From: a bacterium | Lineage (GTDB): Bacteria > Patescibacteriota > Minisyncoccia > Phycocordibacterales > UBA5272 | Length of the DNA: 64,000 nt | Assembly: GCA_023267535.1 (NCBI GenBank) | Contig: JAHFNC010000004.1 | Location: forward strand, 3,757-67,756 | Direction: 5' to 3' | Shown here: positions 1-64,000 of the stretch, piece by piece | How the letters are laid out: every line of letters starts with the position of its first letter | How positions within the stretch are numbered: position 1 is the first letter of the stretch | Program-made: the position numbers and the translations under genes | Notes under the pieces: model-generated | Databases searched by the model: none | What the model saw: only the letters and a program-made list of their open reading frames with translations | Told to the model about the DNA's origin: nothing

Positions 1-1
1 A

Positions 2-172
2 ATTGCAACAAAGTATGAGAATAGTAAAAAAATAGATCACACAGAAGTACAAAAACTAACACAAGACTTAAAAAAACATTGGAAGATAATCAAAGGCGAA
101 GCTAAAGTTGCAAAAAAAGAAACTTTCAAAAGTGTAAAAAAGATAATAAAAAAGAAAAGTAAAAAAGATTAG
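2..172 (+). CDS. 3' end of an unidentified CDS (Lys-rich C-terminus), partial at window edge
   Basis: Open frame from window start to TAG at 170-172; K-rich tail; no homology recognisable. Confidence 0.2.
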   Translation: MATKYENSKKIDHTEVQKLTQDLKKHWKIIKGEAKVAKKETFKSVKKIIKKKSKKD

Positions 173-188
173 AATTTTAATATTTATC

Positions 189-563
189 TTACTTACTCGC
201 TCTTTTGGCTTCATTTGCTTTTGCTTTGGCTTTTAAAATTTCTTTTATAATTGTGGTCGGTATTTTTTGGTCGAACTTTATTTGTATGGTTTTACTTCCA
301 GTTCCGTAACCTTTCTTTTCTAGTGCTTCGCGGTCTTTACTTTGTAATGCGAAGGCGAGACCGAAAGTAACGTGATTCTTAAATACAGCAAATCCAGCGA
401 GAACACCATGATATTTGTAAAATGGCACACCCCAACTTATTCCTTCTTCTGCTTTTGGAATAGTCGCCTTTATTATTTTTCGAAGTTCTTTCATTGTCGG
501 GCGAGATTTTTCATCTGAACTGGCAATGTAGGAATCAACGTCTTTTGCTTTATAATTTCTCAT
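189..563 (-). CDS. DUF1801 (YdhG-like) domain protein
   Basis: 124 aa; WGVPFYKYHG / VLAGF..K..VTFGF pattern typical of DUF1801 family. Confidence 0.45.
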   Translation of the reverse strand: MRNYKAKDVDSYIASSDEKSRPTMKELRKIIKATIPKAEEGISWGVPFYKYHGVLAGFAVFKNHVTFGLAFALQSKDREALEKKGYGTGSKTIQIKFDQKIPTTIIKEILKAKAKANEAKRASK

Positions 564-601
564 TTTCTTTATGAGATAATTTTATCATATTGTTGGTAAC
601 C

Positions 602-895
602 TTAACTTAAAGAAAAATAGAAAGTAGTGACTATTATTATTTGAATAAAAATCATCGTAAAAAGTCTCTTAAGACCCGCAAGCGATGAAAAAGAAAGACA
701 TTGGAATATGCTTTTTACTTTAGGGTTAAATAAATATATTGCCAAAGATAAAAAATAAATTATTGCTGCCATCACCGTGACCACCAGAAGATTCGGACCC
801 TCAGGGTCATTGAAAAAGAAGAACATTACTCTAGAGCAGACGAGAGCTGTTATACCTAAAATAATTAATGAAATCTTTTTTGATTTGTAATACAT
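602..895 (-). CDS. small hypothetical membrane protein
   Basis: 97 aa, three hydrophobic helices; no motif recognised. Confidence 0.3.
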   Translation of the reverse strand: MYYKSKKISLIILGITALVCSRVMFFFFNDPEGPNLLVVTVMAAIIYFLSLAIYLFNPKVKSIFQCLSFSSLAGLKRLFTMIFIQIIIVTTFYFSLS

Positions 896-936
896 ATTGT
901 AATTATACTAGAAAATTTACCAACATTGTTTTCTAA

Positions 937-1176
937 ATACCACACTTTTTAAAGAAAAACGGTGCCTGTCCCCAATTCCAAATAGGTGTTTTAGGGATTA
1001 AGGATAGCACTAGTGTTGGAGATGTAGATATACGAAATTACGCGAAGTATATTTTGAGAGATGGGAAAGATATAGAAAAAAGAGAGTTGCTAGGATGTCT
1101 AAAAAGTAAAATTTTGCTATCAGATAAAAAGATCTACATAAGCGAAATTGAGTTAGTCCCAGTTAATCAAAAGTGA
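937..1176 (+). pseudogene. start-less 80-codon ORF immediately upstream of hsdM (possible gene remnant or non-ATG start)
   Basis: Open frame from the stop at 934-936 to TGA at 1174-1176 with no in-frame ATG or GTG; only an internal TTG; ends 7 nt before hsdM. Confidence 0.2.
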
Positions 1177-1183
1177 TATAATT

Positions 1184-2650
1184 ATGAGTAAATTTATGTT
1201 TGAACAAACTTTTAAGAATATAGACGACATCTTACATAAAGATGCAGGATGCGGAAGTGAGCTTGATTATGTTGAACAAACCTCATGGGTACTATTTTTG
1301 AAGTACCTCGATGATTTAGAGAAAGACAAGAAAACAGCGGCTGAACTTGCAGGAAAAAAGTACACCAACATCATATCTACTGAATACAGTTGGACTACGT
1401 GGGCTACACCAAAAGGTAAAGACGGAAAACTTGATCATCATAAAGCCTTAACTGGAGATGATTTAAAAGACTTTGTTGATCTTAAACTTTTTCCTTATCT
1501 TAAGAAATTTAAAACCACAGCTTTAAGTCCAGATACTATTGAATACAAGATTGGTGAGATTTTTTCTGAATTAAAAAATAGAATTCATAGTGGATATAAC
1601 TTACGTGAAGTTATTAATCGTATAGACGAGCTTCGTTTTCGTACTCATGCAGAAAAGCATGAAATGAGCCACTTGTATGAATCTAAAATACAGAACATGG
1701 GGAATGCTGGTCGTAATGGTGGTGAGTACTATACTCCAAGACCACTTATTACTACTATTGTTAAAGTGGTAGCTCCAAAAATTGGAGACACTATTTATGA
1801 TGGTGCAGTAGGTAGTGCAGGATTCTTATGTGAAGCTTTTGATTACCTAAAGAAGAGTAAAAACCTTACAACGAAAGATGTAGAAATTTTACAAAAGAAA
1901 ACTTTTTATGGAAAGGAAAAGAAATCATTAGCATATATTATCGGTACAATGAATATGATTTTACACGGTGTAGAAGCTCCTAATATTATCCATACCAACA
2001 CTCTTGCTGAAAATCTTGCAGATATACAAGAAAAAGATCGTTATAATGTTGTGTTGGCAAACCCACCATTTGGAGGAAAAGAACGAGTAGAGGTACAGCA
2101 GAACTTTCCAATTAAAACAGGAGAAACTGCTTCTCTTTTCTTACAACACTTTATTAAGATATTAAAAGCAGGAGGTAAAGGCGGTGTGGTTATAAAAAAT
2201 ACATTTCTTAGTAATACAGATAACGCTACGGTTAGTTTAAGAAAGTTACTTCTTGAGAATTGTAACCTACATACAGTATTAGACTTACCTGCTGGAACTT
2301 TTACAGGTGCCGGTGTCAAAACAGTCGTACTCTTTTTTGAAAAAGGGTCCTCTACGAAAAAAGTATGGTTCTATCAACTTAACTTAGACAGAAATCTCGG
2401 TAAAACAAATTCACTTAGCGAGAAAGATTTAGAAGATTTTATTAAACTTCAAAAGAATAAAGCAGAAAGTGAAAACTCTTGGAGTATAGATATAAAAAAC
2501 ATAGACCAAAAGACTTTTGATTTAAGTGCAAAGAACCCTAACAAAAAAGAAGAGGTTGCTTTGCGTTCCCCAGAAGAGATTTTGAAAGAGATGAAAGCTT
2601 TAGATAAGGAGAGTGAAAAGATATTAAGCGGTATTATTAAATTGATATGA
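1184..2650 (+). CDS. hsdM: Type I restriction-modification system, DNA methyltransferase subunit M
   Basis: 488 aa; N6-adenine MTase motif IV NPPFGG, motif I-like GSAGFL; HsdM-type N-terminal domain; first gene of M-X-S-R operon. Confidence 0.9.
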   Translation: MSKFMFEQTFKNIDDILHKDAGCGSELDYVEQTSWVLFLKYLDDLEKDKKTAAELAGKKYTNIISTEYSWTTWATPKGKDGKLDHHKALTGDDLKDFVDLKLFPYLKKFKTTALSPDTIEYKIGEIFSELKNRIHSGYNLREVINRIDELRFRTHAEKHEMSHLYESKIQNMGNAGRNGGEYYTPRPLITTIVKVVAPKIGDTIYDGAVGSAGFLCEAFDYLKKSKNLTTKDVEILQKKTFYGKEKKSLAYIIGTMNMILHGVEAPNIIHTNTLAENLADIQEKDRYNVVLANPPFGGKERVEVQQNFPIKTGETASLFLQHFIKILKAGGKGGVVIKNTFLSNTDNATVSLRKLLLENCNLHTVLDLPAGTFTGAGVKTVVLFFEKGSSTKKVWFYQLNLDRNLGKTNSLSEKDLEDFIKLQKNKAESENSWSIDIKNIDQKTFDLSAKNPNKKEEVALRSPEEILKEMKALDKESEKILSGIIKLI

Positions 2651-3714
2651 ATGAAAAAAAAGAAGTAAAACATATTTTTATAGATTCGAATATTTTTTTA
2701 GATTTTTATAGATTAGGGAAAGAAGATTTAGAGAAACTTAATCAGTTGATTGACTTTGTTAAAAATGGTGATATTAAAATATATTTAACAAAACAGGTCT
2801 ACGATGAATTTTACAGACACAGAGAAGACACCTTTCAAAAAACATACAAAGGTTTTTTAGACTCAAAAACTGATATTCAGATGAATTCTATTTTTAAGAA
2901 TTATCCAGAATATAAAAAGATTACTCTTTTGAAAAAAGCTTTAGAGAAACTTAAGTCTGACTTAGGTCAAAAAGTAGAAAGTGACATGAGTTCAAAAAGT
3001 TTAATTGCGGATGAGGTTGTGAGAAAAATATTTGAAGCCTCTTTTTATATTGATTCGGATAAGTTTTTAGAAATGGCGATTATAAGACACAGACTTGGAA
3101 ATCCACCAGGTAAAAAAAATACTAGTTATGGAGATGAAATCAACTGGGAAACATTACTAAGTGTGGTTCCTGACGGAGAAAAACTAATAATAGTTAGTAA
3201 CGATGGAGATTACGAAAGTCCAATGTCAGAAAGAAAAATCAACGGCTATTTGGAAGCTGAATGGGATAAAAAAAAGAAATCAAAAATCTATTTATACAAG
3301 TCCCTAAGTTCATTTTTTAGAGAACACAACATTGCTATTGAGTTTGAAATTGAACAAGATAAAAGTTTACTTGTAGAAAATTTGATAAACAGTGGTAGTT
3401 TTATGGTAACTCACGAAGTTATAAGAAGGCTTTCAAAGTATAATTCATTTTCAGACGACCAAATAAAAGGTCTTGCTACAGCTTTACTAGGTAACTCGCA
3501 AGTACGGTCAATTATAGAAGATGATGATGTTAGAACTTTTTATAAAATAAACTTACTGTCTAGGTCTGATATTTTTGACGATGAAATGTGGAGTGAGATA
3601 GAGTCTCTTATTATAGTTAACCCAGTTCAGGTTAATAAAGATATTGAGGATATTATTAAAAGTCTTGATGATAAAATTGATGAAGATATCAATGTGGACG
3701 ACATTCCATTTTAA
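2647..3714 (+). CDS. Hypothetical protein with N-terminal PIN-like nuclease fold, embedded in type I RM operon
   Basis: 355 aa; start ATG overlaps hsdM stop (ATGA, 2647-2650); ends 3 nt before hsdS; N-terminal IFIDSNIFLDFY (PIN strand-1 Asp) and later IIVSNDGDY (PIN C-terminal acidic motif); acidic C-terminal tail. Confidence 0.6.
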   Translation: MNEKKEVKHIFIDSNIFLDFYRLGKEDLEKLNQLIDFVKNGDIKIYLTKQVYDEFYRHREDTFQKTYKGFLDSKTDIQMNSIFKNYPEYKKITLLKKALEKLKSDLGQKVESDMSSKSLIADEVVRKIFEASFYIDSDKFLEMAIIRHRLGNPPGKKNTSYGDEINWETLLSVVPDGEKLIIVSNDGDYESPMSERKINGYLEAEWDKKKKSKIYLYKSLSSFFREHNIAIEFEIEQDKSLLVENLINSGSFMVTHEVIRRLSKYNSFSDDQIKGLATALLGNSQVRSIIEDDDVRTFYKINLLSRSDIFDDEMWSEIESLIIVNPVQVNKDIEDIIKSLDDKIDEDINVDDIPF

Positions 3715-3717
3715 TTT

Positions 3718-4839
3718 ATGAAAAAAGAAAACTGGGAAATAAAAAGTTTTGAAGAATGTCTTGAAAAAGTTGTTTATACAAACAAAATTCAAAGAAAAGA
3801 TTTTCTTGATAATGGAAAGCATCCAGTAATTTCACAAGAGAAAGATTTTGTTAATGGGTACTGGGATAATTCTAAAGATTTATTTAAGGTTAGAAAACCA
3901 GTTATAATTTTTGGTGATCATACACAAGTCTTAAAATATGTAGATTTTGATTTTGTTCTTGGTGCTGATGGTGTAAAAATACTTCAGCCTACAAGTGAGC
4001 TAGAACCAAGATTTTTTTACTATTATTTACAAAACATAAATATTGGTAGTTTAGGATACGCAAGACATTACAGATTATTAAAAGAGAGTGAAGTAGAATT
4101 TCCAAAGTCTCTTTTAGAACAGCAACGCATAGTGTCAGTTTTAGATAAAGCATTCGTTGATATATCTAAAGCAAAAGATATTGCTGAACAGAATCTTAAA
4201 AATGCAAAAGAACTTTTTGAAAGTTATTTACAGAGTATGTTTACAAATAAAGGAGATGATTGGGAAGAGAAAACATTAGGCGGTATTGCTTTTGTAAAAA
4301 GTGGAGGAACTCCTTCAAGGTCTAAAAAAGAATACTGGACAGGTAAAATAGCTTGGTATTCGTCGGGTGAATTAAATAATTTGTACACCACAACGCCAGA
4401 AAGATATATTAACGATTTAGCAATTAGTAACTCAAATGCAAAAATCTTTCCAAAAGGTTCTCTTTTAATAGGTATGTATGATACTGCGGCTCTAAAAATG
4501 TCTATATTAGACAGAGACGGTTCTTTTAATCAAGCTATTGCAGGTGTAAAACCTAATGACAAAATTGACTTAACTTTTATTTTACACTCTATCAACTCTA
4601 TCAAACCAGAATTACTTAATTTAAGACGTGGTGTTCGTCAGAAAAATCTAAGTCTTGAAAAGATAAAAAGTATCCCTACCTATGTTCCTCCACTTCAAGT
4701 ACAGAAGAATGTTGTTTCTAAATTAGGAGAACTTTCCACTGAAACAAAAAAACTTGAAGCAATCTATGAACAAAAATTAAATGACTTAGAAGAACTTAAG
4801 AAAAGTATTCTTCAAAAGGTATTTAACGGCGAACTATAA
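3718..4839 (+). CDS. hsdS: Type I restriction-modification system, specificity subunit S
   Basis: 373 aa; two target-recognition-domain repeats with conserved central and C-terminal coiled-coil spacer regions typical of HsdS. Confidence 0.85.
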   Translation: MKKENWEIKSFEECLEKVVYTNKIQRKDFLDNGKHPVISQEKDFVNGYWDNSKDLFKVRKPVIIFGDHTQVLKYVDFDFVLGADGVKILQPTSELEPRFFYYYLQNINIGSLGYARHYRLLKESEVEFPKSLLEQQRIVSVLDKAFVDISKAKDIAEQNLKNAKELFESYLQSMFTNKGDDWEEKTLGGIAFVKSGGTPSRSKKEYWTGKIAWYSSGELNNLYTTTPERYINDLAISNSNAKIFPKGSLLIGMYDTAALKMSILDRDGSFNQAIAGVKPNDKIDLTFILHSINSIKPELLNLRRGVRQKNLSLEKIKSIPTYVPPLQVQKNVVSKLGELSTETKKLEAIYEQKLNDLEELKKSILQKVFNGEL

Positions 4840-4860
4840 AAGTGCTATAATGTCAAGATT

Positions 4861-7182
4861 ATGAACGAATCTGAAACAAGGGCAGAGCTAATTGATCCAA
4901 AGCTAAAAGCTTGTGGTTGGGGTGTTGTTGAAGGATCTAAAATACTCCGTGAATACAATATTACTGCTGGTAAAATCCAAACTGGAGGTATAAGAGGAAA
5001 GCTACTTACTGCTGATTATGTATTGGTCTACAAAGGCATAAAATTGGCTGTGGTTGAGGCAAAGAGTGCAAATATAGGAGTTGGTGAGGGTGTTGCACAA
5101 GCCAAGCAATATGCAGAGAAACTAAAAATAGAAACAACCTATTCTACAAACGGAAAAGAGATATACAGTATCTGTATGAAAACTGGTGTTGAGGGTTTGG
5201 TTTCTGGTTATCTCTCACCTGATGAACTTTGGAACAAAACTTTTTCGGTTCAAAATGAATGGAGAGAGAAATTTAGTTCTATTCCTTTTGAAGATAAGAG
5301 TGGCTCTTGGCAATTACGTTATTATCAAGAAATAGCAGTAAAGAATGTTCTTGAATATGTTGCAAATGATAGGGACCGCATTTTGCTCACCTTAGCTACT
5401 GGTACAGGTAAAACAGCTATCGCTTTTCAGATAGTATGGAAACTATTTCAGACAAGATGGAATTTAAAACGTGACGGTTCTCGTCGTCCTCGTATTTTAT
5501 TTTTAGCAGATAGAAACATATTAGCCGACCAAGCATACAACTCTTTTTCTTCATTTCCAGAAGATGCTTTGGTGCGTATTAATCCTAAAGAAATAAGTAA
5601 GAAAGGAAGTGTGCCTACTAATGGGTCTATTTTCTTTACTATCTTTCAAACCTTTATGAGTGGTAAAGATGCCGAGGGAAACCCTGCACCATACTTCGGA
5701 GAATATCCATCTGATTACTTTGATTTTATTATTATAGACGAATGTCATCGTGGCGGTGCAAACGATGAAGGAAACTGGAGAGGTATCTTGGAATATTTTT
5801 CTCCTGCTGTGCAATTAGGTTTAACAGCTACCCCAAAGCGTAAAGATAATGTCGATACATATAAATATTTTGGTGAGCCAGTATATATTTATTCTCTTAA
5901 AGAGGGTATTAATGATGGATTTCTTACACCTTTTAAGGTTAAGCGTATTAAGACAACATTAGACGATTATATTTATACAAGTGATGACCAAATCATCGAA
6001 GGGGAAATCGAGGAAGGAAAACTTTATACCGAACCTGATTTTAATAAGATAATTGAAATTAAAGCGAGAGAAGAAAAGCGTGTGAAGGTATTTATGGACG
6101 AAGCAAATCAAAATGAAAAAGCTATTGTCTTTTGTGCTACTCAAGATCATGCGGCTGCGGTTCGTGATTTAATTAATCAATACAAGAAAAGTGCTGATCC
6201 AAATTATTGTGTCCGTGTTACAGCAAATGATGGAGAGATAGGCGAACAATTTTTAAGAGAATTCCAAGATAACGAAAAAACTATACCAACTATTTTAACG
6301 ACATCACAGAAACTTTCAACTGGAGTAGATGCTAGAAATATACGTAACATTGTACTCATGCGACCAGTGAACTCTATGATTGAATTTAAGCAAATTGTAG
6401 GGCGTGGTACACGTTTATTTGATGGTAAGGAATTCTTTACTATTTATGACTTTGTGGATGCTTATCACCATTTTGCGGATCCTGAATGGGATGGAGAACC
6501 GATCAGTCCAGTAGATGATGAACCTACGGAACCTAAACCACCAAAAGGGGTAGAGGGTGAACCACCTTTTCCTCCAGAACCACCAACAGAACCAAATAAG
6601 AAACTTAAGATTAAATTACGAGATGGAAAAGAACGTGAAATACAACACATGATAGCAACTTCTTTTTGGGGTGCAGACGGTAAACCTATTTCTGTGGAAG
6701 AGTTTTTACAAAACCTGTTTGGGACACTGCCTAGTCTTTTTAAGGGTGAAGAAGAGTTGCGAGAGATATGGAGTAATCCAATAACAAGAAAAAGTTTGTT
6801 AGAAAAACTAGACGAGGCTGGGTATGGAAAAGACGAACTAACTACATTACAGAAATTAATTGACGCTGAAAATAGTGATCTTTTTGATGTGTTGGAATAT
6901 GTATTTAATAGTGACGTTAAACCGATACCAAGAGAGATAAGAGTAGAAACATCACAGGAAACTATTTTTGAATCCCTTAATGATAAACAAAAAGAATTTA
7001 TTGAATTTGTGTTGAGTAAATATATTGAAACAGGTGTAGAAGAATTAGACCAAGAGAAACTACCAATACTTCTTACTAATAAATATCAGTCGCTAGAAGA
7101 TGCAAAAGATACACTAGGTGATATTGATTTGATTCGTTCGATTTTCTTCAAATTCCAAGAGAAACTATACGCAAAAGTATAA
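4861..7182 (+). CDS. hsdR: Type I restriction enzyme, endonuclease/helicase subunit R (compact form)
   Basis: 773 aa; canonical HsdR N-terminus MNESETRAELIDPKLKACGWG; PD-(D/E)xK-like ADYVLV..VVEAKS; SF2 motif I ATGTGKT, motif II IIIDECHRG; Pro-rich linker then C-terminal helical domain. Confidence 0.9.
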   Translation: MNESETRAELIDPKLKACGWGVVEGSKILREYNITAGKIQTGGIRGKLLTADYVLVYKGIKLAVVEAKSANIGVGEGVAQAKQYAEKLKIETTYSTNGKEIYSICMKTGVEGLVSGYLSPDELWNKTFSVQNEWREKFSSIPFEDKSGSWQLRYYQEIAVKNVLEYVANDRDRILLTLATGTGKTAIAFQIVWKLFQTRWNLKRDGSRRPRILFLADRNILADQAYNSFSSFPEDALVRINPKEISKKGSVPTNGSIFFTIFQTFMSGKDAEGNPAPYFGEYPSDYFDFIIIDECHRGGANDEGNWRGILEYFSPAVQLGLTATPKRKDNVDTYKYFGEPVYIYSLKEGINDGFLTPFKVKRIKTTLDDYIYTSDDQIIEGEIEEGKLYTEPDFNKIIEIKAREEKRVKVFMDEANQNEKAIVFCATQDHAAAVRDLINQYKKSADPNYCVRVTANDGEIGEQFLREFQDNEKTIPTILTTSQKLSTGVDARNIRNIVLMRPVNSMIEFKQIVGRGTRLFDGKEFFTIYDFVDAYHHFADPEWDGEPISPVDDEPTEPKPPKGVEGEPPFPPEPPTEPNKKLKIKLRDGKEREIQHMIATSFWGADGKPISVEEFLQNLFGTLPSLFKGEEELREIWSNPITRKSLLEKLDEAGYGKDELTTLQKLIDAENSDLFDVLEYVFNSDVKPIPREIRVETSQETIFESLNDKQKEFIEFVLSKYIETGVEELDQEKLPILLTNKYQSLEDAKDTLGDIDLIRSIFFKFQEKLYAKV

Positions 7183-7200
7183 TTTTTCTTACTCAAAAAG

Positions 7201-9744
7201 TTAGATCATTCTTTTCTTTATGTTTCGTACAAGATCAGTGATTTCTTTCTTTGCAATATCAGGGATTTTAAATATAGAAACATCAGTTTTTAATAACCAT
7301 TCGGCACATTCCTTTCTATCATAATCCATACTTTCAATGTGGTTAGAAATTTCAATGGCTGTATGTCTACTTAGTCCGAGATTGATAAGAGAAACTTGGG
7401 TCCTTTCAAATACCCCAAACTCGAGCCACATATTTAAATCAGGGACGGAATCAAGAAACTCAGGGTGATTCATACTAAGATAATACTTTAAAATATCAAT
7501 ATAACATGAAGAATACTTTGCAAATTTAAACCTAACATATTCTTCTATATCCCCCATTGTGTTTCTGATAATTAGTGAAAGCTTTTTCTTGGGATCTCTA
7601 TTCTCCCAGTACCTAATATTAGACTTTATTATTCTAGCAAGTGGATATCCTCTCATCCAATTAGTTACTAGAATGGTGTAGTAAGGTGCGAGCGCTTCGT
7701 GGTCCCCAGAAAGAATTCTACTTATTCTTTTTATAATTGCTATGTAGCAATTAGACGCATCTAAATCGTCAGGTAAAACAGGAATTAGGTTTTTTATGTC
7801 ATCATCATAATTTACAAAATAATCAAAGAGTTTTTGTTGAGATATGGGGTTTATACCGGGATTTCTAAAAATTATATCATCTGGTATTTGAAGTGACTCT
7901 TTTACTTTTGAACACTCTACCTCAAGTTCATTAATGAAATCTTCGTCAAGAGGTTCATTTTTTAAGGAAGAGTTTTTAAGGAATTTTGTGAAATAATAAC
8001 TAAAAGCATATTCATGGTTAGAGCTAGAAGTTTCTTTAAAGTTACCTCTTATGTATTCAAGAAGATCAGTTTTATTTTCTGAAGCTTCAGTGATTGCTCT
8101 CTTAATAAAGTGCTTTGTTTTTTCTCTGATAGGTATATTATCCCAATCTTCAGGATCAATACATATAATATTTCCTTGAAATTCCTTTTTTAGGCGACCA
8201 GCTCGACCAGCGAGATTCCAAAAATCAGCTCCTGACATCGGTACTTTATTTCCTCTTTTTGGTTTTCTTATAAAAATTGATTTTGCTGGAAGGTTAACTC
8301 CTTCGAGAAGGGTTGAAGTACATACTAAGTATTTAATATGACCCTCAGAATATAATCTTTCAATTTCTTTTCTAATAACAAGTGGCATGTTGCCGTAATG
8401 AAAAGCAATCTTTCTTTCTAGAACTTTAGCTAAAGCATATTCTGGATGAATTAATTTCTTTATTAAATCAATCAATTCATTTATTTGATCATCTTCTGTT
8501 TCCTCTTTAGTTCCGACAAGATCAAAAAGTTTTTCTGAAGCATCTTCAGCATCTGCTTGTCCATTTACATATATCATGTTGCCACCTTCATTTGAACCAA
8601 GTAAGTAGCAAAAAGTAGACAGTTTTTCTTTTTCGTTTAAAGTTTGATTTAAGTTAATTTGCCCCAGTGGAGTAGATATATTTTTTAGACATAGGTTTAC
8701 GCTCCACTGCTTAGGGTGCCCCACTAATTGTGATACCCAAATTAAATTTTGATTTACGGCAATATATTCAGTAACTATAGTAGACCTATCTTCCTGGTTA
8801 CCTAAGCCATCCAGTAGAACCCCAGGGTTTTGAGAGAATGGACTACAGAATAGTATTTTTATGGCTGGTAGTCGAGTTGTAAGCTCTTCAATTTTTTGTT
8901 GTAAAAGAATACCTCTACCACCATCTCCAATTTTTTGAGCTTCGTCAATGACAAGAAAATCAATCTTAAAAGTGGGATTGTCACTTAGAAACCAATGTAA
9001 TCTTTCTTGCGTAAATATAAATAGAGATGGTTTGTTTAAGTCCATTTCATCAGGTGACTGAGGTACAGAACTTAGGTAAACAGAATAGTCTTCCTTATTA
9101 AACAATTGATCAGAAAAATCTTGCTCTACTTGATTGATAAGTGCTCTGGTAGGGACTATGTAGACAATATTTTTTGGATTCTTTTTGTCGTTTAGTTGCT
9201 CTAAAACAAAAGTATTTAGAATAAATGATTTTCCAGAAGAGGTTGGAGCAGAAGCACTTAAATAGTTTGAACTGTATGCTTTATCGTAAAAGTCTTTTTG
9301 AAATTTATTAAGATATATTGGCTCTTCATTTGTTTTTGTAAAAATGATATGTTCCACATCTCTTCTTGCATTTTCAATTTTAAAAGGTAACGGTATATCA
9401 TTATCGTAATCTGAAGGTAGATATTTCTTATGGATAGCAAGATTAATAGCTGGTTTGTTTGTTAACTTATGCAAAATGATAGATGCTCCAATTCTTTGGT
9501 TCTTCTTTGTTTCTGCATCTGTTAAACAACACTGGGCAATCCTTAATGCTGCATCTTGACAATCTGGGTTATCTGAATGTGATATTATACTTGCACACAT
9601 TAATAAATGATCCCAGTTTGGTATGTAAAATAAGTCAGATTGTTGATTTAAAATTGGGAAAAGTTTTATTACCGAATTTCTAATAATAGATAATAGGTCT
9701 TGTTGAAAGCTTTTTAAGTTATAAACTTTTTCAGGAAGGGTCAT
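7201..9744 (-). CDS. Ski2-like SF2 DEAD/DEAH-box helicase, Hachiman HamB-like candidate
   Basis: 847 aa; Walker A APTSSGKS, motif II VIDEAQ, motif V LLEGVNLPA, motif VI WNLAGRAGR; 14-nt overlap with upstream nuclease-like gene. Confidence 0.75.
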   Translation of the reverse strand: MTLPEKVYNLKSFQQDLLSIIRNSVIKLFPILNQQSDLFYIPNWDHLLMCASIISHSDNPDCQDAALRIAQCCLTDAETKKNQRIGASIILHKLTNKPAINLAIHKKYLPSDYDNDIPLPFKIENARRDVEHIIFTKTNEEPIYLNKFQKDFYDKAYSSNYLSASAPTSSGKSFILNTFVLEQLNDKKNPKNIVYIVPTRALINQVEQDFSDQLFNKEDYSVYLSSVPQSPDEMDLNKPSLFIFTQERLHWFLSDNPTFKIDFLVIDEAQKIGDGGRGILLQQKIEELTTRLPAIKILFCSPFSQNPGVLLDGLGNQEDRSTIVTEYIAVNQNLIWVSQLVGHPKQWSVNLCLKNISTPLGQINLNQTLNEKEKLSTFCYLLGSNEGGNMIYVNGQADAEDASEKLFDLVGTKEETEDDQINELIDLIKKLIHPEYALAKVLERKIAFHYGNMPLVIRKEIERLYSEGHIKYLVCTSTLLEGVNLPAKSIFIRKPKRGNKVPMSGADFWNLAGRAGRLKKEFQGNIICIDPEDWDNIPIREKTKHFIKRAITEASENKTDLLEYIRGNFKETSSSNHEYAFSYYFTKFLKNSSLKNEPLDEDFINELEVECSKVKESLQIPDDIIFRNPGINPISQQKLFDYFVNYDDDIKNLIPVLPDDLDASNCYIAIIKRISRILSGDHEALAPYYTILVTNWMRGYPLARIIKSNIRYWENRDPKKKLSLIIRNTMGDIEEYVRFKFAKYSSCYIDILKYYLSMNHPEFLDSVPDLNMWLEFGVFERTQVSLINLGLSRHTAIEISNHIESMDYDRKECAEWLLKTDVSIFKIPDIAKKEITDLVRNIKKRMI

Positions 9745-10714
9745 AGGTTATCCCAAGTGCCTCCAAGAAGTGCTTTCTAAACTCTTCCACAGAAGGAAAT
9801 GGAAGCAGAAAAACATGTATATCAAAAGTTTCAAGATTTGTATGTTTTGAAATATGTTTGACAACATTTTTTGACCAACCTTCTATTTCTTTGTTAATCT
9901 TTTCTTTTATTTGTTCAGTGGTTTCTGTGTTTGCAACGCTTGGGTATTTATCATAATCAAATCCAATGAGGCACACACCTTTATACCTTACCTGATTATG
10001 GAGAGGGTCGTCTTTGTCCAAATATTTTAATAGAGCAACTTCCAATCTCTCATCTATTACACTCAAGTTGTCCCTCATTAATTGTAAGTCTCTTTCTGCT
10101 GGAGCAGATATTCCTCCATCTGATAAAAGAAACTCTTTAAGACTTATGAAACATTTAGAGATGCCATCGTTTAAATCTTTGTACAGTTTTGATTCACCCC
10201 AATATAAAGATAGAATATCCCTTCCTTCTTCATTTAACTCCACAGAAACATGAATACCATCAGCTCCGTTCACATGGAGTTCTGGGTTTGTTTTTAATGG
10301 CATCTTACATAGTAGTTGGGGAATTTTTAGATACTCCTGAATAAGAATATAGAGAAGCATTTCACCACCTTCACCTGTCTTCTTTAGTGAAGTAAAAAGA
10401 CTTTTTGCTTTTTCAATAAGCTCGTAAGTTTTTGTGGTTGTGTTATGTTTTGTATCATATTCTTTTGCCACCTCATATTCTTTTCTTGGAATTGCATAAT
10501 CAGCTACATGCTTTGCCACAAAACGTGCAAAGTCCTTAGTGCGAGGTCTACCATTTCCGTCTAAAGTTAAAAAGTAACAATGTGAGGTTGCTTTAGTATC
10601 TTTTAAATTAACATTTGATATAACTTCAGTTATATAAGTATTTATTTCTTGTTTGCTTGTTCTCAGAAGATCAGCAATAAGTTCTGCAATATTATCTTGG
10701 TTAGCAGTAGTCAT
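9731..10714 (-). CDS. PD-(D/E)xK nuclease-like protein, Hachiman HamA (DUF1837)-like candidate
   Basis: 327 aa; candidate catalytic residues GADGIHV ... VEL ... LYWGESK (D...E.K arrangement); immediately upstream of and overlapping the SF2 helicase gene in hamA-hamB order. Confidence 0.55.
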   Translation of the reverse strand: MTTANQDNIAELIADLLRTSKQEINTYITEVISNVNLKDTKATSHCYFLTLDGNGRPRTKDFARFVAKHVADYAIPRKEYEVAKEYDTKHNTTTKTYELIEKAKSLFTSLKKTGEGGEMLLYILIQEYLKIPQLLCKMPLKTNPELHVNGADGIHVSVELNEEGRDILSLYWGESKLYKDLNDGISKCFISLKEFLLSDGGISAPAERDLQLMRDNLSVIDERLEVALLKYLDKDDPLHNQVRYKGVCLIGFDYDKYPSVANTETTEQIKEKINKEIEGWSKNVVKHISKHTNLETFDIHVFLLPFPSVEEFRKHFLEALGITYDPS

Positions 10715-10720
10715 ATTTTA

Positions 10721-11200
10721 TTAATTTAAGAATCTACTTATTGGTTCGTTGAGCAGCGATTCAGCAATTTCTATCAGAATATTATCTCTAAAGCTTTGAA
10801 AATCTTTAGCTCCATGGAAGGTGTTGCATCGTATTTGATATATACACTTCATAATATTCGTTACATCCTTTATATCAATAAGTAAAATACCCTCTAAGTT
10901 ATTTTTTGTGGGTCTCATATCCCTAATAGGTGTCTCCTTTTTTAAATCTTCTAATCTTTCTAAATATTTGGGAGAAGACCAGGTTTCTATAAAAATATTT
11001 TTTAGAATATTATCATTATTATAAAACCAGTTTAATTTATGACTGTCTGTGATATTTGCTGCATTACTTCGGAAAGACTCGTCTGTAATGTACGCGTCAA
11101 AAATCATCCAATAAATAATGAATCGAATCCATGCATCAGCTGTATTTTCATCGGCTTTCCTTTTCCATGTTCTAAGTCTTTCTATAAATTCAGGGTCCAT
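10721..11200 (-). CDS. Small HEPN-like protein (R-x4-H motif) upstream of Hachiman-like pair
   Basis: 159 aa; IYQIRCNTFHGAK contains R-x4-HG as in HEPN RNase motifs; all-helical composition; 6 nt upstream of the nuclease-like gene. Confidence 0.45.
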   Translation of the reverse strand: MDPEFIERLRTWKRKADENTADAWIRFIIYWMIFDAYITDESFRSNAANITDSHKLNWFYNNDNILKNIFIETWSSPKYLERLEDLKKETPIRDMRPTKNNLEGILLIDIKDVTNIMKCIYQIRCNTFHGAKDFQSFRDNILIEIAESLLNEPISRFLN

Positions 11201-11261
11201 ATACTCATTTTAGCATAAAACAATAAATCTTTCATTTACGCAAGAGTGATGACTTAAAAAT

Positions 11262-11291
11262 CTAAAAAGCACCCGAAAGGGTGCTTTTTAG
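11262..11291. terminator. Bidirectional rho-independent terminator (ends the tRNA transcript)
   Basis: Hairpin gcaccc-gaaa-gggtgc at 11269-11284 flanked by A-run (5') and T-run (3'). Confidence 0.7.
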
Positions 11292-11382
11292 ATTTGGCTG
11301 GCTACACTCAGTAGCTATGCAGTAACTGTATAGAGCTCTCATACGTTTCGACGCTCTCCGAGCGCCAGAACTGCGCTCGCAT

Positions 11383-11456
11383 TGGCTGGGGTACATGGAC
11401 TCGAACCACGATACTCAGGACCAAAACCTGATGTCCTACCATTAGACGATACCCCA
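11383..11456 (-). tRNA. tRNA-Gln (anticodon UUG), CCA encoded
   Basis: Manual cloverleaf: acceptor TGGGGTA/TACCCCA 7 bp; D-stem GTCT/GGAC; anticodon stem TCAGG/CCTGA with loop TTTTGGT (anticodon TTG at positions 34-36 of the loop); T-stem CGTGG/CCATG with T-loop TTCGAGT; discriminator G then CCA. Confidence 0.85.
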
Positions 11457-11610
11457 AAATTATTTAATTAAATAAGGAATAATATATCATATTTTCACAA
11501 TTTATTCTACTCCTTGTGACTAAATAATATATAAAATTGACGAATATCATTTTATATTGTAGTTTTAAATTATTATCGCACTCAAACATCACAGTAAAGG
11601 GAACCATAAA

Positions 11611-11841
11611 ATGTCTAAAGTGATACCGATAGAAGTTAGCGATGAAGTGTATGCATCGATACAAAAACTCACTAGCAGTGACCCCGAGGGTATGAGATTG
11701 TTGTTTATCCGCGCTTTAGCTCGCGACGAACTCATTCAAAGGATTCTACCAAAACAGTTCTTTTATTTTTACGACAACGACTATCATCCTGTGGATTTTT
11801 CTTTTAATGCTGATAAATATAGAAAAGTCCCCAAGAGATAA
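11611..11841 (+). CDS. Small protein, possible ribbon-helix-helix DNA-binding protein
   Basis: 76 aa; N-terminal MSKVIPIEVSDEVYASIQKL beta-strand/helix pattern resembling RHH (CopG/Arc) fold; AAGGGAA upstream of ATG; followed by terminator. Confidence 0.4.
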   Translation: MSKVIPIEVSDEVYASIQKLTSSDPEGMRLLFIRALARDELIQRILPKQFFYFYDNDYHPVDFSFNADKYRKVPKR

Positions 11842-11847
11842 CAAAAT

Positions 11848-11886
11848 AAATCCACCCTAATTATTCAATGGGTGGATTTTTTATTT
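11848..11886 (+). terminator. Rho-independent terminator
   Basis: aatccaccc ... gggtggatt hairpin followed by TTTTTTATTT. Confidence 0.7.
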
Positions 11887-12011
11887 CAAACATTTTTTAA
11901 GAAAATATCAATATTTACACTTATTAAAAATAAATATAAAATGGCAATCAGTTTGTGTTAACGGGGGATGTTCTTTTATTTTTTTTGAATCAGGAGTGGA
12001 GGGAGATAATA

Positions 12012-13034
12012 ATGAACAAGCAAGCTGTGCTCTCTATTGTTCCAAATATTCCAAACGCTGAAGACGAAGATCCTGGCGTCGCCCTATTAATATCGGCCGA
12101 CCAGCTTCTTTTTGATCCAAATCAACCAAGAAAGAGATACACGAAAAAAGGTCTTGAGAAATTGGCTAAAAGCATTCAAGACCAAGGTTTGCAACAGCCG
12201 GTGGTCGTTACCTTTGCTTATCGTAAGAAAGGCATAGATTACTATTACATCAAGTTCGGCGAAAGGCGTTATCGCGCTCATATTTTGCTTGGCTACAAAA
12301 ACGTTCCTTGTCTTGTGAAGAAGGGGACCTACGACGGCAAGCTTGATGTGGAACGAGTGCTTGCGCAGACTTCGGAAAATAATTTGCGCGAACCACATTC
12401 GCACAGCGAGATGATTAACGTCCTTCGTTTGGTCGTTGAAGACGAACGAGAAAAGTCTGATGGCGTGATTGGCTACATCGGCAAAGCTCAAGAAAGATTT
12501 GCCACAGCTCTTGGCTATACCGCTGAGGCCACCAGAAGGTATCACGTTTTGGCTAATCTTCATTCGGAGTTAGTTGAGATGTTGGATATTGAAGACGAAG
12601 AAGAAGGGGACGAACGAGAAAAGCTTAACTTCAGCGTTGCTCTTTCTTTGGCTAGAGCACCAAAAGATGCTCAGCTTGGGATTCTTGAAAGGTCAAAGCC
12701 TCACTTTGAAAAGTCTCACAATCACGGCATTGCTTTTGTTTCTGAACAAGCAAGGTCTGTTCGCGAGAGTCGTGGTGAAAAGATAGTCGGCAGGAAGCCG
12801 AGCGAATCAATTGACCTTGTCAGGAAATTTCTAACCTTCACCAACAATCGCCACGATTTGGTCTTTGGGCAAATGAAGCCAGCTGAGATAAAAGCCATTT
12901 TGGCTTCGGCGAGCGTGACCACCGTTGATGTTTTGCTTAACGCAGTCATTATGGCCGCAACAAACCTGAAATCACTTCAGGCACTGATTCAAGAAAGGAG
13001 AGATTACAATTATAGAGAATTCAGAAAGAAATAA
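12012..13034 (+). CDS. ParB-like nuclease (ParB/Srx) domain protein
   Basis: About 340 aa from ATG at 12012 (GGAGTGGAGGGAG upstream); ParB N-domain motifs GLQQPVVV and FGERRYRA; local GC about 45-50%, clearly above neighbouring DNA. Confidence 0.7.
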   Translation: MNKQAVLSIVPNIPNAEDEDPGVALLISADQLLFDPNQPRKRYTKKGLEKLAKSIQDQGLQQPVVVTFAYRKKGIDYYYIKFGERRYRAHILLGYKNVPCLVKKGTYDGKLDVERVLAQTSENNLREPHSHSEMINVLRLVVEDEREKSDGVIGYIGKAQERFATALGYTAEATRRYHVLANLHSELVEMLDIEDEEEGDEREKLNFSVALSLARAPKDAQLGILERSKPHFEKSHNHGIAFVSEQARSVRESRGEKIVGRKPSESIDLVRKFLTFTNNRHDLVFGQMKPAEIKAILASASVTTVDVLLNAVIMAATNLKSLQALIQERRDYNYREFRKK

Positions 13035-13041
13035 TTTGTAA

Positions 13042-13076
13042 AAAGCAATCGTGAACACACCGATTGCTTTTTTGTT
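13042..13076 (+). terminator. Rho-independent terminator
   Basis: aagcaatcg-tgaacacac-cgattgctt hairpin followed by TTTTTTG. Confidence 0.7.
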
Positions 13077-13276
13077 TGTAATTTTGTTTTCAAATCTATA
13101 AGTAAAATTATTTGCAACACTAAAATATAAAAAGTCAAAATATTTTGTTTGGAAAACGAAGCTTATATTTCCTTGATTTTGGGTATCAACAATTAACACA
13201 CTTTTTTCACTTGCTCCATACTTGTATCGTGGTTTATACTTTAGTCATTATTATTTTTTAAATCTAAATTATTTTT

Positions 13277-13498
13277 ATGGAGACTCCAACTTTTCAACAC
13301 AACAAAGAAAGACCAGACGGTGATAACGAAAATTTTGAATTACATCTGTCCAAAGATCTTCCTGAATCGTTGAAGGAGTTGAAAAGAATTTCAGATAGAG
13401 TTCTCGAAGGATTATCGTGCAAGGATGCACAAGGAGCTGTCAGACTTTCATCACTAGCAGTATTCAGAAGCCAAATGGGGCTTGGAGAAAAGAGTTAA
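13277..13498 (+). CDS. hypothetical small protein
   Basis: 73 aa ORF, no recognisable motif. Confidence 0.3.
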   Translation: METPTFQHNKERPDGDNENFELHLSKDLPESLKELKRISDRVLEGLSCKDAQGAVRLSSLAVFRSQMGLGEKS

Positions 13499-13571
13499 TA
13501 AGTGAATTGACATTTAACATTTTTTATGAGATAGTGACATCATAAATCCCTTTATTTTTAAGGGCAAAAAG

Positions 13572-13874
13572 ATGGCATTAATCAACGAAATCAAAGAAAT
13601 ATTAGACAAATCAGACCTTACTTTTGACGAAGCAAGGGCTTTTGAGACCGGACTTTCTATGCTTACAGACAAAGAGCAAAAAGAATTTGCTAAATATATT
13701 TCTAAAGATAAGGAATTAATCTATCCTCTCTATATAAATTTCAAAGCTAAACTTCATGCAGTGAACGGAACAAAGGAAGAATGGGAAGACGCTGTCAAAA
13801 CAGAAATTCATCAACTTGAAGAATATCTAACAAAAAAAAGAGTGGGCGACGAAGTGTCAAAGTCAAATCAATAA
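13572..13874 (+). CDS. hypothetical small protein
   Basis: 100 aa ORF, charged helical composition. Confidence 0.35.
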   Translation: MALINEIKEILDKSDLTFDEARAFETGLSMLTDKEQKEFAKYISKDKELIYPLYINFKAKLHAVNGTKEEWEDAVKTEIHQLEEYLTKKRVGDEVSKSNQ

Positions 13875-13930
13875 TTAATTTTGGCTTCTCCTCTAGAACA
13901 ACAGTCATTTAATATTGTATACTATTGTAA

Positions 13931-14470
13931 ATGAGGAATTTTACAAAAGCTGTAAAACAAATTTTCAATACTACAGACAGGTTTACTGTTTTTATTTTAT
14001 CTTTCTTTGTGGTGATGCTAGGGTATTTGTTTCTAGAAAACGGGAAAGATGCGCTGTCGGTATTTTCTTTTGAGTCATTTTCTTTTTTAACGAAGATAAA
14101 ACTATTTTCTTCAACTTTATTTGACCTTAATTCCTTCTTTCAACCAGCGATGTATGTCTTGGTGTCACTTTCATCACTGTTTACCGCTTTTGTGGCTTCA
14201 TTTTTATACATTTATTTCAAAACAAGAGGACAAGTCCTCATTAAAAGGAAAGTTTATAGCGGATTCGGACTATTCTTCGCAGTTATTGGTGTTGGGTGTG
14301 CCGCTTGTGGAGCAGTTTTTCTACAAGTAATATTAAGTGTCTTTGGATTCGGTGGAATATTAAAGTATTTCCCATATGACGGCGTGGAGGTTGGGTATTT
14401 GGGATTACTAATTTTAATAATTAACGCTTTTTCTTTGGCAAAAAAAGTAAACGAACCTTTGGTTTGTTAA
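13931..14470 (+). CDS. hypothetical integral membrane protein
   Basis: 179 aa, four or more hydrophobic helices. Confidence 0.5.
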   Translation: MRNFTKAVKQIFNTTDRFTVFILSFFVVMLGYLFLENGKDALSVFSFESFSFLTKIKLFSSTLFDLNSFFQPAMYVLVSLSSLFTAFVASFLYIYFKTRGQVLIKRKVYSGFGLFFAVIGVGCAACGAVFLQVILSVFGFGGILKYFPYDGVEVGYLGLLILIINAFSLAKKVNEPLVC

Positions 14471-14474
14471 ATTT

Positions 14475-15056
14475 ATGAAAATAAAAGGAGAAATATCATT
14501 GAAAGGAATTATACAAGGAACAGCTATTGGTCTTACTTTGGTCTTGGCCGTGCTCTACGCAGCTCAAGACGAAGGATTGGTAAATTTTAACTTACCAGAG
14601 AAAACAGCAAACACGATTGGCACTTATTATAAAGTTACCAGAGTGATTGATGGTGACACCATTGAAGTAAAAATGAACAGTGGTTTAGAAAAAGTGAGAT
14701 TGATTGGAATAAACACGCCGGAAATTGTTGACCCACGCAAACCAGTGGAATGTTTTGCAAAGGAAGCTAGTAACAGAATGCATTCTTTGGCTAGCGGACA
14801 AAATGTGAAGCTTGAATTTGATGATTCGCAAAGTTATCGTGATATTTACAATCGACTTTTGGCTTATGTTTATTTGCAAGATGGGGAAATGTTGAATAGA
14901 AAAATGATTGCCGAAGGTTATGCTTATGAATATACCTATATGGCTCCTTACAAATATCAAAAAGAATTTCGCGACCTGCAAACTTTTGTACAAGGAAGCG
15001 AGAGGGGACTTTGGGCCAAAGATACTTGTAACGGCAGTAAAGAGTTTCCAAAATAA
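14475..15056 (+). CDS. Thermonuclease (staphylococcal nuclease, SNase-like), membrane-anchored/secreted
   Basis: 193 aa; N-terminal TM/signal anchor; SNase motifs RVIDGDTIEV and VRLIGINTPE. Confidence 0.85.
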   Translation: MKIKGEISLKGIIQGTAIGLTLVLAVLYAAQDEGLVNFNLPEKTANTIGTYYKVTRVIDGDTIEVKMNSGLEKVRLIGINTPEIVDPRKPVECFAKEASNRMHSLASGQNVKLEFDDSQSYRDIYNRLLAYVYLQDGEMLNRKMIAEGYAYEYTYMAPYKYQKEFRDLQTFVQGSERGLWAKDTCNGSKEFPK

Positions 15057-15058
15057 TT

Positions 15059-15763
15059 ATGGACACAATACAAGATTTACTTAAGAAAATATTAGTCGCT
15101 ATTCCAATCTTGTTTTTATTTGGACTTATATATTTCGTAGCGAAAGAATTAATTTTATTAATCCCTTCTTCGCCTTCTGATTCGGCGACAACTACACAGC
15201 GTTCTTTGGGCTGGTATTTTTTCGGAGATTATTTACCATCACCAAACAACAAAGGACTTCTTGGAAAAGCCAAGACTCCAAGTGCTACAGATAATGTCTT
15301 CGTAGCAAGTAATATTTACGATAGCGGAGGAGGTGATAATAACACTACTTATGTCAGTTATGATGCTAATGGCAAAGCGATTTATACCAAAGGAATACAA
15401 GCTCGTCCGAACCCGGGAGCGAATAAAACTTTCCAAAAAGAATTATATCTTAGAAATTTATCAATTTATACAGGAGGACATATTTATACTGGGCTTTCTT
15501 TTACTGGCGAAGCAAAGAACACAATGTTTGATAACACAGGGAAATTTCAGATGCTTGTGACCGATATGTACGGAAGAGTTATTACCATGGCTTATGCGCA
15601 AGCGAGCACGGCATGGTCAATTCCAGGGTGGACTAGATTTAATATAGTGATAACCTCAGCTCTTCCAAACAAAGTGCAATGTCAGCTAGTTTTTCTCGCT
15701 GCACAAGGTTCTAGAGATGGAGCAGACGGAGTTCATATAGAAATACCAGAATTTTGTAATTAA
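15059..15763 (+). CDS. hypothetical secreted/membrane-anchored protein
   Basis: 234 aa; N-terminal TM helix; Gly/Thr/Asn-rich extracellular-like body; 2 nt after the nuclease gene. Confidence 0.5.
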   Translation: MDTIQDLLKKILVAIPILFLFGLIYFVAKELILLIPSSPSDSATTTQRSLGWYFFGDYLPSPNNKGLLGKAKTPSATDNVFVASNIYDSGGGDNNTTYVSYDANGKAIYTKGIQARPNPGANKTFQKELYLRNLSIYTGGHIYTGLSFTGEAKNTMFDNTGKFQMLVTDMYGRVITMAYAQASTAWSIPGWTRFNIVITSALPNKVQCQLVFLAAQGSRDGADGVHIEIPEFCN

Positions 15764-15785
15764 ATAAATAATCAAGATTAAGAAA

Positions 15786-15813
15786 AGAAAAAGCACCTAT
15801 TCGGTGCTTTTTG
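15786..15813. terminator. Bidirectional rho-independent terminator
   Basis: aagcacc-tattc-ggtgctt hairpin with A-run before and T-run after. Confidence 0.7.
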
Positions 15814-16201
15814 AAAGCTGTTCAATCAGTCTTTCGTCGTCTTCTGGATGAAGGGCAGCGTGAGCAAATTCTGGATTGGTTTTGATTTGATTATTCCAGT
15901 CATCAATCAATTCTTGAGTGTGTCCAGCTTTCGCTTCTCTTTCCGCCTCTTTTTTTCTTTTGTTTGCTTCTCCTGCAATGTGAGAAATGTAACTTCTCAC
16001 ACCCGAAGGCATAGAGTAGTAACCGTCTTTAAAACCAATGGCGTTTGCTACATTGTTTTTCTTTTGGTTGAAACTACCGGCAAAAGTATCATAGGCTTCA
16101 AAGAACTGTTTCCCTACGGCAACATCTTTATCTGTCCAAGGCATCTCTTTCTCCAATAATTTGTCAGAAGGGGTTTTATTTGGAAAAGATTCTATGCTCA
16201 T
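15797..16201 (-). CDS. hypothetical protein
   Basis: 134 aa ORF. Confidence 0.4.
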   Translation of the reverse strand: MSIESFPNKTPSDKLLEKEMPWTDKDVAVGKQFFEAYDTFAGSFNQKKNNVANAIGFKDGYYSMPSGVRSYISHIAGEANKRKKEAEREAKAGHTQELIDDWNNQIKTNPEFAHAALHPEDDERLIEQLSKSTE

Positions 16202-16216
16202 AATACAATATTTTGT

Positions 16217-16663
16217 CTAAATGACAAGTCTGTCGATAACTGATTTTACTAGAGCACCGTCAGCATTACTTCCAAGCTCTCTCATCATTGTTCCAACAAA
16301 TTGTCCTTTCTTGGTTGCGTCGATTGGTGATTCGGCTAATTTTGCTTTAACTTTCTCTTCAATTTCCGCTTCAGACATTTGTGCTGGAAGCAAAGCTTCG
16401 ATTATGACAAGTTCTGCTTGTTCACTTTCTGCTAAGTCAGGACGACCACCGGAAGTAAATTGTTCGATAGAATCTTTACGTTGCTTAGCTAATCTTTTTA
16501 TCACTTTCATACAATCATCATCAGAAAGTGGCTCCTGTGGAGGTCTGCCTTGAGCAACTAATTCATTTGTAAATGCAGCCGAGATTCCGCGCAAAACTTG
16601 TAATTTATCCATTTCTTTTGCCATCATGGCTGCTTTAATTTGAGCTTTTATATTTTCTTGCAT
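16217..16663 (-). CDS. GatB/YqeY domain protein
   Basis: 148 aa; N-terminal IKAQIKAAMMAKE..LQVLRGI pattern characteristic of YqeY family. Confidence 0.75.
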   Translation of the reverse strand: MQENIKAQIKAAMMAKEMDKLQVLRGISAAFTNELVAQGRPPQEPLSDDDCMKVIKRLAKQRKDSIEQFTSGGRPDLAESEQAELVIIEALLPAQMSEAEIEEKVKAKLAESPIDATKKGQFVGTMMRELGSNADGALVKSVIDRLVI

Positions 16664-16712
16664 AGTTTTAAAAGTATATCATAAGTTGAAATTCGCGTGA
16701 TATACTTTCCCT

Positions 16713-17765
16713 ATGTTAATGACTTTTTTAATTATTTTGGGAATTATTATCTGTGCGCTTTTGGGAATGATTCTAATGCGTCAGAACGATGCTAAAGACG
16801 TAAAAGAAGATGACCAAACATTTTTAATTCTCCAAGATCAGTTAGAAAAATTACGAAATGCTGTAGAAAACAAATTAGAGCGTTCACAATCAGAGCTGCA
16901 TCAAGTTCTTCATCGTCAGGATTCAGAATCAAAACGTCTCATCACCGAAATCACCAAAGAATTAACCGAAGTGAAAGAAGGGAACAAGCAAGTTTTTTCA
17001 ATGACTGAGCAATTACAAAATCTTGAGAAAATTTTAACCCATCAAAAGCAACGTGGGAATTTAGGCGAAGCATCACTTGAACTTATTCTTTCAAATATGA
17101 TGTCTCCTGGGCAATACGAAATGCAATACAGATTTAAGACCGGTGAAGTTGTAGACGCTGTCATTCATACTAAAGACGGCATCATACCAGTGGATGCTAA
17201 GTATTCACTTGATAATTATCAGAGATTAATGAACGCTACCGACGAAGAAGAGACTGCTTATTATCAAAATGAATTCAAAAAAGATATTCAAAAGCGAATT
17301 GACGAGACTTCAAAATACATAAAGCCAGATGAAGGCACACTACCTTTTGCTTTTATGTTTATTCCAGCTGAGGGAATCTATTATGACCTACTTGTGAATC
17401 AAGTTTCCAAAGGTGCAATCAACACGCAAAATTTAATTGAGTATGCTTATAATAAAAGAAAAGTGATTATTGTTTCGCCGACAACTTTCTACGCATATTT
17501 GCAATCAGTGCTTTTTGGGTTCAAAGCTTTTCAGATTGAAGAGAGCGCCAAAGGTATACAAAAGAAAGTGGAGGACCTAGGAAAGCATTTAGCTGTTTAC
17601 GAAGATTACATGAAGAAGTTAGGTAATACATTAGGAACGACAGTTAATCATTACAATACCGCATACAAAGAATTAAAAAAAGTTGATAAAGATGTACTAA
17701 AAATAACTGGCGAAGAAATCGGATTGGAAGTTTTAACATTGGATAAACCAGACATTGAAGAATAG
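16713..17765 (+). CDS. rmuC: DNA recombination protein RmuC family
   Basis: 350 aa; N-terminal TM then long coiled coil, C-terminal RmuC-type domain. Confidence 0.6.
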   Translation: MLMTFLIILGIIICALLGMILMRQNDAKDVKEDDQTFLILQDQLEKLRNAVENKLERSQSELHQVLHRQDSESKRLITEITKELTEVKEGNKQVFSMTEQLQNLEKILTHQKQRGNLGEASLELILSNMMSPGQYEMQYRFKTGEVVDAVIHTKDGIIPVDAKYSLDNYQRLMNATDEEETAYYQNEFKKDIQKRIDETSKYIKPDEGTLPFAFMFIPAEGIYYDLLVNQVSKGAINTQNLIEYAYNKRKVIIVSPTTFYAYLQSVLFGFKAFQIEESAKGIQKKVEDLGKHLAVYEDYMKKLGNTLGTTVNHYNTAYKELKKVDKDVLKITGEEIGLEVLTLDKPDIEE

Positions 17766-18096
17766 ACAAAATGGTGATAGTATGGCATTAGTTTGCTCTT
17801 CAGCACTCTTACATGAGGGAAAAGTAATGGAAACAGTCACTGTTCTCAGGTTCACAACCTTGTGCAAACTTCCAGACTCTCCGGATCATTGTTTAGGTGC
17901 AATTTATTTCTATGCACCAAAAGGAATTGCCATTCTAGAAATCGGAGAAACACCCGAAAAAATCATTCATAAGTTCTATTTGGTTCCTGATGTCCGAGTG
18001 AGATTGCCACACTGCGAGCCGGCGGCACTTGAAGGAACCGTGGAGATTCCCAAGTCTCTTTTGGATGAAGCCAAAGAAGCTCTGGGTTTGGTGTAA
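17755..18096 (+). CDS. hypothetical protein (true start may be internal Met)
   Basis: 113 aa ORF overlapping rmuC stop; higher GC than surroundings; no motif recognised. Confidence 0.3.
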   Translation: MKNRQNGDSMALVCSSALLHEGKVMETVTVLRFTTLCKLPDSPDHCLGAIYFYAPKGIAILEIGETPEKIIHKFYLVPDVRVRLPHCEPAALEGTVEIPKSLLDEAKEALGLV

Positions 18097-18148
18097 TAAT
18101 ATGAACACGAAAAGTTAAATCCTATGGTTGCGACTATGGGATTTTTGT

Positions 18149-18176
18149 TTGCTTAATTTAGATTTTAATGTATAAT
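18149..18176 (+). promoter_or_regulatory. sigma70-like promoter for rplU
   Basis: -35 TTGCTT (18149-18154), 16-nt spacer, -10 TATAAT (18171-18176), 9 nt before rplU ATG region. Confidence 0.5.
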
Positions 18177-18185
18177 AGTCAAATT

Positions 18186-18503
18186 ATGTCATTTGCTGTA
18201 ATACAAACAGGCGGAAAGCAATACCAAGTCGCAGTGGGCGATGAGATTGTTGTTGAGAAAATAAAGGGAGATTATAAAGTTGGAGACAAAGTTCAAATCG
18301 AATCTGTTGTTTTAAAAGATGACGGAACAACTACCGAACTAGGAGCTCCTTTTATTAAGGGCGCATCAGTTGAGGCAACAATCGCTGACTCAGGAAAACT
18401 AAAGAAAGTTATGGTTGTTCGTTACCGTCAGAAATCAAGATATCACAAGAGAAATGGTCATCGCCAACCATTTATGTCTCTAAAGATAGAAAGCATTAAA
18501 TAA
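18186..18503 (+). CDS. rplU: 50S ribosomal protein L21
   Basis: MSFAVIQTGGKQYQVAVGDEIVVEK matches L21 N-terminus; ATG at 18186 preferred over upstream ATG. Confidence 0.9.
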   Translation: MSFAVIQTGGKQYQVAVGDEIVVEKIKGDYKVGDKVQIESVVLKDDGTTTELGAPFIKGASVEATIADSGKLKKVMVVRYRQKSRYHKRNGHRQPFMSLKIESIK

Positions 18504-18525
18504 TTAATTTTAAAATACAGAAAAG

Positions 18526-18557
18526 AAAAAAGCCACTTCCTTAGAAGTGGCTTTTAC
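18526..18557. terminator. Rho-independent terminator after rplU
   Basis: aagccacttc-ctta-gaagtggctt hairpin followed by TT. Confidence 0.65.
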
Positions 18558-18804
18558 CATTGGCGTGTAGCTCGGGTGTGTTTTTAATTTTATTTATTTC
18601 GTTTTGGATTAGCAATGAACTCAAAAGAAAATAGGCAACGAAAATAGATATAATCACAAACACCATTAACTCAAACATATATTTAGTATCAAAGGCTTCT
18701 GATCCAACTTCAGATACATAGAGCAAAAGTATCAGAAAAGACATGGTTAGACCAAGAAGTGCATGAGTACGTTTTTCTTCCAAATAGTCAAAGTTCATAT
18801 TCAT
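18541..18804 (-). CDS. hypothetical small membrane protein
   Basis: 87 aa, two TM helices; 3' end overlaps the rplU terminator hairpin. Confidence 0.3.
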   Translation of the reverse strand: MNMNFDYLEEKRTHALLGLTMSFLILLLYVSEVGSEAFDTKYMFELMVFVIISIFVAYFLLSSLLIQNEINKIKNTPELHANGKSHF

Positions 18805-18859
18805 AATTAGAATCCCCCCGGTTCTTTTAATGAAATCTGCTAATTATGTTATATCACAA

Positions 18860-19486
18860 TTAATCTCTTCTTTCAAAAGCACTTTTGAAAGTGTCACGGT
18901 CAACATACTCAAGTTCCAGCCCAGAAGAAAGTCCTCGCGCAAGAGAAGACATCTTCACATCTTTAATTCCAACAATTTGCGCGAGAGTATTTTCTACATA
19001 TTCTTTGGTGTTATCTCCGTAGTCAGTAACTGGTAAAGCGAAAATTATTTCAGATATTTTTTTGCTTTCAATATCAGAATGAACTCGTGACACTAATTCT
19101 CTTATTCGTATAATTTCCGAAGGCTTGTCAGTTAGTGGTGGAAGAAGTCCTCCTAAAATAAAATACATTCCATTATATGAGCCAGTTTTTTCTATGGCGT
19201 CTAGGTCTAATTCTTTTTCTACAATCATCAAAACATTTTTATCTCTGGACTCAGTGTCACAAATCACACATTTAGTTTTGTCATTTCTTAAATTATTGTC
19301 TCCAAAAAATCTGAAACAAGAGTCGCATTGTTTGCCGGTGAATTTCAATTCTTCCAAGGCTTTGATTAATTGTTCTTTGAAATGAAAATGTTCACGAAGC
19401 AAAAAGTAAACAAACCTCTTGGCTTGTTTTGGTCCAATCCCCGGAAACCTCATAAATAATTCCACCAACTTATCCGAAGCGTTCAT
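18860..19486 (-). CDS. recR: Recombination protein RecR
   Basis: 208 aa; HhH RFPGIGPKQAKR, C4 zinc finger CDSC...CVIC, Toprim domain. Confidence 0.9.
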   Translation of the reverse strand: MNASDKLVELFMRFPGIGPKQAKRFVYFLLREHFHFKEQLIKALEELKFTGKQCDSCFRFFGDNNLRNDKTKCVICDTESRDKNVLMIVEKELDLDAIEKTGSYNGMYFILGGLLPPLTDKPSEIIRIRELVSRVHSDIESKKISEIIFALPVTDYGDNTKEYVENTLAQIVGIKDVKMSSLARGLSSGLELEYVDRDTFKSAFERRD

Positions 19487-19564
19487 ATTTGAGAATTATA
19501 ACATTTATTAGAATATACATATTATGATGAAAAGCTGCTATAATCCAAACAATAAATTATTGTA

Positions 19565-20269
19565 ATGAAGAAAATTCAAGACGACATAATTAGCTACAGA
19601 GAGATGTGTGATATAGAAAATGTTCAAACACTTCAGCGTGGAATGAATTTTCGTATGAACCAAAAATACTCCGTCATATTAATGTCCCAAAGATCAAACG
19701 CTCCATATATTGATAAGGTTCATGCGGATGGTTTAACTATTGAATATGAGGGACACGACGTCTCCAGAATTACAAATGAGCCCGCCTATAATCCAAAGCA
19801 ATATGATCAATCAGAGAAATTACCGAGCGGGAAATTAACACAAAATGGATTTTTTATAAAAGCTGTAAAAGAATTTAAAAAAAGTATGGCTAATCCAGAG
19901 CTTGTTAAAATTTATGAAAAAGTTTTTCCTGGTGTTTGGTCTTTGAAAGGCTATTTTGATCTCATTGATTACAGAAATGTTAGAGATGAAAAAAGAAATG
20001 TGTTTCGCTTTATTCTGAAATTATCAAATCGTCAAGAAAATTATGATTCAAAGGTTGCGAAAATTGAACACACAAGATTGATTCCGTCAGAAGTAAAAAG
20101 AGAGGTTTGGAAACGAGATGATGGAAAGTGTGTTATTTGTGGAGATACAAAAAATTTACACTTTGACCACGATCTTCCTTTTTCAAAAGGGGGCACAAGT
20201 TTATCAACAAAAAATGTGCGCTTACTTTGTATGAGACATAATCTTCAAAAATCAGATAAGATAATTTAG
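19565..20269 (+). CDS. HNH endonuclease with uncharacterised N-terminal domain
   Basis: 234 aa; C-terminal HNH motif DGKCVICGD...LHFDHDLPFSKGG...HN; about 175 aa N-terminal domain of unknown function. Confidence 0.8.
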   Translation: MKKIQDDIISYREMCDIENVQTLQRGMNFRMNQKYSVILMSQRSNAPYIDKVHADGLTIEYEGHDVSRITNEPAYNPKQYDQSEKLPSGKLTQNGFFIKAVKEFKKSMANPELVKIYEKVFPGVWSLKGYFDLIDYRNVRDEKRNVFRFILKLSNRQENYDSKVAKIEHTRLIPSEVKREVWKRDDGKCVICGDTKNLHFDHDLPFSKGGTSLSTKNVRLLCMRHNLQKSDKII

Positions 20270-20278
20270 TATTTCTAC

Positions 20279-20322
20279 TTATCCACAGTTGTTCTATTGC
20301 AGTAGAACAATCGTTCTAATAT
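20279..20322 (+). promoter_or_regulatory. lexA promoter/operator: DnaA-box consensus plus overlapping LexA (Cheo-type) palindromes
   Basis: TTATCCACA at 20279-20287; TGTTCTA-N6-TAGAACA (20290-20309) and GAAC-AATC-GTTC (20305-20316); TAATAT -10-like hexamer at 20317-20322; lexA ATG at 20329. Confidence 0.5.
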
Positions 20323-20328
20323 ACTGAA

Positions 20329-20895
20329 TTGATGAATGAGGAAGAAATTTTAATATCATTTTTTACGGAAAATAAAAGAATGCCAACATACGAAGAGATG
20401 AAAGGTCTCTTCGGTGTGGCTTCAAAAAACACTGTGGCTTTCAGAGTAAATAAATTATTAGAAAATGGTTTCTTGATTAAGAAAGGAAGTAAAATTGCTC
20501 TTGCTCAATCTGGCTCAGTTGTGAGATTGGGAACTGTTCAAGCTGGATTTCCAACTACTGCAGACGAAGATGTCGTATCCGAGTTATTATCACTTGATGA
20601 TTTTTTAATAGAAAGAAAGAGTTCAACATATATGTTGGAAGTGGTTGGTGAATCAATGAAAGATGCCGGAATAATTGAAGGCGACTTGGTTTTAGTAGAA
20701 AGAGGAAAGACTCCACGTCGTGGAGATATAGTTCTAGCACTTGTTGATAATGAATACACGCTGAAATATTTAGAAACAGAAAAAGGAAAACCAGTGCTTG
20801 TGCCAGCCAATAAATTATTTAAGAAAATCTATCCAAACCCAAACAAATTAAAAATCGAAGCAGTTTTAAAAGCAGTAATTAGAAAATATAGATAA
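20329..20895 (+). CDS. lexA: LexA repressor (S24 peptidase)
   Basis: 188 aa; N-terminal wHTH; C-terminal GESMKDAGIIEGDLVLVERG with Ser/Lys dyad. Confidence 0.85.
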   Translation: MMNEEEILISFFTENKRMPTYEEMKGLFGVASKNTVAFRVNKLLENGFLIKKGSKIALAQSGSVVRLGTVQAGFPTTADEDVVSELLSLDDFLIERKSSTYMLEVVGESMKDAGIIEGDLVLVERGKTPRRGDIVLALVDNEYTLKYLETEKGKPVLVPANKLFKKIYPNPNKLKIEAVLKAVIRKYR

Positions 20896-21045
20896 ACATA
20901 TGAAATTATTTAACATCACAATTACAATACAGAGCTCCATAAAAAACGACGAGCCAGTTTACAAAAATGAACTAATAAGTAGACACATTAATTTCGCTTC
21001 AAAACTTACTCAACTTTCTAGATTATAAATAACTATTTCAAATAT

Positions 21046-21477
21046 ATGTCACCATCACCACGCGCCATAATACAAATAAGCACAACAGGAAAGAATTTTT
21101 CTCGTATAAATTATAGTCGTCGCATGTATGCCGTCATTAGACGTTATACACCGGACGTGGCTGAGGGTAATATAAATGAATGCTTTGCTGATATAACCGG
21201 ACTTCGCACTTTCTTTAAAATGTCATACAAAGAATTGGCAGAAAAAATTCTTAAAGATTTAAATAAAGAAATTGGTGTGCAATTTACAATCAGAATTACT
21301 TCAATGAAAGCCTTTCAAAATGCAAAAACTAACAGTAGAAACTCCAAGAGTATTTCTACTTACAAAGAATTAAACAAACTTTTTGCCGGACTATCATTTG
21401 TTGAAGCCAAAAATCGTAAAAGCTTAATTAGTAGAAGAAGAAAATTTGCCGTACCATTTATTGGTAAGGTTGCATAA
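21046..21477 (+). pseudogene. dinB: Truncated Y-family DNA polymerase IV (DinB) fragment
   Basis: 143 aa ORF; ECFADITG corresponds to DinB DEAYLDVT; C-terminal RKFAVPFIGKVA corresponds to LAKIPGVGKV HhH; catalytic N-terminal palm and C-terminal little finger absent. Confidence 0.5.
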
Positions 21478-21483
21478 TTATTT

Positions 21484-22026
21484 TTGGTCGTGAAAGAGAT
21501 AAGCTATAAATTAAAAATTAGTAAAAAATCCAAAAGATTAAAACTTGCTGTCTATCATGACGGTACTGTTTTGGTTACTGTTCCCAGAGGTGTAACTAAA
21601 GAAATTGTTAAGAGTTTTGTGTTAAGTAAATATAAATGGATTACTAAAAAAGTAGAATTTTTTAAAAAGTATCCAGCTAGAGCACTGCCTAAAAATAATA
21701 AGAAAGCTTTTGAAGAAAATAAAGAGGTGGCTTACAAGATTGCTATTGAAAGACTAGAGCATTTTAATAAGTTCTATAAATTGAAATGGAATAACATAAC
21801 CATAAAGAATACAAAAACCCGCTGGGGAAGTTGTTCAAGAAAAGGAAATTTAAATTTTAATTACAAAATAGCACTACTTTCTCCAAAGCTTAGAGATTAC
21901 ATAATCGTTCATGAGCTTTGCCATTTAGGAGAATTCAACCACTCGCAAAAGTTTTGGACATTAGTTTCAAAAACTATTCCAAATTATTTAGAGTTAAAAA
22001 AGGAACTAAAAATAAATATTTTTTAA
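21484..22026 (+). CDS. YgjP-like (DUF45/M48-type) zinc metallopeptidase
   Basis: 180 aa; HELCHL HExxH motif plus NHSQKFW, basic N-terminal region typical of YgjP family. Confidence 0.8.
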   Translation: MVVKEISYKLKISKKSKRLKLAVYHDGTVLVTVPRGVTKEIVKSFVLSKYKWITKKVEFFKKYPARALPKNNKKAFEENKEVAYKIAIERLEHFNKFYKLKWNNITIKNTKTRWGSCSRKGNLNFNYKIALLSPKLRDYIIVHELCHLGEFNHSQKFWTLVSKTIPNYLELKKELKINIF

Positions 22027-22079
22027 TGTTTTATTAAATCGTCTGTATTAAATTGAAGAAATTTGTTAATATAGCTCAC

Positions 22080-23198
22080 ATGTCACTTTCAATAGGAATT
22101 GTTGGACTACCAAATGTTGGCAAGTCAACACTATTTAACGCCATTACAAAAAAATCTGTTCCAGCGGAAAATTATCCGTTCTGCACCATTGACCCATCGG
22201 TGGGTGTGGTTGCTGTGCCGGATGCACGACTTGAAGTTTTGTCTAAAATTTCTGGCTCTAAAAAATTAATTCCAGCTATTGTTGAGTTTGTAGATATTGC
22301 GGGTCTCGTAAAAGGAGCCTCATCTGGCGAAGGACTTGGAAACGCCTTCTTGTCACATATTCGTGAGACCGACGCTATCGCGGAAGTGGTGCGTATTTAT
22401 GAAAACGGCGAGTTAATCCACGTGGAAGGAACAATCGACCCACTTCGTGATATTGAAATCATTAATATGGAATTGATTTTGGCTGATATGCAAACAGTTG
22501 AGAAAAGAAGTCAGACCATTGGTCGCGACGTTAAACGCGGAGACAAAGACGCAATTAAATTACAAGGACTGCTGGATGTCTTCAAGAAAAATTTTGATGA
22601 AGGAAAACTAGCTAACACACTTTCGTTTGATGAAGAAGAAACAAGATTAATTAAGGATTTGCATTTAATTACTATGAAGCCGTTTCTTTACGTGTTGAAT
22701 AAACAATCTGGCGGAAAAAATTTAGACGAAATGAACCTGTCTGCCGGACAGGCAGGTGATGAACGATTCCAAAAGTTAATTGAGTATTTTAAAAAGAATA
22801 ATTTTAAATATGTAATAGTAGACGCCAAGATTGAAGATGAATTGAAAGATTTTGAAGGAGAAGAAAAAGAAATAATGCGTAAGGAAATGAATGCCAATGA
22901 CAATGGAGTGGATAATTTAATCAAAGCAGGATATGACTTACTTGGTCTTGAAACATATTTAACAACAGGAGAGGTTGAAACTCGCGCCTGGACGATTAAA
23001 AAGGGCTCTACTGCACCAGTTGCAGGCCAAGCGATACATACTGACTTTAAAGATAAATTCATCCGTGCTGAGGTTGTAGCTTATGATGATTTAGTTAAAG
23101 CTGGAAATTATGTTGAAGCAAAGACAAGGGGATTGCTACGCACGGAAGGAAAAGATTATATAGTCAAAGATGGCGATGTAATAGAGTTTAAGATTTAA
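22080..23198 (+). CDS. ychF: Redox-regulated ATPase YchF (Obg-family GTPase)
   Basis: [20 protein letters not shown]1 motif, TGS domain at C-terminus; start moved to ATG 22080 from ORF-track 22053. Confidence 0.9.
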
Positions 23199-23413
23199 AA
23201 TTAATTCATCTACTTTGTCACAATTTCATTTTTGTCAGTCGTCGTAGGATATCTACGCCTTCTTCCAAAAATTCTTTGTTTCGTGTATCTAAAGCAATTT
23301 TAAAGCTTAAACAAATTCAAAATATAAAATTATTTTACCTTAGTTTAAGTTTGCATGTTTATTCGTTTTAGTTTAATCTGTGTTTCTAGTTCTTTTATAA
23401 ACAGAGGTTAGTA

Positions 23414-23719
23414 ATGTCAGATATTCTTTTGGTAAAAACTGGGCAAACTCACAAAGTTACCCAACCGCAGCTTGATTGTCTTAAAATTCTTACAGAAAAG
23501 AAAGGGAGATTTGTACTTGTTTTTTATGTTTGGGAACAATATCAATCATTAACAAAAAAAGAAGGTCGTCCTGACGAAGGGCACACTTCTTCAAGAATGA
23601 TCGCTAATGATCTAGATGATTTATTCAACAAAAAAATCATTGAAAGAGGTGCTCACAGTGAAAGCGCCCCGCATTCCTGTAAAGGTTATAGAATCATTGA
23701 AGATTTTGAAATCGTTTAA
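23414..23719 (+). CDS. hypothetical small protein
   Basis: 101 aa ORF, GTAATG start with AGAGG upstream. Confidence 0.35.
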   Translation: MSDILLVKTGQTHKVTQPQLDCLKILTEKKGRFVLVFYVWEQYQSLTKKEGRPDEGHTSSRMIANDLDDLFNKKIIERGAHSESAPHSCKGYRIIEDFEIV

Positions 23720-23742
23720 CTTTAAATGGAGGATATACACGA

Positions 23743-23997
23743 ATGTATTCTCATAATGAAATAAAGGAGCAAAATAATCCCGACTGCAAAGAATGTTTTG
23801 GTGCTGGCAATATCCTCGTTTATTTTGTTGACCACAGAAAGAAAAGGGTCATAGAGGAATGGGTTTACTGCACCACCTGTTACCCAACTAGTTCTTGCTT
23901 TGGATTTGATAAATCCTGCAATTTTGCGGAAGAAATTTCCAAAGAAGATGCAGACAACCTCGTAAAAGAAAAAGGTTACGACTTGCACGTTCCTTAA
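23743..23997 (+). CDS. hypothetical Cys-rich (zinc-ribbon-like) small protein
   Basis: 84 aa; CKEC ... CTTC ... C..C pattern; followed by terminator. Confidence 0.35.
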   Translation: MYSHNEIKEQNNPDCKECFGAGNILVYFVDHRKKRVIEEWVYCTTCYPTSSCFGFDKSCNFAEEISKEDADNLVKEKGYDLHVP

Positions 23998-24032
23998 ATC
24001 AGCGCCACTTGCGCTGATTTTTATTTTTATAA
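23997..24032 (+). terminator. Rho-independent terminator
   Basis: tcagcgc-cactt-gcgctga hairpin then TTTTTATTTTTAT. Confidence 0.7.
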
Positions 24033-24140
24033 ATCGGCCTTGTTTTCCTGATTACAGAAACACTCCTTGTGGTATTTAAATAATTATTGTACAGTTTAAT
24101 TTGTAACGTCTGTTCTTTAATTGTTACGAGAGGGGACATC

Positions 24141-24446
24141 ATGAGTGATATGGACGACTGCTCTTCAGGACAAGAACTTGCTATAAATGCTGCCAGAAAA
24201 TTGAACAAAATAAATCCTAATCACGAACTTCTCAATCTTTTCAATTTTGGTGGAAAAGGATGTGACGAAAAAAAGTTTGAGGAGAACTGGGAAAATTTTC
24301 AAGTTCGTTTCGGAAAGCCTGGTGCCAGTAAAGAAGAAAGAGGGACTTCGCCCGGCCAAGCATACTTTTGGGCACAATATTACTTAGCGCTAGAAAAAGC
24401 ACTAGACGAAAAAGCCAAATACGAACCAATGTATGTTCCTGTGTAA
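24141..24446 (+). CDS. hypothetical small protein
   Basis: ORF 24087..24446; likely start MSDMDD at 24141 after GAGAGGGGAC. Confidence 0.35.
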   Translation: MSDMDDCSSGQELAINAARKLNKINPNHELLNLFNFGGKGCDEKKFEENWENFQVRFGKPGASKEERGTSPGQAYFWAQYYLALEKALDEKAKYEPMYVPV

Positions 24447-24454
24447 TTTTTAAT

Positions 24455-24486
24455 GAAGGAGACCGCGAGTCTCCTTTTGTTTTTAT
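24455..24486 (+). terminator. Rho-independent terminator
   Basis: aaggagac-cgcga-gtctcctt hairpin followed by TTGTTTTTAT. Confidence 0.7.
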
Positions 24487-24514
24487 CTCTTTATTTTGTA
24501 TAATCAATTGACCT

Positions 24515-26401
24515 ATGACTGTAAGTGAAATTAGAGCAAAATTTTTATCATATATGGAAATGAAGGGGCACAAAGTTGTCTTTTCTTCGTCATTAAAACC
24601 AGAGAATGACCCAACCACACTCTTTACTGGCTCCGGAATGCAACCAATGCTTCCATATTTGCTTGGTCAGCCTCACGAATTGGGAAAAAGGATCGCTGAT
24701 TCGCAAAAATGTTTTCGTTCACAAGATATAGATGATGTTGGAGATAACCGCCACACCACTTTCTTTGAAATGCTTGGAAATTGGTCATTTGGTGATTATT
24801 TTAAGGGAGAAGAAATCGTCTGGATGTTTAATTTTTTAATTGGTGAACTTCACCTTGACCCAAAAAACTTCTACGTAACTTGTTTCAAAGGAAATTCTAA
24901 TTTAAATATTCCAAGAGATGATGTATCGGCTGACTTGTGGAAAAAAACTTTCAAACAAAAAGGATTAGATGTAAAAGTTGGAGAGAATCCAGAAGTTGAT
25001 GGAATAAAAGAAGGAGAACATATTTTCTATTATGACGAGAGAAAAAATTGGTGGTCTCGTTCTGGAATTCCAAAGAATATGCCAGAAGGTGAGCCTGGGG
25101 GGCCAGATTCTGAAATGTTTTATGACTTTGATTCTGATTTATCAAAAAAGATTCACGCTAATTCAAAATTTAAAGATAGTGTTTGTCATGTGAACTGTGA
25201 TTGTGGAAGATTTTTGGAAATTGGAAACAATGTTTTTATGGAATACAAGAAAGTTGGAAATGGCTTTGAAGAATTGCCACAGAAAAATGTTGACCACGGC
25301 TCTGGACTAGAAAGACATGCTTGTGCTGTAAATAATGACGAAGATATTTTTAATATCGATGTATTTAATGAAGCAAAAAATACTATAGAAAGATTATCTG
25401 GTAAAAAATATCGCGATGATGAAAAAGTAACTTATGCTTATCGTGTAATTCTTGATCATCTTCGTGCCGGAACATTTTTAATTGGAGATGATGTTTTACC
25501 AGGGAATAAAGATCAGTCATATTTCGTGCGCCGACTTATTCGTCGTTCAGTGAGATTCGCCAGAAATTTAGGAATTGATAAAAATTTTACAAAATCAATC
25601 GCGCTTTCATTTATTGAAGTTTATAAAGACGAATATAAAAATCTAAACGAAAAGAAAGAAATCATTTTATTTGAAATGGAAAAAGAAGAGACTAAATTTA
25701 GAGCCACTCTTGAAAAAGGAATAAAAGAATTCGAGAAAATCGGTAGTAGAGACATTTCAGGACACAATGCATTTGATTTACTTCAATCTTACGGATTTCC
25801 AATTGAACTTACAATTGAACTAGCAAAAGAAAGAGGTTTAAATGTTGATTTAGTTGGATTTGAAGAAGAAAAGAAAAAGCATTCTGAAAGTTCTCGCACT
25901 GCTTCCGCTGGAAAGTTTAAAGGAGGACTAGGAGGAGACGGAGAAATAGAAACAAAATATCATACAGCTACACACTTATTACACGAAGCATTACGCCAAG
26001 TACTTGGAGAACACGTGGAACAAAAAGGTTCAAACATCACATCCGAAAGATTACGTTTTGATTTTTCTCATAATGAAAAAATGACAGACGAAGAAAAGAA
26101 AAAAGTTGAAGATTTGGTAAACGAAAAAATAAATGAAGCATTGCCAGTGAAAAGAGAAGAGATTAAGAAAGATGAGGCCATAAGTAGAGGCGCAATTGGA
26201 CTTTTCGGTGATAAATATGGCGACGTGGTTACGGTTTATAGAATCGGAACTGGCGAAAAAAGAGGGGATACAAATTTGTTTTCAATGGAATTATGTGGTG
26301 GTCCTCATGTTGCCAACACCAAAGAACTTGGTCACTTTAAAATAGTAAAAGAAGAAGCAGTCTCTGCCGGTGTTCGTCGAATAAAAGCGATTTTGTCTTA
26401 A
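24515..26401 (+). CDS. alaS: Alanyl-tRNA synthetase, short form lacking C-terminal C-Ala domain
   Basis: 628 aa; class II AlaRS N-terminus ...NDPTTLFTGSGMQP; editing-domain HTATHLLHEALRQVLG..H motif; ends after the editing domain. Confidence 0.85.
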   Translation: MTVSEIRAKFLSYMEMKGHKVVFSSSLKPENDPTTLFTGSGMQPMLPYLLGQPHELGKRIADSQKCFRSQDIDDVGDNRHTTFFEMLGNWSFGDYFKGEEIVWMFNFLIGELHLDPKNFYVTCFKGNSNLNIPRDDVSADLWKKTFKQKGLDVKVGENPEVDGIKEGEHIFYYDERKNWWSRSGIPKNMPEGEPGGPDSEMFYDFDSDLSKKIHANSKFKDSVCHVNCDCGRFLEIGNNVFMEYKKVGNGFEELPQKNVDHGSGLERHACAVNNDEDIFNIDVFNEAKNTIERLSGKKYRDDEKVTYAYRVILDHLRAGTFLIGDDVLPGNKDQSYFVRRLIRRSVRFARNLGIDKNFTKSIALSFIEVYKDEYKNLNEKKEIILFEMEKEETKFRATLEKGIKEFEKIGSRDISGHNAFDLLQSYGFPIELTIELAKERGLNVDLVGFEEEKKKHSESSRTASAGKFKGGLGGDGEIETKYHTATHLLHEALRQVLGEHVEQKGSNITSERLRFDFSHNEKMTDEEKKKVEDLVNEKINEALPVKREEIKKDEAISRGAIGLFGDKYGDVVTVYRIGTGEKRGDTNLFSMELCGGPHVANTKELGHFKIVKEEAVSAGVRRIKAILS

Positions 26402-26442
26402 AATTACTTCTAACTTTTTCTTTTTAAGTTTATACTTAACTC

Positions 26443-26826
26443 ATGCCACATTACTTACTCATTGAAGTTGATGACTCTAAGACAAATCTAAAATATGTCG
26501 TTGATGAGAATGTTTTAGCTACTCATTCTCACGATTTTGGTTTGAAACATTTGGAGTCACACGCCATGAGTAAGATCGCTTCTTCGAAATTCTTAGACGG
26601 AGTGTTTTATATTCTAGAATACATTTCTCTTTACGAAAGAATTCCTACGGAATTTGTTTTATGTTCACCGCGCTATTCATCTTGGATAAAAAATTTAATC
26701 GAGGAAGCCTCTTATACACAGTTTTACACAAACAAAATTCCAGTGTGTGTTAAAATAGACGGCAATAGGGAGGCTTCTTCTAACTATGCAAGACATAAAA
26801 AAACCACATTCTCGTTCAAAGTCTGA
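26443..26826 (+). CDS. hypothetical protein
   Basis: 127 aa ORF. Confidence 0.3.
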   Translation: MPHYLLIEVDDSKTNLKYVVDENVLATHSHDFGLKHLESHAMSKIASSKFLDGVFYILEYISLYERIPTEFVLCSPRYSSWIKNLIEEASYTQFYTNKIPVCVKIDGNREASSNYARHKKTTFSFKV

Positions 26827-28123
26827 CAACGATATAAATTCGCGTGTTGAGCAATTTGAAAAAAGATCTTATCTTCTTAAAAAAGAAAGAGAAGAAGAAA
26901 GAAGCGATGAGAAATACAATAAAATTCCTATAAAAATCAACAAAAAAAACAGAAGTGACTCAATTCACATTCGTCGAAAGTCAGGTACAAGTTTCGGAAC
27001 ATGGGTATTTATTGGTTTTGTTTTACTTTTGGTTACAATTGTTTGTTTACTTTCTTTTGTCTTTAATTCAGCAACAATTACCTACAAACCAAAATATTCA
27101 GATATAGATTTAAATAATCAAAATAAGAATTTCACTTTTAATTTACAAGGAACAACAGGCGCTGTTCACTTTGTAATTGCCACTACGACAATAACCAAAA
27201 CTCAAGTTCTTCCACTGTCTGAATCAAAAGCAGTACAAAGCAAAGCTTCTGGAAAAATAATTGTTTACAATAAATTTGACTCTTCTCCACAAAAATTAAT
27301 TAAAAATACTCGTTTCGAATCGTCCGCCGGAAAAATCTACAGAATAAATCAGTCAATCACTATCCCAGGTAAAAATGGAGATACTCCAGGAAGTGTGGAA
27401 GTTACTGTTTATGCAGATAGTTATGGCTCTGATTATAATTCTGACCCAACTGATTTCACTATTCCCGGATTCAAGGGCTCGCCACGATACACCGGATTCT
27501 TTGCAAGGTCAGACGGAGCATTAACAGGAGGTGCTTCTGGTAACGCTTCTATTGCTTCACAGACAGATATAAATTCTGCGAAGGATGAATTAGCTTTAGA
27601 ATTGACCCAAGAGTTAAAAACTGCACTTAAGAAGACAACAATGAATGGATATTTAGGTTTGTATGACAACATTCAAGTAAAGTTTGCTGACAATGAAGCC
27701 GATTTGAAAGTTGGTAACGCTTCAACTTATCAAGTGACGGCGACTGGTATTCTTATGTTTGTAGACAAAAAGGAATTAGCCACCGAAATTGCCAAAACAT
27801 TACCAACAGAAAGATACACCAATGAAGATGTAAGATTGGATAATTCTGACAAGTTGAAGTTTTCATTAAAGGATTCGGCTGATATTGAGAGCACAAATAG
27901 TATCGACGTTTTGGTTGAAGGTAATCCGCGAATTGTTTGGACAACCAATGTTGAAATATTAAAGCAGAAATTAATTGGTCATAATAAAGCTGATTTTACA
28001 AAGGTTATGCATGATACTTCATCTATTGATAGCGCTGAAATAAACTTCTCTCCATTGTGGCTTAGTACGTTCCCTGGTGCAGAAAATAAAATAAAGTTCG
28101 TTGAACAAATCGGAAAGAACTAA
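26786..28123 (+). CDS. hypothetical membrane-anchored protein
   Basis: 445 aa; basic N-terminus, single TM, large Ser/Thr/Asn-rich extracytoplasmic region. Confidence 0.55.
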   Translation: MQDIKKPHSRSKSDNDINSRVEQFEKRSYLLKKEREEERSDEKYNKIPIKINKKNRSDSIHIRRKSGTSFGTWVFIGFVLLLVTIVCLLSFVFNSATITYKPKYSDIDLNNQNKNFTFNLQGTTGAVHFVIATTTITKTQVLPLSESKAVQSKASGKIIVYNKFDSSPQKLIKNTRFESSAGKIYRINQSITIPGKNGDTPGSVEVTVYADSYGSDYNSDPTDFTIPGFKGSPRYTGFFARSDGALTGGASGNASIASQTDINSAKDELALELTQELKTALKKTTMNGYLGLYDNIQVKFADNEADLKVGNASTYQVTATGILMFVDKKELATEIAKTLPTERYTNEDVRLDNSDKLKFSLKDSADIESTNSIDVLVEGNPRIVWTTNVEILKQKLIGHNKADFTKVMHDTSSIDSAEINFSPLWLSTFPGAENKIKFVEQIGKN

Positions 28124-28174
28124 TTTGTGTTGATTTATTATGCTTTCACTGATAAAATCAAATCTCAACTAACT

Positions 28175-28387
28175 ATGAACAACGAAGAAATTGAATTAGT
28201 GGAAGGAAGAGTAACCGAGGCGTTACCAAGCACCCTCTTTCGTGTTCAAACAAAAGACGGAAAAGAAATACTGTCATATTTGGGAGGAAGAATGAGAGTA
28301 AACAAAATAAAAATCTTAGTAGGAGACAGAGTAACAGTTCAAGTTGATCCATATGGGGGAAAAGGGAGAATAATCAAAAGACTGTAA
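28175..28387 (+). CDS. infA: Translation initiation factor IF-1
   Basis: EGRVTEALP..FRVQ..DGKEILSYLGGRMRVNKIKILVGDRVTVQVDPYGGKGRI is a canonical S1-like IF-1; start at internal ATG 28175. Confidence 0.9.
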   Translation: MNNEEIELVEGRVTEALPSTLFRVQTKDGKEILSYLGGRMRVNKIKILVGDRVTVQVDPYGGKGRIIKRL

Positions 28388-28434
28388 AGTTTTGAATTAT
28401 AGATTTCATTATTAACTAAAAATAGCCAATTATA

Positions 28435-28463
28435 TTGCATTTAATTTAAATATATAGTAGAAT
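28435..28463 (+). promoter_or_regulatory. sigma70-like promoter ahead of rpmJ/alpha operon
   Basis: -35 TTGCAT (28435-28440), 17-nt spacer, -10 TAGAAT (28458-28463). Confidence 0.4.
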
Positions 28464-28482
28464 AGCTACCATATTTTCTTTT

Positions 28483-28596
28483 ATGAAAGTTAGATCATCA
28501 CTTAAAAAAATTTGTTCGAAATGTAAGATGCTTAAGAGAGGTGGAGTACTTCGCGTAATTTGCGTTACTCCAAAACATAAACAATGCCAAGGCTAA
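28483..28596 (+). CDS. rpmJ: 50S ribosomal protein L36
   Basis: Not in ORF track (37 aa): [37 protein letters not shown] with C..C...C zinc ribbon typical of L36. Confidence 0.85.
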
Positions 28597-28603
28597 ACTA
28601 TAT

Positions 28604-28984
28604 ATGCGTATTTCAGGTATAACACTTCCAGAAAATAAGAGATTAGAGATTGCCCTTACGGCTGTTTATGGTGTCGGACGTCCTCGCGCTAAGAAAATAT
28701 TAGACAAGCTAAAGCTTGATTGGGGAATGAAGACTGCCGATCTTACACCAGAGCAAGAAAATGCTATTCGTAAAGAGATTGAATTATTCAAAACCGAAGG
28801 GGATTTGAAAAGAGACAATCAACAAAACATTAAAAGACTAAAAGACATCAAGGCCTACAGAGGTACACGTCATACCAAGCACCTTCCAGCCAGAGGACAA
28901 AGAACAAAAACAAATAGCAGAACTGTTCGTGGAAATGTTCGTCGTACTATGGGTAGCGGTCGCAGAAAGGTTGAGAAGACCTAA
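28604..28984 (+). CDS. rpsM: 30S ribosomal protein S13
   Basis: MRISGITLPENKRLEIALTAVYGVG matches S13. Confidence 0.9.
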   Translation: MRISGITLPENKRLEIALTAVYGVGRPRAKKILDKLKLDWGMKTADLTPEQENAIRKEIELFKTEGDLKRDNQQNIKRLKDIKAYRGTRHTKHLPARGQRTKTNSRTVRGNVRRTMGSGRRKVEKT

Positions 28985-28994
28985 AAAATAATAT

Positions 28995-29429
28995 ATGGGT
29001 AAAAAAAGAATTGTAAAAAAGAATAGTTCCGGAGTAGATAATGCCCTAAAAGCAAGATCTTTAGCTAGAGCAACAAAGAAGAAAATTGTTGAAGGTATTT
29101 TGTATGTGCAATCAACCTACAACAACACCGCCTTGTCATTAACAGATAAAGCAGGGAACGTTTTGGTTTGGTCATCGTCTGGTGCGCTTGGCTTCAAGGG
29201 AGCTAAAAAGGGTACACCCTTTGCAGCATCTAAGATTGCTGAGCTTATTGGTGAGAAGGCACAACAGATTGGTCTTAAGGAAGTTTCTGTAATCGTAAAA
29301 GGAGTTGGTTCAGGTAGAGAATCCGCAATTAGAACTTTTTCGGCTTTCGGAATTGAAATTACTAAAATAGTGGATAAGACACCAGTTCCACATAACGGTC
29401 CGAAGCCTCGTAAGCCTCGCCACGTATAA
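28995..29429 (+). CDS. rpsK: 30S ribosomal protein S11
   Basis: YVQSTYNNT..SLTD..GNVL.WSSSG pattern of S11. Confidence 0.9.
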   Translation: MGKKRIVKKNSSGVDNALKARSLARATKKKIVEGILYVQSTYNNTALSLTDKAGNVLVWSSSGALGFKGAKKGTPFAASKIAELIGEKAQQIGLKEVSVIVKGVGSGRESAIRTFSAFGIEITKIVDKTPVPHNGPKPRKPRHV

Positions 29430-29440
29430 TTTTAAATATT

Positions 29441-30079
29441 ATGAGTAGAATCACATGTAAAACTTGTCGTCGTTTGGGAGAATCGGTCTGTGGCCGTGAG
29501 AAGTGTGCTTATAAGAAGCGCCCTTATACTCCAGGAAAGCTAGATAGCGAAAAGAAAAGAAGATCAGCACTATCAGAATACGGTGAGCAACTTCGTGCTA
29601 AGCAAAAGATGCGTATCACTTACGGCCTAATAGAAAGACAATTCGCTACTTATGTTAAAGGCGCGACTCTTGTTCAAAAAGCTGTTAAAGGAAAAGATGC
29701 AGTCAAGGAAACAATTTCTCCTTCACTTAAACTTTATAGATTACTAGAAGGAAGATTGGATAACATTGTTTATCGTTCAGGAATTGCAAACACAAGAGCT
29801 CTTGCTCGTCAGCTTGTAAACCACGGACACGTAACTGTTAACGGTCGCAAATTAAGTATTCCTTCACACCAAACAAAAGTCGGTGATGTAATCTCTATCC
29901 GTGAGGGTAGTAAGGTTGCGAAAGTTTTTGTTGGTTTGGAAGAAAAATTAACAGCTTTAGCACCAAGTAGTGTCGTCTCTGTTAATCCAAGTAAGTTGGA
30001 AGCAAAAATAACTGGACTTCCACGTGAAGTGGAGCCAGCATTTGATACTCAGAAGGTTCTTGAGTATTACAGTAGATAA
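29441..30079 (+). CDS. rpsD: 30S ribosomal protein S4
   Basis: N-terminal CKTCRRLG zinc-type motif, S4 domain. Confidence 0.9.
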   Translation: MSRITCKTCRRLGESVCGREKCAYKKRPYTPGKLDSEKKRRSALSEYGEQLRAKQKMRITYGLIERQFATYVKGATLVQKAVKGKDAVKETISPSLKLYRLLEGRLDNIVYRSGIANTRALARQLVNHGHVTVNGRKLSIPSHQTKVGDVISIREGSKVAKVFVGLEEKLTALAPSSVVSVNPSKLEAKITGLPREVEPAFDTQKVLEYYSR

Positions 30080-30185
30080 CCCGAAAATGCAAGTGGATAA
30101 GAAAAACTTGCATTTTTTTGGTTTTTCTAGTATTATTAGATAACTTTTATAAAGCGCGCTAATTTAAAGACTTTTTTATTTTTTT

Positions 30186-31148
30186 ATGTCTTCACACTCT
30201 ATTATTTTGCCATCAAAACCAAGAATCGTTAAAGAAGACGCCCTACACGGCGTCTATGAAATTGACGGTCTATATCCAGGATATGGACACACTTTAGGTA
30301 ATTCCTTAAGAAGGATTATTCTTTCTTCTATACCAGGAGCTGCTATTACTTCTCTTTCAATAGACGGAGTAAAGCATGAATTCTCTTCAATTGACGGCAT
30401 TAAAGAAGACGTTATAACAATAATTCTAAACTTAAAGAAGCTAAACTTTAAACTACACACAGACGAAGGACAGAAGGCGACACTAAAGATAAAGGGTGCG
30501 AAGATAGTTACCGCTAATGACATTTCAATTCCATCACAGCTAGAAATACTTAACAAAGATGAGTACATTTGTGAATCAACTGCAAAGGACGTAGATGTTG
30601 TTGTTGAATTAACAATTGAAAAAGGCCTTGGTTATGTTCCTCGTGAAGAAATCCAAAAAGAAAAAGCTGATATCGGCTCTATTATTTTAGATGCTGCTTT
30701 CACTCCAATTCGTCGTGCAAGTTACGAAGTTGAGAATATGCGTGTTGGTGACAAAACTGACCACAATCGTTTAAGAGTTTCTATTGAAACAGACGGAACA
30801 ATTACTCCACACGAAGCACTAGAGCATTCAATCCACACAATGATTAGTCAATTACAAGCTGTTGTTGGTTTTAGAGAAGCAACTCCTGTAGCTCAAAAAG
30901 AAGAAGCTCCTGTCGCAAAAATATCAGAAGCTGATCTTGATGAGAGCGATGTTACAAAAATCAAAGTAGAGGATTTAAATCTTTCTACAAGAACTTTAAA
31001 CGCAATTATCTCAGCCTCAATCAGAACAGCCGGTGGTCTTTCTCGTAAAACAGAAGATGACCTTCTAAATACTGACGGTCTAGGAATAAAGGGAATTGAT
31101 GAAATAAAGAAGGCACTAGAAAATCTAGGACTTACACTTAAACAATAA
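30186..31148 (+). CDS. rpoA: DNA-directed RNA polymerase alpha subunit
   Basis: 320 aa; N-terminal domain GYGHTLGNSLRRILLSS, C-terminal alpha-CTD HhH. Confidence 0.9.
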   Translation: MSSHSIILPSKPRIVKEDALHGVYEIDGLYPGYGHTLGNSLRRIILSSIPGAAITSLSIDGVKHEFSSIDGIKEDVITIILNLKKLNFKLHTDEGQKATLKIKGAKIVTANDISIPSQLEILNKDEYICESTAKDVDVVVELTIEKGLGYVPREEIQKEKADIGSIILDAAFTPIRRASYEVENMRVGDKTDHNRLRVSIETDGTITPHEALEHSIHTMISQLQAVVGFREATPVAQKEEAPVAKISEADLDESDVTKIKVEDLNLSTRTLNAIISASIRTAGGLSRKTEDDLLNTDGLGIKGIDEIKKALENLGLTLKQ

Positions 31149-31165
31149 TTAGAAATTAAAAAGGT

Positions 31166-31519
31166 ATGAAGCATCACAAGTCATTCAGAAAATTCGGTAG
31201 AGAAAAAAATGGTCGCAAGGCGTTCGTCAGAGGTCTGATTATAAACCTTGTTCGTCATGGAAGAATTGAAACAACTCTTGCTCGCGCAAAAGAGATTCGT
31301 CCTTTCGTTGAAAAATTAGTTACTCTAGCTAAAAGCGATACTGTTGCCAGAAGAAGATTAGTTACTTCTCGTATTATTAATCAAGAGGATGAGACAATTA
31401 AGCTCTTCAAAGAACTTGCTCCAAAGTATAAAGAAGTAGCTGGAGGATACACTCGTATTATAAAATTGCCAAACCGTCTTTCTGATGGAGCTGAAAAGGC
31501 AATTATAGAATTTGTATAA
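31166..31519 (+). CDS. rplQ: 50S ribosomal protein L17
   Basis: MKHHKSFRKFGREKNGRKA..LV.HGRIETT matches L17. Confidence 0.9.
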   Translation: MKHHKSFRKFGREKNGRKAFVRGLIINLVRHGRIETTLARAKEIRPFVEKLVTLAKSDTVARRRLVTSRIINQEDETIKLFKELAPKYKEVAGGYTRIIKLPNRLSDGAEKAIIEFV

Positions 31520-31528
31520 AATAAATTT

Positions 31529-31873
31529 ATGAACTACACAATTGACGCCACAAATAAACCCCTAGGAAGACTTGCTTCAGAAGTAGCATCTATTTTGAAT
31601 TCCAAAAATGATGTTAACTTCGTTAAGAACAGAGTAGAAGAAATGACTGTCACTGTAACTAATGCTTCTAAAGTAAAAGTAACTGGCAATAAAATGAAAG
31701 ACAGTGTCCATAAGTCATTTTCTGGATATCCAAGTGGATTAAAAGAAAGAACACTTAACTATGTTGTTGCTAATAAAGGTTTTAGTGAAATTATAAGACA
31801 CGCTATAAAAGGAATGCTTCCAAAGAATAAATTACAAGATATTCGTATGAAGAATTTAACAATTGAAGAATAA
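31529..31873 (+). CDS. rplM: 50S ribosomal protein L13 (short form)
   Basis: IDATNKPLGRLASEVA, VTGNK, AIKGMLPKNKL align with L13 motifs. Confidence 0.8.
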   Translation: MNYTIDATNKPLGRLASEVASILNSKNDVNFVKNRVEEMTVTVTNASKVKVTGNKMKDSVHKSFSGYPSGLKERTLNYVVANKGFSEIIRHAIKGMLPKNKLQDIRMKNLTIEE

Positions 31874-31878
31874 AGATT

Positions 31879-32286
31879 ATGACTACTGATACAAAAAATC
31901 GCTATATTGAAGGAATTGGTCGCAGAAAGACTGCTATTGCTCGTGTTCGTATAACTCCTGCTACTAAAGGGTCTTTCACTATAAATGATAAAGACATAAA
32001 AGTATATTTTGATACTAATGATTTACAAGCAATCGCTCAAAGTGCCATTACCAAAACTGAAATCAAAGATAAATTTTTAATAACAGTAAAAGTTTCTGGT
32101 GGTGGAATACACGCACAGGCTGAAGCAATTCGTCACGGACTTTCTCGTGCTTTAGTTATAAGAGACGAAGATATAAAAAACACCCTAAAGAAATTAGGTT
32201 TCCTAAAGAGAGATCCAAGACAAGTTGAAAGAAAGAAATTCGGACTTAAGAAGGCTCGTAAAGCTCCAACATGGAGTAAGAGATAG
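31879..32286 (+). CDS. rpsI: 30S ribosomal protein S9
   Basis: GIGRRKTAIARVRI ... GGG.HAQAEAIRHG.SRAL ... KAPTWSKR. Confidence 0.9.
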   Translation: MTTDTKNRYIEGIGRRKTAIARVRITPATKGSFTINDKDIKVYFDTNDLQAIAQSAITKTEIKDKFLITVKVSGGGIHAQAEAIRHGLSRALVIRDEDIKNTLKKLGFLKRDPRQVERKKFGLKKARKAPTWSKR

Positions 32287-32296
32287 GTTAGGTAAT

Positions 32297-32326
32297 TTAA
32301 ACCCCCGCGAAGGGGTTTTAAATTTG
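32297..32326 (+). terminator. Rho-independent terminator after rpsI
   Basis: aaaccccc-gcgaa-ggggttt hairpin followed by TAAATTT. Confidence 0.7.
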
Positions 32327-32384
32327 ACAGAATAGACGATTTCGTTTATATATAATAGGTGCCTAAGGAGCACTTTTTTAAATT

Positions 32385-32963
32385 ATGAAAAAAGAAGAAA
32401 ATAAAAATGCCACAGAAATGGAGGAAATGACAGATGATGTAGAATTTGAAGAAGTGAATGAAGAAGGAGAAGTAGATACAAAAACTACGATTAAAAAATT
32501 AAGAATAAAAGTAAAAGAATTAGAAGCCGAAAAAAGAGAATACTTACTAGGTTGGCAAAGAGCTCAAGCTGATTATGCTAATCTAAAAAAAGAACATATT
32601 GGAGATATGGCAAATAGAACTAGACTAGCCAACAAAAATCTCGTTGAAGATTTAATTCCAGTTCTTGATTCTTATTACATGGCTAGAAATAATGCGGAAG
32701 CTTGGAATAAAGTAGACTCGGGATGGAGAAGCGGTATTGAATATATTTTTAATCATTTCTTATCAGTGTTAGAAAAAATAGGACTCTCATCTTTCGGAGA
32801 AGTTGGAGAAAAATTTAATCCGATTATCCACGAAAATATTGAAATTGTATCTACCGAAGATTCTTCAAAAAATGATATAATAGAGAGTATATTAGCAAAA
32901 GGATACAAAATGGGAGATACAATAATACGTCCGGCGAGAGTAAAAGTATTTCATTCTGCTTAA
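32385..32963 (+). CDS. grpE: Nucleotide exchange factor GrpE
   Basis: 192 aa; acidic N-terminus, coiled coil, C-terminal beta domain GDTIIRPARV. Confidence 0.85.
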   Translation: MKKEENKNATEMEEMTDDVEFEEVNEEGEVDTKTTIKKLRIKVKELEAEKREYLLGWQRAQADYANLKKEHIGDMANRTRLANKNLVEDLIPVLDSYYMARNNAEAWNKVDSGWRSGIEYIFNHFLSVLEKIGLSSFGEVGEKFNPIIHENIEIVSTEDSSKNDIIESILAKGYKMGDTIIRPARVKVFHSA

Positions 32964-33003
32964 GATAAAAGTTAGTAAATTATAAATTTAATTATTTAAA
33001 ACT

Positions 33004-34872
33004 ATGTCAAAGATTATTGGTATTGATTTGGGAACAACAAACTGTGCTGTGGCCATCATAGAAGGAGGACAGCCGAAAATAATAGAAAATGTTGAGGGTA
33101 ATAGAACTACCCCTTCTGTTGTTTCTGTAAATAAAAATGGTGAAAGATCTGTGGGTCTTATCGCTAAGCGTCAAGCCGTAACCAACGCCAAAGATACTAT
33201 TTACGGAGTAAAGCGCTTCATGGGACATTCTTTTAAAGATAAGGAGGTTCAAAATGACATTCCTAATGTAGCGTATGGTATTAAGGAAGGAGATAACGGC
33301 GGAACATTAATCACACTTTCCGGGAAAGATTATCGTCCAGAAGAAATTTCAGCAATGATTTTACAAAAAATAAAAGCTGATGTAGAGGCTAAACTTGGAG
33401 AAAAAATCACTGAAGCGGTGATAACTGTTCCTGCATATTTTAATGATACACAACGTCAAGCAACAGTAGACGCCGGAAAAATTGCCGGCCTTGATGTTAA
33501 AAGAATTATTCCTGAACCGACAGCAGCCGCTCTTGCATATGGTTTTAACTCACAAAAAAATGAAAAGCTGGCTGTCTTTGATTTTGGTGGAGGCACATTT
33601 GATATTTCTATTTTAGAAGTAGGGGATGGGGTGGTTGAAGTAAAATCAGTTGATGGTGACTCTCACCTTGGAGGACGTGACATTGACCAAAAGTTTGTTC
33701 AATTTATCGCATCTGAATTTAAAAAAGAATCAGGTATTGATATTACAGCTGACCCATTAGCACTTCAGAGATTAGATGAGGCCGCAGAAAAAGCAAAACA
33801 CGAACTTTCAACTCAATTAGAAACCGAAATAAATCTTCCGTTTATTACATCAGACGCTAATGGTCCAAAGCACTTGGTTATTAAGGTAACAAGAGCGTCA
33901 CTTGAAAATATTGCAAAAGAATTTATAGATAGAGCTTTAGTTATTACACAAAGAGCGTTGGACAATTCTCCATTTAAAAAAGAAGAAATACATGAAATTA
34001 TTATGGTTGGCGGACAAACCAGAATGCCAATGATTGTTGAAGCTGTTAAAAATCTTTTTGGAAAAGAACCAAACCGAACAATTAACCCAGATGAAGTGGT
34101 AGCGCTCGGCGCCGCTGTTCAAGCTGGAGTTCTTCAAGGTGATGTAAAGGATGTTTTACTTTTGGATGTCATTCCGCTTTCACTTGGGATTGAAACCATG
34201 GGTGGAGTTTCTACAAAACTTGTTGAGAAAAACATGACTATACCAACATCAAAGTCACAAATATTTTCAACCGCTGCTGATAATCAGACTTCAGTTGAAA
34301 TTCATATCGTTCAAGGAGAGCGTCCGATGGCTACAGATAACAAATCACTAGGTAGATTTATTCTAGACGGTATTCCACCTGCGCCTCGTGGTATGCCTCA
34401 AGTGGAAGTAACTTTTGATGTTGACGCTAATGGCATACTACAAGTAAAAGCAAAAGATAAAACCAGTGGAAAAGAACAATCAATTCGCATAGAAGCCTCA
34501 TCTGGTTTAACTGATGAGGATATCAAGAAGATGCAACAAGATGCTGAAGCTCATGCCGAAGAAGATAAAAAGAAAAGGGAGTTGGCTGAAGAGAAAAATA
34601 TGTCAGATGCTTTAGTTCATACCGCCGAGAAAGCACTTAAAGAGGCTGAGGGTAAAATAGGAGATGATGTAAAGAAAGAAATTGAAGATAAAATAAATGC
34701 TTTAAGAACTGCTCGTAATGGTGAAGATGTATCTTTGATTAAATCTTCGGCCGAGGAATTATCTGCTTCTATGATGAAAATAGGTGAAGCTATGCAAAAA
34801 GCACAATCGGAATCAAATACTACTGAAACAAACACAGAAAATACAAACCCTACTGACGAAAATAAAGGATAA
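33004..34872 (+). CDS. dnaK: Chaperone DnaK (Hsp70)
   Basis: [35 protein letters not shown] signatures. Confidence 0.95.
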
Positions 34873-34995
34873 AATACTTAGGAACTTGTTGCGAAGTATT
34901 TTATCCTTTTCAACTCCTCGGCTCGGAAATGTGAAAGATTACTTTTCCACTTCTCTCGCTCTACGTCGTTAATAAAACAACTGAATAATCTAAAA

Positions 34996-35036
34996 ACAAA
35001 AACAGCCGTCGCAATTCCTGCGACGGCTGTTAAATT
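34996..35036. terminator. Bidirectional rho-independent terminator
   Basis: acagccgtcgca-attcc-tgcgacggctgt 12-bp stem hairpin between convergent dnaK and the minus-strand ORF. Confidence 0.75.
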
Positions 35037-35818
35037 TAAGAGCATTGATAAACTTCGTTCACAGCCTTTTTCATTTCTTCTTCTGTAACGATTGGTCTTT
35101 CTTCATTTAGAAAGTTTTGTAAATTACTGACGTTTATGAGAGACAAAACATCCCTCAACGGCCTGTTGAACCTTCCGTATTCAATAGGAGAAATCAGTAG
35201 CGTATTTTTTCTCTTAAGGAAATCAAAAAACGGAATTCCGTTTACCCTACAAAAGTTACGACAAGCATCATTAAACAAATCACACAGCGAATGGACCAGT
35301 TGTTGATCATACATAAAATCTGATCCATCATGATAACGGAAACACCAGTGAAAGGACCTCCTAGCCAGAGTATGTTTATGTTTTTTGTAAATCAAATCAA
35401 TCAAATTTTTTGCTTTGTTGCAGATTTCTTCCTCTTGATGATCGCCGTGCTGTATCCAACTGACAGTGGCAGAAGAAGGAAAAACATTTTCTGAAAAAAC
35501 TTCGCCAGTATAACTGACAGAGAATTTAACTGCGATAACAGGAGTGGAAACCCCTTCTCGTAAACCAAAATACCTTTTGATATCTCTGTTAAAAAGATTT
35601 ATGCTTTGTGGCATTTTTGAGTAAGGAAGATTTTTTAAACACATGTCTACAACTTCGGTGTTTAAAAAACGAAGTGGAGGAATAATACCCACCACAACTA
35701 AAACCCATCCAGTCTCATTTTCTTCAACAAAAAATCCGTCTTCCCTGACCATAGCACCAACCGGGTCAAGGGCTAAGCAATGAAAAACTTCACTACTCTC
35801 ACTTATCAAGGAGCTCAT
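35036..35818 (-). CDS. hypothetical protein inserted between dnaK and dnaJ
   Basis: 260 aa ORF on opposite strand; His/Cys-rich segments (HGDHQEEE, HKH, C..C) but no fold recognised. Confidence 0.45.
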   Translation of the reverse strand: MSSLISESSEVFHCLALDPVGAMVREDGFFVEENETGWVLVVVGIIPPLRFLNTEVVDMCLKNLPYSKMPQSINLFNRDIKRYFGLREGVSTPVIAVKFSVSYTGEVFSENVFPSSATVSWIQHGDHQEEEICNKAKNLIDLIYKKHKHTLARRSFHWCFRYHDGSDFMYDQQLVHSLCDLFNDACRNFCRVNGIPFFDFLKRKNTLLISPIEYGRFNRPLRDVLSLINVSNLQNFLNEERPIVTEEEMKKAVNEVYQCS

Positions 35819-35908
35819 TTTTCCTCCACTTTTTAATTATGGAAAACTGTTAAGTATACTATCACGATTCTTTATAAAATCAATTATTATTGTTATAATA
35901 GAGACCAT

Positions 35909-36202
35909 ATGAATTTAACCGCCTTAGCTAATAGTTTTACAACAAATGTAATCAGTGCCATCGCTTTTTTATTAATGACTGGTTCAATAACGGCATTTTT
36001 TTACGGAACTTTTGTATTTCTTGTAAATCAACAAAAGGGAGATAGCGCAAAAAGTAATGATGGAAAACAATTTATGTTATGGGGATTAATTTCACTTTTT
36101 GTTATGTTTTCTGTTTGGGGGATAATAACAGCTCTACAAGTCAATCTTGGGTTTGGCACAAGCACCAACATACAAATTCCTGCCATGAACGTTGGTCAAT
36201 AA
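35909..36202 (+). CDS. small two-TM membrane protein (pilin/TrbC-like topology)
   Basis: 97 aa; two hydrophobic helices separated by charged loop. Confidence 0.4.
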   Translation: MNLTALANSFTTNVISAIAFLLMTGSITAFFYGTFVFLVNQQKGDSAKSNDGKQFMLWGLISLFVMFSVWGIITALQVNLGFGTSTNIQIPAMNVGQ

Positions 36203-36266
36203 TTTTTGTTTTTAGTGTAAATAATTTAGACTTTATATATTTGTTTTTTTATGTTATAAATCTTCT

Positions 36267-37352
36267 ATGACAAAGAACTATTACGATGTTTTAGGAATCG
36301 AAAAATCAGCTTCAAAAGATGAAATTAAGAAGGCTTTTTATAAGCTAGCTTCAAAATATCACCCTGATAAAAAAGGAGGAGACGAGGCTAAATTCAAAGA
36401 AGTAAACGAAGCCTATCAAATTTTATCCGATGAAAAGAAGAGGAAAGAATACGATACCTATGGACAAACATTTTCTGGCTCTGGAGCAAGAGCGGGGGGA
36501 TTTGGTTTTGAGGGATTTGACGCTTCTGACTTTTCAAATATGCAATTTGATTTTGGAGACTTAGGAGATATCTTTGGTGATATGTTCGGAATGGGTGGAT
36601 CACCATTTGGTGGGCCTCGTCAAAAAAGAGGGCGCGATATTTCTCTTGAGGTAGACATTTCTTTTTCCGAATCAATTTTTGGAACACAAAGAGATGTGCT
36701 GATAAGCAAAGTTGGACAATGTAAAACCTGCAAAGGAACAGGGGCAAAACACGGAACCGAAACAACAACTTGTGAGATTTGTAACGGTAAAGGAAAAGTT
36801 CACGACACTAAGAAAACTTTTATGGGAACATTCCAAACTGTAAAGACTTGCAGTAACTGTAATGGTAAAGGAAAAGTTGCCAAAGAGAAATGTCACGATT
36901 GTCGTGGAGCTGGAGTTCATACTATGAAAGAAGATATTCACATAGAAGTGCCGGCTGGAATATCAAACGGAGAAATGATTAGATTGTCACAAATGGGAGA
37001 AGCTATCTCAGGAGGACTGTCTGGTGATTTATATGTCAGAGTGAATGTCGCGTCTCATAAAGAATGGAAAAGGGAGGGAGCTGATTTAATTATTAAGCAT
37101 AGTATTAAATTAACTGATGCTTTACTTGGAGCAAAGCACACGATACACGGATTAGATGGCGACATAAATATAGAAATTGCACCTGGCGCTTCCGCTGGAG
37201 AAATTTTACGAGTAAGGGGACGAGGCGTTCCTTCTGTTCACGATAAAATAAAAAGAGGAGACGCTCTTGTAAAACTAGACATCATTATGCCAAAGAAGTT
37301 AACCAAAAAAGCGATGAAGTTAGTGGAGGAAATGAAAGAGGAGGGGCTATAA
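36267..37352 (+). CDS. dnaJ: Chaperone DnaJ
   Basis: J domain YYDVLGIEKSASKDEIKKAF..HPDK; G/F region; four CxxCxGxG repeats. Confidence 0.95.
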   Translation: MTKNYYDVLGIEKSASKDEIKKAFYKLASKYHPDKKGGDEAKFKEVNEAYQILSDEKKRKEYDTYGQTFSGSGARAGGFGFEGFDASDFSNMQFDFGDLGDIFGDMFGMGGSPFGGPRQKRGRDISLEVDISFSESIFGTQRDVLISKVGQCKTCKGTGAKHGTETTTCEICNGKGKVHDTKKTFMGTFQTVKTCSNCNGKGKVAKEKCHDCRGAGVHTMKEDIHIEVPAGISNGEMIRLSQMGEAISGGLSGDLYVRVNVASHKEWKREGADLIIKHSIKLTDALLGAKHTIHGLDGDINIEIAPGASAGEILRVRGRGVPSVHDKIKRGDALVKLDIIMPKKLTKKAMKLVEEMKEEGL

Positions 37353-37418
37353 AACAAAAAAGTACACGACCTTTATGTGCTTTAGTTTTTCTGTTTATTA
37401 AGTTACAATATTCATATT

Positions 37419-38420
37419 ATGTCTAATTCATCTAATAAAAAAGTTCTAGTTTCTGGTATAAAACCAACTGGCCGACTTCACTTCGGAAATTATTTTGGAG
37501 CAATGAAGCAGAATATAGAACTTGGAAATAGTGGTGAATACGAAAGCTATGTATTCATTGCTGACTATCATGCTTTAACAACAGTTAAAAATGGTGATGA
37601 ATTGAGAAAACAAACTATTGAGGCGGTGGCCTCATATCTTGCTTGTGGTCTTGATACAACTAAAGTTATTTTATTTAAGCAATCAGATGTCAGAGAAGTG
37701 ACCGAACTTACTTGGATATTTAATAACTTGGTAACGGTTCCTTACATGATGAGAGCTCACGCTTTCAAAGACCAAGAAGCTAGAAGTAAAGATGTTAATG
37801 TTGGATTATTTGATTATCCAGTTCTAATGGCATCAGATATTTTAATTTATGATGCTGATATTGTGCCGGTTGGAGCGGACCAAAAGCAACATATTGAATA
37901 CGCTCGTGACATCGCTGGGTATTATAACCGTGCCTATAACATTGAAGAATTTAAATTACCAAAAGAATTAATAATGGCCGGAGTAGAAAATGTTCCTGGT
38001 ATTGATGGACAAAAAATGAGTAAGAGTTATAACAATCATATTGAACTTTTTTGCTCTGATGATGAATTAAAAAAGAGAGTTATGAGTATTGTTACAGATA
38101 GCGCCACACCTGAAGACAAAAAGAATCCCGATGAAAATAATATTTACAAAATTCATAAACTTTTTTTGAATAAAGAAGCAGATGAGGTGTTGCGTTCTAA
38201 ATTTTCAAATGGCGGATACAGTTACAAGGAAGCTAAAGAAGAATTACTAGCAACAATAATGAAATGGAGAGAAGGGAAGCTAGAAAAATATAATCACCTT
38301 GTGGATAACTTTTCAGAATTAAATTCACTACTTGAGAAGAATGGAGGGGTTGCTTGCGAAAAAGCAAAAATTAAAATGGAGAAAATTAGAAAAACAGTAG
38401 GATTAACAAATACTTTTTAG
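37419..38420 (+). CDS. trpS: Tryptophanyl-tRNA synthetase
   Basis: Class I: PTGRLHFGNY (HIGH-like) and KMSKS. Confidence 0.9.
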   Translation: MSNSSNKKVLVSGIKPTGRLHFGNYFGAMKQNIELGNSGEYESYVFIADYHALTTVKNGDELRKQTIEAVASYLACGLDTTKVILFKQSDVREVTELTWIFNNLVTVPYMMRAHAFKDQEARSKDVNVGLFDYPVLMASDILIYDADIVPVGADQKQHIEYARDIAGYYNRAYNIEEFKLPKELIMAGVENVPGIDGQKMSKSYNNHIELFCSDDELKKRVMSIVTDSATPEDKKNPDENNIYKIHKLFLNKEADEVLRSKFSNGGYSYKEAKEELLATIMKWREGKLEKYNHLVDNFSELNSLLEKNGGVACEKAKIKMEKIRKTVGLTNTF

Positions 38421-38552
38421 TAAAATAAATTAAAACGAATTTGAAATAAAACAAGACAAGAGATGTCTTGTTTTTTCTTTTTGTCAAAATTGTGATTATA
38501 ATTTTTTTGTAATAGACTTTTAACAGCAGTTGATCTTTTGTGGAGATGTTAA

Positions 38553-38810
38553 ATGAATGAACTTCAAAAAAATGGAAATCGTTTACCTTCTTGTGCCGGA
38601 GTCTTTCTAGCCAAGGACCAAAACGGAAATACTTTCGAATTGGAAGTTGTCTGGAGACCAAACGGTATCCCGAAACAAAAAGGTCTCTTCGTTCTCTTTC
38701 CAGGGAAAACCAGTAACGACGACCAATTTGTTCCAGTCACTGGTACTGAGTATGACTTCCTGGCAAAAATAGGAGACATAAGAACGGATTACTTTGAAGC
38801 TTACGGTTGA
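38553..38810 (+). CDS. hypothetical small protein
   Basis: 85 aa ORF with downstream terminator. Confidence 0.35.
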   Translation: MNELQKNGNRLPSCAGVFLAKDQNGNTFELEVVWRPNGIPKQKGLFVLFPGKTSNDDQFVPVTGTEYDFLAKIGDIRTDYFEAYG

Positions 38811-38854
38811 GGCGCGAAAGCAGGTTACAAACTTGCTTTCGCGCTTTTCTTTTT
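38810..38854 (+). terminator. Rho-independent terminator
   Basis: ggcgcgaaagcag-gttacaaa-cttgctttcgcgc hairpin followed by TTTTCTTTTT. Confidence 0.7.
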
Positions 38855-38884
38855 AATTAAATCAAAATTTGGTAGTATATATAA

Positions 38885-40291
38885 ATGCGAATTTATATAA
38901 AAGATTTAAATAAATATATTGGACAAGAGGTCAAGATATCGGCTTGGGTTGATGTTAGACGAGATCAAGGAAAAATGATTTTCGTCGATTTAAGAGACTC
39001 AACTGGTAAAGTTCAAGGTGTGATTCTTCCGTCACACGAAAAAGCCCTTCTGGTTGGCGAAAAAATACGTACAGAGTGGGTTTTAAACGTAACTGGTCAA
39101 GTAAACCAAAGACCAGAAAAAAACAGGAAATCAGAGGTTTTAAACGGAGATATCGAACTTGAAATTTTAGACATTGAAATTCTAAACGAGGCCGATACTC
39201 CAGCTTTTGATATTTCCACCGATGGTTATGAAGTAAATGAAGATGCTCGTTTTAGAAAGAAGTATCTTGATAATCGCCGTGCTCGTATACAAAGAAATAT
39301 TACAATGCGTCACAAGGTAAATTTATTTATTCGTGAATATTTAGACAAGGAAAACTTTTTAGAAATAGAAACACCGCTTTTAACTAATCCAACACCCGAA
39401 GGATCAAGAAGCTATATTGTTCCATCAAGAATTTATCCTGGCGAATTTTATGCACTTCCACAGTCGCCACAACAATACAAACAACTTTTAATGTCTTCTG
39501 GTTTTGATAGATATTTCCAAATTGCCAGATGTATGCGCGACGAAGACACGAGAGGTGATAGACAACCAGAATTTACTCAAATGGACATGGAGATGAGTTT
39601 TGTGACTCGTGAAGATGTTATGAAAGTAAACGAAGACCTTCTTATAAAATTAGTTACCGAATTATTCCCAGAGAAAAAAATTCAAACTGTGCCATTTCCA
39701 GTTTTCTCATACAAAGAGGTAATGGAAAAATACGGTACTGATAAGCCAGACTTGAGAGAAGATAAAGAAGATAAAAATTTATTAGCTTTCTGTTGGGTTA
39801 TTGATTTCCCAGCATTTGAAAGAACGGGGGAAGATAATGTTGACGGAACAGGAGAGTGGACATTCACTCATAATCCATTCACTGGTGTAAAAGATGATTT
39901 TATTTCTGATTTGAGAGAAAAGAAAAATATTGAAAATATTATTTCTACACAATACGACATTGCAATGAATGGTTATGAAATTGGTGGTGGAGGAATCAGG
40001 TTACACAAAGCGGAAGATTTAAAAAAAGTTTTTGAAATAATGGGGTATAGCGACGAAAGAATAGAGACAAATTTCGGACAAATGCTTATGGCCTTCAATG
40101 AAGGAACTCCACCGCACGGAGGTATTGCTTGGGGATTAGACAGATTACTGATGATATTACTTAATGAACCAAACATCCGTGAAGTTATGGCCTTTCCAAA
40201 AACAGGAGAGGGTAAAGACTTATTAATGCAAGCACCGTCAAAACCAGCAGATAAGGTGTTAAAGGAATTGAAGATTAGTATTAATAAATAA
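38885..40291 (+). CDS. aspS: Aspartyl-tRNA synthetase (compact archaeal/eukaryal-like type)
   Basis: 468 aa class IIb; OB-fold N-terminus; motif 2 FQIARCMRDEDTRGDRQPEFTQMD (FRDE rather than FRAE). Confidence 0.85.
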   Translation: MRIYIKDLNKYIGQEVKISAWVDVRRDQGKMIFVDLRDSTGKVQGVILPSHEKALLVGEKIRTEWVLNVTGQVNQRPEKNRKSEVLNGDIELEILDIEILNEADTPAFDISTDGYEVNEDARFRKKYLDNRRARIQRNITMRHKVNLFIREYLDKENFLEIETPLLTNPTPEGSRSYIVPSRIYPGEFYALPQSPQQYKQLLMSSGFDRYFQIARCMRDEDTRGDRQPEFTQMDMEMSFVTREDVMKVNEDLLIKLVTELFPEKKIQTVPFPVFSYKEVMEKYGTDKPDLREDKEDKNLLAFCWVIDFPAFERTGEDNVDGTGEWTFTHNPFTGVKDDFISDLREKKNIENIISTQYDIAMNGYEIGGGGIRLHKAEDLKKVFEIMGYSDERIETNFGQMLMAFNEGTPPHGGIAWGLDRLLMILLNEPNIREVMAFPKTGEGKDLLMQAPSKPADKVLKELKISINK

Positions 40292-40305
40292 AAGTTAACA
40301 AACAA

Positions 40306-40342
40306 AAATAGCGTGACGCAATGCGTAACGCTATTATTTTTG
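40306..40342. terminator. Bidirectional rho-independent terminator
   Basis: atagcgtgacgca-atgcgtaacgctat hairpin with A-run before and T-run after. Confidence 0.6.
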
Positions 40343-40352
40343 TGAGCGATGA

Positions 40353-40565
40353 CTAAGAATCAAAATCTATTTCATCGCCACAATCCAATACTGGAATTCC
40401 GAAGTTGCAATCGCCACAAAGGGGCTCATTGCTTTCTGACCTGTAATTCATTTCTCTGTCGATGATGTCTAGCGGTTTACCACATCTTGAACATTTTACC
40501 GCTTTTGATAGGGAAAAGATTGGTTGTTGTGTTGTCTTTTTGAATGAAGATGCGCCAAGACCCAT
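40353..40565 (-). CDS. small zinc-ribbon protein
   Basis: 70 aa; C..C ... C..C plus extra Cys. Confidence 0.4.
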   Translation of the reverse strand: MGLGASSFKKTTQQPIFSLSKAVKCSRCGKPLDIIDREMNYRSESNEPLCGDCNFGIPVLDCGDEIDFDS

Positions 40566-40673
40566 GATTACCCCCTATGTGACTTATTTGACTACTAAGA
40601 ACAATTTCTGTCAATATTATATACCTTTCCATTTAATTTGTCATCATTAAATTTATGTTAAAATATATATATT

Positions 40674-41801
40674 ATGTTTCGTAAAAATTTATTACTTCTA
40701 ACATTTTTAATATCAATGTTTAGTTTCGCTTCCGCGGCAACTTTTGATAAAGCAATATGGATTCCTTATTGGGGAAAAACAGGTGGGGCGTCATCTACTC
40801 TTCCTAATTTATCTTCAATTACTCAAATCAGTCCTTTTTCTTTCGAATTACAAACTGATGGAACATTAAAAAATGCTTTAAAAATAGAGGAGGCTCCTTG
40901 GCCTGATTTAATCGCTCAAGCAAAAAAGAAAGGAATAAAAATTTATCCAAGTATTTTATCTTATCCACATAACGATAAAGAAAAACAAATTCAATATTTA
41001 CTACTTGCTCAAAAAGCAAAACGTATCGCTCACGAAAAAGCAATTGTTGCTTTAGTTAAAAAATATAAGTTCGATGGAATAGACATAGACTACGAAGCAA
41101 AGATTGCTGAAACTAAACCATATTTCTCGGCCTTCTTAACAGAACTAGGAAAATTACTTCACGCCAGTAATAAAAAATTAATTTGCACCGTGGAAGCTAG
41201 AACTCCGCCGGAAAGTAGATATGCCACAACTTCCACTCAAGTATTATCAAAAGTGGAATACGCAAATGACTACAAAGTGATTGGAAAGGTTTGTGACCAA
41301 GTTCGCATTATGACTTATGACCAATTAAATGATGACGCTTCACTTGTGCAAGATAACTCTGCTTATCTTTATAGACCAGTATCTGATATAACTTGGGTTA
41401 AAAAAGTTTTAACTTTAGCATTAGAAGATATACCTGCTAAGAAAATACTAGTCGGTGTTGCAACTTATGGTTATAAGTATGAAATAATTTCTGGAACAGC
41501 CACTAGCACTAGATATATTCGTATTGGTTCTATGAATTTTATTTATGCTGATCAATTAGCAAAATCAATCGGAATAACTCCAACCAGAAATACAGCCGGG
41601 GAATTATCTTTTAATTATGCCACGACAACTGATTACTCTGGACAATCTTTGGGTGGTTGGAAACAGTACATGGTTTGGTATTCAGACGCTCAAGCCATTG
41701 CTGATAAAATAAAAATCGCAAAATTATATAAATTGGGAGGGGTGGCTATATTTAAAATAGACGGCTCGCAAGATGAAAATATTTGGAAAGTAATAAAATA
41801 G
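40674..41801 (+). CDS. Secreted glycoside hydrolase family 18 (chitinase-like) protein
   Basis: 375 aa; signal peptide; catalytic motif FDGIDIDYE (DxxDxDxE). Confidence 0.85.
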   Translation: MFRKNLLLLTFLISMFSFASAATFDKAIWIPYWGKTGGASSTLPNLSSITQISPFSFELQTDGTLKNALKIEEAPWPDLIAQAKKKGIKIYPSILSYPHNDKEKQIQYLLLAQKAKRIAHEKAIVALVKKYKFDGIDIDYEAKIAETKPYFSAFLTELGKLLHASNKKLICTVEARTPPESRYATTSTQVLSKVEYANDYKVIGKVCDQVRIMTYDQLNDDASLVQDNSAYLYRPVSDITWVKKVLTLALEDIPAKKILVGVATYGYKYEIISGTATSTRYIRIGSMNFIYADQLAKSIGITPTRNTAGELSFNYATTTDYSGQSLGGWKQYMVWYSDAQAIADKIKIAKLYKLGGVAIFKIDGSQDENIWKVIK

Positions 41802-41855
41802 CCTTCTTATAACTGTGAATAATAATATCTTTTAAAGGTGTTAAAATAAGAATAC

Positions 41856-42701
41856 ATGGAATTTACTGTAAAATTGGATCGCTTTGAAGGTCCATATACA
41901 AAACTGCTTGAGCTAATAGAAGCAAAAAAATTATCTATAACTGAAATCAGTTTGGTTTCTGTGGCTGATGATTATATTAACTATATAAAAGCAATCGAAA
42001 ATGAGAGCTTAAATGTTTTTGATGTCTCTCAGTTTATTGTGGTGGCTTCGACTTTGATTTTAATGAAAGCAAAATCACTTTTACCGAATATAAGCTACAC
42101 CGAAGATGAAGAAAAAGAAATTCATACCTTAGAAGAAAAATTAGAACTTTTCTCAATATTAAAAAGAGCTTCAAAAAATGTTGCCGGCATTTTTATGAAA
42201 ACTCCAATGTACGGAAGAGAAAGAATAAAATATAAAGGAAAGCCAGTTTTTGTTCCTGATAATCACATTACAGTAAATAATTTAAAATCTATCGCTATTC
42301 TCACTATTGCTTCCTTTAAGCCAAGAGAACAACTGAAAGAAATAGTAGTTAAACAAAAAGTCCGTATAGAAGAAGTTATAGAAAACCTTATGAAGAGAAT
42401 AGAGGAAGCCAAGGACTCTTCTTTCTTAAAAATAATTCACGGTGTCACACATTCCTTTGAAGATAAAAAGAAAATGCTAATAGTTAATTTTTTGGCATTA
42501 CTTGAACTTATTAGGACTGGTCAGGTTGATGCTAATCAAGATGAAAAAACTAATGACATAACATTAGACATAAATAATAAAAGTCTAGAAGCAAAAACAA
42601 TTGATGATTCTTTAGAAGAATTACTGAAACCTACCGAAACGCCAACAGTTACTCCGGTGATTCCAGTGATTAATGACGACCCTAATAATATGATAAAATA
42701 A
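41856..42701 (+). CDS. scpA: Segregation and condensation protein A
   Basis: N-terminal VKLDRFEGPYTKLLELIEAKKLSITEISLVSVADDY typical of ScpA. Confidence 0.85.
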   Translation: MEFTVKLDRFEGPYTKLLELIEAKKLSITEISLVSVADDYINYIKAIENESLNVFDVSQFIVVASTLILMKAKSLLPNISYTEDEEKEIHTLEEKLELFSILKRASKNVAGIFMKTPMYGRERIKYKGKPVFVPDNHITVNNLKSIAILTIASFKPREQLKEIVVKQKVRIEEVIENLMKRIEEAKDSSFLKIIHGVTHSFEDKKKMLIVNFLALLELIRTGQVDANQDEKTNDITLDINNKSLEAKTIDDSLEELLKPTETPTVTPVIPVINDDPNNMIK

Positions 42702-42705
42702 AAAT

Positions 42706-43218
42706 ATGTTACAAAAATTAATGACAATCTTGTTTCTATCTGGAGACGAAATATCGATTGATAATCTTGCTAAGCTTTGCGAAGTATCTGTTGTAGATAT
42801 GGAATCAGCTTTTTCTGAGTTGAAAATGTATTTAAATGAAGGAGGTCTTGATTTATTGATTAACAAAGGAATGGTTTCAATCGCCACCAAAGCAGAACAG
42901 GCAAAAATTGTTCAAAATTTCTGGGTAGGGGAATTAAGTGGCGAATTAAGTCCTGCCACACTTCAAGTTTTAACATTAGTTGCTTACTTAGGATCACCAA
43001 CTCAAAAAGATATATCTTTTATTCGCGGGGTCCAATCATCTCAATCTATCAGAACACTTTCTGTACGTGGAATGGTTACAAAGCAAGGAGAAATATGTAC
43101 AATAACAACTGACGCTTTAAAATATCTTGGCGTTACTAGAATAGAAGACTTGCCAGATTTTGCAAACATAAACAAGGATTTAAAGCAGAAACTAGAATTA
43201 CTTTATAAGGAACAGTAA
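42706..43218 (+). CDS. scpB: Segregation and condensation protein B
   Basis: 170 aa two winged-helix ScpB pattern, immediately after scpA. Confidence 0.8.
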   Translation: MLQKLMTILFLSGDEISIDNLAKLCEVSVVDMESAFSELKMYLNEGGLDLLINKGMVSIATKAEQAKIVQNFWVGELSGELSPATLQVLTLVAYLGSPTQKDISFIRGVQSSQSIRTLSVRGMVTKQGEICTITTDALKYLGVTRIEDLPDFANINKDLKQKLELLYKEQ

Positions 43219-44153
43219 TGATTAAGCATTTCAAAAAAGATTTTGTATCAAATGTTTTGGTTTATATTTTAGCGACTATTTTTATATTAAGTCTTTCTTC
43301 TTTATCAAATAATTTTCAGAATGAGAAAGATTGGCTTAAGAAAAATAAACAAAAACTAAATCAAGATACTTTAAATTATAATACTACTCCATTTCAAAAT
43401 TTAGAAATAAAGGCGAAGGCCTTTGTTGTTTATGATTTAGTAGAAAATAAAGTTATTTTTGGTAAAAATGAAAAAAGAACTTTACCTTTGGCAAGTATTA
43501 CAAAAATAATGACCGCCTTAACGGCCTTAGCTAATGAAGATAAAGAAAAGCTCATAACCATAGGAAAAATAAATCCTGACGGAAGTTACGATTTGGGTCT
43601 TAAAAAAAATCAGATTTGGAAATTAGATGAACTCATTAAATACACACTTCTATTTTCTTCAAATGACGGAGCTCAGGTAATTGCAAATAATGATATTGGA
43701 GGATCTGATGAGTTTATAAAAAAAATGAACACCAAAGCAAAAGCTTTAGATTTAAACATGTACTTCACTCATCCGGCTGGTCTTGATTTAAATAATCAAA
43801 TTGGCGGACTTGGAAACGCCGTAGATGTTGCAAAATTAATGGGTTACGCGGTAAATGATTTTCCAGATATTTTAGAAACAACAACAAAGGCAAGAAATTC
43901 AGTAATTGCAAATAAAGAAATAATAAGAGGTATCCCCAACACAAATCAATCAGTAGACCAATTTGCTGGCATAGAAGCATCAAAAACTGGCTACACAGAC
44001 AGTGCTGGAGGAAACTTAGCCCTAGTCGTAGACGTCAGTTTGGGACGCCCTGTGGCTATTGTTGTTTTAGGTTCAACAAAAAACGAAAGATTTACTGATG
44101 CTGTAAAACTTTATAATGCTTTGAAAGAAAGCTTGATAGGGTCAGTAAAATAG
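43218..44153 (+). CDS. D-alanyl-D-alanine carboxypeptidase (S11 family, PBP5/6-like)
   Basis: SxxK ASITK, SxN SSND, KTG motif ASKTGYTD. Confidence 0.85.
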   Translation: MIKHFKKDFVSNVLVYILATIFILSLSSLSNNFQNEKDWLKKNKQKLNQDTLNYNTTPFQNLEIKAKAFVVYDLVENKVIFGKNEKRTLPLASITKIMTALTALANEDKEKLITIGKINPDGSYDLGLKKNQIWKLDELIKYTLLFSSNDGAQVIANNDIGGSDEFIKKMNTKAKALDLNMYFTHPAGLDLNNQIGGLGNAVDVAKLMGYAVNDFPDILETTTKARNSVIANKEIIRGIPNTNQSVDQFAGIEASKTGYTDSAGGNLALVVDVSLGRPVAIVVLGSTKNERFTDAVKLYNALKESLIGSVK

Positions 44154-44191
44154 CTGACATTTAGGAAATTTTCGTGTTATAATAAACACGT

Positions 44192-45262
44192 ATGTTTCTG
44201 TCTATTGACCCCCTAAAAGTCCTTCTTCCTGCTGTTGTTTCTTTCATCATTGGTGTATTGATTGCTCCAACAATTGCTAAATTTTTGGTTAAAAACAAAC
44301 TTTGGAAAAAGAAAAATGTATCAAAAACTATTGATGGAAAAGAGGCTACTATAACGGCCTCTCTTCATAATGATGTTGGAAATCCGATACCAAGAATGGG
44401 TGGAATCGTTGTTTGGGCTTCTGTTTTTATAACTACCCTCATCTTTTGGATTTTTGCGCACATTCATCCAACAGATTTATCTGAGAAACTTTACTTCATT
44501 TCTAGAAATCAAACATGGCTTCCTCTTGCTGCAATGTTAGTTGGTGCTATCGTTGGAGCAATAGATGATTTACTGGTAGTGGAGTGTTTTAATAAATCTG
44601 GTACATATATTGGTGGTGGATTATCTTTTCCAGTAAGATTTTTATCTGTATCACTACTTGGATTATTTGCTGGTTGGTGGTTTTATGCAAAACTAGAAGT
44701 AGACACTGTTCACATTCCATTTAATGGCGATATTCATTTGGGTGGAATTTTATTTATTTTATTTTTCATCTTGGTAACATTGGCCACATTTTCAACTGGA
44801 GTTATAGATGGAGTAGACGGACTCTCTGGTGGCGTCTTGTCATCAGTTTTTGCAGCTTATGGAATGATTGCGTTTGCTCATGGTCAAATTAACATTGCTG
44901 CTTTTTGTTTCGTAGTGGTTGGAGCAATACTTGCTTTTTTGTGGTTTAATATACCGCCAGCTTTATTTTATCTCTCAGAAACGGGAATGCTGGCCTTATC
45001 TTTAACGCTTTCTGTCATAGCTTTCTTAACTAATGCTGTTTTATATCTTTTAATAATTGCTTTACCACTTGTAGTAACAACCGTCTCTGTCATACTTCAG
45101 TTATTCTGGAAAAAGGTCTTTAAAAGAAAATTATTTTTAGTAGCACCACTTCATAATCATTTCCAAGCTAAAGGTTGGCCAGCATACAAAGTATCTATGC
45201 GTTACTGGCTTGTTTCTTATATATGTGCAATTTTTGGAGTCATAATTACTCTAATAAGTTAG
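44192..45262 (+). CDS. mraY: Phospho-N-acetylmuramoyl-pentapeptide transferase
   Basis: 356 aa polytopic; DD..V and IDGVDGLSGG motifs. Confidence 0.85.
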   Translation: MFLSIDPLKVLLPAVVSFIIGVLIAPTIAKFLVKNKLWKKKNVSKTIDGKEATITASLHNDVGNPIPRMGGIVVWASVFITTLIFWIFAHIHPTDLSEKLYFISRNQTWLPLAAMLVGAIVGAIDDLLVVECFNKSGTYIGGGLSFPVRFLSVSLLGLFAGWWFYAKLEVDTVHIPFNGDIHLGGILFILFFILVTLATFSTGVIDGVDGLSGGVLSSVFAAYGMIAFAHGQINIAAFCFVVVGAILAFLWFNIPPALFYLSETGMLALSLTLSVIAFLTNAVLYLLIIALPLVVTTVSVILQLFWKKVFKRKLFLVAPLHNHFQAKGWPAYKVSMRYWLVSYICAIFGVIITLIS

Positions 45263-45263
45263 T

Positions 45264-46358
45264 ATGTTTTCTAAAATAGATAAAATATTACTTGTAACCA
45301 CAATCGTCACGCTATTTTTTGGATTAATTATTTTCGGCTCAGCTGCCTTAGGGGTGCTTGCAATAAATGAAGCGAAATTTTATTCGGTTATAAAGAGTCA
45401 ATTAATCTTTGCTTTAGTGATTGGAATAATTGCACTTTTTATTGGTGCCAGTATCCCTTATTCTTTTTACAAAAAATACGCCTACTATATTTTTATAGGA
45501 GCACTTATTTTTACTGCGCTTGTTTTTATTCCAAAGCTATCACAGTATCACGGTGGAGCTAGACGTTGGATAGATTTAGGAAGTATATCTATCCAACCGA
45601 GTGAATCACTGAAATTAGCTTTTACCATTTTCATGGCTTTTTGGTGTGTTAGATACAGAAATAAATTTAGAGATTGGAAATTTGGGTTACTTCCATATTT
45701 TGTTGGATTGGGACTTGTTTCCGTTGTTATGGTACTTCAAAAAGATTTTGGAACATTAGCTGTGATATTAATGTCATCATTTGCTGTCTTTTTTACAGGA
45801 GGAGCACGGCTGAAACACATTTTGATTATGATTGTTATCAGTGTCTTAGGTTTTTCCGCATTACTTTATGTAAGACCTTATATGATGGAAAGAATTAAAA
45901 CTTTTATAAACCCAAGCTATGATGACAGGGGAGCTTCGTGGCAATCAAATCAATCATTAATTGCTATTGGAGCCGGAGGACTGTTTGGTAGGGGACTTGG
46001 TCAGAGCATACAAAAGTTTACATATTTACCAGAACCAATAGGGGACTCAGTTTTTGCTGTCTTGGGAGAGGAATTAGGCTTGGCAGGTATAATAATAATT
46101 TTTATTCTTTATGGTATATTAGGATTTAGGGGGTATTTTATATCATTTAATTCAGAAGACTTTTTTGGTCTGCTTTTAGGTGTAGGAATAACAACTATAA
46201 TTTTATCTCAGGCATTGGTCAATATTTCGGCAATGCTTGGAGTTATACCTCTAACAGGAATTCCGCTTCCTTTTGTGTCTCACGGTGGAACAGCATTGGT
46301 CGCGTCACTTTTTGAAATTGGTATACTTTTAAATATTTCTAAAAAACAAAATATATGA
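45264..46358 (+). CDS. ftsW: SEDS family peptidoglycan glycosyltransferase FtsW/RodA
   Basis: 364 aa polytopic; C-terminal GVIPLTGIPLPFVSHGG. Confidence 0.85.
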   Translation: MFSKIDKILLVTTIVTLFFGLIIFGSAALGVLAINEAKFYSVIKSQLIFALVIGIIALFIGASIPYSFYKKYAYYIFIGALIFTALVFIPKLSQYHGGARRWIDLGSISIQPSESLKLAFTIFMAFWCVRYRNKFRDWKFGLLPYFVGLGLVSVVMVLQKDFGTLAVILMSSFAVFFTGGARLKHILIMIVISVLGFSALLYVRPYMMERIKTFINPSYDDRGASWQSNQSLIAIGAGGLFGRGLGQSIQKFTYLPEPIGDSVFAVLGEELGLAGIIIIFILYGILGFRGYFISFNSEDFFGLLLGVGITTIILSQALVNISAMLGVIPLTGIPLPFVSHGGTALVASLFEIGILLNISKKQNI

Positions 46359-47467
46359 AAATAGTTTTAACAGGTGCAGGAGGAGGACATTTTTACCCAT
46401 TGGTTGCAGTGGCTGATAGAATTCGTAAAGAAGTTTTCCTTCAAAAAATTGTTAGTCCAGAAATATATTTTTTGTCTGACGCTCCTTATGACGAAAGAGA
46501 ATTGTTTAATTCTCAAATAAAATTTATTCAAATACCAGCTGGGAAATTAAGACTTTACCCATCGCTAAAAACTTTTACAGATATATTTAAAACAGCTTAT
46601 GGATTATTTGTCGCTTTCAGAGAAATGTACAAGCTTTACCCAGACGTTGTTTTTGCTAAAGGTGGATATTCAAGTTTTCCTGTAGTTTTTGCTGCTAGAT
46701 TATTATCAATTCCAGTTTTCATACACGAAAGCGATACTGTAGCTGGCAGAACAACCAAGTGGGCCGGAAAATTTGCTGCCAGAGTTGCCGTTTCGTATGG
46801 AGAAGCCGCTAAATTTTTCCCGATGAAAAACTTAGCTCTTACTGGTCAACCAATAAGAACAAGATTGTTACCTCCGATTGATTTTGAAAGAAAATATCCA
46901 GAAGGAAAAGAAAGAAAAGTTATCTTAGTGTTAGGAGGGTCACAAGGAAGCCAAAGACTAAACGATGCTGTTTTTACGGCTCTTCCTGAAATTCTAGAAA
47001 AATATGACGTTGTTCATCAAGTGGGAACAAATAATTTTGAAGATGTAAAAAAACTTTCTGAGTCATTACTTAGAAACAATCCAAATAAAGATAGATATTT
47101 TGCTGATGGTTTTATAGATGTCGCTTTGTTTTATCCAAAAGCTGATTTAGTTATTACTCGTGCTGGTTCTGTTTTGTTTGAGCTGGCAATATGGCAATTA
47201 CCATCAATTGTGGTTCCAATACCAGAAACAATTAGTCGAGATCAAAGAAGTAATGCCTATGCATACACAGAAAAAGGAACTGGCGTAGTGTTAGAAGAAA
47301 ATAATATATCCAAAAGTGTTTTGATGTCCCAAATTAAACATTTTCTAGAAGACAAAAAAGTTTACGAAGAAACTATTAAAGCCTGTCATAAATTTGATGA
47401 TTCAAAATCAGCAGCTACAACAATTGCTAGAGAAATAATAAGTGTCGCTCTAAGCCATAACGATTAA
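46355..47467 (+). CDS. murG: Undecaprenyldiphospho-muramoylpentapeptide beta-N-acetylglucosaminyltransferase
   Basis: N-terminal LTGAGGGHFYPLVAVA; GT-B C-terminal domain. Confidence 0.9.
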   Translation: MKIVLTGAGGGHFYPLVAVADRIRKEVFLQKIVSPEIYFLSDAPYDERELFNSQIKFIQIPAGKLRLYPSLKTFTDIFKTAYGLFVAFREMYKLYPDVVFAKGGYSSFPVVFAARLLSIPVFIHESDTVAGRTTKWAGKFAARVAVSYGEAAKFFPMKNLALTGQPIRTRLLPPIDFERKYPEGKERKVILVLGGSQGSQRLNDAVFTALPEILEKYDVVHQVGTNNFEDVKKLSESLLRNNPNKDRYFADGFIDVALFYPKADLVITRAGSVLFELAIWQLPSIVVPIPETISRDQRSNAYAYTEKGTGVVLEENNISKSVLMSQIKHFLEDKKVYEETIKACHKFDDSKSAATTIAREIISVALSHND

Positions 47468-47468
47468 T

Positions 47469-48821
47469 ATGCTCAATAAATTAAAAAATATTTTTAATGA
47501 TAAAAAAATAGTTGTCAGATTCGCTCCGTCACCAACAGGTCTTCTTCACCTCGGTAATTATAGAACAGCTGTTTTTGCTTATCTATATGCTAGAAAAAAT
47601 GGTGGTAAATTTATTTTGAGAATAGAAGATACAGACAGAGAAAGAAGCAAAAAAGAATACGAAGAAAACATAATAGAAAGTTTAAAATGGCTTAACATTG
47701 ATTACGATAATTTTTATCGTCAAAGTGAAAATTTAACTTCACACACCAAACATTTAAAAAAATTAATTGAAGAAGGTAAAGCTTTTATTTCAAAAGAAGA
47801 AGCAAAAGACGGTAGCGGTATTATGCGCGAATTGGTCCGATTTAAAAATCCAAACAAGGATGTAATCTTTAATGATATTATTCGTGGAGAAATAAAAACA
47901 AATACGACTGATCTTGGAGATTTTGTTATTGCTAAGTCAATAACTGAACCATTATTTCATTTAGCGGTTGTGGTTGATGATTACGAAGAAGGCGTGACCC
48001 ATATTTTAAGAGGAGAAGACCATATACCAAATACTCCTCGCCAAATTTTAATTCAGGAGGCACTTGGTTTTCCACATCCAACGTATGCACATTTACCACT
48101 TGTTTTATCGGAAGACAGAACAAAGCTATCAAAAAGAAAAGGAGCATTGCCTGTAACAGCTTATAGAGATATTGGATATTTACCCGAAGCTCTTATAAAC
48201 TTTATGGCTTTTATTGGATGGAATCCAGGAGGAGAAAAAGAAATTTTTTCAAAAGAAGAATTGGTTAAAATTTTTGATTTATCTGACATACAAAAAGGTG
48301 GAGCAATCTTCAATGAAGAAAAATTAAAATGGATGAATAAAGAACATTTAAAAAAAGAATCTAAAGATAAACAGTTTTCAAATATAAAAAAGTTTTTAAG
48401 TGAATATGATGACGGAATTATTAAAAGAGCACAAGACACAATAATAGAAAGAATTTCTTATTACGGTGAAATTGATTTGATAAAAGAAAATGAATTTGAG
48501 TTCTTAATAAAAAGACCAAAAATAACAGGGGACAAACTTGTTTGGAAAACATCAAACAAAGAAAAAACTATAGCTAACTTAATAGGGGTATTGGACGTAC
48601 TATCTAAAACATCTCTTGAATCAATTGATTCAATCAAAAATAATCTTATGCCATATGCCGAAAAGAACGGTAAAGGAGATGTTCTTTGGCCACTTCGTTT
48701 TGCATTGTCAGGACAAGATAAATCTATGGATCCATTTACCATTTGTTATATTCTTCAGTCTGTTGAAGCAAAAGAAAGAATAGAGAACGCAATAAAACTT
48801 CTTAATCAAACAACAATGTAA
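47469..48821 (+). CDS. gltX: Glutamyl-tRNA synthetase
   Basis: RFAPSPTGLLHLGNYRTAVFAY (HIGH), KLSKRKG (KMSKS). Confidence 0.9.
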   Translation: MLNKLKNIFNDKKIVVRFAPSPTGLLHLGNYRTAVFAYLYARKNGGKFILRIEDTDRERSKKEYEENIIESLKWLNIDYDNFYRQSENLTSHTKHLKKLIEEGKAFISKEEAKDGSGIMRELVRFKNPNKDVIFNDIIRGEIKTNTTDLGDFVIAKSITEPLFHLAVVVDDYEEGVTHILRGEDHIPNTPRQILIQEALGFPHPTYAHLPLVLSEDRTKLSKRKGALPVTAYRDIGYLPEALINFMAFIGWNPGGEKEIFSKEELVKIFDLSDIQKGGAIFNEEKLKWMNKEHLKKESKDKQFSNIKKFLSEYDDGIIKRAQDTIIERISYYGEIDLIKENEFEFLIKRPKITGDKLVWKTSNKEKTIANLIGVLDVLSKTSLESIDSIKNNLMPYAEKNGKGDVLWPLRFALSGQDKSMDPFTICYILQSVEAKERIENAIKLLNQTTM

Positions 48822-48824
48822 TAC

Positions 48825-50120
48825 ATGAAGATGAGCTCTTTTCAAAAATCAATATTTTTATTTGTGACATCATTTTTTTTGATGGCTAATGTCTATGGAG
48901 CAACAGTAGATGAAATGAAAGCAAGCATCGATGATATAACTCAAAAAATACAAACTCTTGATAAAGAAATAGCTCAGTACAATAAACAAATAAGCCAAAC
49001 TCAAGGACAAGCTAAGACGTTGAAACAAGCGATTACTAATCTAGAAGTTAGGCGTGCTGCTTTACTTAAGGAAATAGATAAGACTAAATTAAATATTACT
49101 AAAACTGAAGATGATATATCTAAAACACAATCAAAAATTTCTGTAACTCAACAAAAAATAAATAATAACAATCTTTCGTTGGCTGAAATTATAAGGGGAA
49201 TTAATCAACAGGAAAATTCAGCCCCACCTATGCTGGGAATACTAGAAAAGAACAGTAGTATTTCTTCTGCTTTAGATGTTGTTAAAAGAAGCACTGATGT
49301 AAGTAATGCCGTAAATGAAAAAATTAGAAATCTACAGGATGCTAAAGTTGATTTAAGCAACACTAAACAAGAATTTGAGGTGCATAAGAAACAGCTTATT
49401 GACCTTAATAAAAATCTTTCTGACCAAAAACAATTAGTTGAACAAACTAAAGCTGATAAGAATCAATTGCTTTCTGAAACTAAAAATAAAGAAAGCGAAT
49501 ACCAAAAACTTTTAGCCGACAGAAAACAAAAGAAGGATCAAATGGAATCTGAATTAGGAGACATCGAATCGAAATTAACAGCTGCTGTTGATTTAAGTAA
49601 ACTTCCATCCTATGGAAGTGGAGCTCTTCATTATCCTGTTGATGTTGTAAAAATTACCCAGTACTTCGGTAACACTCCATTTGCTACCAAGAACCCACAA
49701 GTATATAACGGTATGGGACATAACGGTGTAGATTTTGGAACACATGTCGGAACCGTTGTGTATTCCGCAGCCGATGGCATTGTAGCTGGTACAGGAAACA
49801 CAGACGCTGGTTGTGTTGGCGTATCTTATGGAAAATGGGTTCTAATCCGTCACAACAACGGATTGTCTACTTTATACGCTCACTTATCAGTTATAGATGT
49901 AACAGCAGGTCAATCGGTTACAACGCATCAAAGAATTGCGCTATCTGGCAATACTGGTTACAGTACTGGTCCTCATGTTCACTTTACGGTATACGCTTCT
50001 TCAGCTGTTCATATAACAAGTCCAACAGAATATAAAAGTAAAGTTTGTGGAACTTATATGATAATGCCTATTGCTCCACGAGATGCTTACCTTAATCCTT
50101 TAACTTATTTGCCTCAATAG
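48825..50120 (+). CDS. M23 family metallopeptidase with N-terminal coiled coil (EnvC-like)
   Basis: Signal peptide, long coiled coil, C-terminal HNGVDFG ... H.H M23 motifs. Confidence 0.85.
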   Translation: MKMSSFQKSIFLFVTSFFLMANVYGATVDEMKASIDDITQKIQTLDKEIAQYNKQISQTQGQAKTLKQAITNLEVRRAALLKEIDKTKLNITKTEDDISKTQSKISVTQQKINNNNLSLAEIIRGINQQENSAPPMLGILEKNSSISSALDVVKRSTDVSNAVNEKIRNLQDAKVDLSNTKQEFEVHKKQLIDLNKNLSDQKQLVEQTKADKNQLLSETKNKESEYQKLLADRKQKKDQMESELGDIESKLTAAVDLSKLPSYGSGALHYPVDVVKITQYFGNTPFATKNPQVYNGMGHNGVDFGTHVGTVVYSAADGIVAGTGNTDAGCVGVSYGKWVLIRHNNGLSTLYAHLSVIDVTAGQSVTTHQRIALSGNTGYSTGPHVHFTVYASSAVHITSPTEYKSKVCGTYMIMPIAPRDAYLNPLTYLPQ

Positions 50121-50289
50121 TAAGGGGATACATACTACCGAGATTATGATAACTTTTACTATTCCGGCCTTCATATTGATAATTCTTACAGTTCTCATTA
50201 TAGGAACAATAACTGGCGCTTTGTTTATCTTGAAAAAATAAAATCATAACTAGTAAGATAACCTAAAATGATACATAATAACGCTTTTT

Positions 50290-50410
50290 ATTATATAGAG
50301 TCGTAAAGTACCGTTGTAAGACATTTTAGGGATCTTAATGTCTTACAACGGCTACAATCTTTTACGACAATACATAATAAGAGTTTTTGTTATGTATTGT
50401 CGTAAAAGAT
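50290..50410. other. Hairpin-dense structured intergenic element (candidate small RNA or miniature repeat element)
   Basis: About 26-bp imperfect stem gtcgtaaagtaccgttgtaagacatt / aatgtcttacaacggctacaatcttttacgac with 11-nt loop; adjacent perfect 13-bp stem cgacaatacataa / ttatgtattgtcg; tcttttacgac (50358-50368) perfectly complementary to gtcgtaaaaga (50399-50409), which gives mutually exclusive pairings. Confidence 0.4.
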
Positions 50411-50543
50411 ATATTGTGCGACATTGCCTATATAAATCCCCCGATACGAAAACCTTGAAAACTAGACAACTTTACTTAGCGTCATAAATAACATTTTAAA
50501 ATAATTTACAAACAAGCTTTCTCTTACCCTTTCAATCGTCAGA

Positions 50544-51305
50544 CTAATTACTAGAATTCTGATTCCTCCATTCATATAACACCACCGCCGTTGCTACTGA
50601 CGCATTCAAAGACTCACACAATGGATTTGTTTTGATTGATATCTTAAAATCACACATTTCAAGTGTTTTAAGTCTTATACCAGACCCCTCTTTACCTATA
50701 ACCAAAACTGTAGGACTATCAAATTTTGTTTTATTTAATTCTGTGTCACCGTCGCCAGCTAAACCATAAATCCAAAATTGTTTTTCCTTTAACTTTTCAA
50801 GTGTATTGTTTATATTTCCAATTCTGACAATTGGTATAGCAAAGTTCATGCCAGAAGCTGTCTTGATTACCGTTGTAGTTACTTGTGTTTGATCATGCTC
50901 AGGCATAAGAATTGCATCGGCTCCGAAAGCGACAGCACTACGAATTATAGCTCCGACATTATGAGGATCTTCTAATTCATCAAGCAACACGAAAAGTGGA
51001 TTACCCTCTTTGGTTTTTATTTTTTCTAAAATAAAATCTAAATCTGAATACAAAGATTTATTGTTAAGTAATGCACACACACCTTGGTGTAAAACTTCTT
51101 TCCCTGACATACTTTCTATCTCACTTCCTGTAACTACTTCATAAGAAATTTTATTACTCTGAACAAGGCTAATTATTTCTGGATTACTCTCTGATTGTTT
51201 GGTTAGATATAATTTTTCTATTATATGACTATTATCTCGCTTTTGAGCAAAAATAGCCTCTTTTAAAGGGTTTTTGCCACATAAATAGACTTTATTGGTG
51301 TTCAT
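50544..51305 (-). CDS. rlmB: SpoU/TrmH-family rRNA 2'-O-methyltransferase (RlmB-like)
   Basis: 253 aa; N-terminal substrate-binding domain plus SpoU methylase motifs. Confidence 0.8.
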   Translation of the reverse strand: MNTNKVYLCGKNPLKEAIFAQKRDNSHIIEKLYLTKQSESNPEIISLVQSNKISYEVVTGSEIESMSGKEVLHQGVCALLNNKSLYSDLDFILEKIKTKEGNPLFVLLDELEDPHNVGAIIRSAVAFGADAILMPEHDQTQVTTTVIKTASGMNFAIPIVRIGNINNTLEKLKEKQFWIYGLAGDGDTELNKTKFDSPTVLVIGKEGSGIRLKTLEMCDFKISIKTNPLCESLNASVATAVVLYEWRNQNSSN

Positions 51306-51321
51306 AGTGTGGATATTATAA

Positions 51322-51352
51322 CAAAAAATCCCCTATTTTGGGGATTTTTATA
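51322..51352. terminator. Rho-independent terminator
   Basis: aaatcccc-tatttt-ggggattt hairpin with flanking A/T runs. Confidence 0.7.
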
Positions 51353-51365
51353 TTGTTTTGAAAAT

Positions 51366-51782
51366 TTATCTGAATTGAGGTGTGGTGGTTGCTGTATTTG
51401 TTTTTGGTTTTGTCTGCTTTACAGTTTTACTTTTTACGCTTACCTCTGCTTTTTTTGATTCTACTTTTTTAGCGATTACAGATTTTTTAACCTCTCCGTT
51501 CCCACGAATAGCTGTTGACGATGCTTTCATTTCAACATTCTTTTTAGTCTCTGCTATTTTTTCTGTTGAAGTAGCACTTCCTTTCCATTTTATGGTGCTT
51601 GTAGCAACTGGATGAAAAGCTTTCACTACTGGTTTTTTAATTTCTTTTTTTACTTCCTTCTTATTCTTAACTATCGTACTGCCTGTATTTTGTCCGAGAG
51701 TCTGTGCGAAAGAAGATAAAGGGAACAAAGCTAGCGTTCCAACTATAATTGATGTTTGAATTATTTTTTTCTTACTAATCAT
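51366..51782 (-). CDS. secreted Lys/Thr/Val-rich low-complexity protein
   Basis: 138 aa; signal peptide; KKxxKK repeats. Confidence 0.45.
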   Translation of the reverse strand: MISKKKIIQTSIIVGTLALFPLSSFAQTLGQNTGSTIVKNKKEVKKEIKKPVVKAFHPVATSTIKWKGSATSTEKIAETKKNVEMKASSTAIRGNGEVKKSVIAKKVESKKAEVSVKSKTVKQTKPKTNTATTTPQFR

Positions 51783-51910
51783 AAATTTACAAATTTGCGT
51801 TTGTTATTAACTATTAAATACATTAGCAGGGACTACAAAAATTGTGGCCTAAGACCCGCTTATTTAATAATATATGAAAAATGGCTTTTTTATTGCAGTT
51901 ATCCCCAAAT

Positions 51911-52759
51911 TTAAACAATATATAGATCTTGATTAAAAGCACCAAGCCCAACGTTTTTACCGCCACCGTTTAAGATGGTTTCAAACGGGCGACAAAAGAT
52001 ACAACCCTCTTCTCCTCTTGGACAATTAAATCCTCCTCCTGTAACCCCCTTTTCTCTTGCTTCTTTTACCTTAATGGCAACTTCCATAACATCTCTACGC
52101 GCTTCATCTTTATCTGGTAATTCTTTTTCAACAATCTTATCGCTATCTAAATACCAATATGAAGCCTTAGACACTTTTCTTTTTTGTAAAGCATTACACA
52201 ATAAAAGGTATATAGGTAACTGTAATGATTTTTCATTTTCTTCATTCTTTCCAGTTTTAAAATCAATTATATGAAGAGAGTCTGTTTTTGGTAAATATTC
52301 TATCCAGTCTATAAGACCATTTAATATTAAATTATCATCTTCGCTTAAATAAAAATTAGGATTCATTTTTTCTTGCGGAAGTTTTATTATTTTATTTCCT
52401 AAAAATCTTGGATTATTAATTACTGTTTTTATCATTTCAATACCTCTCTTTTTATAATCTTCCTCTTCTTCTTTTGATTTGAATCCACCTTTCTCGCCAG
52501 TTACTTTTTCCCATTCTTTTTCGAAATCATCTAACAAATTACGATTCAAACGAACATCTGACGGGAATTTTGCTAACCCTTCAAGCACTTCGTGCACTGC
52601 CACACCTAAAGATAAGGCAGGGGTAACTATATTCATCTTTCTTCCAGTTTTAGGATCTTTGTAAATATTTCGTAAATAATAAAGACGAGGACATTTAAGA
52701 AAATCCCCCATCGATGAGTGTGACACCCAAACTGCTTTATATTTATCAGGTAAAGCCAT
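51911..52759 (-). CDS. Cas4/RecB-like PD-(D/E)xK exonuclease with 4Fe-4S cluster ligands (stand-alone)
   Basis: 282 aa; one N-terminal Cys (FLKCPRLYY) and three C-terminal Cys (CPRGEEGCIFC); LHIIDFKTGK D.K motif; VHEVLE acidic motif. Confidence 0.7.
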   Translation of the reverse strand: MALPDKYKAVWVSHSSMGDFLKCPRLYYLRNIYKDPKTGRKMNIVTPALSLGVAVHEVLEGLAKFPSDVRLNRNLLDDFEKEWEKVTGEKGGFKSKEEEEDYKKRGIEMIKTVINNPRFLGNKIIKLPQEKMNPNFYLSEDDNLILNGLIDWIEYLPKTDSLHIIDFKTGKNEENEKSLQLPIYLLLCNALQKRKVSKASYWYLDSDKIVEKELPDKDEARRDVMEVAIKVKEAREKGVTGGGFNCPRGEEGCIFCRPFETILNGGGKNVGLGAFNQDLYIV

Positions 52760-52782
52760 TATAATTTGTATTTTAACATGAA

Positions 52783-53484
52783 CTAGAAAAAGGCTTCTGT
52801 ATAAATGTTTTCTTCAGAAATACCACCGTCCCTTAATCCCTTCCACATTTCACGAACAAAAGAAATTGACCCACAAATAAAAAATTCTTTATTTCTAATT
52901 TCGTTATTAATATGATTAATAATTTCTTTAGCATCTATCCTTCCCTTTATAAAAAAATTATCTAAATCACTCTCTTGTGTAATAAAATATTTAACCATAA
53001 AGTTATTATGTGAAGATGAAAAATAATCAAATTCATTTTTAAAAACAATATCTGAAATATTTTTATTACTATAAAATAAATACATATTTCTTTTAGAATT
53101 ATTATTTAAATGATGTGTAATCTGGCTTTTAAAAGGAGTGATTCCCATGCCTCCTGCTACAAATACTAAATCTGTTTCTTTATTTTCTGTATAAAAAAAT
53201 CCATACGGATTGGAAGAAACAACTTCGTCTCCAATTTTTAAATCATTCAATTTAGAAGAAAATTCTCCTACTTTTTTTATTGTTATGCTAAATGTATTAT
53301 CATCAATTTTATCTGACACACTATATGCTTTCCCCTCTTTGATTTCTGTGTCTGGAAAAAAAATAGTAATAAACTGCCCGGGAATAAAAGAGGTTTTTTC
53401 TTGACTATATAATTTAAGAGTAAAAATATTATTACCCCTATCTTCTTTATCTATTACTTTTAACTTTGTTTTATTTCCTTCCAT
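52783..53484 (-). CDS. Ferredoxin-NADP reductase-like flavoprotein (FAD/NAD(P)-binding oxidoreductase)
   Basis: 233 aa; FAD motif KAYSVS (RxYS-like), NAD motif GGMGITP. Confidence 0.7.
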   Translation of the reverse strand: MEGNKTKLKVIDKEDRGNNIFTLKLYSQEKTSFIPGQFITIFFPDTEIKEGKAYSVSDKIDDNTFSITIKKVGEFSSKLNDLKIGDEVVSSNPYGFFYTENKETDLVFVAGGMGITPFKSQITHHLNNNSKRNMYLFYSNKNISDIVFKNEFDYFSSSHNNFMVKYFITQESDLDNFFIKGRIDAKEIINHINNEIRNKEFFICGSISFVREMWKGLRDGGISEENIYTEAFF

Positions 53485-53905
53485 AATTTTCTTCGTAATC
53501 TTTTATTGCTTCACGTAATGCCAAATGACCAAGTACCGAGCAATGATATTTTCTATCGGGTAACCCTCCTAATCTATCAATAATAGCTTCTGGCGTAATG
53601 TGTTTAGCTTTAGAAATTTCCATACCGTCATTTTCTAATACCATTGTAGACATCATAGAAGTAGAAGCAATCGCCGAAGCACAACCAAATGTTCTCCATT
53701 TACATTCATAAATATTTTTCTTATCTTTGTCTATCTTTATCCAAACCACCATCATGTCTCCACAAGCTGGGCTTCCAACAATTCCAATACCATCGGCTTC
53801 GTAATTACTTTCATCTAAAAGAATGTTTCGCGGACTCAAAAAATGATCTTTAACAACGTCGCTGTATAACCAATTATTTACATCACAAATTTGTTTATCG
53901 TTCAT
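53471..53905 (-). CDS. iscU: Fe-S cluster assembly scaffold IscU/NifU-like
   Basis: GSPACGD ... CKWRTFGCASAIASTS ... three conserved Cys. Confidence 0.85.
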   Translation of the reverse strand: MNDKQICDVNNWLYSDVVKDHFLSPRNILLDESNYEADGIGIVGSPACGDMMVVWIKIDKDKKNIYECKWRTFGCASAIASTSMMSTMVLENDGMEISKAKHITPEAIIDRLGGLPDRKYHCSVLGHLALREAIKDYEENYGRK

Positions 53906-55214
53906 ATATTTTTAAAGTAAGAGCTGACATTTGTGTTAAATCTTCAACGATTTTAGGAAAAATATTGAGGACTCTATCTATATCTTCTTTAGTTGTATGT
54001 CGGCCAAAAGAAAATCTCAAACTTCCGTGAATAAGTTTTACATCTTGTCCGATAGCTAAAAGTACATATGATGGTTTCAAATCGTTTGAGGAACAAGCCG
54101 AACCAGTAGAAACTTCTATTCCTAAATTATCTAATTTAAGAAGCATTGACTCCCCTTCTATGTAGGGAACGGTGACATGCGTAATTGATGGAGATCTAAA
54201 TTCTAGAGGAACATTAATTAAAATATTTGGAATTAATTCCTCCAATTCCTCTACAAAATATTTTTGTAGACTTTTTAATCTTTCATATTCTTCTTTTCTA
54301 TTTTCTTGTGCTTTAGTGAGCGCTAAAGAAAATCCAAAAATATTGGCAATGCTTTCTGTCCCACTTCTTAGTCCCCTCTCCTGTCCACCACCGAAAACTA
54401 TTGGGTGTAATTTAATGTCATTTCTTTTATAAAGAAGACCAATACCAGCAGGCCCATAAATTTTAGAACTATTGATAGTCATCAAATCTACACCTAAATC
54501 TTTTACATCTAAAGAAAAAAGATTCGCCGCCTGACAAGCGTCTGTATGTATTAAAGGTTTAAATGGAGTTTCATTTTTTATTCTTTCAGATAATTCTTTT
54601 ATGGGCTGTATGGTTCCAATTTCATTGTTTACGTACATTACGGAAATTAATATTGTCTTTGTGGTAATTAGAGTTAAACATTCTTCTATTTTTATTCTGC
54701 CAAAATTATCAACTGGCATAAAGCTTATTTCAAACCCTTCTTTTTCTAATTGATTAACTGCTTCTATAATTGATTTGTGTTCAATAGAAGAAATAATTAT
54801 ATGATTCCCATTTTGACGATTAGCGCGAGCAAAACCTAAAATAGCTAAATTATTTGCTTCTGTCCCTCCGCTCGTGAAGATAATTTCATTATCGTTTGAA
54901 TTAATTATTTTTGAAATATCAATTCTTGCATTTTCAATTATTCTTTTTGCTTTTCTGCCACTAGTGTGAACAGAAGAAGGGTTGCTATAATCTAATCCAA
55001 AATACGGAAGCATTGTACGAAACACCTCTTTATCAATAGGAGTGCTTGCTGCATAATCTAAATATATTCTTCTATCAGCGACGCCAGACGAGAGAAGTGA
55101 GAAAGTATTCTTTTTCACTTCCGAGTCAAGGAGCTGAAAAGGTAAACGCTCCTTAGTAGCATCCTTGTGATTCTTATCTTGTTTAACTTTACCTGATTCC
55201 GCAATATTTAACAT
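53895..55214 (-). CDS. iscS: Cysteine desulfurase (class V aminotransferase, IscS/NifS-like)
   Basis: 439 aa; PLP-lysine region INSSKIYGPAGIG; SSVHTSG; active-site Cys near C-terminus STGSACSS. Confidence 0.85.
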   Translation of the reverse strand: MLNIAESGKVKQDKNHKDATKERLPFQLLDSEVKKNTFSLLSSGVADRRIYLDYAASTPIDKEVFRTMLPYFGLDYSNPSSVHTSGRKAKRIIENARIDISKIINSNDNEIIFTSGGTEANNLAILGFARANRQNGNHIIISSIEHKSIIEAVNQLEKEGFEISFMPVDNFGRIKIEECLTLITTKTILISVMYVNNEIGTIQPIKELSERIKNETPFKPLIHTDACQAANLFSLDVKDLGVDLMTINSSKIYGPAGIGLLYKRNDIKLHPIVFGGGQERGLRSGTESIANIFGFSLALTKAQENRKEEYERLKSLQKYFVEELEELIPNILINVPLEFRSPSITHVTVPYIEGESMLLKLDNLGIEVSTGSACSSNDLKPSYVLLAIGQDVKLIHGSLRFSFGRHTTKEDIDRVLNIFPKIVEDLTQMSALTLKIYER

Positions 55215-55875
55215 AATTTTGTAATCCCTTTTGAAAGGATGTTAATTCTTCTTCTGAGTAAGTAATCTTATTTTTAAATTGTGGGTTTAGAATTTTAGTT
55301 GAAACAAATTTTTGTAAATAATATTTTTTTGCACCCCTTATTTCTTCCCCTATTTCTAAAACATCAGATTCCGATACTAAAGATTTAATAAGAGTTGTTC
55401 TAAATTCATAATCTATAGGCGATGACAAAAGTAAATCAATACTTTGTCGTATTTTCTCGATATCGACCGGACGAGAAACAGTTTGGCTATATTTTGAAAG
55501 TGGAGATTTTATATCCATAGCAATATAATCAACAACACCTTCACTTATAGCTTTTTTAAGAACACTCGGATTTGTACCGTTTGAATCAAGCTTTACCAAA
55601 AATCCTAATTCTTTTATTTTTTTAATAAATGAAATTAAATCATTGTGCATTGTCGGTTCACCGCCGGTTATAACCACACCATCTAACAACCCAACTCTCG
55701 TTTTTAAAAAATCCATTACTTCTTCTTCGTTTATTCTAGTTTCCACTGTCTCATCGACCAATTCTGGATTATGACAATAAGGACAACGGAAGTTACATCC
55801 AATGGTGTATAAAATACAAGCTGTTTTTCCTGGATAATCAATTAGAGTAAATTTTTCTAATCCTCCGAATATCAT
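55189..55875 (-). CDS. nrdG: Anaerobic ribonucleoside-triphosphate reductase activating protein (radical SAM)
   Basis: CNFRCPYCHNPE radical-SAM CxxxCxxC motif; 4-nt overlap with nrdD. Confidence 0.85.
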   Translation of the reverse strand: MIFGGLEKFTLIDYPGKTACILYTIGCNFRCPYCHNPELVDETVETRINEEEVMDFLKTRVGLLDGVVITGGEPTMHNDLISFIKKIKELGFLVKLDSNGTNPSVLKKAISEGVVDYIAMDIKSPLSKYSQTVSRPVDIEKIRQSIDLLLSSPIDYEFRTTLIKSLVSESDVLEIGEEIRGAKKYYLQKFVSTKILNPQFKNKITYSEEELTSFQKGLQNYVKYCGIR

Positions 55876-58037
55876 TTTTGAATTACTAATGGAGACTCTA
55901 TTAATTTTGACTCAATAATATTGTGCTCATACATTTCTCGGCAATCAAATTCAGCTCGTTTACCTTCATTCCATTGACTCACTGGACGAATATAACCCAC
56001 TATTCTTGAATAAACTTCGCATTCATTATTGCAAGTTGGACATAAATGTTTTTCACCATTTATATACCCATGAGAAGGACAGACGCTGAAAGTTGGGGTT
56101 AGCGTAAAGTATGGCAATTTAAAATTCTCACAAATCTTTTTGACAAGCACAGGAACAGATGATGGGTCAGCAACTCTTTCTCCTAAGAAAAGATGCATAA
56201 CTGTTCCACCGGTGTATTTTGTTTGCAAACCATCTTGAATTTCTAAAGTTTCAAAAATATCTTTTGAAAAATTAACTGGTAAATGAGAAGAATTAGTGTA
56301 ATAAGGATTGGCTTTTTTATTATTATAATCGTCTTCATTAGCAACAAGTATGTCAGGGAAAGCTTTTTTGTCATTTAATGCAAAACGATAGGCAGTCCCC
56401 TCTCCTGGTGTTGCTTCTAGATTAAATAAATTATCTGTCTCTTTTTGATATTGCACTAATCTTTCACGCATAAAATCCAATACGTCTGAAGCAAAAGCTC
56501 TCCCTTTTACAGTACCAATATTTTCTCCAAGTAAATTAAGAGAAGCTTCGTTGGTTCCAATCAAGCCAATGGTAGAGAAATGATTTTTCCAATATTCACC
56601 ATAGGACTCTTTTATTTTTCTTAAATAGAATTTTGTATATGGATATAGATTGGCGTTAGTTAATCTTTCTAACATTTTTCTTTTAATCTCCAAGCTTTCT
56701 TTGGCAATATCCATTTGCAAAGCCAGCGAGTCGTAAAATTCTTTTTTAGCTTTTCTTATGTCTTTCGGAAATTTCTTGCTAGCTTTGTAAGCAAGACGTG
56801 GAAGATTTATGGTTACCACACCAACTGAGCCAGTTAAAGCGTTTGCACCAAACAATCCTCCTCCACGCCTATCTAATTCAGCGACGTCTAATCTCAAACG
56901 ACAACACATTGATCTTGTGTCTTCCGGCTTCATATCTGAACTAACAAAATTACTAAAATACGGAATACCATATTTAGCAGTTATTTCCCAAAGACCTTTT
57001 AGGTTAGGATTATTCCATTCAAAATCTTTGGTGACATTCACTGTTGGAATTGGAAAAGTAAAGACTCTACCTGAGGCGTCCCCTTCATACATAACTTCAA
57101 AGAGAGCTTTGTTAAACATGTTCATCTCTCTTTGAAATTCTTTGTATGTTTCAACTTGAGGTTTACCGCCGATAATTACCTTTGTGTCTTTAAAATTTGC
57201 CGAGGGTGTTAAATCAAGAGTGATGTTTGAAAATGGAGTTTGAAATCCAACTCTGGTTGGTACATTCATATTAAAGATGAATTCTTGAAGCCCTTGCTTA
57301 ACCTCATCAAAGGTAAGTCCATCATAACGAATAAACGGTGCAAGAAGTGTATCAAAATTAGAAAAAGCAATGGCGCCAGCTGCCTCACCTTGAAGCGTGT
57401 ACATAAAGTTGACTGCTTGCCCCAAAGCGGTGCGAAAATGCTTAGGAGGGGCAGATTCTACCTTACCAACTACCCCCTTGAACCCTTCAGTAAGTAAATC
57501 CATTAAATCCCAACCAACACAGTAAACAGAAATAAGACCTAAATCGTGAATATGTATATCTGTTTTCTCATAGGCATCTCTTATTTCCTTGGGATATATC
57601 TTATTTAACCAGTAAGTCTTACTAATTTCACCAAAAACATAGTTATTTAACCCTTGCAAGGAATATTCCATGTTACTGTTTTCTTTCACTTGCCAATCAC
57701 TTCTATCCAAATAATTATCAACCATGCCAAGTGACATAGAAGTAGCAAAAGCGCGAAGTTCAGCATGTTGCTTTCTGTATAGAATATAGGCTTTAGCTGT
57801 TTCTTTGTATTGAGAACGCATCAAAACTAACTCCACCACATCTTGAATATCTTCAACAGTTGGCTCGTTTCCGACTATATTTTTGTCCACTATAGAAATA
57901 ACCTTTTTTGATAGTATTTCTGCCTCCTTCGCATCAAATTCTCCAGTAGCTTTACCTGCTTTGACTATTGCTATGGTAATTTTTTTATAGTCAAAGGCTA
58001 CTTTGGCACCATTTCTTTTGATAATGAATTTTGGCAT
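55872..58037 (-). CDS. nrdD: Anaerobic (class III) ribonucleoside-triphosphate reductase
   Basis: 721 aa; N-terminal ATP-cone; C-terminal glycyl-radical region RIVGYIRPVSQWNEGKRAEF and Cys-rich zinc site CPTCNNEC. Confidence 0.9.
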   Translation of the reverse strand: MPKFIIKRNGAKVAFDYKKITIAIVKAGKATGEFDAKEAEILSKKVISIVDKNIVGNEPTVEDIQDVVELVLMRSQYKETAKAYILYRKQHAELRAFATSMSLGMVDNYLDRSDWQVKENSNMEYSLQGLNNYVFGEISKTYWLNKIYPKEIRDAYEKTDIHIHDLGLISVYCVGWDLMDLLTEGFKGVVGKVESAPPKHFRTALGQAVNFMYTLQGEAAGAIAFSNFDTLLAPFIRYDGLTFDEVKQGLQEFIFNMNVPTRVGFQTPFSNITLDLTPSANFKDTKVIIGGKPQVETYKEFQREMNMFNKALFEVMYEGDASGRVFTFPIPTVNVTKDFEWNNPNLKGLWEITAKYGIPYFSNFVSSDMKPEDTRSMCCRLRLDVAELDRRGGGLFGANALTGSVGVVTINLPRLAYKASKKFPKDIRKAKKEFYDSLALQMDIAKESLEIKRKMLERLTNANLYPYTKFYLRKIKESYGEYWKNHFSTIGLIGTNEASLNLLGENIGTVKGRAFASDVLDFMRERLVQYQKETDNLFNLEATPGEGTAYRFALNDKKAFPDILVANEDDYNNKKANPYYTNSSHLPVNFSKDIFETLEIQDGLQTKYTGGTVMHLFLGERVADPSSVPVLVKKICENFKLPYFTLTPTFSVCPSHGYINGEKHLCPTCNNECEVYSRIVGYIRPVSQWNEGKRAEFDCREMYEHNIIESKLIESPLVIQK

Positions 58038-58089
58038 ATTTTTGTGGTTTTTTGTTAATTTTGGTGGTTAATATTTTCATCTTAAGCCC

Positions 58090-58182
58090 TGTTGATAAGA
58101 TGCGCAATAGAACAACTGTGGATATAAAAAGTCCTTATTTTACAAGGTTTTTTTGGAAAATAAAATATTTTAGTTATCCACA
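58090..58182. promoter_or_regulatory. DnaA-box cluster upstream of nrdDG
   Basis: TGTTGATAA (58090-58098, rc TTATCAACA), TGTGGATAT (58117-58125, rc ATATCCACA), TTATCCACA (58174-58182); followed by an AT-rich stretch of about 150 bp. Confidence 0.45.
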
Positions 58183-58385
58183 GTTCCGTTTTTAAAATGA
58201 TTGTGTTTTAGCAAAAATTGTAAATCTCTTTTTCCATATTTTTGATTGAATTTTTATAAAAAAATAATTTAATTTTTAAAATTATAAATTTATATATGCA
58301 AATGATTCGCATTTGTATCGACACTAGACTTTATTTCAAAAAAAAGTTAGATTAATTAAAGTTTAGTTCTTATGAGGTCATTCCA

Positions 58386-58880
58386 ATGACACAACTGATT
58401 ACAAAAATAAACATTGCTCATCTAGCGTCGCTTGCAAAAATTCCCAAAAAAGAATTACCAATTTCTTCACTCAAGAATAAATCAGCTCCCCTTCCATTTG
58501 ACGCAGAAAAAAGAGAGTCTGTCATCCGTGCACTTTTTCGTGTAAGAAATTTTTGCACTGAAGAGTTAGGAAGAGGAACTTTAATCTTTAATGAAAAAAT
58601 GTTGAACATCGGACTGCAATTCGCAAATTTATCACTTCATCATCTCAAACAAAACCAAAATGAGGATGATATTCTTCTTGAAAATTTTTTGGATGAATAT
58701 AAATACATACTTAAGAACTTGCGAATGATTGATGTGGAAAAAGTAAGTGACGCTATCCCCTTCTGGAAAACAGGTGCGAGCCGCGCAGAATTTAGGCGCA
58801 GCGCAAATGTTTCTGTTGGCGGTAAAGCACATCCGACTTTTCTTCTTTTTCTTTTACCACGCACATTACAAGAGCTGTAA
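58386..58880 (+). CDS. hypothetical protein
   Basis: 164 aa ORF. Confidence 0.4.
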   Translation: MTQLITKINIAHLASLAKIPKKELPISSLKNKSAPLPFDAEKRESVIRALFRVRNFCTEELGRGTLIFNEKMLNIGLQFANLSLHHLKQNQNEDDILLENFLDEYKYILKNLRMIDVEKVSDAIPFWKTGASRAEFRRSANVSVGGKAHPTFLLFLLPRTLQEL

Positions 58881-58883
58881 AAC

Positions 58884-58912
58884 TAAACGCGACAACAAGT
58901 CGCGTTTTATTT
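58884..58912. terminator. Bidirectional rho-independent terminator
   Basis: aaacgcgac-aaca-agtcgcgttt hairpin followed by TATTTTTTAT. Confidence 0.7.
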
Positions 58913-58913
58913 T

Positions 58914-61900
58914 TTATATAATCTCATTAATCAAATCATCTTCAAAAGCAATTATCCCCTTATAACTCTTATCATAATTAGAAACATCTGGAAAATCTAA
59001 GTTTACTATTTTTTTGTATACGGCTTCTATTAATTTCTTTACTCTCTCTATTTCTGCTTCATTTATATCTAATGGTAATTCAATTATTTTTCCTTCATCA
59101 TTTTCTTCTACAAATTGTAGACTTAAATTTTTTACTGAAAACTTGTTGTAAGAAGAGCTGTTTTCTAAAAGAAGTTTATATATAATTAATTGTTGTCGAT
59201 ATTTATGTAATTTTATTTTTGTGTCATCATCTTTTCCTTCCCAAGAGGAAAAAGATTTTCCTGTTTTAAAATCTATAACTTCATAGAAATTATTAACTAC
59301 TCGTAAAAAATCTATCTTACCCGTCAAATGAGCACTGTTAATAATTACTCCTTCACTCTTCATATCAACTTCTATTTTGTCATCGTCTTTAAAAGATTTA
59401 ATTTTTTCATCATAATATTTTTTAAGAACAATTTCTCCCCTATCTTTCATAAACTTATAATCAGAAATATTTAATCTGGAACGCGATAATATAAAATCAA
59501 ATTTAGATAAAATGTGTGAGAGTTTTGGTTTCTCACCAGCGTTGTATTTTGGGTACACAATCATTTCTTCTATCGCTTTGTGTATTGCTGAGCCATAAGC
59601 ACCTGAGGCGTTCATCGGCTGTGGAAAATGAAGTAAATTTTGTTCAACAAAAAATATTGGTCCACCATTTTTAATATCTAAAAAATTATTCAAATGCGTT
59701 ACTGGCATTTTATAGTTCTCTACAAGTTTGGATAACATTGCCCATTCGTCTTCTTTTATTTTATTTACTCCTATTCCTAAAATACTTTCGTGGTCTTCTT
59801 CGCTTATTTCTAAAGACTTAGCATCAACCTCTTTAATTAAATCTTGCGGTAAGTAACGCAACATCTCTTCATGACCACTTATGTGTAGTGTATGTTTAGC
59901 ACGAGTAATAGCCACGAAAAACAATCTAATAAAATCATCTTCTTCGTCTCCAGCTGGATTTATTAATTGAGAAAGAGCTGATGGAATCGGTGCTTTGTTG
60001 ACCATGTTTCCCCTTGTCCAAGGTTTATCATGAGCATTTATAATAAACACTTCTTCAAACTCAAGACCCTTAGCAGCATGAGCGGTCATTAATTGTATTG
60101 AAAATTTATTTCTAGTAAATAATGATTCACTGATAAGAGGAATGTTATTATCTTTATGCATCTTAACAAATTGCGTCACATCGGAAGCTGTAATTGTCTC
60201 TCCTTTCTTCCACTCACGCAGAGCGTCAATAAAAGTCTTAAGTGAAGCCAAAAAATAAACATAAGTAGCTGGAGTGTTTTTTAATTTTTCTTTTGAGAAA
60301 TAAAATTCCTTGAAATTACTTTTCTCTATAAACTTTTCAATCAAATTTTCAAGTGGCAAACTTTTAGCCTCCACAGATAAATCAGTAAGAAGTTCATAAA
60401 TTTTGTGTAATTTTTCATCCTCTGATATTTTGAGAGCTTCTATCCAAGATATATTTTTTGTCTTAGCGTTTACAGCAACATTAAAAATTTCTTTATGACT
60501 TAAATTTAAAAATTTATAAGATAAAATCTCTGGTAACAGATAATCTTTATTATTTTCGTAATTTAAAACCGAAGACACATATTCACAAACAATAATGAGT
60601 TGTCTTATATGTTCTTCATCAAAAACATTCGCCTTCTTAATGTATTCATAAGGAATAGACAATTTATCAAGATACGGAAGTATAGCTTGTAAATCTTTAT
60701 GATTACGAGAAAGAATGGCTATTTCTTTTGGATCTACTCCATCATCCAATACTTTTTTTATTTTTCTAGAAACATCAGAATATTCTTCTACCTTAGAATT
60801 ATATTTAATGATTTCTATTTTCCCGTTTGGTAGATTTTTATTTTCTGATTTTAGTTCTTTAACAATATCCTCAAATCTATTTTCCAATCTAATTTTCCCT
60901 TTGGTGATTATTTGTCTGGCAAAAGAAACAACATCTTTAGTAGAGCGATAATTTTTATCAAGCACTATTGTCTGAACATCTTTATAAGTCTTTTCTCTAA
61001 ATTCCATAATATGAGACACTTCGGCTCCTTGGAATTTATAAATTGCTTGATCGTCATCTCCCACAACACAAACATTGGGATGCCCCTCATGAATCGGGCT
61101 TGAAGTGATGGCTTTAACTAAACTCATCTGAGCAAGATTAGTATCTTGAAATTCATCAATCATAATATATTGGTATTGTTCTTCAAGTTCGTTTCTTAAA
61201 ACATTTTTATTACGCAATATATGAGCCACTTCAATAATGGTGTCATCGTAATCATAAAGACCCAGCTCATGCATTTTGTTTTCATACAATTCGTAAATTT
61301 CAGCTACTGCTAAAATTTTATCGTAATTGTAACTCTCTTTTAAAATTGGAGTACTTTCATCAACCGCTAAATATTTCTTCTTGAAATCCGCTATCGGCTC
61401 AGTCTTTCCAATTACAAAAGATTCTTCGACGGCATTTTTTAAGGCTAGAGAAATAAATTTACTGGTTGTGGTCTTTAATTTATCTAGTGAAGAAATAATG
61501 TTATTAAAAACTTCTAACTTCTTTACATTTAATCTTTCTACTGGCCATAAAGCAAAAACTTCATTTATATCTTTATAATCTTCTTTGATAGAAGTGACTA
61601 TCGTTTTATATTCTTCCGGAGTGTATCCACCGGATTTTATGTGTTTTATTCTGTCTGTCACATCTTTTAAATAAGCAAACCCAAGTTCTGGATGTTTAGC
61701 ACTTAGCGGATGTTTATGTAGAAGGGACTTAAAAATTTCTGTAATTATTTCGGCACGAGTAATATCATTTGCTTGAGAAAAATTTGTAGCGTTGTAAAAA
61801 TATTCTGGGTATCGTCCAATAACGTAATTACAAAAAGCGTGGAAGGTAAAAATATTAACCCTAAAGGCATCTTCCTTTATCAAAGAAGATAATCTTTCTC

Positions 61901-62168
61901 GCATATTAATAGCTCCGTTTTCTGTAAAGGTTAAGCACAAAATGTTTGATGGTGTAGCCAAGCCTAATTTCAAGATGTTAGCGACACGAAGTGATAAAAG
62001 CTCTGTCTTTCCACTCCCCGGCCCAGCGATTACCATTACAGGACCATCAGTTGTATCTACAGCAAGCTTCTGCTCTTTATTTAATTTCTGATAACGAGAT
62101 TCAAATTCTGCATTCTTTGATTTTGATTCATTATTTATTCTCATACTTAGAAAGTGCCTCCTTAGCAT
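58914..62168 (-). CDS. UvrD/PcrA-family helicase with C-terminal PD-(D/E)xK nuclease domain (AddA/RecB-like)
   Basis: 1084 aa; Walker A AGPGSGKTELL; UvrD motifs; C-terminal IDFLRVV...VIDFKTGK nuclease motif. Confidence 0.8.
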   Translation of the reverse strand: MLRRHFLSMRINNESKSKNAEFESRYQKLNKEQKLAVDTTDGPVMVIAGPGSGKTELLSLRVANILKLGLATPSNILCLTFTENGAINMRERLSSLIKEDAFRVNIFTFHAFCNYVIGRYPEYFYNATNFSQANDITRAEIITEIFKSLLHKHPLSAKHPELGFAYLKDVTDRIKHIKSGGYTPEEYKTIVTSIKEDYKDINEVFALWPVERLNVKKLEVFNNIISSLDKLKTTTSKFISLALKNAVEESFVIGKTEPIADFKKKYLAVDESTPILKESYNYDKILAVAEIYELYENKMHELGLYDYDDTIIEVAHILRNKNVLRNELEEQYQYIMIDEFQDTNLAQMSLVKAITSSPIHEGHPNVCVVGDDDQAIYKFQGAEVSHIMEFREKTYKDVQTIVLDKNYRSTKDVVSFARQIITKGKIRLENRFEDIVKELKSENKNLPNGKIEIIKYNSKVEEYSDVSRKIKKVLDDGVDPKEIAILSRNHKDLQAILPYLDKLSIPYEYIKKANVFDEEHIRQLIIVCEYVSSVLNYENNKDYLLPEILSYKFLNLSHKEIFNVAVNAKTKNISWIEALKISEDEKLHKIYELLTDLSVEAKSLPLENLIEKFIEKSNFKEFYFSKEKLKNTPATYVYFLASLKTFIDALREWKKGETITASDVTQFVKMHKDNNIPLISESLFTRNKFSIQLMTAHAAKGLEFEEVFIINAHDKPWTRGNMVNKAPIPSALSQLINPAGDEEDDFIRLFFVAITRAKHTLHISGHEEMLRYLPQDLIKEVDAKSLEISEEDHESILGIGVNKIKEDEWAMLSKLVENYKMPVTHLNNFLDIKNGGPIFFVEQNLLHFPQPMNASGAYGSAIHKAIEEMIVYPKYNAGEKPKLSHILSKFDFILSRSRLNISDYKFMKDRGEIVLKKYYDEKIKSFKDDDKIEVDMKSEGVIINSAHLTGKIDFLRVVNNFYEVIDFKTGKSFSSWEGKDDDTKIKLHKYRQQLIIYKLLLENSSSYNKFSVKNLSLQFVEENDEGKIIELPLDINEAEIERVKKLIEAVYKKIVNLDFPDVSNYDKSYKGIIAFEDDLINEII

Positions 62169-62739
62169 CCGTCAAAGCTTTTGAATATTTCAAAACAAGA
62201 GAGTGGTCGTTACCTAATCTTTCCTTAAACAAAGATAAAAGTTCTTCATAAAACCAAGAAACCTTATCTAAATTGCCAACCGCTCTTTTAAAAACATTGT
62301 GATTATTTTCTTCTAAATCATAAATTAAACTACCGAGGTTATGAGTTTTATCAGCTACACTTATAAGAATACTTTTATCATTAGCGTTACGAAGAGTTTC
62401 TAGATATGCTTTCTTTCTATCCATCCAAGGCATTTGCATATCATCTGGTAAATTGGCATCTAGTGGCTCAGTCACTCCTTTTACAAGTAGGGCTACAGTT
62501 TCTCCGCAATCTTTTTTTAAATCTTCATAAGAATAATCTGGCACATCTTCCAATGCGTCATGCATAATCCCAGCGATTAAAATATCTTCATCATCTGTTA
62601 TTTCACTCAATAAAATCATGGTCGAAACTAAGTGGGAGATATACGGTGTTCTGACAAAGTCTTTACGTATTTGGTTTTGATGTAGTCTGGATGATAAATT
62701 TATTGCGTATTGTAAGCGAGTTGTAAGATTCATATTCAA
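62131..62739 (-). CDS. HD-domain small alarmone hydrolase (SpoT/Mesh1-like (p)ppGpp hydrolase)
   Basis: 202 aa; YISHLVSTMILL ... IAGIMHDALEDV pattern as in RelA/SpoT hydrolase domain; 38-nt overlap with downstream helicase-nuclease gene. Confidence 0.7.
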   Translation of the reverse strand: MNMNLTTRLQYAINLSSRLHQNQIRKDFVRTPYISHLVSTMILLSEITDDEDILIAGIMHDALEDVPDYSYEDLKKDCGETVALLVKGVTEPLDANLPDDMQMPWMDRKKAYLETLRNANDKSILISVADKTHNLGSLIYDLEENNHNVFKRAVGNLDKVSWFYEELLSLFKERLGNDHSLVLKYSKALTDAKEALSKYENK

Positions 62740-62765
62740 TGATTATAGCAAGAAATCAAAAGCGC

Positions 62766-62794
62766 GCCTAAGGCGCGCTTTTAGCTATTTTTCT
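62766..62794. terminator. Rho-independent terminator
   Basis: aaagcgcgcc-taa-ggcgcgcttt hairpin followed by TAG CTATTTTT. Confidence 0.7.
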
Positions 62795-62918
62795 ACAACC
62801 TTCTTTGGTTTCTTTTTTTCTTTTCTTTCTCTGTGATTTCCTTTTGCCATATTTTTTATTTGGTTATATTTTAAGTATAGCTAAATTAAAAAAGTAAAGA
62901 AGTGGACAACGTATAAAG

Positions 62919-63278
62919 TTAATTTTTGCCACATAATTTAGATAATCTTCTTCCGGACGTAATGGCTTCTTCTTCATTGTTAAAATAAATTCTATTTTCC
63001 TCTTTTATTCTGTCAGCAGCACTACACCAAGAAAATGTGTAGGTAGCTCCATTTTTGCTGGCAAAAATCTTTTGGTTTTCACTTAGGTTAGCGCTAATTT
63101 CTCCTATATTTTCTAGGTATTTTAAATCTTTTTTATGAATATTGTTTTCATAGTAAATAAATATAGAAAAACCAAAAAAAGTTATGGTAACTACGCTGAT
63201 TATTACCAAATCAAATAAATGTAGTCTACTGTTGATTTTTTTAAGATATTCTTGTATAATACTACTCATTAATTTCAT
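62919..63278 (-). CDS. hypothetical membrane-anchored protein
   Basis: 119 aa; one TM helix; two Cys in C-terminal domain. Confidence 0.4.
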   Translation of the reverse strand: MKLMSSIIQEYLKKINSRLHLFDLVIISVVTITFFGFSIFIYYENNIHKKDLKYLENIGEISANLSENQKIFASKNGATYTFSWCSAADRIKEENRIYFNNEEEAITSGRRLSKLCGKN

Positions 63279-63294
63279 TTAATTATTATAAACT

Positions 63295-63570
63295 ATGGCA
63301 ACAAGAAAAGCCGCTGGTTCGGCAAAAAACCTAAAAGATAGTAAGCCAAAATACCTAGGTACAAAGCTCTACGCTGGAGAAACTGCAATGGCTGGTAATA
63401 TTATCGTTCGTCAAAGAGGAACAAAAATAATGGCCGGCAAAAATGTTGGTGTTGGAAAAGATCACACTCTTTACGCACTAAAGACAGGTAAAATTAAATT
63501 CACTGAAAAAAGAAAAGTTGGATTTGATGGATCTTGGAAGAAAAAGAAAGTAGCAAACATTGAGCTATAA
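63295..63570 (+). CDS. rpmA: 50S ribosomal protein L27
   Basis: [36 protein letters not shown] matches L27. Confidence 0.9.
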
Positions 63571-63573
63571 AAT

Positions 63574-63606
63574 TAAAACTCACCATTATAATGGTGAGTT
63601 TTAATT
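63574..63606. terminator. Bidirectional rho-independent terminator
   Basis: aaaactcaccatt-ata-aatggtgagtttt hairpin. Confidence 0.7.
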
Positions 63607-63849
63607 TATGTCTTTTAATCCTCCTAAATTTTTTGCATTCACGTACCCTAAGCCCTTTAAAATTTTTGTAGCTACCCCTGCTCTTCCACCCGCCATACAA
63701 TAACAGCCAATATCTTCGTCTTTTTTAATTTTGGAAATTTCTCCCAAGTCTCCTTTTATAATTTGCTCTATTGGAATATTTATTGCTCCTTCTGCATGTT
63801 TACTTTTATATTCCTCTTTTGTTCTGACGTCAATTAAAATTTGGCTCAT
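63601..63849 (-). CDS. Single-domain rhodanese-like sulfurtransferase
   Basis: 82 aa; active-site loop CYCMAGGRA. Confidence 0.75.
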   Translation of the reverse strand: MSQILIDVRTKEEYKSKHAEGAINIPIEQIIKGDLGEISKIKKDEDIGCYCMAGGRAGVATKILKGLGYVNAKNLGGLKDIN

Positions 63850-63850
63850 A

Positions 63851-64000
63851 TTATTTTATATTTATGAACACTTCTCCGATCTTGTCACCTTGTTTTATTT
63901 TAACTTTATGAAGACCTAGATTCTTTATCTGTCCTCCTATAATTATTTGCTTTGGATCAACAGATAATTTTGTGGAATTAAAAATAGCGTCTACTATATC
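63851..64000 (-). CDS. 3' end of unidentified CDS continuing beyond window
   Basis: Open frame from window edge to TAA at 63851-63853 (…GDKIGEVFINIK*), 2 nt upstream of rhodanese gene. Confidence 0.3.
   Translation of the reverse strand, partial: DIVDAIFNSTKLSVDPKQIIIGGQIKNLGLHKVKIKQGDKIGEVFINIK

Follow-up and report, generated by a model that had tools for sequence, protein, structure and literature searches.

A gene for a PIN-like nuclease lies between the methyltransferase and specificity genes of a type I restriction-modification (RM) operon, and the question raised by this locus is whether its product works with the RM complex or independently of it. The window (the whole stretch of DNA that was analysed, 64,000 nucleotides) carries, in this order on the forward strand, hsdM for the methyltransferase subunit (1184..2650; Pfam N6_Mtase, E 2e-61, and HsdM_N), the 355-aa PIN_12/DUF4935-family gene (2647..3714), hsdS for the specificity subunit (3718..4839; Pfam Methylase_S in two stretches, E 2e-28) and hsdR for the restriction/translocase subunit (4861..7182; Pfam ResIII, HSDR_N, Helicase_C and EcoEI_R_C). 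The true start of hsdM may be Met5 at 1196, as the matches of its relatives begin at residue 5. All three Hsd subunits have their characteristic Pfam domains, which identifies the operon as type I RM. The observation of a first-pass annotation that the 355-aa gene lies between hsdM and hsdS, its start overlapping the hsdM stop in ATGA, was confirmed (the overlap is 4 nt). Genetic code 25, in which UGA encodes glycine and this stop/start overlap would be abolished, was ruled out: the real genes contain no internal TGA.

An extended -10-like motif, AAGTGATATAAT (1171..1182, forward strand), is the putative promoter of an hsdM-PIN_12-hsdS unit, and a similar motif, AAGTGCTATAAT (4840..4851, forward strand), may serve as a separate hsdR promoter. 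The 12-mer AAGTGNTATAAT has two copies only in the 64 kb (0.13 expected), one before hsdM and one before hsdR; with generic sigma-70 and terminator scans, nothing inside the RM operon exceeded the shuffled controls. The PIN_12 gene is embedded in the operon and probably co-transcribed with it. A Hachiman system adjoins the operon on the reverse strand (7201..11200: hamB 7201-9744, hamA 9731-10714 and a third ORF 10721-11200; PADLOC matches HamB E 6e-285 and HamA E 5e-121). Together they form a small chromosomal defence island, and the remaining window is housekeeping.

The 355-aa protein was matched to Pfam PIN_12 (PF16289, formerly DUF4935) with 71.9 bits, above the gathering score of 32, and the profile was covered whole (1-172 of 172) by aa 10-189 (2674..3213, forward strand). 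DUF4935/PIN_12 has been placed in the VapC-like group of the PIN-like superfamily (Matelska et al. 2017, PMC5499597). The protein has this VapC-like PIN fold with the metal-binding acidic set intact: D13, E54, D122, D163 and D186 are invariant in 39 homologues (33-93% identity). The domain also contains a long helical insert of ~60 aa after strand 2 (aa ~60-118) and a GNPPGKK...YGDEINWE loop. These data bear out the PIN-like fold proposed earlier and support a PIN-like nuclease with a conserved active site, its activity being predicted. A VapBC type II toxin-antitoxin pair was ruled out, the upstream gene being hsdM (4-nt overlap) with no small antitoxin ORF, and a compact VapC PIN (~130 aa) was ruled out by the helical insert and a 165-aa C-terminal extension. 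The gene is under strong purifying selection (dN/dS = 0.023 against the orthologue at locus L001, at a synonymous divergence of ~1).

The protein is a full PIN_12/DUF4935 member and differs from the family in nothing essential. Like it, the family has a length of ~350 aa, an N-terminal PIN domain in which a long helical insert follows strand 2, conserved acidic residues and a C-terminal region without known function, and its genes are mostly monocistronic. An NCBIfam scan gave no family for the protein, and no PADLOC v2 model matched the PIN_12 family over its full length. Two points go beyond the family description: the C-terminal part is recognised as a helical module in its own right, shared with PDC-S34, and the protein has an SSB-like tip.

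This C-terminal part had been described in the first pass as one acidic domain. The acidic character holds for a tail of low model confidence, predicted to be disordered (aa 323-355; 3613..3711, forward strand; pLDDT 52-67), but the supposed domain is a HEAT-like helical-repeat module (aa ~228-322; 3328..3612, forward strand). About 70 residues of the module (NSxSFxxTH ... NxQ ... DxDVxxFY) are common with PDC-S34 of PADLOC, a single-gene candidate embedded in defence operons that came from a 'guilt-by-embedding' screen of RM, BREX and DISARM loci (bioRxiv 10.1101/2024.01.29.577857). The match is restricted to aa 233-302 against model positions 297-366 of 384, whereas a true PDC-S34 member (an ORF of locus L076) matched positions 1-366 (E 1e-201) and Pfam HAD. 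Membership of the window protein in PDC-S34 was therefore rejected: the N-terminal effector of PDC-S34 is a HAD-like hydrolase, whose core is unmatched here and in whose place the window protein has PIN. Relatives from Chitinophagales, Flavobacterium and Pseudomonas were tested as PDC-S34 members and none qualified. The HAD-plus-module architecture was reached via a weak plasmid tblastn match, and a profile of the C-terminal module found two fragments only in a set of 5.8 billion proteins. As the helical module accompanies a PIN nuclease here and a HAD-like hydrolase in the PDC-S34 candidate, the sequence match suggests a sensor or adaptor domain that is portable between effectors.

With 923-4990 cluster representatives, the PIN_12 family is large. 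It has a patchy distribution among phyla, and members from distant taxa are 35-40% identical. Genomes were scanned for family loci with a 10-sequence subset of the alignment, and 64 loci were taken for neighbourhoods. Neither a conserved neighbour gene nor a recurrent small neighbour gene was found across these 64 loci. Type I RM parts lay within 10 kb of the homologue in only ~10 of the 64, in differing arrangements and orders, a count that rests on crude ORF calls and on single-sequence phmmer searches that may miss divergent RM genes; batch Pfam and PADLOC scans of the +/-1 neighbours agreed with the phmmer picture. Even close homologues lie elsewhere: one with 80% identity to the window protein (P0005) is solitary amid housekeeping genes, and one with 83% identity (P0004) is in a helicase-methylase-resolvase island. 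In ~22 P1-like plasmids and phage JL22, a homologue occupies the mat-lxc slot, which is where P1 has EcoP1I res-mod, and so replaces res-mod in P1-like phage-plasmids of E. coli. Carriers include phage-plasmids and prophage-like contigs, with RM genes, integrases and Abi genes as neighbours; no full-length homologue of the window protein turned up in integron-like plasmid contexts. The family is widespread and mostly solitary, and is found repeatedly in RM, defence and mobile contexts; in an earlier survey, DUF4935 genes were 'usually mono-cistrons' (PMC5499597). A recurrence of homologues between hsdM and hsdS, for which the first-pass annotation had proposed a survey, did not emerge, the identical layout being found only in L001.

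The insertion site was surveyed in 80 HsdM relatives (80-89% identity to the window HsdM). hsdM and hsdS were joined directly by an ATGA overlap in 58 of 71 relatives, and cargo was present in the M|S junction in 13 of the 71 and in the S|R junction in 32 of 51. The cargo kinds comprised RhuM, SLFN_AlbA_2 (Schlafen/AlbA_2), OLD, DUF4062, Fic and RT, and also HTH-M78 with a PIN-like protein. None of the 80 close relatives carries PIN_12 cargo, and the PIN_12 gene is therefore a lineage-specific insertion. The ATGA link of hsdM to hsdS is ancestral in this operon family and is not specific to the PIN_12 gene. Because the slot holds varied cargo in the relatives, the PIN_12 gene is a further instance of cargo at a known hotspot, and it seems fairly probable that in this operon family the M|S junction, like S|R, serves generally as an insertion site for defence genes. 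A systematic catalogue of defence candidates has been drawn up from genes embedded in type I RM, BREX and DISARM systems (bioRxiv 10.1101/2024.01.29.577857), and type I RM operons with coupled PIN-like genes that lack antitoxins were reported in 2017 (PMC5499597). The combination of a PIN-like protein with type I RM, first taken for an undescribed module, is thus not novel.

We favour, as the probable explanation, an autonomous single-protein defence nuclease whose gene is cargo at the hsdM|hsdS junction. Its autonomy is supported by the lack of a conserved neighbour in the 64 loci, the solitary P0005 and the different island of P0004. The most plausible role is one in defence: the association with defence systems that had been anticipated was recovered in the adjoining Hachiman system and the PADLOC match to the PDC-S34 module, and the P1-like mat-lxc slot and the PIN_12-domain protein Cosus, discussed below, add to it. 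The gene would be transcribed from the hsdM promoter and translationally coupled with hsdM and hsdS because it took over the ancestral ATGA junction of the operon. The PIN domain would be the effector, for metal-dependent cutting of RNA or single-stranded nucleic acid, and the helical module and acidic tail may serve for regulation or sensing, so that the nuclease does no harm before infection. As an outcome, the cell would be protected against phage or other invading DNA, with no need for HsdMS. The coupling to hsdM and hsdS, kept in L001 at this synonymous divergence, would also fit a functional link to the methyltransferase in this lineage.

Two described systems were compared with this explanation. 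TgvAB (Vibrio cholerae VPI-2, PMC11411939) is likewise an independent defence module that lies inside a type I RM operon and needs no HsdR, but it belongs to the GmrSD-like type IV restriction systems and consists of two proteins, whereas the gene studied here encodes a single PIN protein. Cosus (Brc24), an integron-cassette defence protein that was shown to block T7 (bioRxiv 10.1101/2024.07.02.601719), is a single-gene system with PIN_12 as its only recognised domain, and further weakens the claim of novelty. Mutations of its PIN residues, e.g. D14A, weaken defence. D14 is the first acidic residue and equivalent to D13 of the window protein, but the mutated positions T12, D14 and D96 misfit the spacing of the window family (invariant F11, D13 and D122). 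Cosus is therefore probably shorter and, judged by the published residue numbering, probably of a different PIN_12 subfamily, with the Pfam domain name as the only common feature.

The acidic tail allows a refinement that is compatible with the autonomous defence nuclease. The last 35 residues of the protein include 10 D/E, and the tip, D-D-I-P-F-COOH (...NVDDIPF-COOH; 3697..3711, forward strand), is identical to the C-terminal pentapeptide of E. coli SSB, whose C-terminal motif (SSB-Ct) is DDDIPF (PMC5872125; also PMC10018359). The protein thus ends in a D-D-[IL]-P-F tip after a predicted disordered linker, and the pentapeptide of SSB likewise ends a flexible acidic linker. SSB has an OB fold and the PIN_12 protein has none; it is therefore not an SSB. 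A C-terminal [ILVMAF]P[FWY] was present in 67 of 120 homologues and in 44 of 142 independent cluster representatives (~0.06 expected), although the acidic linker is 22-66 aa long across the family and unalignable. Over aa 321-355, the comparison with L001 gave 15 synonymous and 0 non-synonymous differences. In Legionella, pentapeptide repeats stand in place of the tail; this fold is a DNA mimic in Qnr/MfpA, which suggests that the C-terminal appendage is some kind of mimic.

It is conceivable, if doubtful, that the acidic tail and DDIPF imitate SSB-Ct. In one variant, the tail would tether the nuclease to host or phage proteins that dock on SSB (helicases, exonucleases and those of the primosome or of recombination); in another, it would act as a decoy or auto-inhibitory pseudo-substrate until phage proteins that grab SSB tips dislodge it. 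The argument is wholly one of resemblance between sequences, and acidic tails with an aromatic last residue can serve other docking roles. Moreover, the tip occurs in about a third of the family and half to two thirds of the members lack it (E. coli P1-type and Marinobacter versions included), so it is not essential to family function. No SSB genes for a comparison of host tips were found in ~1.9 Mb of loci, and a literature search found no description of such mimicry.

A closer tie to the RM system had been proposed in the first pass: a toxin that the RM complex would keep latent, as with the anticodon nucleases PrrC and RloC. HsdM2S/HsdR would bind and silence the PIN protein, and a phage anti-restriction protein, by disabling the RM enzyme, would free it as a suicide nuclease. 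The gene lies between hsdM and hsdS without intergenic space, and so is expressed with the methyltransferase; the layout is kept in L001, the family is enriched near type I RM (the ~10 of 64 loci), and PrrC is a precedent (PMC12707154), its nuclease gene, like that of RloC, lying inside a type I (or III) RM locus. We nevertheless consider this unlikely. PrrC is almost exclusively embedded in type I RM (bioRxiv 10.1101/2024.01.29.577857), whereas the PIN_12 family does not share the near-obligate embedding of PrrC/RloC and is found mostly elsewhere: most homologues, even those 80-83% identical, are without a type I RM partner, and in P1-like plasmids the homologue replaces an RM system and does not accompany one. 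The coupling signal is the ancestral junction of the operon, common to unrelated cargo. PrrC and RloC combine an ABC-ATPase sensor with a different nuclease domain, and no ATPase family was found in the PIN_12 protein by Pfam, NCBIfam or PADLOC scans.

Still less probable is an addiction module, in which a VapC-like toxin with its own C-terminal module or tail as cis-antitoxin would stabilise the RM island instead of acting against phages. The VapC-like fold, the absence of a separate antitoxin gene and the record of antitoxin-less PIN genes coupled to type I RM (PMC5499597) agree with it. However, the architecture is conserved and its modular C-terminal domain is common with a HAD enzyme that is not toxin-like, the gene is solitary amid housekeeping genes in some genomes, and a single chain, unless processed, cannot supply the differential stability that is required. 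A housekeeping RNA-processing nuclease present in the operon by chance is very improbable: PIN domains do function in rRNA and tRNA maturation (PMC5499597), but the patchy distribution at 35-40% identity, the mobile carriers with their RM, integrase and Abi neighbours, and the close HsdM relatives without the gene all oppose it.

By itself, the probable defence nuclease of this operon has little significance, as it adds one example to the established use of type I RM operons as landing pads. The PIN_12 family, thousands strong, is a good candidate for single-gene defence. The SSB-like tip is the only part of the finding worth following up, and there is some prospect, though a modest one, that a sizeable PIN_12 clade, the window protein included, carries an SSB-Ct mimic (an acidic linker with DDIPF-COOH) on its helical adaptor module. 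Targeting or sensing of the SSB hub was not found described for any defence system in the literature. The tip offers a concrete and cheap hypothesis for how the nuclease might be targeted or triggered; if it truly engages the pocket through which replication, repair and recombination enzymes dock on SSB, this would make the protein an immune nuclease riding on the SSB hub or sensing its hijack.

The PIN gene (window 2647-3714, + strand, 355 aa) starts on an ATG that overlaps the hsdM stop codon within ATGA, and ends on a TAA with a 3-nt gap to the hsdS ATG, exactly as the first-pass annotation had described. It is flanked by a complete type I restriction-modification (RM) system: HsdM (N6_Mtase, HsdM_N), HsdS (Methylase_S, two stretches) and HsdR (HSDR_N, ResIII, Helicase_C, EcoEI_R_C). 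Candidatus Gracilibacteria read UGA as glycine and code 25 is expected for that lineage. Because the best homologue of the PIN protein (94% identity) stems from a genome carrying this label, the genetic code was checked: TGA is absent from the interior of the window's real genes and, although rare, serves as the stop of 5 of the 49 long ORFs. Code 25 was thus ruled out; the window uses the standard code, and the ATGA overlap is genuine.

An extended -10-like 12-mer, AAGTGNTATAAT, occurs only twice in the 64-kb window: at 1171-1182, 1 nt 5' of the annotated hsdM ATG, and at 4840-4851, 9 nt 5' of the hsdR ATG. From these positions we infer two putative promoters with very short leaders or none, as in the classical two-promoter layout; the PIN gene would then belong to the hsdM-hsdS unit. 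Translation of hsdM probably begins at Met5 (ATG at 1196), since alignments with its relatives start only at that residue. Scans for generic sigma-70 promoters and terminators gave no signal above shuffled controls within the operon.

For the survey of operon cargo, 80 metagenomic loci (L077-L156) encoding HsdM proteins 80-89% identical to that of the window were compared. Where hsdS was found, its start overlapped the end of hsdM by the same 4 nt (ATGA) in 58 of 71 loci, and 0.4-1.5 kb of other genes occupied the hsdM|hsdS junction in the remaining 13; the hsdS|hsdR junction held 0.4-3.5 kb of cargo in 32 of 51. Both junctions of this operon family are insertion hotspots. The cargo forms about 40 clusters, almost always on the operon strand, including RhuM or RhuM-like proteins (12 loci, either junction), SLFN_AlbA_2 with HATPase_c_4 (6 loci), OLD-type AAA_15 with TOPRIM, DUF4062 with or without a STAND NTPase, Fic with Bro-N, PHP with an ABC ATPase, HTH_3-Peptidase_M78 followed by a small PIN-like protein, and a reverse transcriptase. 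None of the 80 loci carries a PIN_12 gene. At the window junction, the PIN gene occupies the ancestral ATGA start, and hsdS retains its own MKK..W..E start 3 nt past the new stop. Translational coupling is therefore a property of the slot and not of the PIN gene. Two surveyed loci (L139 and L140, 7001-9052) have an HsdM ORF lengthened to 684 aa with hsdR directly behind it, and a separate hsdS was not found there; M and S may be fused, or the system may be degenerate.

The predicted product belongs to Pfam family PIN_12/DUF4935 and has a VapC-like PIN fold, which bears out the PIN-like identity proposed from sequence. Its acidic residues D13, E54, D122, D163 and D186 are invariant across 39 homologues (33-93% identity), as is a GNPPGKK...YGDxxNWE loop, so the protein is likely to be a catalytically competent nuclease. 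Strong purifying selection on the gene is evident in the comparison with its orthologue in L001, the one fetched locus of identical layout (113 synonymous and 21 non-synonymous differences, dN/dS 0.023). In a profile search, counted as representatives of 50%-identity clusters, the family numbered 923, 2577 and 4990 at E <= 1e-30, 1e-10 and 1e-3, respectively. Its members come from CPR bacteria, Proteobacteria, Bacteroidota, Chloroflexota, Planctomycetota, Actinomycetota, Legionella and even one Woesearchaeote.

The C-terminal half, which had been read as a single acidic domain, is not one: the last ~35 residues are acidic (10 D/E) and of low confidence in the predicted structure, but they follow a distinct helical module. 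Part of this module (aa 233-302) matches positions 297-366 of the 384 in the PADLOC candidate model PDC-S34 (E 1.2e-13); as only the module part matches, membership of PDC-S34 was rejected. Through a weak plasmid match, an unannotated 368-aa ORF was reached on a Phocaeicola plasmid (OY726012, L076 4128-5234), next to Schlafen/AlbA_2-like and UvrD-like genes; its entire length matches PDC-S34 (E 1e-201), and it joins a HAD-like hydrolase core to the C-terminal module of the PIN_12 family. Because this PDC-S34 member ends in the same module, two unrelated effector types (PIN and HAD hydrolase) share it, a pattern expected of an adaptor or sensor domain.

The protein ends in D-D-I-P-F-COOH, the same residues with which E. 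coli SSB ends; there they form the tip on which the many partners of SSB dock (PMC5872125, PMC10018359). A terminal [ILVMAF]-P-[FWY] is present in 67 of 120 homologues and in 44 of 142 independent cluster representatives, against an expectation of ~0.06 derived from the internal frequency of the tripeptide. The preceding linker (22-66 residues) is unalignable across the family; between the window and L001 the tail shows 15 synonymous and no non-synonymous changes. Many members lack the tip, among them those of E. coli, Marinobacter and Legionella. Mimicry of the SSB tip, tentatively suggested by the sequence pattern, is possible and would be compatible with an autonomous nuclease. In Legionella/Tatlockia PIN_12 proteins of 640-660 aa (L029 9929-11911, L031 10010-11929), C-terminal pentapeptide repeats replace the acidic tail.

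Among 64 genome loci, no conserved neighbour of the PIN_12 gene was found. Parts of type I RM systems lie within 10 kb in about 10 of them, in varying orders (M, S and R for the hsd genes, X for the PIN gene): M-AlbA_2-X-?-Abi_C-S (L016), R-M-AlbA_2-S-X (L037), X-R (L020) and M-AntA-X (L004); the order M-X-S-R occurred in L001 alone. Type III Mod genes adjoin the gene in three loci, and immediate neighbours are mixed (RM genes, integrases, resolvases, AAA_15/AAA_21 ATPases, RhuM, DUF3800, housekeeping genes). One close homologue (P0004, 83% identical) lies on an element with a resolvase, a DEAD/ResIII helicase on one side of it and two methyltransferases on the other. Its contigs (L065-L070) share a block of HTH_17-DEAD/ResIII helicase, 82-aa ORF, PIN_12, N6_N4_Mtase and a 916-aa N6_Mtase/Eco57I-like protein, and beyond it lies a large serine recombinase; the block is probably a mobile restriction-like island. 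Another (P0005, 80% identical) stands alone in a Saccharibacteria genome, surrounded by housekeeping genes. About 22 P1-like phage-plasmids (E. coli, Salmonella, Klebsiella) and phage JL22 (ON018986, L074 6998-7948, 317 aa) have a 36%-identical homologue, without the IPF tip, in the lxc-mat interval, the place of the EcoP1I res and mod genes in phage P1 (NC_005856, L075 3544-9700). Relatives are rare on viral contigs (11 of 2.9 million). These contexts fit a defence-island or mobile-element lifestyle and agree with the description of DUF4935 genes as "usually mono-cistrons" (PMC5499597).

The first-pass annotation had proposed a latent effector of the PrrC/RloC kind, held by the RM complex. 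Such an RM-linked guardian is improbable: close relatives of the PIN protein are solitary, it has no ATPase sensor domain, and the slot explains the coupling. An addiction module or a housekeeping nuclease is likewise unlikely. We rather favour an autonomous single-protein defence nuclease, in which the PIN domain would be the effector, acting on a presumptive substrate upon a presumptive trigger, and the helical module and tail would form the regulatory or targeting part; the gene is carried as operon cargo and would be expressed with the operon. The presumed defence phenotype rests partly on analogy with Cosus/Brc24, an integron cassette with a PIN_12 domain that blocks T7 and is weakened in defence by D14A (bioRxiv 10.1101/2024.07.02.601719); the likeness drawn on is that of the named domain.

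A Hachiman system on the - strand (7201-11200) is convergent to hsdR: hamB (7201-9744), hamA (9731-10714, overlapping hamB by 14 nt) and, 6 nt upstream of hamA, a co-oriented 159-aa ORF (10721-11200) that matches nothing in Pfam and, in PADLOC, only DzbB weakly (E 1.2e-4); it may be an accessory gene of the Hachiman system. Between the stops of hsdR and hamB lie 18 nt, which contain no terminator-like hairpin. A 359-aa ParB_N-domain protein (11955-13034) lies just past the Hachiman operon at the island edge.

The arrangement had been thought undescribed; a 2017 paper reports PIN-like genes that are coupled to type I RM (PMC5499597). A systematic search for defence candidates has drawn on genes embedded in type I RM, BREX and DISARM systems (17,432 genes, the source of the PADLOC PDC models; bioRxiv 10.1101/2024.01.29.577857), and embedded systems such as TgvAB act independently of the RM enzyme (PMC11411939). 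Given these reports and its Pfam membership, the window gene adds to a known pattern. No earlier description was found in the literature of the shared C-terminal module, the SSB-like tip on PIN_12 proteins or the replacement of res-mod by a PIN_12 gene in P1-like phage-plasmids. The main interest lies in the hypothesis of an SSB-like tip and in the family as a widespread single-gene defence candidate.

What the first reader, a model, noticed from the sequence alone, without database searches (positions are those of the whole stretch)
1184..11456. About 10 kb defence island abutting the 3' end of tRNA-Gln
The type I RM operon (plus strand) and the Hachiman-like cluster (minus strand) are arranged convergently and end 180 bp from the 3' end of a tRNA-Gln(UUG) gene. 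tRNA 3' ends are preferred integration sites for genomic islands. No integrase is visible in the window, so one could lie before position 1 or have been lost. Beyond the tRNA the gene content switches to a higher-GC ParB module and then core genes.
Basis: inference. Interest (0 to 1): 0.5.

Follow-up and report, generated by a model that had tools for sequence, protein, structure and literature searches.

The report
Decayed defence island beside tRNA-Gln
A type I restriction system and a Hachiman anti-phage system sit in a spot next to a glutamine tRNA gene that holds different defence genes in every related genome, and a leftover scrap of a serine integrase gene suggests they were cargo of a phage-like element that has since decayed; this is an ordinary kind of defence island, in a little-studied bacterial group.

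Summary
hsdM, a PIN gene, hsdS and hsdR (1184-7182, +) converge on hamB, hamA and a small upstream gene (7201-11200, -). That cluster starts 182 bp from the 3' end of tRNA-Gln(UUG) (11383-11456, -).

The genome is a Candidatus Nomurabacteria/Paceibacterota (CPR) bacterium. In 14 related species the right flank (tRNA-Gln, p100, p179, SNase, YqeY, RmuC, RecR) is conserved. The 3-5 kb beyond the tRNA 3' end differs in every genome. It holds a retron XI RT-protease, type II R-M systems, a zeta toxin, an RmrA-like gene, a KAP NTPase or metal-resistance genes.

The window has no repeat of the tRNA 3' end. It does have an integrase trace: 970-1176 is the last ~55-70 codons of a large serine recombinase (LSR). 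Intact LSRs of this family lie about 95-115 bp from a tRNA-Gln 3' end in two provirus contigs. One also abuts the closest HamAB homologues (78% and 72% identity).

Best reading: decayed, immobilised cargo of an LSR-type phage-like element at a tRNA-Gln hotspot. It is a new member of a known kind. The small upstream gene is a HEPN-fold protein.

The parts
602..895 (-). mem97, a small membrane-protein gene. It is the conserved left anchor of the variable region.
   Evidence: Homologues occur in L007, L013 and L022 (54-83% aa). DNA homology between the window and L013 ends at about window 898. In L013 the mem97 start is 575 bp from the tRNA-Gln 3' end.
970..1176 (+). Relic (pseudogene fragment) of the last ~55-70 codons of a large serine recombinase gene. 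It ends 8 nt before hsdM.
   Evidence: 83% aa (54 aa) and 87% nt (144 nt) to L016:891-1178. 57% to L062:2166-2819, which carries Pfam Recombinase + Zn_ribbon_recom. 60% over 52 aa to the intact 440-aa LSR of L091 (E 9e-9). An upstream stop codon, and no resolvase-domain sequence anywhere in the window.
1184..2650 (+). hsdM, the type I R-M methyltransferase.
   Evidence: Pfam N6_Mtase and HsdM_N. PADLOC MTase_I E 4e-160, covering residues 5-486 of 488.
2647..3714 (+). PIN_12-domain gene embedded between hsdM and hsdS, overlapping the hsdM stop.
   Evidence: Pfam PIN_12 E 1e-19. The C-terminal part hits PADLOC candidate PDC-S34. PHROG 9788, of unknown function.
3718..4839 (+). hsdS, the specificity subunit, with two target-recognition domains.
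   Evidence: Pfam Methylase_S, two stretches. PADLOC Specificity_I E 9e-61.
4861..7182 (+). hsdR, the restriction/translocase subunit.
   Evidence: Pfam ResIII, Helicase_C, HSDR_N and EcoEI_R_C. PADLOC REase_I E 1e-125. A 69-nt relic of this gene's 3' end (81% nt) survives in relative L073.
7201..9744 (-). hamB, the Hachiman helicase.
   Evidence: PADLOC HamB1 E 5e-285, residues 3-843 of 847. Closest homologue 72% identical, next to an intact LSR.
9731..10714 (-). hamA, the Hachiman DUF1837 nuclease.
   Evidence: Pfam HamA E 4e-63. PADLOC HamA1 E 4e-121. 78% identical to L091 HamA.
10721..11200 (-). p159, a HEPN-fold protein and the first gene of the p159-hamA-hamB operon.
11258..11295 (-). 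Perfect 17-bp hairpin followed by a U-run: the terminator of the tRNA-Gln transcript.
   Evidence: Inverted repeat I18, 100% complementary. Fold. Conserved in L073 and L075 next to the tRNA, as a second copy in L073, in L021 as a copy displaced from the tRNA, and degraded (58% identity) in L074.
11296..11382 (-). 87-nt structured trailer between the tRNA 3' end and the hairpin.
   Evidence: 86-90% nt identical in L021, L073, L074 and L075, while neighbouring coding DNA is about 73% identical. Fold z-score -4.3 for the 136-nt stretch that includes the terminator hairpin. No Rfam family. Little covariation.
11383..11456 (-). tRNA-Gln(UUG), CCA encoded. It is the right anchor of the variable region.
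   Evidence: ARAGORN and Rfam (58.8 bits). It holds the same syntenic position in 14 related species.

Best explanation
The segment from about 899 to 11257 is an immobilised, mosaic defence island. It lies in a lineage-wide hypervariable hotspot between a conserved chromosomal gene (mem97) and the 3' side of tRNA-Gln(UUG), in a Candidatus Nomurabacteria (CPR/Patescibacteria) genome.

Its two working modules are shown by sequence:
- A type I R-M operon, which methylates self DNA and translocates and cuts unmodified DNA. It has an embedded PIN-domain gene.
- A three-gene Hachiman operon: a HEPN-fold protein, the HamA nuclease and the HamB helicase. In Hachiman the helicase senses damaged or foreign DNA and releases the nuclease.

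How it got there is inferred:
1. A phage-like element using a large serine recombinase (LSR) integrated beside tRNA-Gln. In intact relatives the LSR gene ends about 95-115 bp from the tRNA 3' end, with a terminator hairpin and a spacer in between.
2. Defence cargo accumulated in the interval between the LSR stop codon and that terminator. Hachiman came first or separately. The 6-kb R-M operon sits exactly between the LSR stop and the hamB stop.
3. The element's body and about 85% of the LSR gene were then deleted. What remains is the LSR's 3' relic, the cargo, the trailer and the tRNA.
4. Serine integrases leave only a few shared bases at their junctions, so no tRNA repeat is expected.
For: The hotspot:
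- 14 related species keep the order tRNA-Gln(-), p100, p179, SNase, p234, YqeY, RmuC, p111, RecR.
- Of 91 ORFs beyond the tRNA 3' end in 15 related loci that carry a tRNA-Gln(UUG) upstream of RmuC, only 9 have a homologue in another locus, and none has one in the window.
- Contents at that site: retron XI RT-protease (L014); Dcm + LlaMI (L016); type II REase + MTase, plus metal resistance (L023/L078); zeta toxin (L013); RmrA-like + DUF4411 (L075); KAP NTPase/PDC-S49 (L073); Rep (L028).
- In L013, mem97 lies 575 bp from the tRNA.

The LSR link:
- The relic at 970-1176.
- The same order, LSR then cargo then tRNA-Gln(-), in L078 (near-intact LSR, 7.8 kb of cargo) and L016 (relic, 3.5 kb type II R-M). 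L091/L092 has an intact 440-aa LSR ending 3 nt from the end of hamB, with HamA 78% and HamB 72% identical, and a tRNA-Gln(CUG) with its 3' side facing the cargo.
- An intact LSR directly convergent on a tRNA-Gln in provirus contigs L097 and L101. A more distant LSR abuts the tRNA in L020.
- In L103 the LSR is followed by a type I R-M system.
- The LSR is preceded by ParB-MTase, an HTH gene and a terminase in L078, L093, L095 and L097.

Insertion at the tRNA end in relatives: displaced tRNA 3' fragments in L021, L074, L091, L013, L025 and L036.

Mosaic structure: an hsdR 3' relic in L073 lies next to a different tRNA-proximal cassette.

Background: serine integrases have common cores as small as 3 bp (PMC9262239).
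Against: - No att sites can be defined in the window, and the LSR relic is only about 55-70 codons long.
- Other members of the LSR family are not near tRNA-Gln (L076, L079), so target choice is not uniform.
- The direct repeats of 15-24 nt of the tRNA 3' end in relatives are what tyrosine integrases typically leave, so a second mechanism probably also acts at this site.
- In mycobacteriophages, serine integrases are reported not to use tRNA genes (PMC9262239).
- Island composition is host-like. That gives no independent sign of foreign origin.
- No same-species empty-site allele was recovered.
- The order of events (Hachiman first, R-M later, deletion last) is inference only.
Confidence: 0.68

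Rival explanations
1. This is an integrase-independent 'core defence hotspot'. Cargo is swapped by homologous recombination in conserved flanking sequences: mem97 or the LSR relic on one side, the tRNA and trailer on the other. DNA comes in from related CPR bacteria. The LSR relic is a bystander from an older event.
For: - Island GC and GC3 are indistinguishable from the host.
- L073 keeps an hsdR 3' relic but has a different tRNA-proximal cassette.
- The trailer and hairpin are more conserved (86-100% nt) than coding DNA (about 73%), and are patchily distributed.
- LSR 3' relics with different truncation points persist in the window, L016 and L074.
- Cassettes in L073 and L013 are flanked by 50-120-nt duplications of flanking sequence, not by att cores.
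- Comparable integrase-free hotspots are described in P. aeruginosa and E. coli (PMC10250203, PMC10121019).
Against: - Intact LSRs of the same family sit next to tRNA-Gln and next to the closest HamAB homologues, so integrase-borne delivery is directly plausible.
- The two explanations do not exclude each other. This one may describe turnover after the LSR decayed.
Confidence: 0.2
2. This is a classical tyrosine-integrase tRNA island. The integrase and the distal att repeat lie upstream of the window start.
For: - Relatives show 15-24-nt direct repeats of the tRNA-Gln 3' part. This is the usual signature of tyrosine integrases (PMC9262239).
- Only 2.2 kb left of the window could be read.
Against: - The window and L001 have no repeat of the tRNA 3' end with up to 3-4 mismatches.
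- The 2.2 kb to the left encodes small membrane proteins and a DUF218 protein, with homologues in relatives (L007, L008, L032, L074), and no recombinase.
- Homology to L013 resumes at mem97 (602-895), which places the left boundary inside the window.
Confidence: 0.06
3. The region is ancestral. The R-M and Hachiman genes were present in the common ancestor and were lost or replaced independently in every sampled relative.
For: Host-like composition. An hsdR relic in L073 shows that at least the R-M module is older than one lineage split.
Against: - None of about 17 syntenic relatives has any of the seven genes at this site.
- The closest HamAB homologues (72-78%) are on LSR or phage-like elements in other contexts.
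- An integrase relic lies at the edge of the region.
Confidence: 0.04

Closest known systems
Defence islands and hotspots next to tRNA genes or between conserved core genes (E. coli pan-genome hotspots, PMC10121019; P. aeruginosa core defence hotspots, PMC10250203)
   Same: A fixed chromosomal position bounded by conserved genes or a tRNA. It holds different defence systems in different genomes: R-M, Hachiman, a retron, toxin-antitoxin genes. Integrase genes are often decayed or absent.
   Different: The host is a CPR bacterium with a very small genome. Comparisons here are between species, not strains. The associated recombinase is a large serine recombinase, not a tyrosine integrase.
Defence hotspots inside prophages and satellites, between the integrase and the attachment site (P2/P4 hotspots, PMC9122126)
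   Same: Cargo sits between the integrase gene and the junction with the chromosome. The cargo varies among related elements (none, Hachiman, type I or type II R-M, metal resistance). The LSR is preceded by a terminase and ParB-methylase genes.
   Different: In the window the element's body and most of the integrase are gone. The integrase family and the host phylum also differ. Mobility is not shown.
Genomic island encoding a complete type I R-M system in Patescibacteria MAG nzgw456 (PMC12455944)
   Same: Same phylum and the same kind of cargo. MAGs from the same naming series (nzgw467, nzgw482) are among the syntenic relatives found here.
   Different: That island was predicted by composition and IslandViewer. 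Here the evidence is comparative synteny plus an integrase relic, and a Hachiman system is present as well. Identity with that island was not tested.
Hachiman type I (HamA-HamB; Tuck et al. 2024, PMC12278908)
   Same: Full-length HamA (DUF1837 nuclease) and HamB (helicase) in an overlapping gene pair.
   Different: An extra HEPN-fold gene sits upstream in the same operon. It matches no PADLOC model above a marginal DzbB hit (E 1e-4), and the paper does not mention an accessory gene.
Large serine recombinases of phages and integrative elements (Bxb1, phiC31, CcrAB type)
   Same: Family members have Resolvase + Recombinase + Zn-ribbon domains (440 aa in L091). The gene lies at the end of the element. 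There are no long att repeats.
   Different: Repeated adjacency to tRNA-Gln 3' ends. Serine integrases of mycobacteriophages are reported not to use tRNA genes (PMC9262239). Many CPR copies are split or truncated.

Membership tests
Type I restriction-modification system | HsdM methyltransferase, HsdS specificity subunit and HsdR helicase-nuclease encoded together | tested here: met
   All three are full-length by Pfam and PADLOC. HsdS has two Methylase_S stretches. HsdR has ResIII, Helicase_C and EcoEI_R_C.
Type I restriction-modification system | Methylation-dependent self/non-self discrimination and ATP-driven cleavage | not testable with these tools
   Needs methylome data or biochemistry.
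Hachiman (type I) | Adjacent HamA (DUF1837) and HamB (SF2 helicase) genes | tested here: met
   PADLOC HamA1 E 4e-121 (residues 7-322 of 327). HamB1 E 5e-285 (residues 3-843 of 847). The genes overlap by 14 nt.
Hachiman (type I) | Two-gene system without further components | tested here: not met
   A third gene, p159 (HEPN fold), lies 6 nt upstream of hamA in the same orientation. The closest HamAB homologues instead have a 62-aa HTH_17 gene (L091) or nothing (L093) at that position.
Classical tRNA-integrated genomic island | Intact integrase gene at one end | tested here: not met
   Only a relic of about 55-70 codons of a serine recombinase is present. No recombinase lies in 2.2 kb further left.
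Classical tRNA-integrated genomic island | Direct repeat of the tRNA 3' end at the distal boundary | tested here: not met
   No match with up to 3-4 mismatches in the window or L001, apart from one 4-mismatch match at 44807-44824, about 33 kb away and read as chance. Only a weak 13-nt resemblance (TGTAGCCAGCCAA) at the hairpin end of the trailer.
Classical tRNA-integrated genomic island | Present in some and absent from other related genomes at the same locus | tested here: met
   Absent from all of about 17 syntenic relatives. L013 has 575 bp between mem97 and the tRNA.
Classical tRNA-integrated genomic island | Composition differing from the host genome | tested here: not met
   Island GC is 0.29-0.36 and GC3 0.18-0.28, within the background. 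Tetranucleotide z is at most 2.4.
Large serine recombinase integrative element | Resolvase catalytic domain + Recombinase + Zn-ribbon in one intact gene | tested here: not met
   The window keeps only the C-terminal tail. Intact genes are found in L091 (440 aa), L095-L097 and L101.
Large serine recombinase integrative element | attL/attR with a short (2-3 bp) common core. Excision and integration activity. | not testable with these tools
   The cores are too short to find by sequence. This needs read-level evidence of circular forms, or recombination assays.
Core defence hotspot | Conserved flanking markers with diverse defence systems between them across genomes | tested here: met
   At least 7 different defence or toxin contents at the tRNA-Gln 3' side. 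The right flank is conserved in about 30 loci.
HEPN domain proteins (for p159) | All-alpha HEPN fold with a conserved Rx4-6H motif | tested here: met

The most novel reading that the evidence does not exclude
A family of phage-like elements in CPR bacteria uses a large serine recombinase that targets the 3' flank of tRNA-Gln genes, which is unusual for serine integrases. The short interval between the integrase stop codon and the tRNA trailer acts as a plug-in site for defence cargo. The window would hold a fossil of such an element. Its Hachiman system has also gained a HEPN-fold partner (p159) that elsewhere pairs with a NERD nuclease.
Probability: 0.45. Interest if true: 0.55.

Novelty: new member of a known kind. 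Interest (0 to 1): 0.36.

Why it matters
Defence islands at tRNA hotspots are routine in well-studied bacteria. In CPR/Patescibacteria, with genomes of about 1 Mb and mostly no CRISPR, little is known about how defence genes are gained and lost.

This locus gives a concrete, comparable hotspot across at least 17 species. It also points to a candidate vehicle: a serine-integrase phage-like element next to tRNA-Gln, whose attachment site could be tested.

The finding does not change any general picture. The R-M and Hachiman systems themselves are standard. The HEPN-fold gene in the Hachiman operon and the PIN gene inside the R-M operon are modest leads for new accessory components.

Tried and rejected
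- **Exact 40-nt tRNA 3' end in viral contigs:** no match.
- **Repeat searches for the tRNA 3' end** in the window and in L001: nothing beyond chance.
- **Rfam on the window and, permissively, on 11150-11650:** only the tRNA. The trailer matches no family. Alignment folding of five trailers gave almost no covariation.
- **Family searches:** PHROGs and NCBIfam found nothing for p159, the LSR relic or several relatives' ORFs. Pfam at E up to 1 found nothing for p159.
- **Same-species alleles without the island:** look-ups by exact DUF1801, mem97, p100, ParB and p159 proteins returned only short contigs of the same arrangement. Several of those contigs break at or near the tRNA. That is suggestive of strain variation but is not evidence of it.
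- **ParB-like protein against phage and plasmid records:** only distant matches, at most 37% identity over part of the protein.
- **Promoter and terminator consensus scan:** counts no higher than in shuffled sequence, so it was given no weight.
- **Structure search:** the afdb50 library was unavailable.
- **PIN gene and the 354-aa gene next to a p159 homologue in L084:** I checked whether they are related. They are not.
- **An integron-like cassette array,** suggested by the hairpins and the repeat-flanked cassettes in L073 and L013: set aside. I saw no integron integrase in the ORFs I scanned, and the repeats are copies of local flanking sequence.

Full report
**1. What is in the window**

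One tRNA is present: tRNA-Gln(UUG) at 11383-11456 on the minus strand, with CCA encoded. Its 3' end faces left, towards the cluster.

The cluster has two operons.
- Plus strand: hsdM (1184-2650), a PIN_12-domain gene (2647-3714), hsdS (3718-4839) and hsdR (4861-7182).
- Minus strand: hamB (7201-9744), hamA (9731-10714) and a 159-aa gene, p159 (10721-11200).

All matches are full-length to Pfam and PADLOC models: HsdM 4e-160, HsdS 9e-61, HsdR 1e-125, HamB 5e-285 and HamA 4e-121. The two operons converge with 18 nt between their stop codons. The start of p159 is 182 bp from the tRNA 3' end.

**2. Between the tRNA and the cargo**

The 182 bp hold three things, reading away from the tRNA.
- An 87-nt structured trailer (11296-11382).
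- A perfect 17-bp hairpin with a U-run (11258-11295), which is the tRNA terminator.
- A promoter-like TGn-TAAAAT element upstream of p159. The scan as a whole was no better than shuffled sequence, so this carries no weight.

The trailer matches no Rfam family.

**3. Whose genome it is, and the synteny test**

The RmuC protein (16713-17765) finds 69 loci in species-representative genomes. The close ones (75-88% identity) are Candidatus Nomurabacteria/Paceibacterota MAGs.

Fourteen of them have tRNA-Gln(UUG) on the same strand, 4-6 kb upstream of RmuC. About 30 loci share the order p100, p179, SNase, p234, YqeY, RmuC, p111, RecR.

None has a homologue of hsdM, hsdS, hsdR, the PIN gene, hamA, hamB or p159 at this site. 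None has the ParB module either.

Of 91 ORFs lying beyond the tRNA 3' end in 15 related loci, 9 have a homologue in another locus and none has one in the window.

What occupies the site in relatives:

| Locus | Content beyond the tRNA 3' end |
|---|---|
| L014 | Retron type XI RT-protease plus a SocA/Panacea gene |
| L016 | Dcm + LlaMI-type restriction enzyme |
| L023/L078 | Type II REase (GmrSD_N-HNH) + EcoRI-type methylase, then metal-resistance genes |
| L013 | Zeta toxin |
| L025 | DUF2726 + trypsin-like protease |
| L028 | Rep protein |
| L021, L074 | NYN-domain gene |
| L075 | RmrA-like peptidase + DUF4411 |
| L073 | KAP NTPase (PDC-S49) |

This is the pattern of a defence hotspot.

**4. 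Boundaries**

*Left.* DNA homology to L013, the relative with the most similar RmuC, covers the 5' part of mem97 and stops at about window 898. In L013 the mem97 start is 575 bp from the tRNA 3' end, with only a 112-aa DUF559-like gene between. The window has 10.5 kb there. The 2.2 kb left of the window (L001) encodes small membrane proteins and a DUF218 protein. These have homologues in L007, L008, L032 and L074, and there is no recombinase.

*Right.* The trailer and hairpin are shared at 82-100% (hairpin) and 86-90% (trailer) with L073 and L075, where they also follow the tRNA. They are also shared with L021 and L074, where they are displaced from it.

**5. No att repeat in the window, but clear ones in relatives**

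The last 16-25 nt of the tRNA have no second copy in the window or in L001 with up to 3-4 mismatches. The one 4-mismatch match, at 44807-44824, lies about 33 kb away and reads as chance.

Relatives do carry such copies.
- L021 and L074: the trailer with about 20 nt of the tRNA 3' end attached lies away from the tRNA. In L021 it is 3.9 kb away. The sequences just beyond the breakpoint resemble each other.
- L091: a 1.1-kb HxlR-SnoaL cassette is flanked by a direct repeat of about 24 nt of the tRNA 3' end plus the trailer.
- Further fragments lie 155 nt (L013), 240 nt (L023/L078), 336 nt (L025) and 3.9 kb (L036) downstream of the tRNA. By my estimate, about 0.2 such 3-mismatch matches are expected by chance over all the loci searched.

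Site-specific insertion at this tRNA end is therefore real in this lineage.

**6. The integrase trace**

Window 970-1176, ending 8 nt before hsdM, translates to QFQIGVLGIKDSTSVGDVDIRNYAKYILRDGKDIEKRELLGCLKSKILL... Its matches are:
- 83% identical to a 95-aa ORF in L016, which also lies just upstream of an R-M methylase.
- 56% to a relic in L074.
- 57% to a 217-aa ORF in L062 that carries Pfam Recombinase and Zn_ribbon_recom.
- 60% to the C-terminus of an intact 440-aa large serine recombinase in L091.

The family has more than 2000 members (E ≤ 1e-5). Many are truncated or split: an in-frame stop in L079 and a frameshift in L078. The window has no other piece of this gene.

**7. The same architecture with an intact integrase**

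- L078 is the same species as L023 (99% nt). It reads ParB-methylase, HTH, LSR(+), 7.8 kb of cargo, tRNA-Gln(-), p100, p179, SNase.
- L016 reads LSR relic(+), type II R-M, tRNA-Gln(-).
- The closest HamAB homologues in the database (HamA 78%, HamB 72%) are in L091/L092. There hamB ends 3 nt from the end of an intact LSR of this family. The other end of the cargo faces the 3' side of a tRNA-Gln(CUG).
- The next closest HamAB (66%) lies beside terminase and ParB-methylase genes, with an LSR fragment at the contig edge.
- Among ten provirus contigs with this LSR, two have a tRNA-Gln (CUG in L097, UUG in L101) convergent with the LSR, about 95-115 nt from its stop codon. In L097 the order is LSR stop, terminator hairpin, about 80 nt of spacer, then the tRNA 3' end. 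This is the same layout as hairpin, trailer and tRNA in the window.
- A more distant LSR runs into the tRNA-Gln 3' end in L020.
- L103 has the LSR followed by a type I R-M system.
- Upstream of the LSR these elements carry ParB-methylase, an HTH gene and a large terminase.

In the window, the 6-kb R-M operon (1184-7182) occupies exactly the gap between the LSR stop (1176) and the hamB stop (7201). Those two stops are 3 nt apart in L091.

**8. Interpretation**

*Shown:*
- A complete type I R-M system and a complete HamAB pair.
- A hypervariable, defence-rich site on the 3' side of tRNA-Gln across many species.
- A serine-recombinase relic at the distal edge.
- Intact members of that recombinase family next to tRNA-Gln and next to the nearest HamAB relatives.

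*Inferred:*
- The window's island is the cargo end of an LSR-type phage-like element whose body and most of whose integrase were deleted.
- The trailer and hairpin may be element-derived junction sequence. That would explain why they are more conserved than coding DNA and patchily distributed.
- The R-M operon was added between the LSR and hamB.

L073 keeps a 69-nt relic of this hsdR next to a different tRNA-proximal cassette. So modules turn over independently.

The island's GC and GC3 match the host. This fits either long residence or exchange within the phylum, as reported for Patescibacteria (PMC12455944).

Turnover by homologous recombination without any integrase is the main rival, and it may well act together with the model above. 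The 15-24-nt tRNA repeats in relatives are more typical of tyrosine integrases (PMC9262239). A second insertion mechanism at this site is therefore likely, and it is not identified.

**9. Side findings**

*p159.* It belongs to a rare family (11 clusters) with invariant R124-x4-H129. The predicted structure is confident (pLDDT 92). Its best matches are HEPN toxins, Csm6 HEPN domains and AbiV. Its homologues sit upstream of a NERD-domain gene next to GmrSD, or at the end of a type I R-M operon in a Gracilibacteria MAG.

*The ParB module.* The segment at 11.5-13.5 kb, on the 5' side of the tRNA, has GC3 0.44. It is absent from every relative and has only distant phage or plasmid relatives. It is a separate insertion.

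**10. Verdict**

The island interpretation is right in substance and wrong in some mechanistic details. The kind of feature is well known: defence islands at tRNA or core hotspots, cargo between integrase and att site, and a type I R-M island already reported in Patescibacteria. The score is therefore modest. The possible link between a serine integrase family and tRNA-Gln, and the HEPN partner of Hachiman, are the parts worth following up.

Noticed in passing
window 11457-13560 (p76 11611-11841, ParB-like 11955-13034, p73 13277-13498): A ParB_N-only gene module with GC 0.44 and GC3 0.44 (host about 0.34 and 0.18-0.31) lies on the 5' side of the tRNA. It is absent from all relatives, which have other small genes there. 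There is no ParA and no flanking repeat. Phage and plasmid ParB proteins are only distantly related (at most 37% identity).
   Followed up: partly
window 10721-11200 (-): p159, the first gene of the Hachiman operon, is a HEPN-fold protein with an invariant Rx4H motif. It belongs to a rare 11-cluster family. Elsewhere its homologues pair with a NERD nuclease or follow a type I R-M operon. It may be an accessory or back-up effector.
   Followed up: yes
window 2647-3714 (+): A PIN_12-domain gene is embedded between hsdM and hsdS, overlapping the hsdM stop. The position recalls the PrrC anticodon nuclease inside the EcoprrI operon (from my own knowledge, not tested). Its C-terminal part hits PADLOC candidate PDC-S34.
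   Followed up: no
window 11258-11382; L021:501-636, L073:2424-2542 and 122-189, L074:1313-1431, L075:4138-4267: The 87-nt tRNA-Gln trailer and its hairpin are 86-100% identical across genomes whose coding DNA is about 73% identical. They are missing from the relatives closest by RmuC. The hairpin-proximal end (TGTAGCCAGCCAA) weakly resembles the tRNA 3' end (TGTACCCCAGCCAA). Its function is unknown, and it may be element-derived junction DNA.
   Followed up: partly
L013:~2960-3033, L014:~4040-4110, L021:~4500-4577, L023:3850-3915 (= L078:18714-18779), L036:4991-5066: In five relatives the last ~13 nt of tRNA-Gln form the outer part of a long perfect palindrome. The stem is roughly 20-30 bp and the inner sequence differs in each genome. 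So an inverted copy, GCTGGGGTAC(AAG), lies about 20-45 nt downstream. I found no explanation for this.
   Followed up: partly
L032:4630-4666 and 4752-4787, L024:207-235, L017:146-185, L004:89-122, L020:961-985: Extra copies of the first ~25-35 nt (the 5' part) of tRNA-Gln lie 100-250 nt upstream of the tRNA, or alone, in several relatives. This hints at insertion or deletion events on the 5' side as well. The window has none.
   Followed up: no
L003, L086-L090 (window about 11389-11756 and about 13508): Contigs from four independent assemblies of the same strain end at or within about 300 nt of the tRNA, and one ends at the right edge of the ParB module. This could reflect strain variation at these junctions, or just low coverage.
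   Followed up: partly
L013:1144-1266 and 2330-2444: In L013 the mem97 gene is split by a zeta-toxin cassette, with about 50 nt of mem97 duplicated on both sides. In L073 a 2.2-kb KAP-NTPase cassette is flanked by a 68-nt repeat of the hairpin plus part of the trailer. Both are cassette insertions with duplicated local sequence rather than att cores.
   Followed up: partly
L007, L008, L022: In three relatives the left-flank genes (mem97, DUF218) are inverted relative to the window and lie next to p100. No tRNA-Gln is found within 10 kb, which suggests inversions or deletions with a breakpoint at this locus.
   Followed up: no
L078:9660-10981, L079:9410-10687, L076:10001-11023, L062:2166-2819: Large serine recombinase genes of this family are often broken in CPR genomes: an in-frame stop, a frameshift or an N-terminal truncation. 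They usually sit next to defence or metal-resistance cargo. L079 also carries a SMODS/CD-NTase (CBASS-type) gene and AAA_21 + RloB genes nearby.
   Followed up: partly

What the first reader, a model, noticed from the sequence alone, without database searches (positions are those of the whole stretch)
7201..11200. Three-gene HEPN-like + PD-(D/E)xK nuclease-like + Ski2-like helicase cluster (Hachiman-like with an extra HEPN gene)
Three co-oriented minus-strand genes are packed with a 6-nt gap and a 14-nt overlap. The first encodes a 159-aa protein with an R-x4-H motif (RCNTFHG) as found in HEPN RNases. The second encodes a 327-aa protein with a D...ExK arrangement (GADG...VEL...GESK). The third encodes an 847-aa SF2 helicase with complete motifs I, II, V and VI. 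A nuclease immediately followed by a COG1204-type helicase is the Hachiman (HamA-HamB) architecture. A tightly linked upstream HEPN protein is not part of canonical Hachiman, so this may be an undescribed three-component variant. The cluster lies convergent to the type I RM operon, separated from the hsdR stop by 18 nt.
Basis: partly seen in the sequence, partly recalled or inferred. Interest (0 to 1): 0.7.

Follow-up and report, generated by a model that had tools for sequence, protein, structure and literature searches.

The report
Hachiman defence pair plus stray HEPN gene
The two large genes are an ordinary two-gene Hachiman anti-phage system (HamA nuclease and HamB helicase), and the small gene in front of them is a free-standing HEPN-type putative RNase that in every other sampled genome sits beside unrelated genes, so there is no sign of a new three-part Hachiman system.

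Summary
Three co-oriented minus-strand ORFs of 159, 327 and 847 aa have the stated 6-nt gap, 14-nt overlap and motifs.

The 327-aa and 847-aa proteins are HamA and HamB, a canonical type I Hachiman. HamA hits Pfam HamA at 4e-63 and PADLOC HamA1 at 4e-121. HamB hits PADLOC HamB1 at 5e-285. The HamA catalytic residues are intact.

It is not a conserved Hachiman partner:
- None of 76 other distinct family members has HamA or HamB nearby. Their neighbours vary: type I, IIG and III RM genes, NERD, Mrr, HNH, recombinases and housekeeping genes.
- The four closest distinct HamAB loci (HamA 71-78% identical) lack it. Three of them carry a small HTH_17 gene in that slot.
- DNA homology to these relatives covers only hamAB.

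The locus is a decayed island next to tRNA-Gln in a Patescibacteria (CPR) chromosome, with a remnant of a serine recombinase gene. The best reading is a Hachiman pair and an independently acquired solo HEPN gene that are probably co-transcribed. Interest is low to moderate.

The parts
10721..11200 (-). p159: a 159-aa stand-alone HEPN-fold protein and putative RNase, with the motif R124-C-N-T-F-H129-G
9731..10714 (-). hamA: DUF1837 PD-(D/E)xK nuclease subunit of Hachiman, with catalytic residues intact
   Evidence: Pfam PF08878 at 4.1e-63. PADLOC HamA1 at 4.4e-121. 48% identity to B. cereus HamA. E115, E118, D152, E174 and K176 are invariant in 35 homologues. By position they match the residues D90, E93, D127, E147 and K149 that were essential when mutated in S. 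thermophilus HamA (PMC13064477).
7201..9744 (-). hamB: Ski2/Hel308-like SF2 helicase subunit of Hachiman
   Evidence: PADLOC HamB1 at 5.3e-285 over the full length. Pfam DEAD and Helicase_C. Among PDB sequences, 9wh1_B, the partner chain of a HamA entry, at 5.8e-62, plus 8vx9_B HamB and 8zue_B. Motifs I, II, V and VI are visible in the translation.
11207..11235 (-). Promoter-like site ATGAAA-17-TAAAAT with a TG extension. It ends 6 nt before the p159 ATG and is the only candidate promoter between the upstream hairpin and p159.
   Evidence: Consensus scan. The number of sites in the region is no higher than in shuffles, so this is a weak inference from position only.
11256..11295 (-). Perfect 17-bp hairpin followed by a U-run. 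It is probably the terminator of tRNA-Gln and insulates p159-hamAB from upstream transcription.
   Evidence: Sequence. RNA fold of 11201-11382(-) shows the 17-bp stem in both the MFE and centroid structures, z = -3.7.
11383..11456 (-). tRNA-Gln(UUG), the boundary and integration hot spot of the island
   Evidence: ARAGORN and Rfam tRNA at 58.8 bits. An 89% identical tRNA-Gln lies upstream of HTH_17-hamAB in L024 and L025, and a tRNA-Gln(CUG) lies upstream in L027.
973..1143 (+). 57-codon remnant of the C-terminus of a large serine recombinase, which marks the far end of the ancestral hamAB island
   Evidence: tblastn with the recombinases that follow hamB in relatives: L029 58.6% identity, E 4e-18; L027 E 2e-15; L024 E 1e-12.
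1184..7182 (+). Neighbouring type I RM operon (hsdM, PIN_12/PIN_8 gene, hsdS, EcoAI-family hsdR), lying between the recombinase remnant and hamB. It is island cargo and not part of Hachiman.
   Evidence: NCBIfam hsdM and restrict_EcoAI at 8e-239. Pfam Methylase_S, PIN_12 and PIN_8.

Best explanation
The locus holds two separate defence modules that share one short operon inside a decayed mobile island next to tRNA-Gln, in the chromosome of a Patescibacteria (CPR) bacterium.

Module 1 is a canonical two-gene type I Hachiman with a catalytically intact DUF1837 nuclease. From published work on other Hachiman systems, HamB (an SF2 helicase) and HamA (a PD-(D/E)xK nuclease) form a heterodimer. HamA alone is inactive. 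ATP binding and hydrolysis by HamB on DNA switch on HamA, which then degrades DNA and stops phage propagation, with an abortive phenotype at high multiplicity of infection. That this particular pair does the same is inferred from homology.

Module 2 is p159, a member of a large, unnamed family of stand-alone HEPN proteins of about 155 aa that is common in Patescibacteria and groundwater metagenomes. By analogy with other HEPN proteins, it most likely forms a homodimer whose two R-x4-H motifs make a composite metal-independent RNase site, and it acts as a latent toxin or abortive-infection effector that needs no fixed partner. This mechanism is inferred and not shown.

p159 was acquired independently of hamAB. 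It sits in the slot between tRNA-Gln and hamA that holds a small HTH_17 gene in three of the four closest distinct relatives. It is probably co-transcribed with hamAB because the gap is 6 nt, a terminator hairpin lies upstream, and no terminator lies between the genes. It is not an obligate or ancestral Hachiman subunit.
For: HamA and HamB identity. HamA catalytic residues are invariant and correspond to mutationally essential residues (PMC13064477). The class with an active DUF1837 domain is described in PMC11914072.

The HEPN fold and motif of p159.

p159 is not HamC: HamC is DUF3223 with an NTF2-like topology (PMC8565338), and p159 has no Pfam hit.

Non-conservation in the forward direction: profile searches for HamA and HamB over all ORFs of 110 loci found them only in the window's own population (L008-10) and in the HamA-seeded loci. 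The 109 immediate neighbours of 76 distinct family members include no Pfam family in more than 3 members (Eco57I 3, TspO 3, then N6_N4 MTase, Methylase_S, NERD, Mrr_cat, ResIII, HNH, Resolvase and Ymh at 2 each) and no HamA among the 25 most frequent families listed.

Non-conservation in the reverse direction: the four closest distinct HamAB loci (HamA 71-78% identical) have no p159. Three have an HTH_17 gene abutting hamA and a convergent serine recombinase.

Cassette boundary: blastn homology to these relatives runs only from window 10685 to 7241, which is inside hamA to near the end of hamB.

Island history: a shared tRNA-Gln neighbour and a recombinase remnant at 973-1143.

Operon structure.

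Precedent for lineage-specific accessory genes in front of hamAB that are dispensable for defence: the pezAT-hamAB and abiJ-hamAB loci (PMC13064477).
Against: The 6-nt spacing and the single upstream promoter-like site mean that p159 and hamAB are probably expressed together, which is how true subunits are usually arranged.

A second, very distant relative of the p159 family lies convergent to hamB, 93 nt away, in IMG/VR contigs L112-L115 (hhalign probability 94% over the C-terminal half only). Streptococcus Hachiman loci can carry abiJ, another HEPN gene. HEPN-Hachiman adjacency has therefore arisen more than once.

Many of the sampled p159-family contigs are short. Only 55-59 of 76 have at least 600 nt of flank on a given side.

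No activity of any of the three proteins has been tested.
Confidence: 0.72

Rival explanations
1. In this lineage p159 has been recruited as a working third component of Hachiman. It could be a second effector (an RNase) released when HamAB is triggered or inhibited, or a modulator of HamAB activity or toxicity. The operon would then act as one three-part system.
For: Tight operon structure. The arrangement is identical in contigs from three further samples. HEPN genes have independently landed next to Hachiman elsewhere (L112-115; abiJ in PMC13064477). Catalytically dead HamA proteins are known to recruit other effector domains (PMC11914072).
Against: HamA here keeps all its catalytic residues, so no replacement effector is needed. 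None of 76 other family members is near HamAB. None of the four closest distinct HamAB loci has p159. In plasmids, 32 records with an L112-type HamA and 30 records with the L112-type HEPN share no accession. In the one tested 'extended' Hachiman, the extra genes were not needed for defence.
Confidence: 0.12
2. p159 is functionally tied to the neighbouring type I RM system and not to Hachiman. It would be a PrrC-like back-up RNase, held inactive by the restriction complex and released when a phage anti-restriction protein disables that complex.
For: The most recurrent neighbours of the family are restriction systems. Within 4 kb of family members, type III Res helicases occur in 7 distinct groups, the N6_N4 methyltransferase in 4, and Eco57I-like type IIG enzymes in 5. 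A type I operon carries a family member at its end in L005. Many of these genes overlap or abut the HEPN gene. Anantharaman et al. 2013 describe at least 16 HEPN clades linked to R-M systems and propose this PrrC-type logic (PMC3710099). A type I RM operon lies 3.5 kb away in the same island.
Against: In the window, p159 is separated from the RM operon by hamAB and lies on the opposite strand. Many family members sit among housekeeping genes with no RM gene nearby (L019-L022). No single RM type is a consistent partner.
Confidence: 0.1
3. p159 is not an enzyme here. It would be a regulatory or structural protein that took over the role of the HTH_17 gene of related islands, for example control of hamAB expression or of island excision.
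For: It occupies the position of the HTH_17 gene of relatives. Upstream accessory genes can repress Hachiman expression, as pezAT does.
Against: The model has no DNA-binding fold. The best structural matches are HEPN RNase domains. The catalytic-type R, N and H residues are nearly invariant across the family, which argues for an enzyme. The recombinase is only a remnant, so there is no excision left to control.
Confidence: 0.05

Closest known systems
Hachiman type I (HamA DUF1837 nuclease + HamB SF2 helicase), subtype with a catalytically active DUF1837 domain ('I-A' in PMC11914072)
   Same: Full-length matches to the HamA and HamB profiles. hamA precedes hamB with overlapping genes. The PD-(D/E)xK residues and helicase motifs are intact. 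HamA is 48% identical to the Bacillus cereus prototype.
   Different: Nothing essential differs. The host is a Patescibacteria (CPR) bacterium, and the pair is preceded by an unrelated HEPN gene.
Hachiman type II (HamA, HamB, HamC = DUF3223)
   Same: A three-gene locus with a small extra gene next to hamAB (PMC8565338).
   Different: HamC is DUF3223 with an NTF2-like topology. p159 has no DUF3223 hit or any other Pfam hit, and its model is an all-alpha HEPN fold.
'Extended' Hachiman loci of Streptococcus (pezAT-hamAB, abiJ-hamAB; PMC13064477)
   Same: A lineage-restricted toxin-type gene sits just upstream of hamAB with a very short intergenic gap. AbiJ is itself a HEPN-family protein according to PMC3710099.
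   Different: The gene family is different, since p159 gives no AbiJ or other HEPN Pfam hit. The host phylum is also different, and no antitoxin gene is present. In Pez-Ham the extra genes were shown to repress expression, whereas nothing has been tested here.
R-M-linked solo HEPN proteins (Ymh, ApeA, AbiU2, AbiJ solos and others; Anantharaman et al. 2013, PMC3710099) and HEPN toxins of HEPN-MNT pairs
   Same: Small alpha-helical proteins with a conserved R-x4-H motif that occur in defence islands and often abut restriction genes.
   Different: p159 falls under no named Pfam HEPN family. Of 125 homologues, 20 hit Pfam MauJ (PF17419, best E 6e-9) and 3 hit HEPN_Apea weakly. No MNT nucleotidyltransferase gene is adjacent in the window.
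C-terminal region of Dazbog DzbB (PADLOC PDLC03836)
   Same: A weak local match over the HEPN-motif region: p159 E 1e-4, and 78 of 125 family members hit it, best E 2.9e-7.
   Different: The match covers only about 45 of 341 profile positions. No DzbA gene is present, and p159 is less than half the length of DzbB.

Membership tests
Hachiman type I | A HamA protein with the DUF1837/HamA domain | tested here: met
   Pfam PF08878 at 4.1e-63, 213.7 bits against a cut-off of 25. PADLOC HamA1 at 4.4e-121 over the full length.
Hachiman type I | A HamB SF2 (Ski2/Hel308-like) helicase encoded directly next to hamA | tested here: met
   PADLOC HamB1 at 5.3e-285 over residues 3-843. DEAD and Helicase_C domains. 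The two genes overlap by 14 nt.
Hachiman type I | Catalytic PD-(D/E)xK residues in DUF1837 (the active subtype) and ATPase motifs I and II in HamB | tested here: met
   E115, E118, D152, E174 and K176 are invariant in 35 homologues and match residues essential in S. thermophilus HamA. GKS and DEAQ are present in HamB.
Hachiman type I | Confers phage resistance that needs both genes | not testable with these tools
   This needs a phage challenge of a strain carrying the cloned operon.
Hachiman type II | The third gene encodes HamC (DUF3223) | tested here: not met
   p159 has no Pfam hit at E <= 1 and no HamC hit in PADLOC. The definition of HamC comes from PMC8565338.
   The four closest distinct HamAB loci lack it. 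None of 76 other distinct p159-family loci contains HamA or HamB. DNA homology to relatives stops inside hamA.
HEPN superfamily | A conserved R-x4-6-H motif | tested here: met
   R124-CNTF-H129. R124, N126 and H129 are kept in at least 90% of 125 homologues. RCNLFHG or close variants occur in most of the 160 proteins held at that point.
HEPN superfamily | An alpha-helical HEPN fold | tested here: met
HEPN superfamily | RNase activity that depends on the R and H residues | not testable with these tools
   This needs a biochemical assay or a toxicity test.
HEPN-MNT toxin-antitoxin pair | An adjacent minimal nucleotidyltransferase (MNT) antitoxin gene | tested here: not met
   Upstream of p159 lie a hairpin terminator and tRNA-Gln, and downstream lies hamA. 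No nucleotidyltransferase family is among the 25 most frequent Pfam families listed for the 109 neighbours of family members.
Dazbog (DzbA + DzbB) | A full-length DzbB together with a DzbA partner | tested here: not met
   Only a local match to DzbB profile positions 285-329 of 341, at E 1e-4, and no DzbA hit.

The most novel reading that the evidence does not exclude
In this Patescibacteria lineage the solo HEPN protein has been captured as a functional third arm of Hachiman. It would be co-expressed and act as an RNA-directed back-up or amplifier of the DNA-directed HamAB response. That would parallel the separate HEPN-Hachiman juxtapositions seen in gammaproteobacterial prophage-like contigs (L112-115) and in Streptococcus (abiJ).
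Probability: 0.12. Interest if true: 0.55.

Novelty: new member of a known kind. Interest (0 to 1): 0.27.

Why it matters
The main value is negative. A locus that looks like a new three-component defence system turns out to be a standard Hachiman pair plus a hitch-hiking HEPN gene, and the same comparative test can be applied to similar candidates.

Two smaller points remain of interest:
- p159 belongs to a sizeable HEPN family (about 1000 clusters at 50% identity). The window's member matches no Pfam or NCBIfam model. The family is common in CPR bacteria and often abuts restriction enzymes, which makes it a reasonable candidate for a single-gene abortive-infection or toxin module.
- The locus shows how a tRNA-Gln-targeted Hachiman cassette carrying a serine recombinase decays and picks up other defence cargo in a reduced-genome bacterium.

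Tried and rejected
- **HamC identity for p159.** Rejected: HamC is DUF3223, and p159 has no Pfam hit.
- **Named HEPN Pfam or NCBIfam families for p159.** No hit. PHROGs gave only marginal hits at E 0.025-0.05.
- **PDB sequence search with the family profile.** Only chance-level hits.
- **BFVD viral fold search.** Nothing at E <= 0.001.
- **afdb50 fold search.** The library was not available.
- **tblastn of p159 against plasmids.** No match.
- **Locus scans with the 125-sequence alignment.** They were repeated with a 58-sequence alignment.
- **Search for att-type repeats of the tRNA 3' end or other long direct repeats bounding the island.** None found.
- **A conserved upstream partner (possible antitoxin) for the HEPN family.** Genes of 140-165 aa abut some members, but they are not homologous to each other or to p159.
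- **A general HEPN-Hachiman association through the L112-type HEPN.** Thirty plasmids carry that HEPN and 32 carry a related HamA, and no accession is shared.
- **HamA against PDB by sequence.** No phmmer hit. The profile gave only a weak hit to 9wh1_A, a HamA that lacks the catalytic residues at the aligned positions.
Full report
**1. Observation**

The ORF list shows three minus-strand ORFs at 10721..11200 (159 aa), 9731..10714 (327 aa) and 7201..9744 (847 aa). The first two are 6 nt apart and the last two overlap by 14 nt. The plus-strand hsdR ORF ends at 7182, 18 nt from the hamB stop codon.

The same three proteins, 100% identical and in the same order, are found on contigs from three other samples (L008-L010).

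**2. The two large genes**

The 327-aa protein matches Pfam HamA (PF08878) at 4.1e-63 and PADLOC HamA1 at 4.4e-121 over its full length. The 847-aa protein matches PADLOC HamB1 at 5.3e-285 and carries DEAD and Helicase_C domains.

HamA is 48% identical to the Bacillus cereus prototype. In an alignment of 35 homologues, E115, E118, D152, E174 and K176 are invariant. By position these correspond to D90, E93, D127, E147 and K149, whose mutation abolished defence in S. thermophilus HamA (PMC13064477). HamA therefore belongs to the class with an active DUF1837 nuclease. It differs from the inactive, domain-fused class described in PMC11914072 and represented by 9wh1_A.

HamB resembles solved HamB chains and Ski2/Hel308/Brr2 helicases.

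This is a canonical type I Hachiman. The published mechanism is that the HamAB heterodimer uses ATP-dependent activation by HamB to switch on HamA, which degrades DNA, with an abortive phenotype at high multiplicity of infection. It is transferred here by homology only.

**3. The small gene (p159)**

p159 has no Pfam or NCBIfam hit, and its only PADLOC hit is a weak local match to the C-terminus of DzbB (E 1e-4). It is not HamC, which is DUF3223 with an NTF2-like topology (PMC8565338).

A word-index search found only 10 homologues besides the protein itself. An exhaustive HMMER search of 1.84 billion cluster representatives found 1007 clusters at E <= 1e-3 and 209 at E <= 1e-10. Nearly all are stand-alone proteins of 150-170 aa.

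The motif Y-Q-[IV]-R-C-N-[LT]-F-H-G dominates the family. Y121, R124, C125, N126, H129, G130 and K132 are kept in at least 90% of 125 aligned members.

Within the wider family, 20 of 125 members hit Pfam MauJ (best E 6e-9), 3 hit HEPN_Apea weakly, and 78 hit the DzbB C-terminus weakly.

**4. Is p159 a Hachiman component?**

*Forward test.* I gathered loci for p159 relatives from exact-protein look-ups, GTDB genomes, JGI metagenomes (314 relatives, of which 80 loci were kept) and IMG/VR. Profile searches for HamA and HamB over all ORFs of 110 loci found them only in the window's own population and in the loci I had seeded with HamA.

The family has no fixed neighbour. The 109 genes that abut 76 distinct members include no Pfam family in more than three members. 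They include Eco57I-type, type I and type III restriction-modification genes, NERD, Mrr, HNH, resolvases and TspO. Counting genes within 4 kb, the recurrent clusters are:
- type III Res helicases, in 7 groups;
- HTH-Panacea proteins, in 6 groups;
- Eco57I-like type IIG enzymes, in 5 groups;
- N6_N4 methyltransferases, in 4 groups;
- Vsr, in 4 groups.

In several Patescibacteria genomes the gene sits among housekeeping genes.

*Reverse test.* The four closest distinct HamAB loci (HamA 71-78% identical) have no p159. Three of them carry a 62-66-aa HTH_17 gene abutting hamA and a convergent large serine recombinase after hamB.

*Boundary test.* Nucleotide homology to these relatives runs only from window 10685 to 7241, that is from inside hamA to near the end of hamB.

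**5. History of the locus**

tRNA-Gln(UUG) lies at 11383-11456(-). An 89% identical tRNA-Gln precedes HTH_17-hamAB in L024 and L025, and a tRNA-Gln(CUG) precedes it in L027.

At window 973-1143(+) there is a 57-codon remnant of the C-terminus of the same serine recombinase (58.6% identity, E 4e-18). The 6-kb type I RM operon lies between this remnant and hamB. That operon includes a PIN_12/PIN_8 gene between hsdM and hsdS.

The window thus holds a decayed, immobilised version of a cassette with the order tRNA-Gln, small gene, hamA, hamB and a convergent recombinase. In the window the small-gene slot is filled by p159.

A perfect 17-bp hairpin with a U-run (11256-11295) follows the tRNA. The only promoter-like site between it and p159 ends 6 nt before the ATG. 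From this I infer that p159, hamA and hamB form one transcript.

Housekeeping genes in the window and DnaK identities of 82-87% to Pacebacteria/Parcubacteria MAGs place the host in the Patescibacteria. This fits the phyletic bias of the p159 family.

**6. A complication followed up**

In IMG/VR contigs L112-L115 (HamA 41-43% identical), a 152-aa ORF lies convergent to hamB, 93 nt after its end. It carries RRVRNNLFHGGK and matches the p159 profile over the C-terminal half (hhalign probability 93.9%). HEPN-Hachiman adjacency has therefore arisen at least twice, or three times if the Streptococcus abiJ-hamAB loci are counted.

That 152-aa family also lives on 5-kb enterobacterial plasmids and in Rhizobium plasmids. 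None of the 30 plasmids that carry it is among the 32 plasmids that carry a related HamA. The adjacency is sporadic, as expected for genes that both accumulate in defence islands.

**7. Verdict**

The cluster is a standard type I Hachiman pair together with an independently acquired, probably co-transcribed, stand-alone HEPN gene.

The most likely function of p159 is a latent dimeric HEPN RNase that acts as its own toxin or abortive-infection module. This is inferred from fold, motif and family behaviour, and from the general analysis of R-M-linked HEPN proteins in PMC3710099.

Three rivals cannot be excluded computationally and receive low probabilities:
- functional recruitment by Hachiman (0.12);
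- coupling to the neighbouring type I RM system in the manner of PrrC (0.10);
- a purely regulatory role (0.05).

The novelty level is a new member of a known kind, and interest is low to moderate.

Noticed in passing
window 973-1143 (+): A 57-codon remnant of the C-terminus of a large serine recombinase, homologous to the recombinase that follows hamB in related islands (58.6% identity, E 4e-18). The N-terminal ~380 codons are missing, so the island looks immobilised.
   Followed up: yes
window 2647-3714 (+): A 355-aa PIN_12/PIN_8 domain protein is encoded inside the type I RM operon, between hsdM and hsdS, with overlapping or abutting genes. This could be an RNase-type accessory of the RM system.
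   Followed up: partly
window 11383-11456 (-) and 11256-11295 (-): tRNA-Gln(UUG) is followed by a perfect 17-bp hairpin with a U-run. A tRNA-Gln also flanks the hamAB cassettes in relatives L024, L025 and L027, which suggests a shared integration hot spot. No att-like repeat was found in the window.
   Followed up: yes
window 11955-13034 (+): A 359-aa ParB_N-domain protein with a GTG start lies in a patch of 45% GC, against 31-36% around it. It sits just beyond the tRNA and may be separately acquired DNA. An SNase homologue (14475-15056) and RmuC (16713-17765) follow.
   Followed up: partly
L112:7598-8056 (-), also L113, L115 and a fragment in L114: A 152-aa protein with RRVRNNLFHGGK, a distant relative of the p159 family over the C-terminal half, lies convergent to hamB, 93 nt after its end, in IMG/VR contigs. 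The same family is found on 5-kb Citrobacter, Enterobacter and Klebsiella plasmids, next to another 157-aa hypothetical gene, and in four E. coli phages.
   Followed up: partly
L078:4138-6459 and L090:4293-6459: A recurrent cluster of an HTH_3-SocA/Panacea antitoxin-like gene, a 123-aa ORF, a 146-165-aa gene with no Pfam hit and a p159-like HEPN gene, downstream of a large ORF from the type III Res-like cluster. It may be a Panacea-type toxin-antitoxin arrangement that involves this HEPN family.
   Followed up: no
L001:8001-9549 (also L002-L004): A p159 homologue (47% identical) overlaps by 8 nt the start of a 364-aa NERD-domain protein, with a GmrSD gene about 600 nt further on. This is another tight pairing of the HEPN family with a nuclease-type gene.
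   Followed up: partly
L017:5902-6936 (+): In a Paceibacterota MAG the p159-like region lies in one 344-aa ORF with a C-terminal QueH (epoxyqueuosine reductase) domain. This is either a fusion or a read-through or assembly artefact.
   Followed up: no
L024, L025 and L027-L029, just upstream of hamA: Three of the four closest distinct HamAB loci carry a 62-66-aa HTH_17/MerR-type gene that overlaps or abuts the hamA start, paired with a convergent serine recombinase. It is probably an excisionase or regulator of the mobile cassette. L027 also has a Hypoth_Ymh (HEPN-family) gene beyond the recombinase.
   Followed up: partly
window 24515-26401 and 38885-40291; whole window: A short-form AlaRS (628 aa) and AspRS (468 aa), an anaerobic NrdD, and DnaK 82-87% identical to Pacebacteria/Parcubacteria MAGs indicate that the window is chromosomal DNA of a Patescibacteria (CPR) bacterium. 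Its defence island holds Hachiman, a type I RM system and the HEPN gene.
   Followed up: partly

Follow-up and report, generated by a model that had tools for sequence, protein, structure and literature searches.

A DnaA-box-type element in the nrdDG, lexA and dnaB promoters of Patescibacteria

Regulation of ribonucleotide reductase genes by DnaA, invoked in an earlier note on the DNA analysed here, is indeed documented in other bacteria. In E. coli, DnaA regulates nrdAB via boxes located just upstream of the promoter together with a DnaA-ATP-specific box that represses, the DnaA-ATP level setting expression, and it also co-regulates uvrB and recN with LexA (PMC8203912). The uvrB and recN promoter regions each combine DnaA boxes with LexA operators (Wurihan et al. 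2018, PMC6015884). More recently, ChIP-seq has found DnaA bound upstream of the E. coli nrdDG operon, where the site is a double box, TTAAGAACA-gg-TTATCCACA; the study also states that binding in vivo almost always needs two boxes 2–3 bp apart and that the mechanism by which DnaA activates transcription is poorly understood (Stringer et al. 2024, PMC11317965). The sequence TTATCCACA is the high-affinity DnaA box across phyla, being the box of most of those studied, and TCCCCA is the weak W-box of Caulobacter (PMC4285127). The literature searched contained nothing on such boxes in Patescibacteria or CPR.

The locus described here, the region upstream of the nrdDG operon of a patescibacterium, resembles each of these systems in some respects. 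With E. coli nrdAB it shares boxes of consensus or near-consensus sequence just upstream of a ribonucleotide reductase promoter, and also a weaker box that could repress. Unlike nrdAB, which encodes a class Ia enzyme and has an upstream double box with a 3 bp gap, the patescibacterial locus encodes a class III enzyme and has a single phased box with an inverted box 48 nt away. With the E. coli nrdDG ChIP-seq site it has in common both the operon and the extended box TTATCCACAG, although the E. coli site is double (PMC11317965). The uvrB and recN promoters offer a parallel for the joint presence of DnaA boxes and LexA operators, but here it is the promoter of lexA itself that is putatively co-occupied, and in one class of promoters, that with the short gap, box and LexA half-site directly adjoin each other, in the register of an operator. 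Finally, the alternation of A and C at position 7 of the box is also found in the G- and W-boxes (TGATCCACA and TCCCCA, respectively) of Caulobacter crescentus, where DnaA is an activator of cell-cycle and nucleotide genes and single boxes occur near replication-related promoters. The W-boxes, however, are weak sites defined inside oriC, whereas the TCCCCA versions described below are full 9-mers at promoters.

Patescibacteria are an uncultivated group whose very small genomes encode few regulators and in which hardly any experimental genetics has been done, and a phased DnaA-type box ahead of nrdDG, dnaB and lexA would be among the first readable parts of their regulatory logic. It suggests a link of the replication initiator to dNTP supply, to helicase supply and to the SOS repressor, and its natural 10-bp spacing variants make up a testable set of sites for how DnaA activates transcription. 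Set against what was already known, namely that in E. coli DnaA controls ribonucleotide reductase genes, nrdDG among them, the new elements are a phylum-wide instance, two additional putative targets (lexA and dnaB) and a phasing rule, which extend known biology rather than overturning it.

The nrdDG upstream region and its boxes

The DNA analysed (hereafter the window) is a 64-kb stretch of a metagenomic contig, the relevant features of which are collected in Table 1. The interval 58038–58385 is intergenic and separates nrdD from a divergently transcribed 164-aa ORF. The closest relatives of the NrdD, LexA and DnaB proteins are found in Paceibacteria-type genomes (Nomurabacteria, Taylorbacteria and others). 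The match of the LexA-like protein to TIGR00498 is full-length, with a score just under the cut-off. On the minus strand, nrdD and nrdG are followed by genes encoding a cysteine desulfurase, NifU and an FAD/NAD-binding reductase (52783–58037 for the whole string), an arrangement that is also found in L165, L166 and L168; the genes after nrdDG may represent a dedicated Fe–S and electron supply for the activase.

Table 1. Features of the nrdDG and lexA regions, in window coordinates
Feature	Position	Strand	Description
nrdDG operon	55189..58037	minus	regulated unit
nrdD	58037..55872	minus	Pfam NRDD and ATP-cone; NCBIfam NrdD
nrdG	55875..55189	minus	Pfam radical SAM; NCBIfam NrdG2
Predicted nrdD core promoter	58079..58107	minus	-35 TTGCGC (58107..58102), 17-nt spacer, -10 TAAGAT (58084..58079)
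Third box-like 9-mer	58090-58098	minus	plus-strand letters TGTTGATAA; minus TTATCAACA; 1 mismatch
21-mer	58104-58124	minus	plus-strand letters GCAATAGAACAACTGTGGATA; minus TATCCACAGTTGTTCTATTGC
Proximal DnaA-type box	58117-58125	minus	plus-strand letters TGTGGATAT; minus ATATCCACA; 1 mismatch
Distal DnaA-type box	58174-58182	plus	TTATCCACA, exact; inverted relative to proximal box
AT-rich tract	58190..58385	none	upstream DNA of the divergent 164-aa ORF; context, outside the element
Divergent 164-aa ORF	58386-58880	plus	without family matches
lexA DnaA-type box	20279..20287	plus	TTATCCACA, exact; centre at about -49
lexA lone half-site	20290-20296	plus	TGTTCTA, preceded by GT
lexA -35	20297-20302	plus	TTGCAG
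lexA LexA-type palindrome	20303-20318	plus	TAGAACAATCGTTCTA, between -35 and -10
lexA -10	20320-20325	plus	TATACT; ATG at 20332 only 6 nt further
lexA	20332..20895	plus	S24 peptidase domain and TIGR00498 match

The earlier note had described three 9-mers resembling the DnaA box, two of them in inverted orientation, an adjoining AT-rich tract and a 21-mer shared with the lexA promoter in the same orientation relative to each downstream gene (nrdD on the minus strand, lexA on the plus); all of these are present. These 9-mers and that of lexA are asymmetric sequences lying within the one to two mismatches of TTATCCACA expected of a DnaA box, those at 58174 and 20279 being exact and those at 58117 and 58090 differing at one position. 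The statistics obtained within the window are modest, and the strong evidence is comparative. A count of the 9-mer, made here in the window, gave 4 copies of the exact box against 0.58 expected, and 27 boxes with up to one mismatch against 25.2 ± 4.8 by chance, with no overall excess of the latter. Of 400 simulations with an order-2 Markov model, only 4 produced three boxes inside 95 bp. Elsewhere in the window, two other box-like 9-mers are intergenic: ATATCCACA at 51308–51316 (minus strand), between a TATAAT and the ATG of a methyltransferase gene, and TTATCCCCA at 51899–51907 (plus strand), in antisense orientation upstream of a 138-aa ORF.

Read in the sense direction, the nrdD promoter takes the form ATATCCACA-GTTGTTCTA-TTGCGC-(17 nt)-TAAGAT and the lexA promoter TTATCCACA-GTTGTTCTA-TTGCAG-(17 nt)-TATACT, the same layout, with the box ending 9 nt before the -35 (predicted, at nrdD) in both. 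A consensus promoter scan with a threshold of 9 matching positions did not report the hexamers of either gene, which are weak by that measure (the predicted nrdD -35 and -10 match the consensus at 7 of 12 positions by our own count); the nrdD core promoter was called because a homologous TTGCGA-17-GATAAT is kept in relatives. Starts of transcription are predicted near 58072 (minus strand) for nrdD and near 20332 (plus strand) for lexA. Relative to the predicted nrdD start, the proximal nrdD box is centred at about -49 and the distal box at about -106, with 48 nt between them.

The 21-mer at 58104–58124 is the exact reverse complement of 20280–20300. Further copies were sought as the earlier note had proposed, and none was found in the window even at 3 mismatches (2 copies against 0 expected), both copies lying in promoters. 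The sequence is a composite, neither a dispersed repeat nor a single site, being made up of 8 nt of the box, GT, the LexA-type half-site TGTTCTA and the TTGC of the -35. That it might be a dispersed repeat or a general promoter element was considered and rejected, on account of its 2 copies and of the near-confinement of the strict box-gap-TTGC pattern to nrdD and lexA. For a gap of 9 nt to be identical in two promoters of one genome requires either a common function or a copied promoter module; a common function could be that of a LexA half-site, perhaps in competition with the factor that binds the box.

Conservation in nrdD, lexA and dnaB promoters

A close relative of the nrdDG locus is found in the same sample (L164, NrdD 90% identical). 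Here the proximal box is identical and both inverted boxes are kept together with the 48-nt gap between them, whilst the remaining intergenic spacer has diverged. A block of 28 nt that covers the 21-mer (TTTTTATATCCACAGTTGTTCTATTGCG) is invariant, and at the distal box a block of 13 nt (AACTGTGGATAAC) is kept between diverged flanks. Conserved in this one close relative, the distal inverted box is thus under selection in the window's lineage, where it is probably a transcription-factor site of the nrdDG promoter; it was not seen in more distant relatives. The third box, by comparison, sits within the -35/-10 spacer (at about -26 to -18), is degenerate in L164, where it reads TTATTAACA, and in L030 (TCTGTCAAC), and corresponds in the alignment to another conserved promoter element, TTGCGAAAC-N3-TGAAAC, of other nrdD promoters. 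For these reasons it was not counted as a reliable DnaA site, and its identity as one is doubtful. In other Paceibacteria (L005, L007, L013, L046 and others), a further conserved nrdD-promoter element, TTGCGAAAC-N3-TGAAACTAG, extends over the -35 and spacer and is sometimes contained within a 26-bp palindrome.

Across the phylum as a whole, a sense-strand box with at most one mismatch is present at -130 to -51 of nrdD in 26 of 50 Patescibacteria loci, against 0.63 expected, and an antisense box is present in that interval in none of the 50. The core TCC[A/C]C occurs at the site of the nrdD box in 42 loci (41 of the 52 tabulated, with L047 added). When all hexamers in the 150 nt before nrdD were counted without bias, TCCCCA, ATCCAC and TCCACA came out as the three most enriched, above the words of the -35 and -10. 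When the loci are aligned on the core, information is limited to nine positions, T-T-A-T-C-C-[A/C]-C-A, with the flanks at background save for a preference for G immediately 3' of the box, as in sites bound in E. coli. The 9-mer itself is thus under purifying selection in orthologous promoters, and its TCCACA and TCCCCA variants fall within the range bound by DnaA. For the DnaA proteins characterised so far, TTATCCCCA, which is found in about a third of relatives, is a weak variant. In most relatives there is one box, and it tracks the nrdD promoter whatever the neighbouring genes. Amongst nrdD loci of other phyla such a box was found in 1 of 27, an Opitutales genome (Verrucomicrobia, L060), in which the 400 nt ahead of nrdD contain four DnaA-type boxes, all on the sense strand (890–1282); this suggests that the link between DnaA and nrdD recurs outside Patescibacteria and E. 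coli.

The distance from box to -35 at nrdD is 8, 9 or 10 nt in 4, 11 and 7 loci, respectively, 19 nt in 2 and 28 nt in 1 (the values for L036, 9 nt, and L039, 28 nt, were read directly from the sequences). At lexA, 6 loci have a gap of 9 nt, 9 loci one of 19 nt and a single locus one of 20 nt. No intermediate gaps were seen in the nrdD or lexA promoters examined, from which it follows that the gap classes differ by steps of one helical turn. In about 1 Mb of loci, the strict pattern TATCCMCA-N8-13-TTGC is found almost only in nrdD and lexA promoters. Judged from these alignments, the proximal box is a promoter element of DnaA-box sequence that is conserved phylum-wide, strand-specific and helically phased.

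The lexA promoters of close relatives (L084–L103, LexA 74–82% identical) contain TTATCC[A/C]CA in all 16 distinct cases, and a further relative, L098, has a two-mismatch box, TTGTACACA, at the same place. On the 3' side of the box these promoters conserve TGTTCTA-TTGnnn-TAGAACAnnTGTTCTA-TAnnnT. Six of them have 2 nt between the box and TGTTCTA, nine have 12 nt and one has 13 nt, and this shift by one helical turn implies that the box is separate from the LexA half-site and that its rotational position matters. In a Jorgensenbacteria genome (L012), a lexA-like ORF likewise has TTATCCACA upstream. The lexA operator itself is a perfect GAAC-N4-GTTC palindrome with a third, lone half-site (TGTTCTA) located 6 nt upstream and facing outward; all three half-sites are kept in every close relative (L084–L103).

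The dnaB gene of the same genome, which lies just outside the window, has a sense-strand TTATCCCCA at -77 to -69, and dnaB genes of three other genomes (DnaB 82–83% identical) have ATATCCACA, TTATCCACA or TTATCCACT, also sense, at -75 to -85, in upstream regions that are otherwise unalignable. A box in four of four promoters is far beyond chance, given a background of approximately 1.7e-4 boxes per strand-nucleotide. In all four, a second box-like 9-mer follows the first after 0–2 nt. The distances from the dnaB box to the likely -10 (52, 53 and 63 nt, the -10 assignments being tentative) extend the series of approximately 10-nt steps formed by nrdD and lexA (32, 42 and 51 nt).

Candidate factors and the replication-origin alternative

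We consider it likely, with some room for doubt, that transcription of nrdDG, lexA and dnaB is regulated by DnaA via the phased 9-mer, which is also the most economical explanation. Binding by DnaA and the sign of its effect are what we infer from the motif, its position, strand, phasing and conservation, and the set of genes concerned. DnaA would occupy the 9-mer, always on the same helical face and 9 nt ahead of the -35 (plus multiples of 10 nt elsewhere), and once bound would modulate the recruitment of RNA polymerase, so coupling synthesis of the class III (anaerobic) ribonucleotide reductase to the status of replication initiation. The same module would drive lexA, with a related module before dnaB, to give a small replication-linked regulon. 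That the box keeps to one strand and to helically phased positions ahead of the core promoter (-49, -59, -69 and beyond) favours an activator-like role in which polymerase is contacted, and we lean towards activation. Class I activators such as CRP contact RNA polymerase from upstream, at phased sites. The box within the nrdD spacer (58090), though poorly conserved, could add repression at high DnaA levels, as at E. coli nrdAB.

The earlier proposal of DnaA control at nrdDG is largely upheld, with strong comparative support: the proximal box recurs in relatives and is found at lexA and dnaB too. Only two of the three boxes are conserved, however, and the AT-rich tract is ordinary upstream DNA. 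The genes involved (nrdDG, dnaB and lexA) are of the kind found in known DnaA regulons. Against DnaA stands the single nature of the phased sites at nrdD and lexA, where the pair of boxes 2–3 bp apart is lacking (dnaB has its adjacent box-like 9-mer at 0–2 bp), although the need for a double box in E. coli may not hold elsewhere. A tblastn search with E. coli DnaA domains III–IV gave no match in the window or in loci L001–L169, and no DnaA domain appears in the Pfam gene tables of the dnaB-neighbourhood loci.

On a rival reading, some other patescibacterial transcription factor dedicated to DNA-metabolism genes (nrdDG, lexA, dnaB) binds a 9-mer that only looks like a DnaA box. We regard this as unlikely, though not negligible. 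Dedicated activators typically have single, phased sites of fixed strand a short way before the -35, many of the sites read TCCCCA instead of TCCACA, and in E. coli DnaA is rarely found on single boxes in vivo (PMC11317965). The conserved block nevertheless matches the near-universal DnaA box exactly in length, in asymmetry and in sequence, its documented A/C alternative included, a second factor of equal specificity would collide with DnaA, and the ribonucleotide reductase, replication and SOS genes that carry the box fit known DnaA regulons. Less probable still is that the 21-mer serves LexA and not DnaA, with nrdDG being an SOS gene repressed through TGTTCTA and CCACA-GT-TGTTCTA a degenerate operator. 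The half-site is the right half of the lexA operator TAGAACAnnTGTTCTA and is kept in all lexA promoters and at nrdD of both the window and L164 (a near-identical version of GT-TGTTCTA is present in the L008 nrdD promoter), and in the short-gap class the 2-nt distance brings CCACA to the place of GAACA, so that 10 of 14 operator positions match. Ribonucleotide reductases were also reportedly placed in the patescibacterial SOS network by Sanchez-Osuna and colleagues in 2017. However, nrdD in the window has one half-site, TGTTCTA, where lexA has a perfect operator (20303–20318), and GAAC-N4-GTTC with at most one mismatch is found upstream of nrdD in 3 of 52 loci, none of them the window, against about 4 expected, which led us to reject canonical LexA control of nrdD. 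The box also remains conserved in lexA promoters of the long-gap class, where 12 nt separate it from the half-site, and in nrdD and dnaB promoters of other lineages that have no GTTC half-site. LexA may therefore supplement a factor that binds the box but cannot replace it.

The earlier note had offered a further alternative, that the boxes and the AT-rich tract belong to a chromosomal replication origin, and we find this very improbable. Three box-like 9-mers in 95 bp beside approximately 200 bp of 81% A+T DNA do have the look of an origin, but dnaA and dnaN are absent from the 64-kb window and from the contig stretches recovered beyond both its ends (extension in both directions found DnaB and no DnaA), the GC skew does not change sign at 58 kb and the AT-rich tract contains no direct repeats of the unwinding-element type. 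The skew check that had been proposed, carried out on the window and the overlapping locus L001, gave the same sign on both sides of 58 kb and hence no origin signal. Skew is positive over roughly the first 50 kb and negative over the remainder of the window, and this sole switch is a cumulative maximum with convergent genes; it is terminus-like, or could simply reflect gene strand bias. Direct reading of the sequence beside the boxes revealed no DnaA-trio run. The combination of box cluster and unwinding element is thus missing, as is that of a skew sign change with dnaA/dnaN, and with two boxes conserved here and mostly one in relatives, following the nrdD promoter whatever its neighbours, the boxes are unlikely to be parts of an origin.

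Returning to DnaA, a fuller scheme, which we regard as conceivable but rather unlikely, joins several features: an activator box used throughout the Patescibacteria, phased so as to contact polymerase, a minimal replication-coupled regulon and a hybrid of box and LexA site. In this scheme, the DnaA-type box would stand 9, 19 or 28 nt upstream of the -35, and the regulon would comprise the class III ribonucleotide reductase, the DnaB helicase and the SOS repressor. At lexA and nrdDG of the window's lineage, the box would form one unit with a LexA half-site placed as in an operator (CCACA-GT-TGTTCTA), and the initiator and LexA would compete or cooperate on the hybrid element (CCACAGTTGTTCTA).

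Flanking sequences and other promoter features

The A+T content of the tract at 58190–58385 is 81%, rising to 91.5% at 58230–58300, compared with 66% for the whole window. Its description as unwinding-like does not survive the lack of unwinding-element repeats, and comparison with L164 shows conservation limited to short blocks, which are most simply explained as a promoter or operator that serves the divergent ORF. Among the few such blocks is an imperfect palindrome, TGCAAATGATTCGCA, at 58297–58311, which may be an operator or promoter of that 164-aa ORF.

Between the two inverted boxes (58126–58156) lies an inverted repeat of A-tract and T-tract, AAAAAGTCCTT...AAGGTTTTTTT, that is kept in L164 and L030. 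A hairpin or terminator between the boxes was rejected on the grounds that the RNA folds no better than shuffled sequence. Also discarded were a plus-strand promoter, TTTACA-16-TAAAAT (58139–58166), that would fire into the distal box and whose -10 is lost in L164, and a small ORF in the spacer, which is not conserved.

NrdR boxes comprise two 16-bp palindromes (consensus acaCwAtATaTwGtgt) located approximately 31–32 bp apart upstream of nrd genes, a consensus that is said to go back to Rodionov and Gelfand in 2005. With this consensus, no NrdR box was found in 58038–58386 at up to 4 mismatches, nor was the ATAGAT-N4-ATCTAT variant of other Paceibacteria found there, and the window contains no NrdR-like gene. 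Classical NrdR boxes are present in the Saccharibacteria loci L081 and L083. In other Paceibacteria (L016, L024, L041, L043 and others), two conserved 16-bp palindromes, ATAGATGGTCATCTAT, lie 31 bp apart upstream of nrdD; the spacing of this pair is NrdR-like, the sequence not classically so.

Directly after lexA is a 143-aa ORF (21046–21477) that matches only an internal part of the Y-family polymerases (DinB/UmuC); it may be only a fragment, or else a homologue of very short length. At lexA (20320–20334), a SpoU-type methyltransferase gene (51305–51325, minus strand) and dnaB (L170, 5769–5800), the -10 is located only 6–9 nt before the ATG, and for this reason the mRNAs of all three are probably leaderless.
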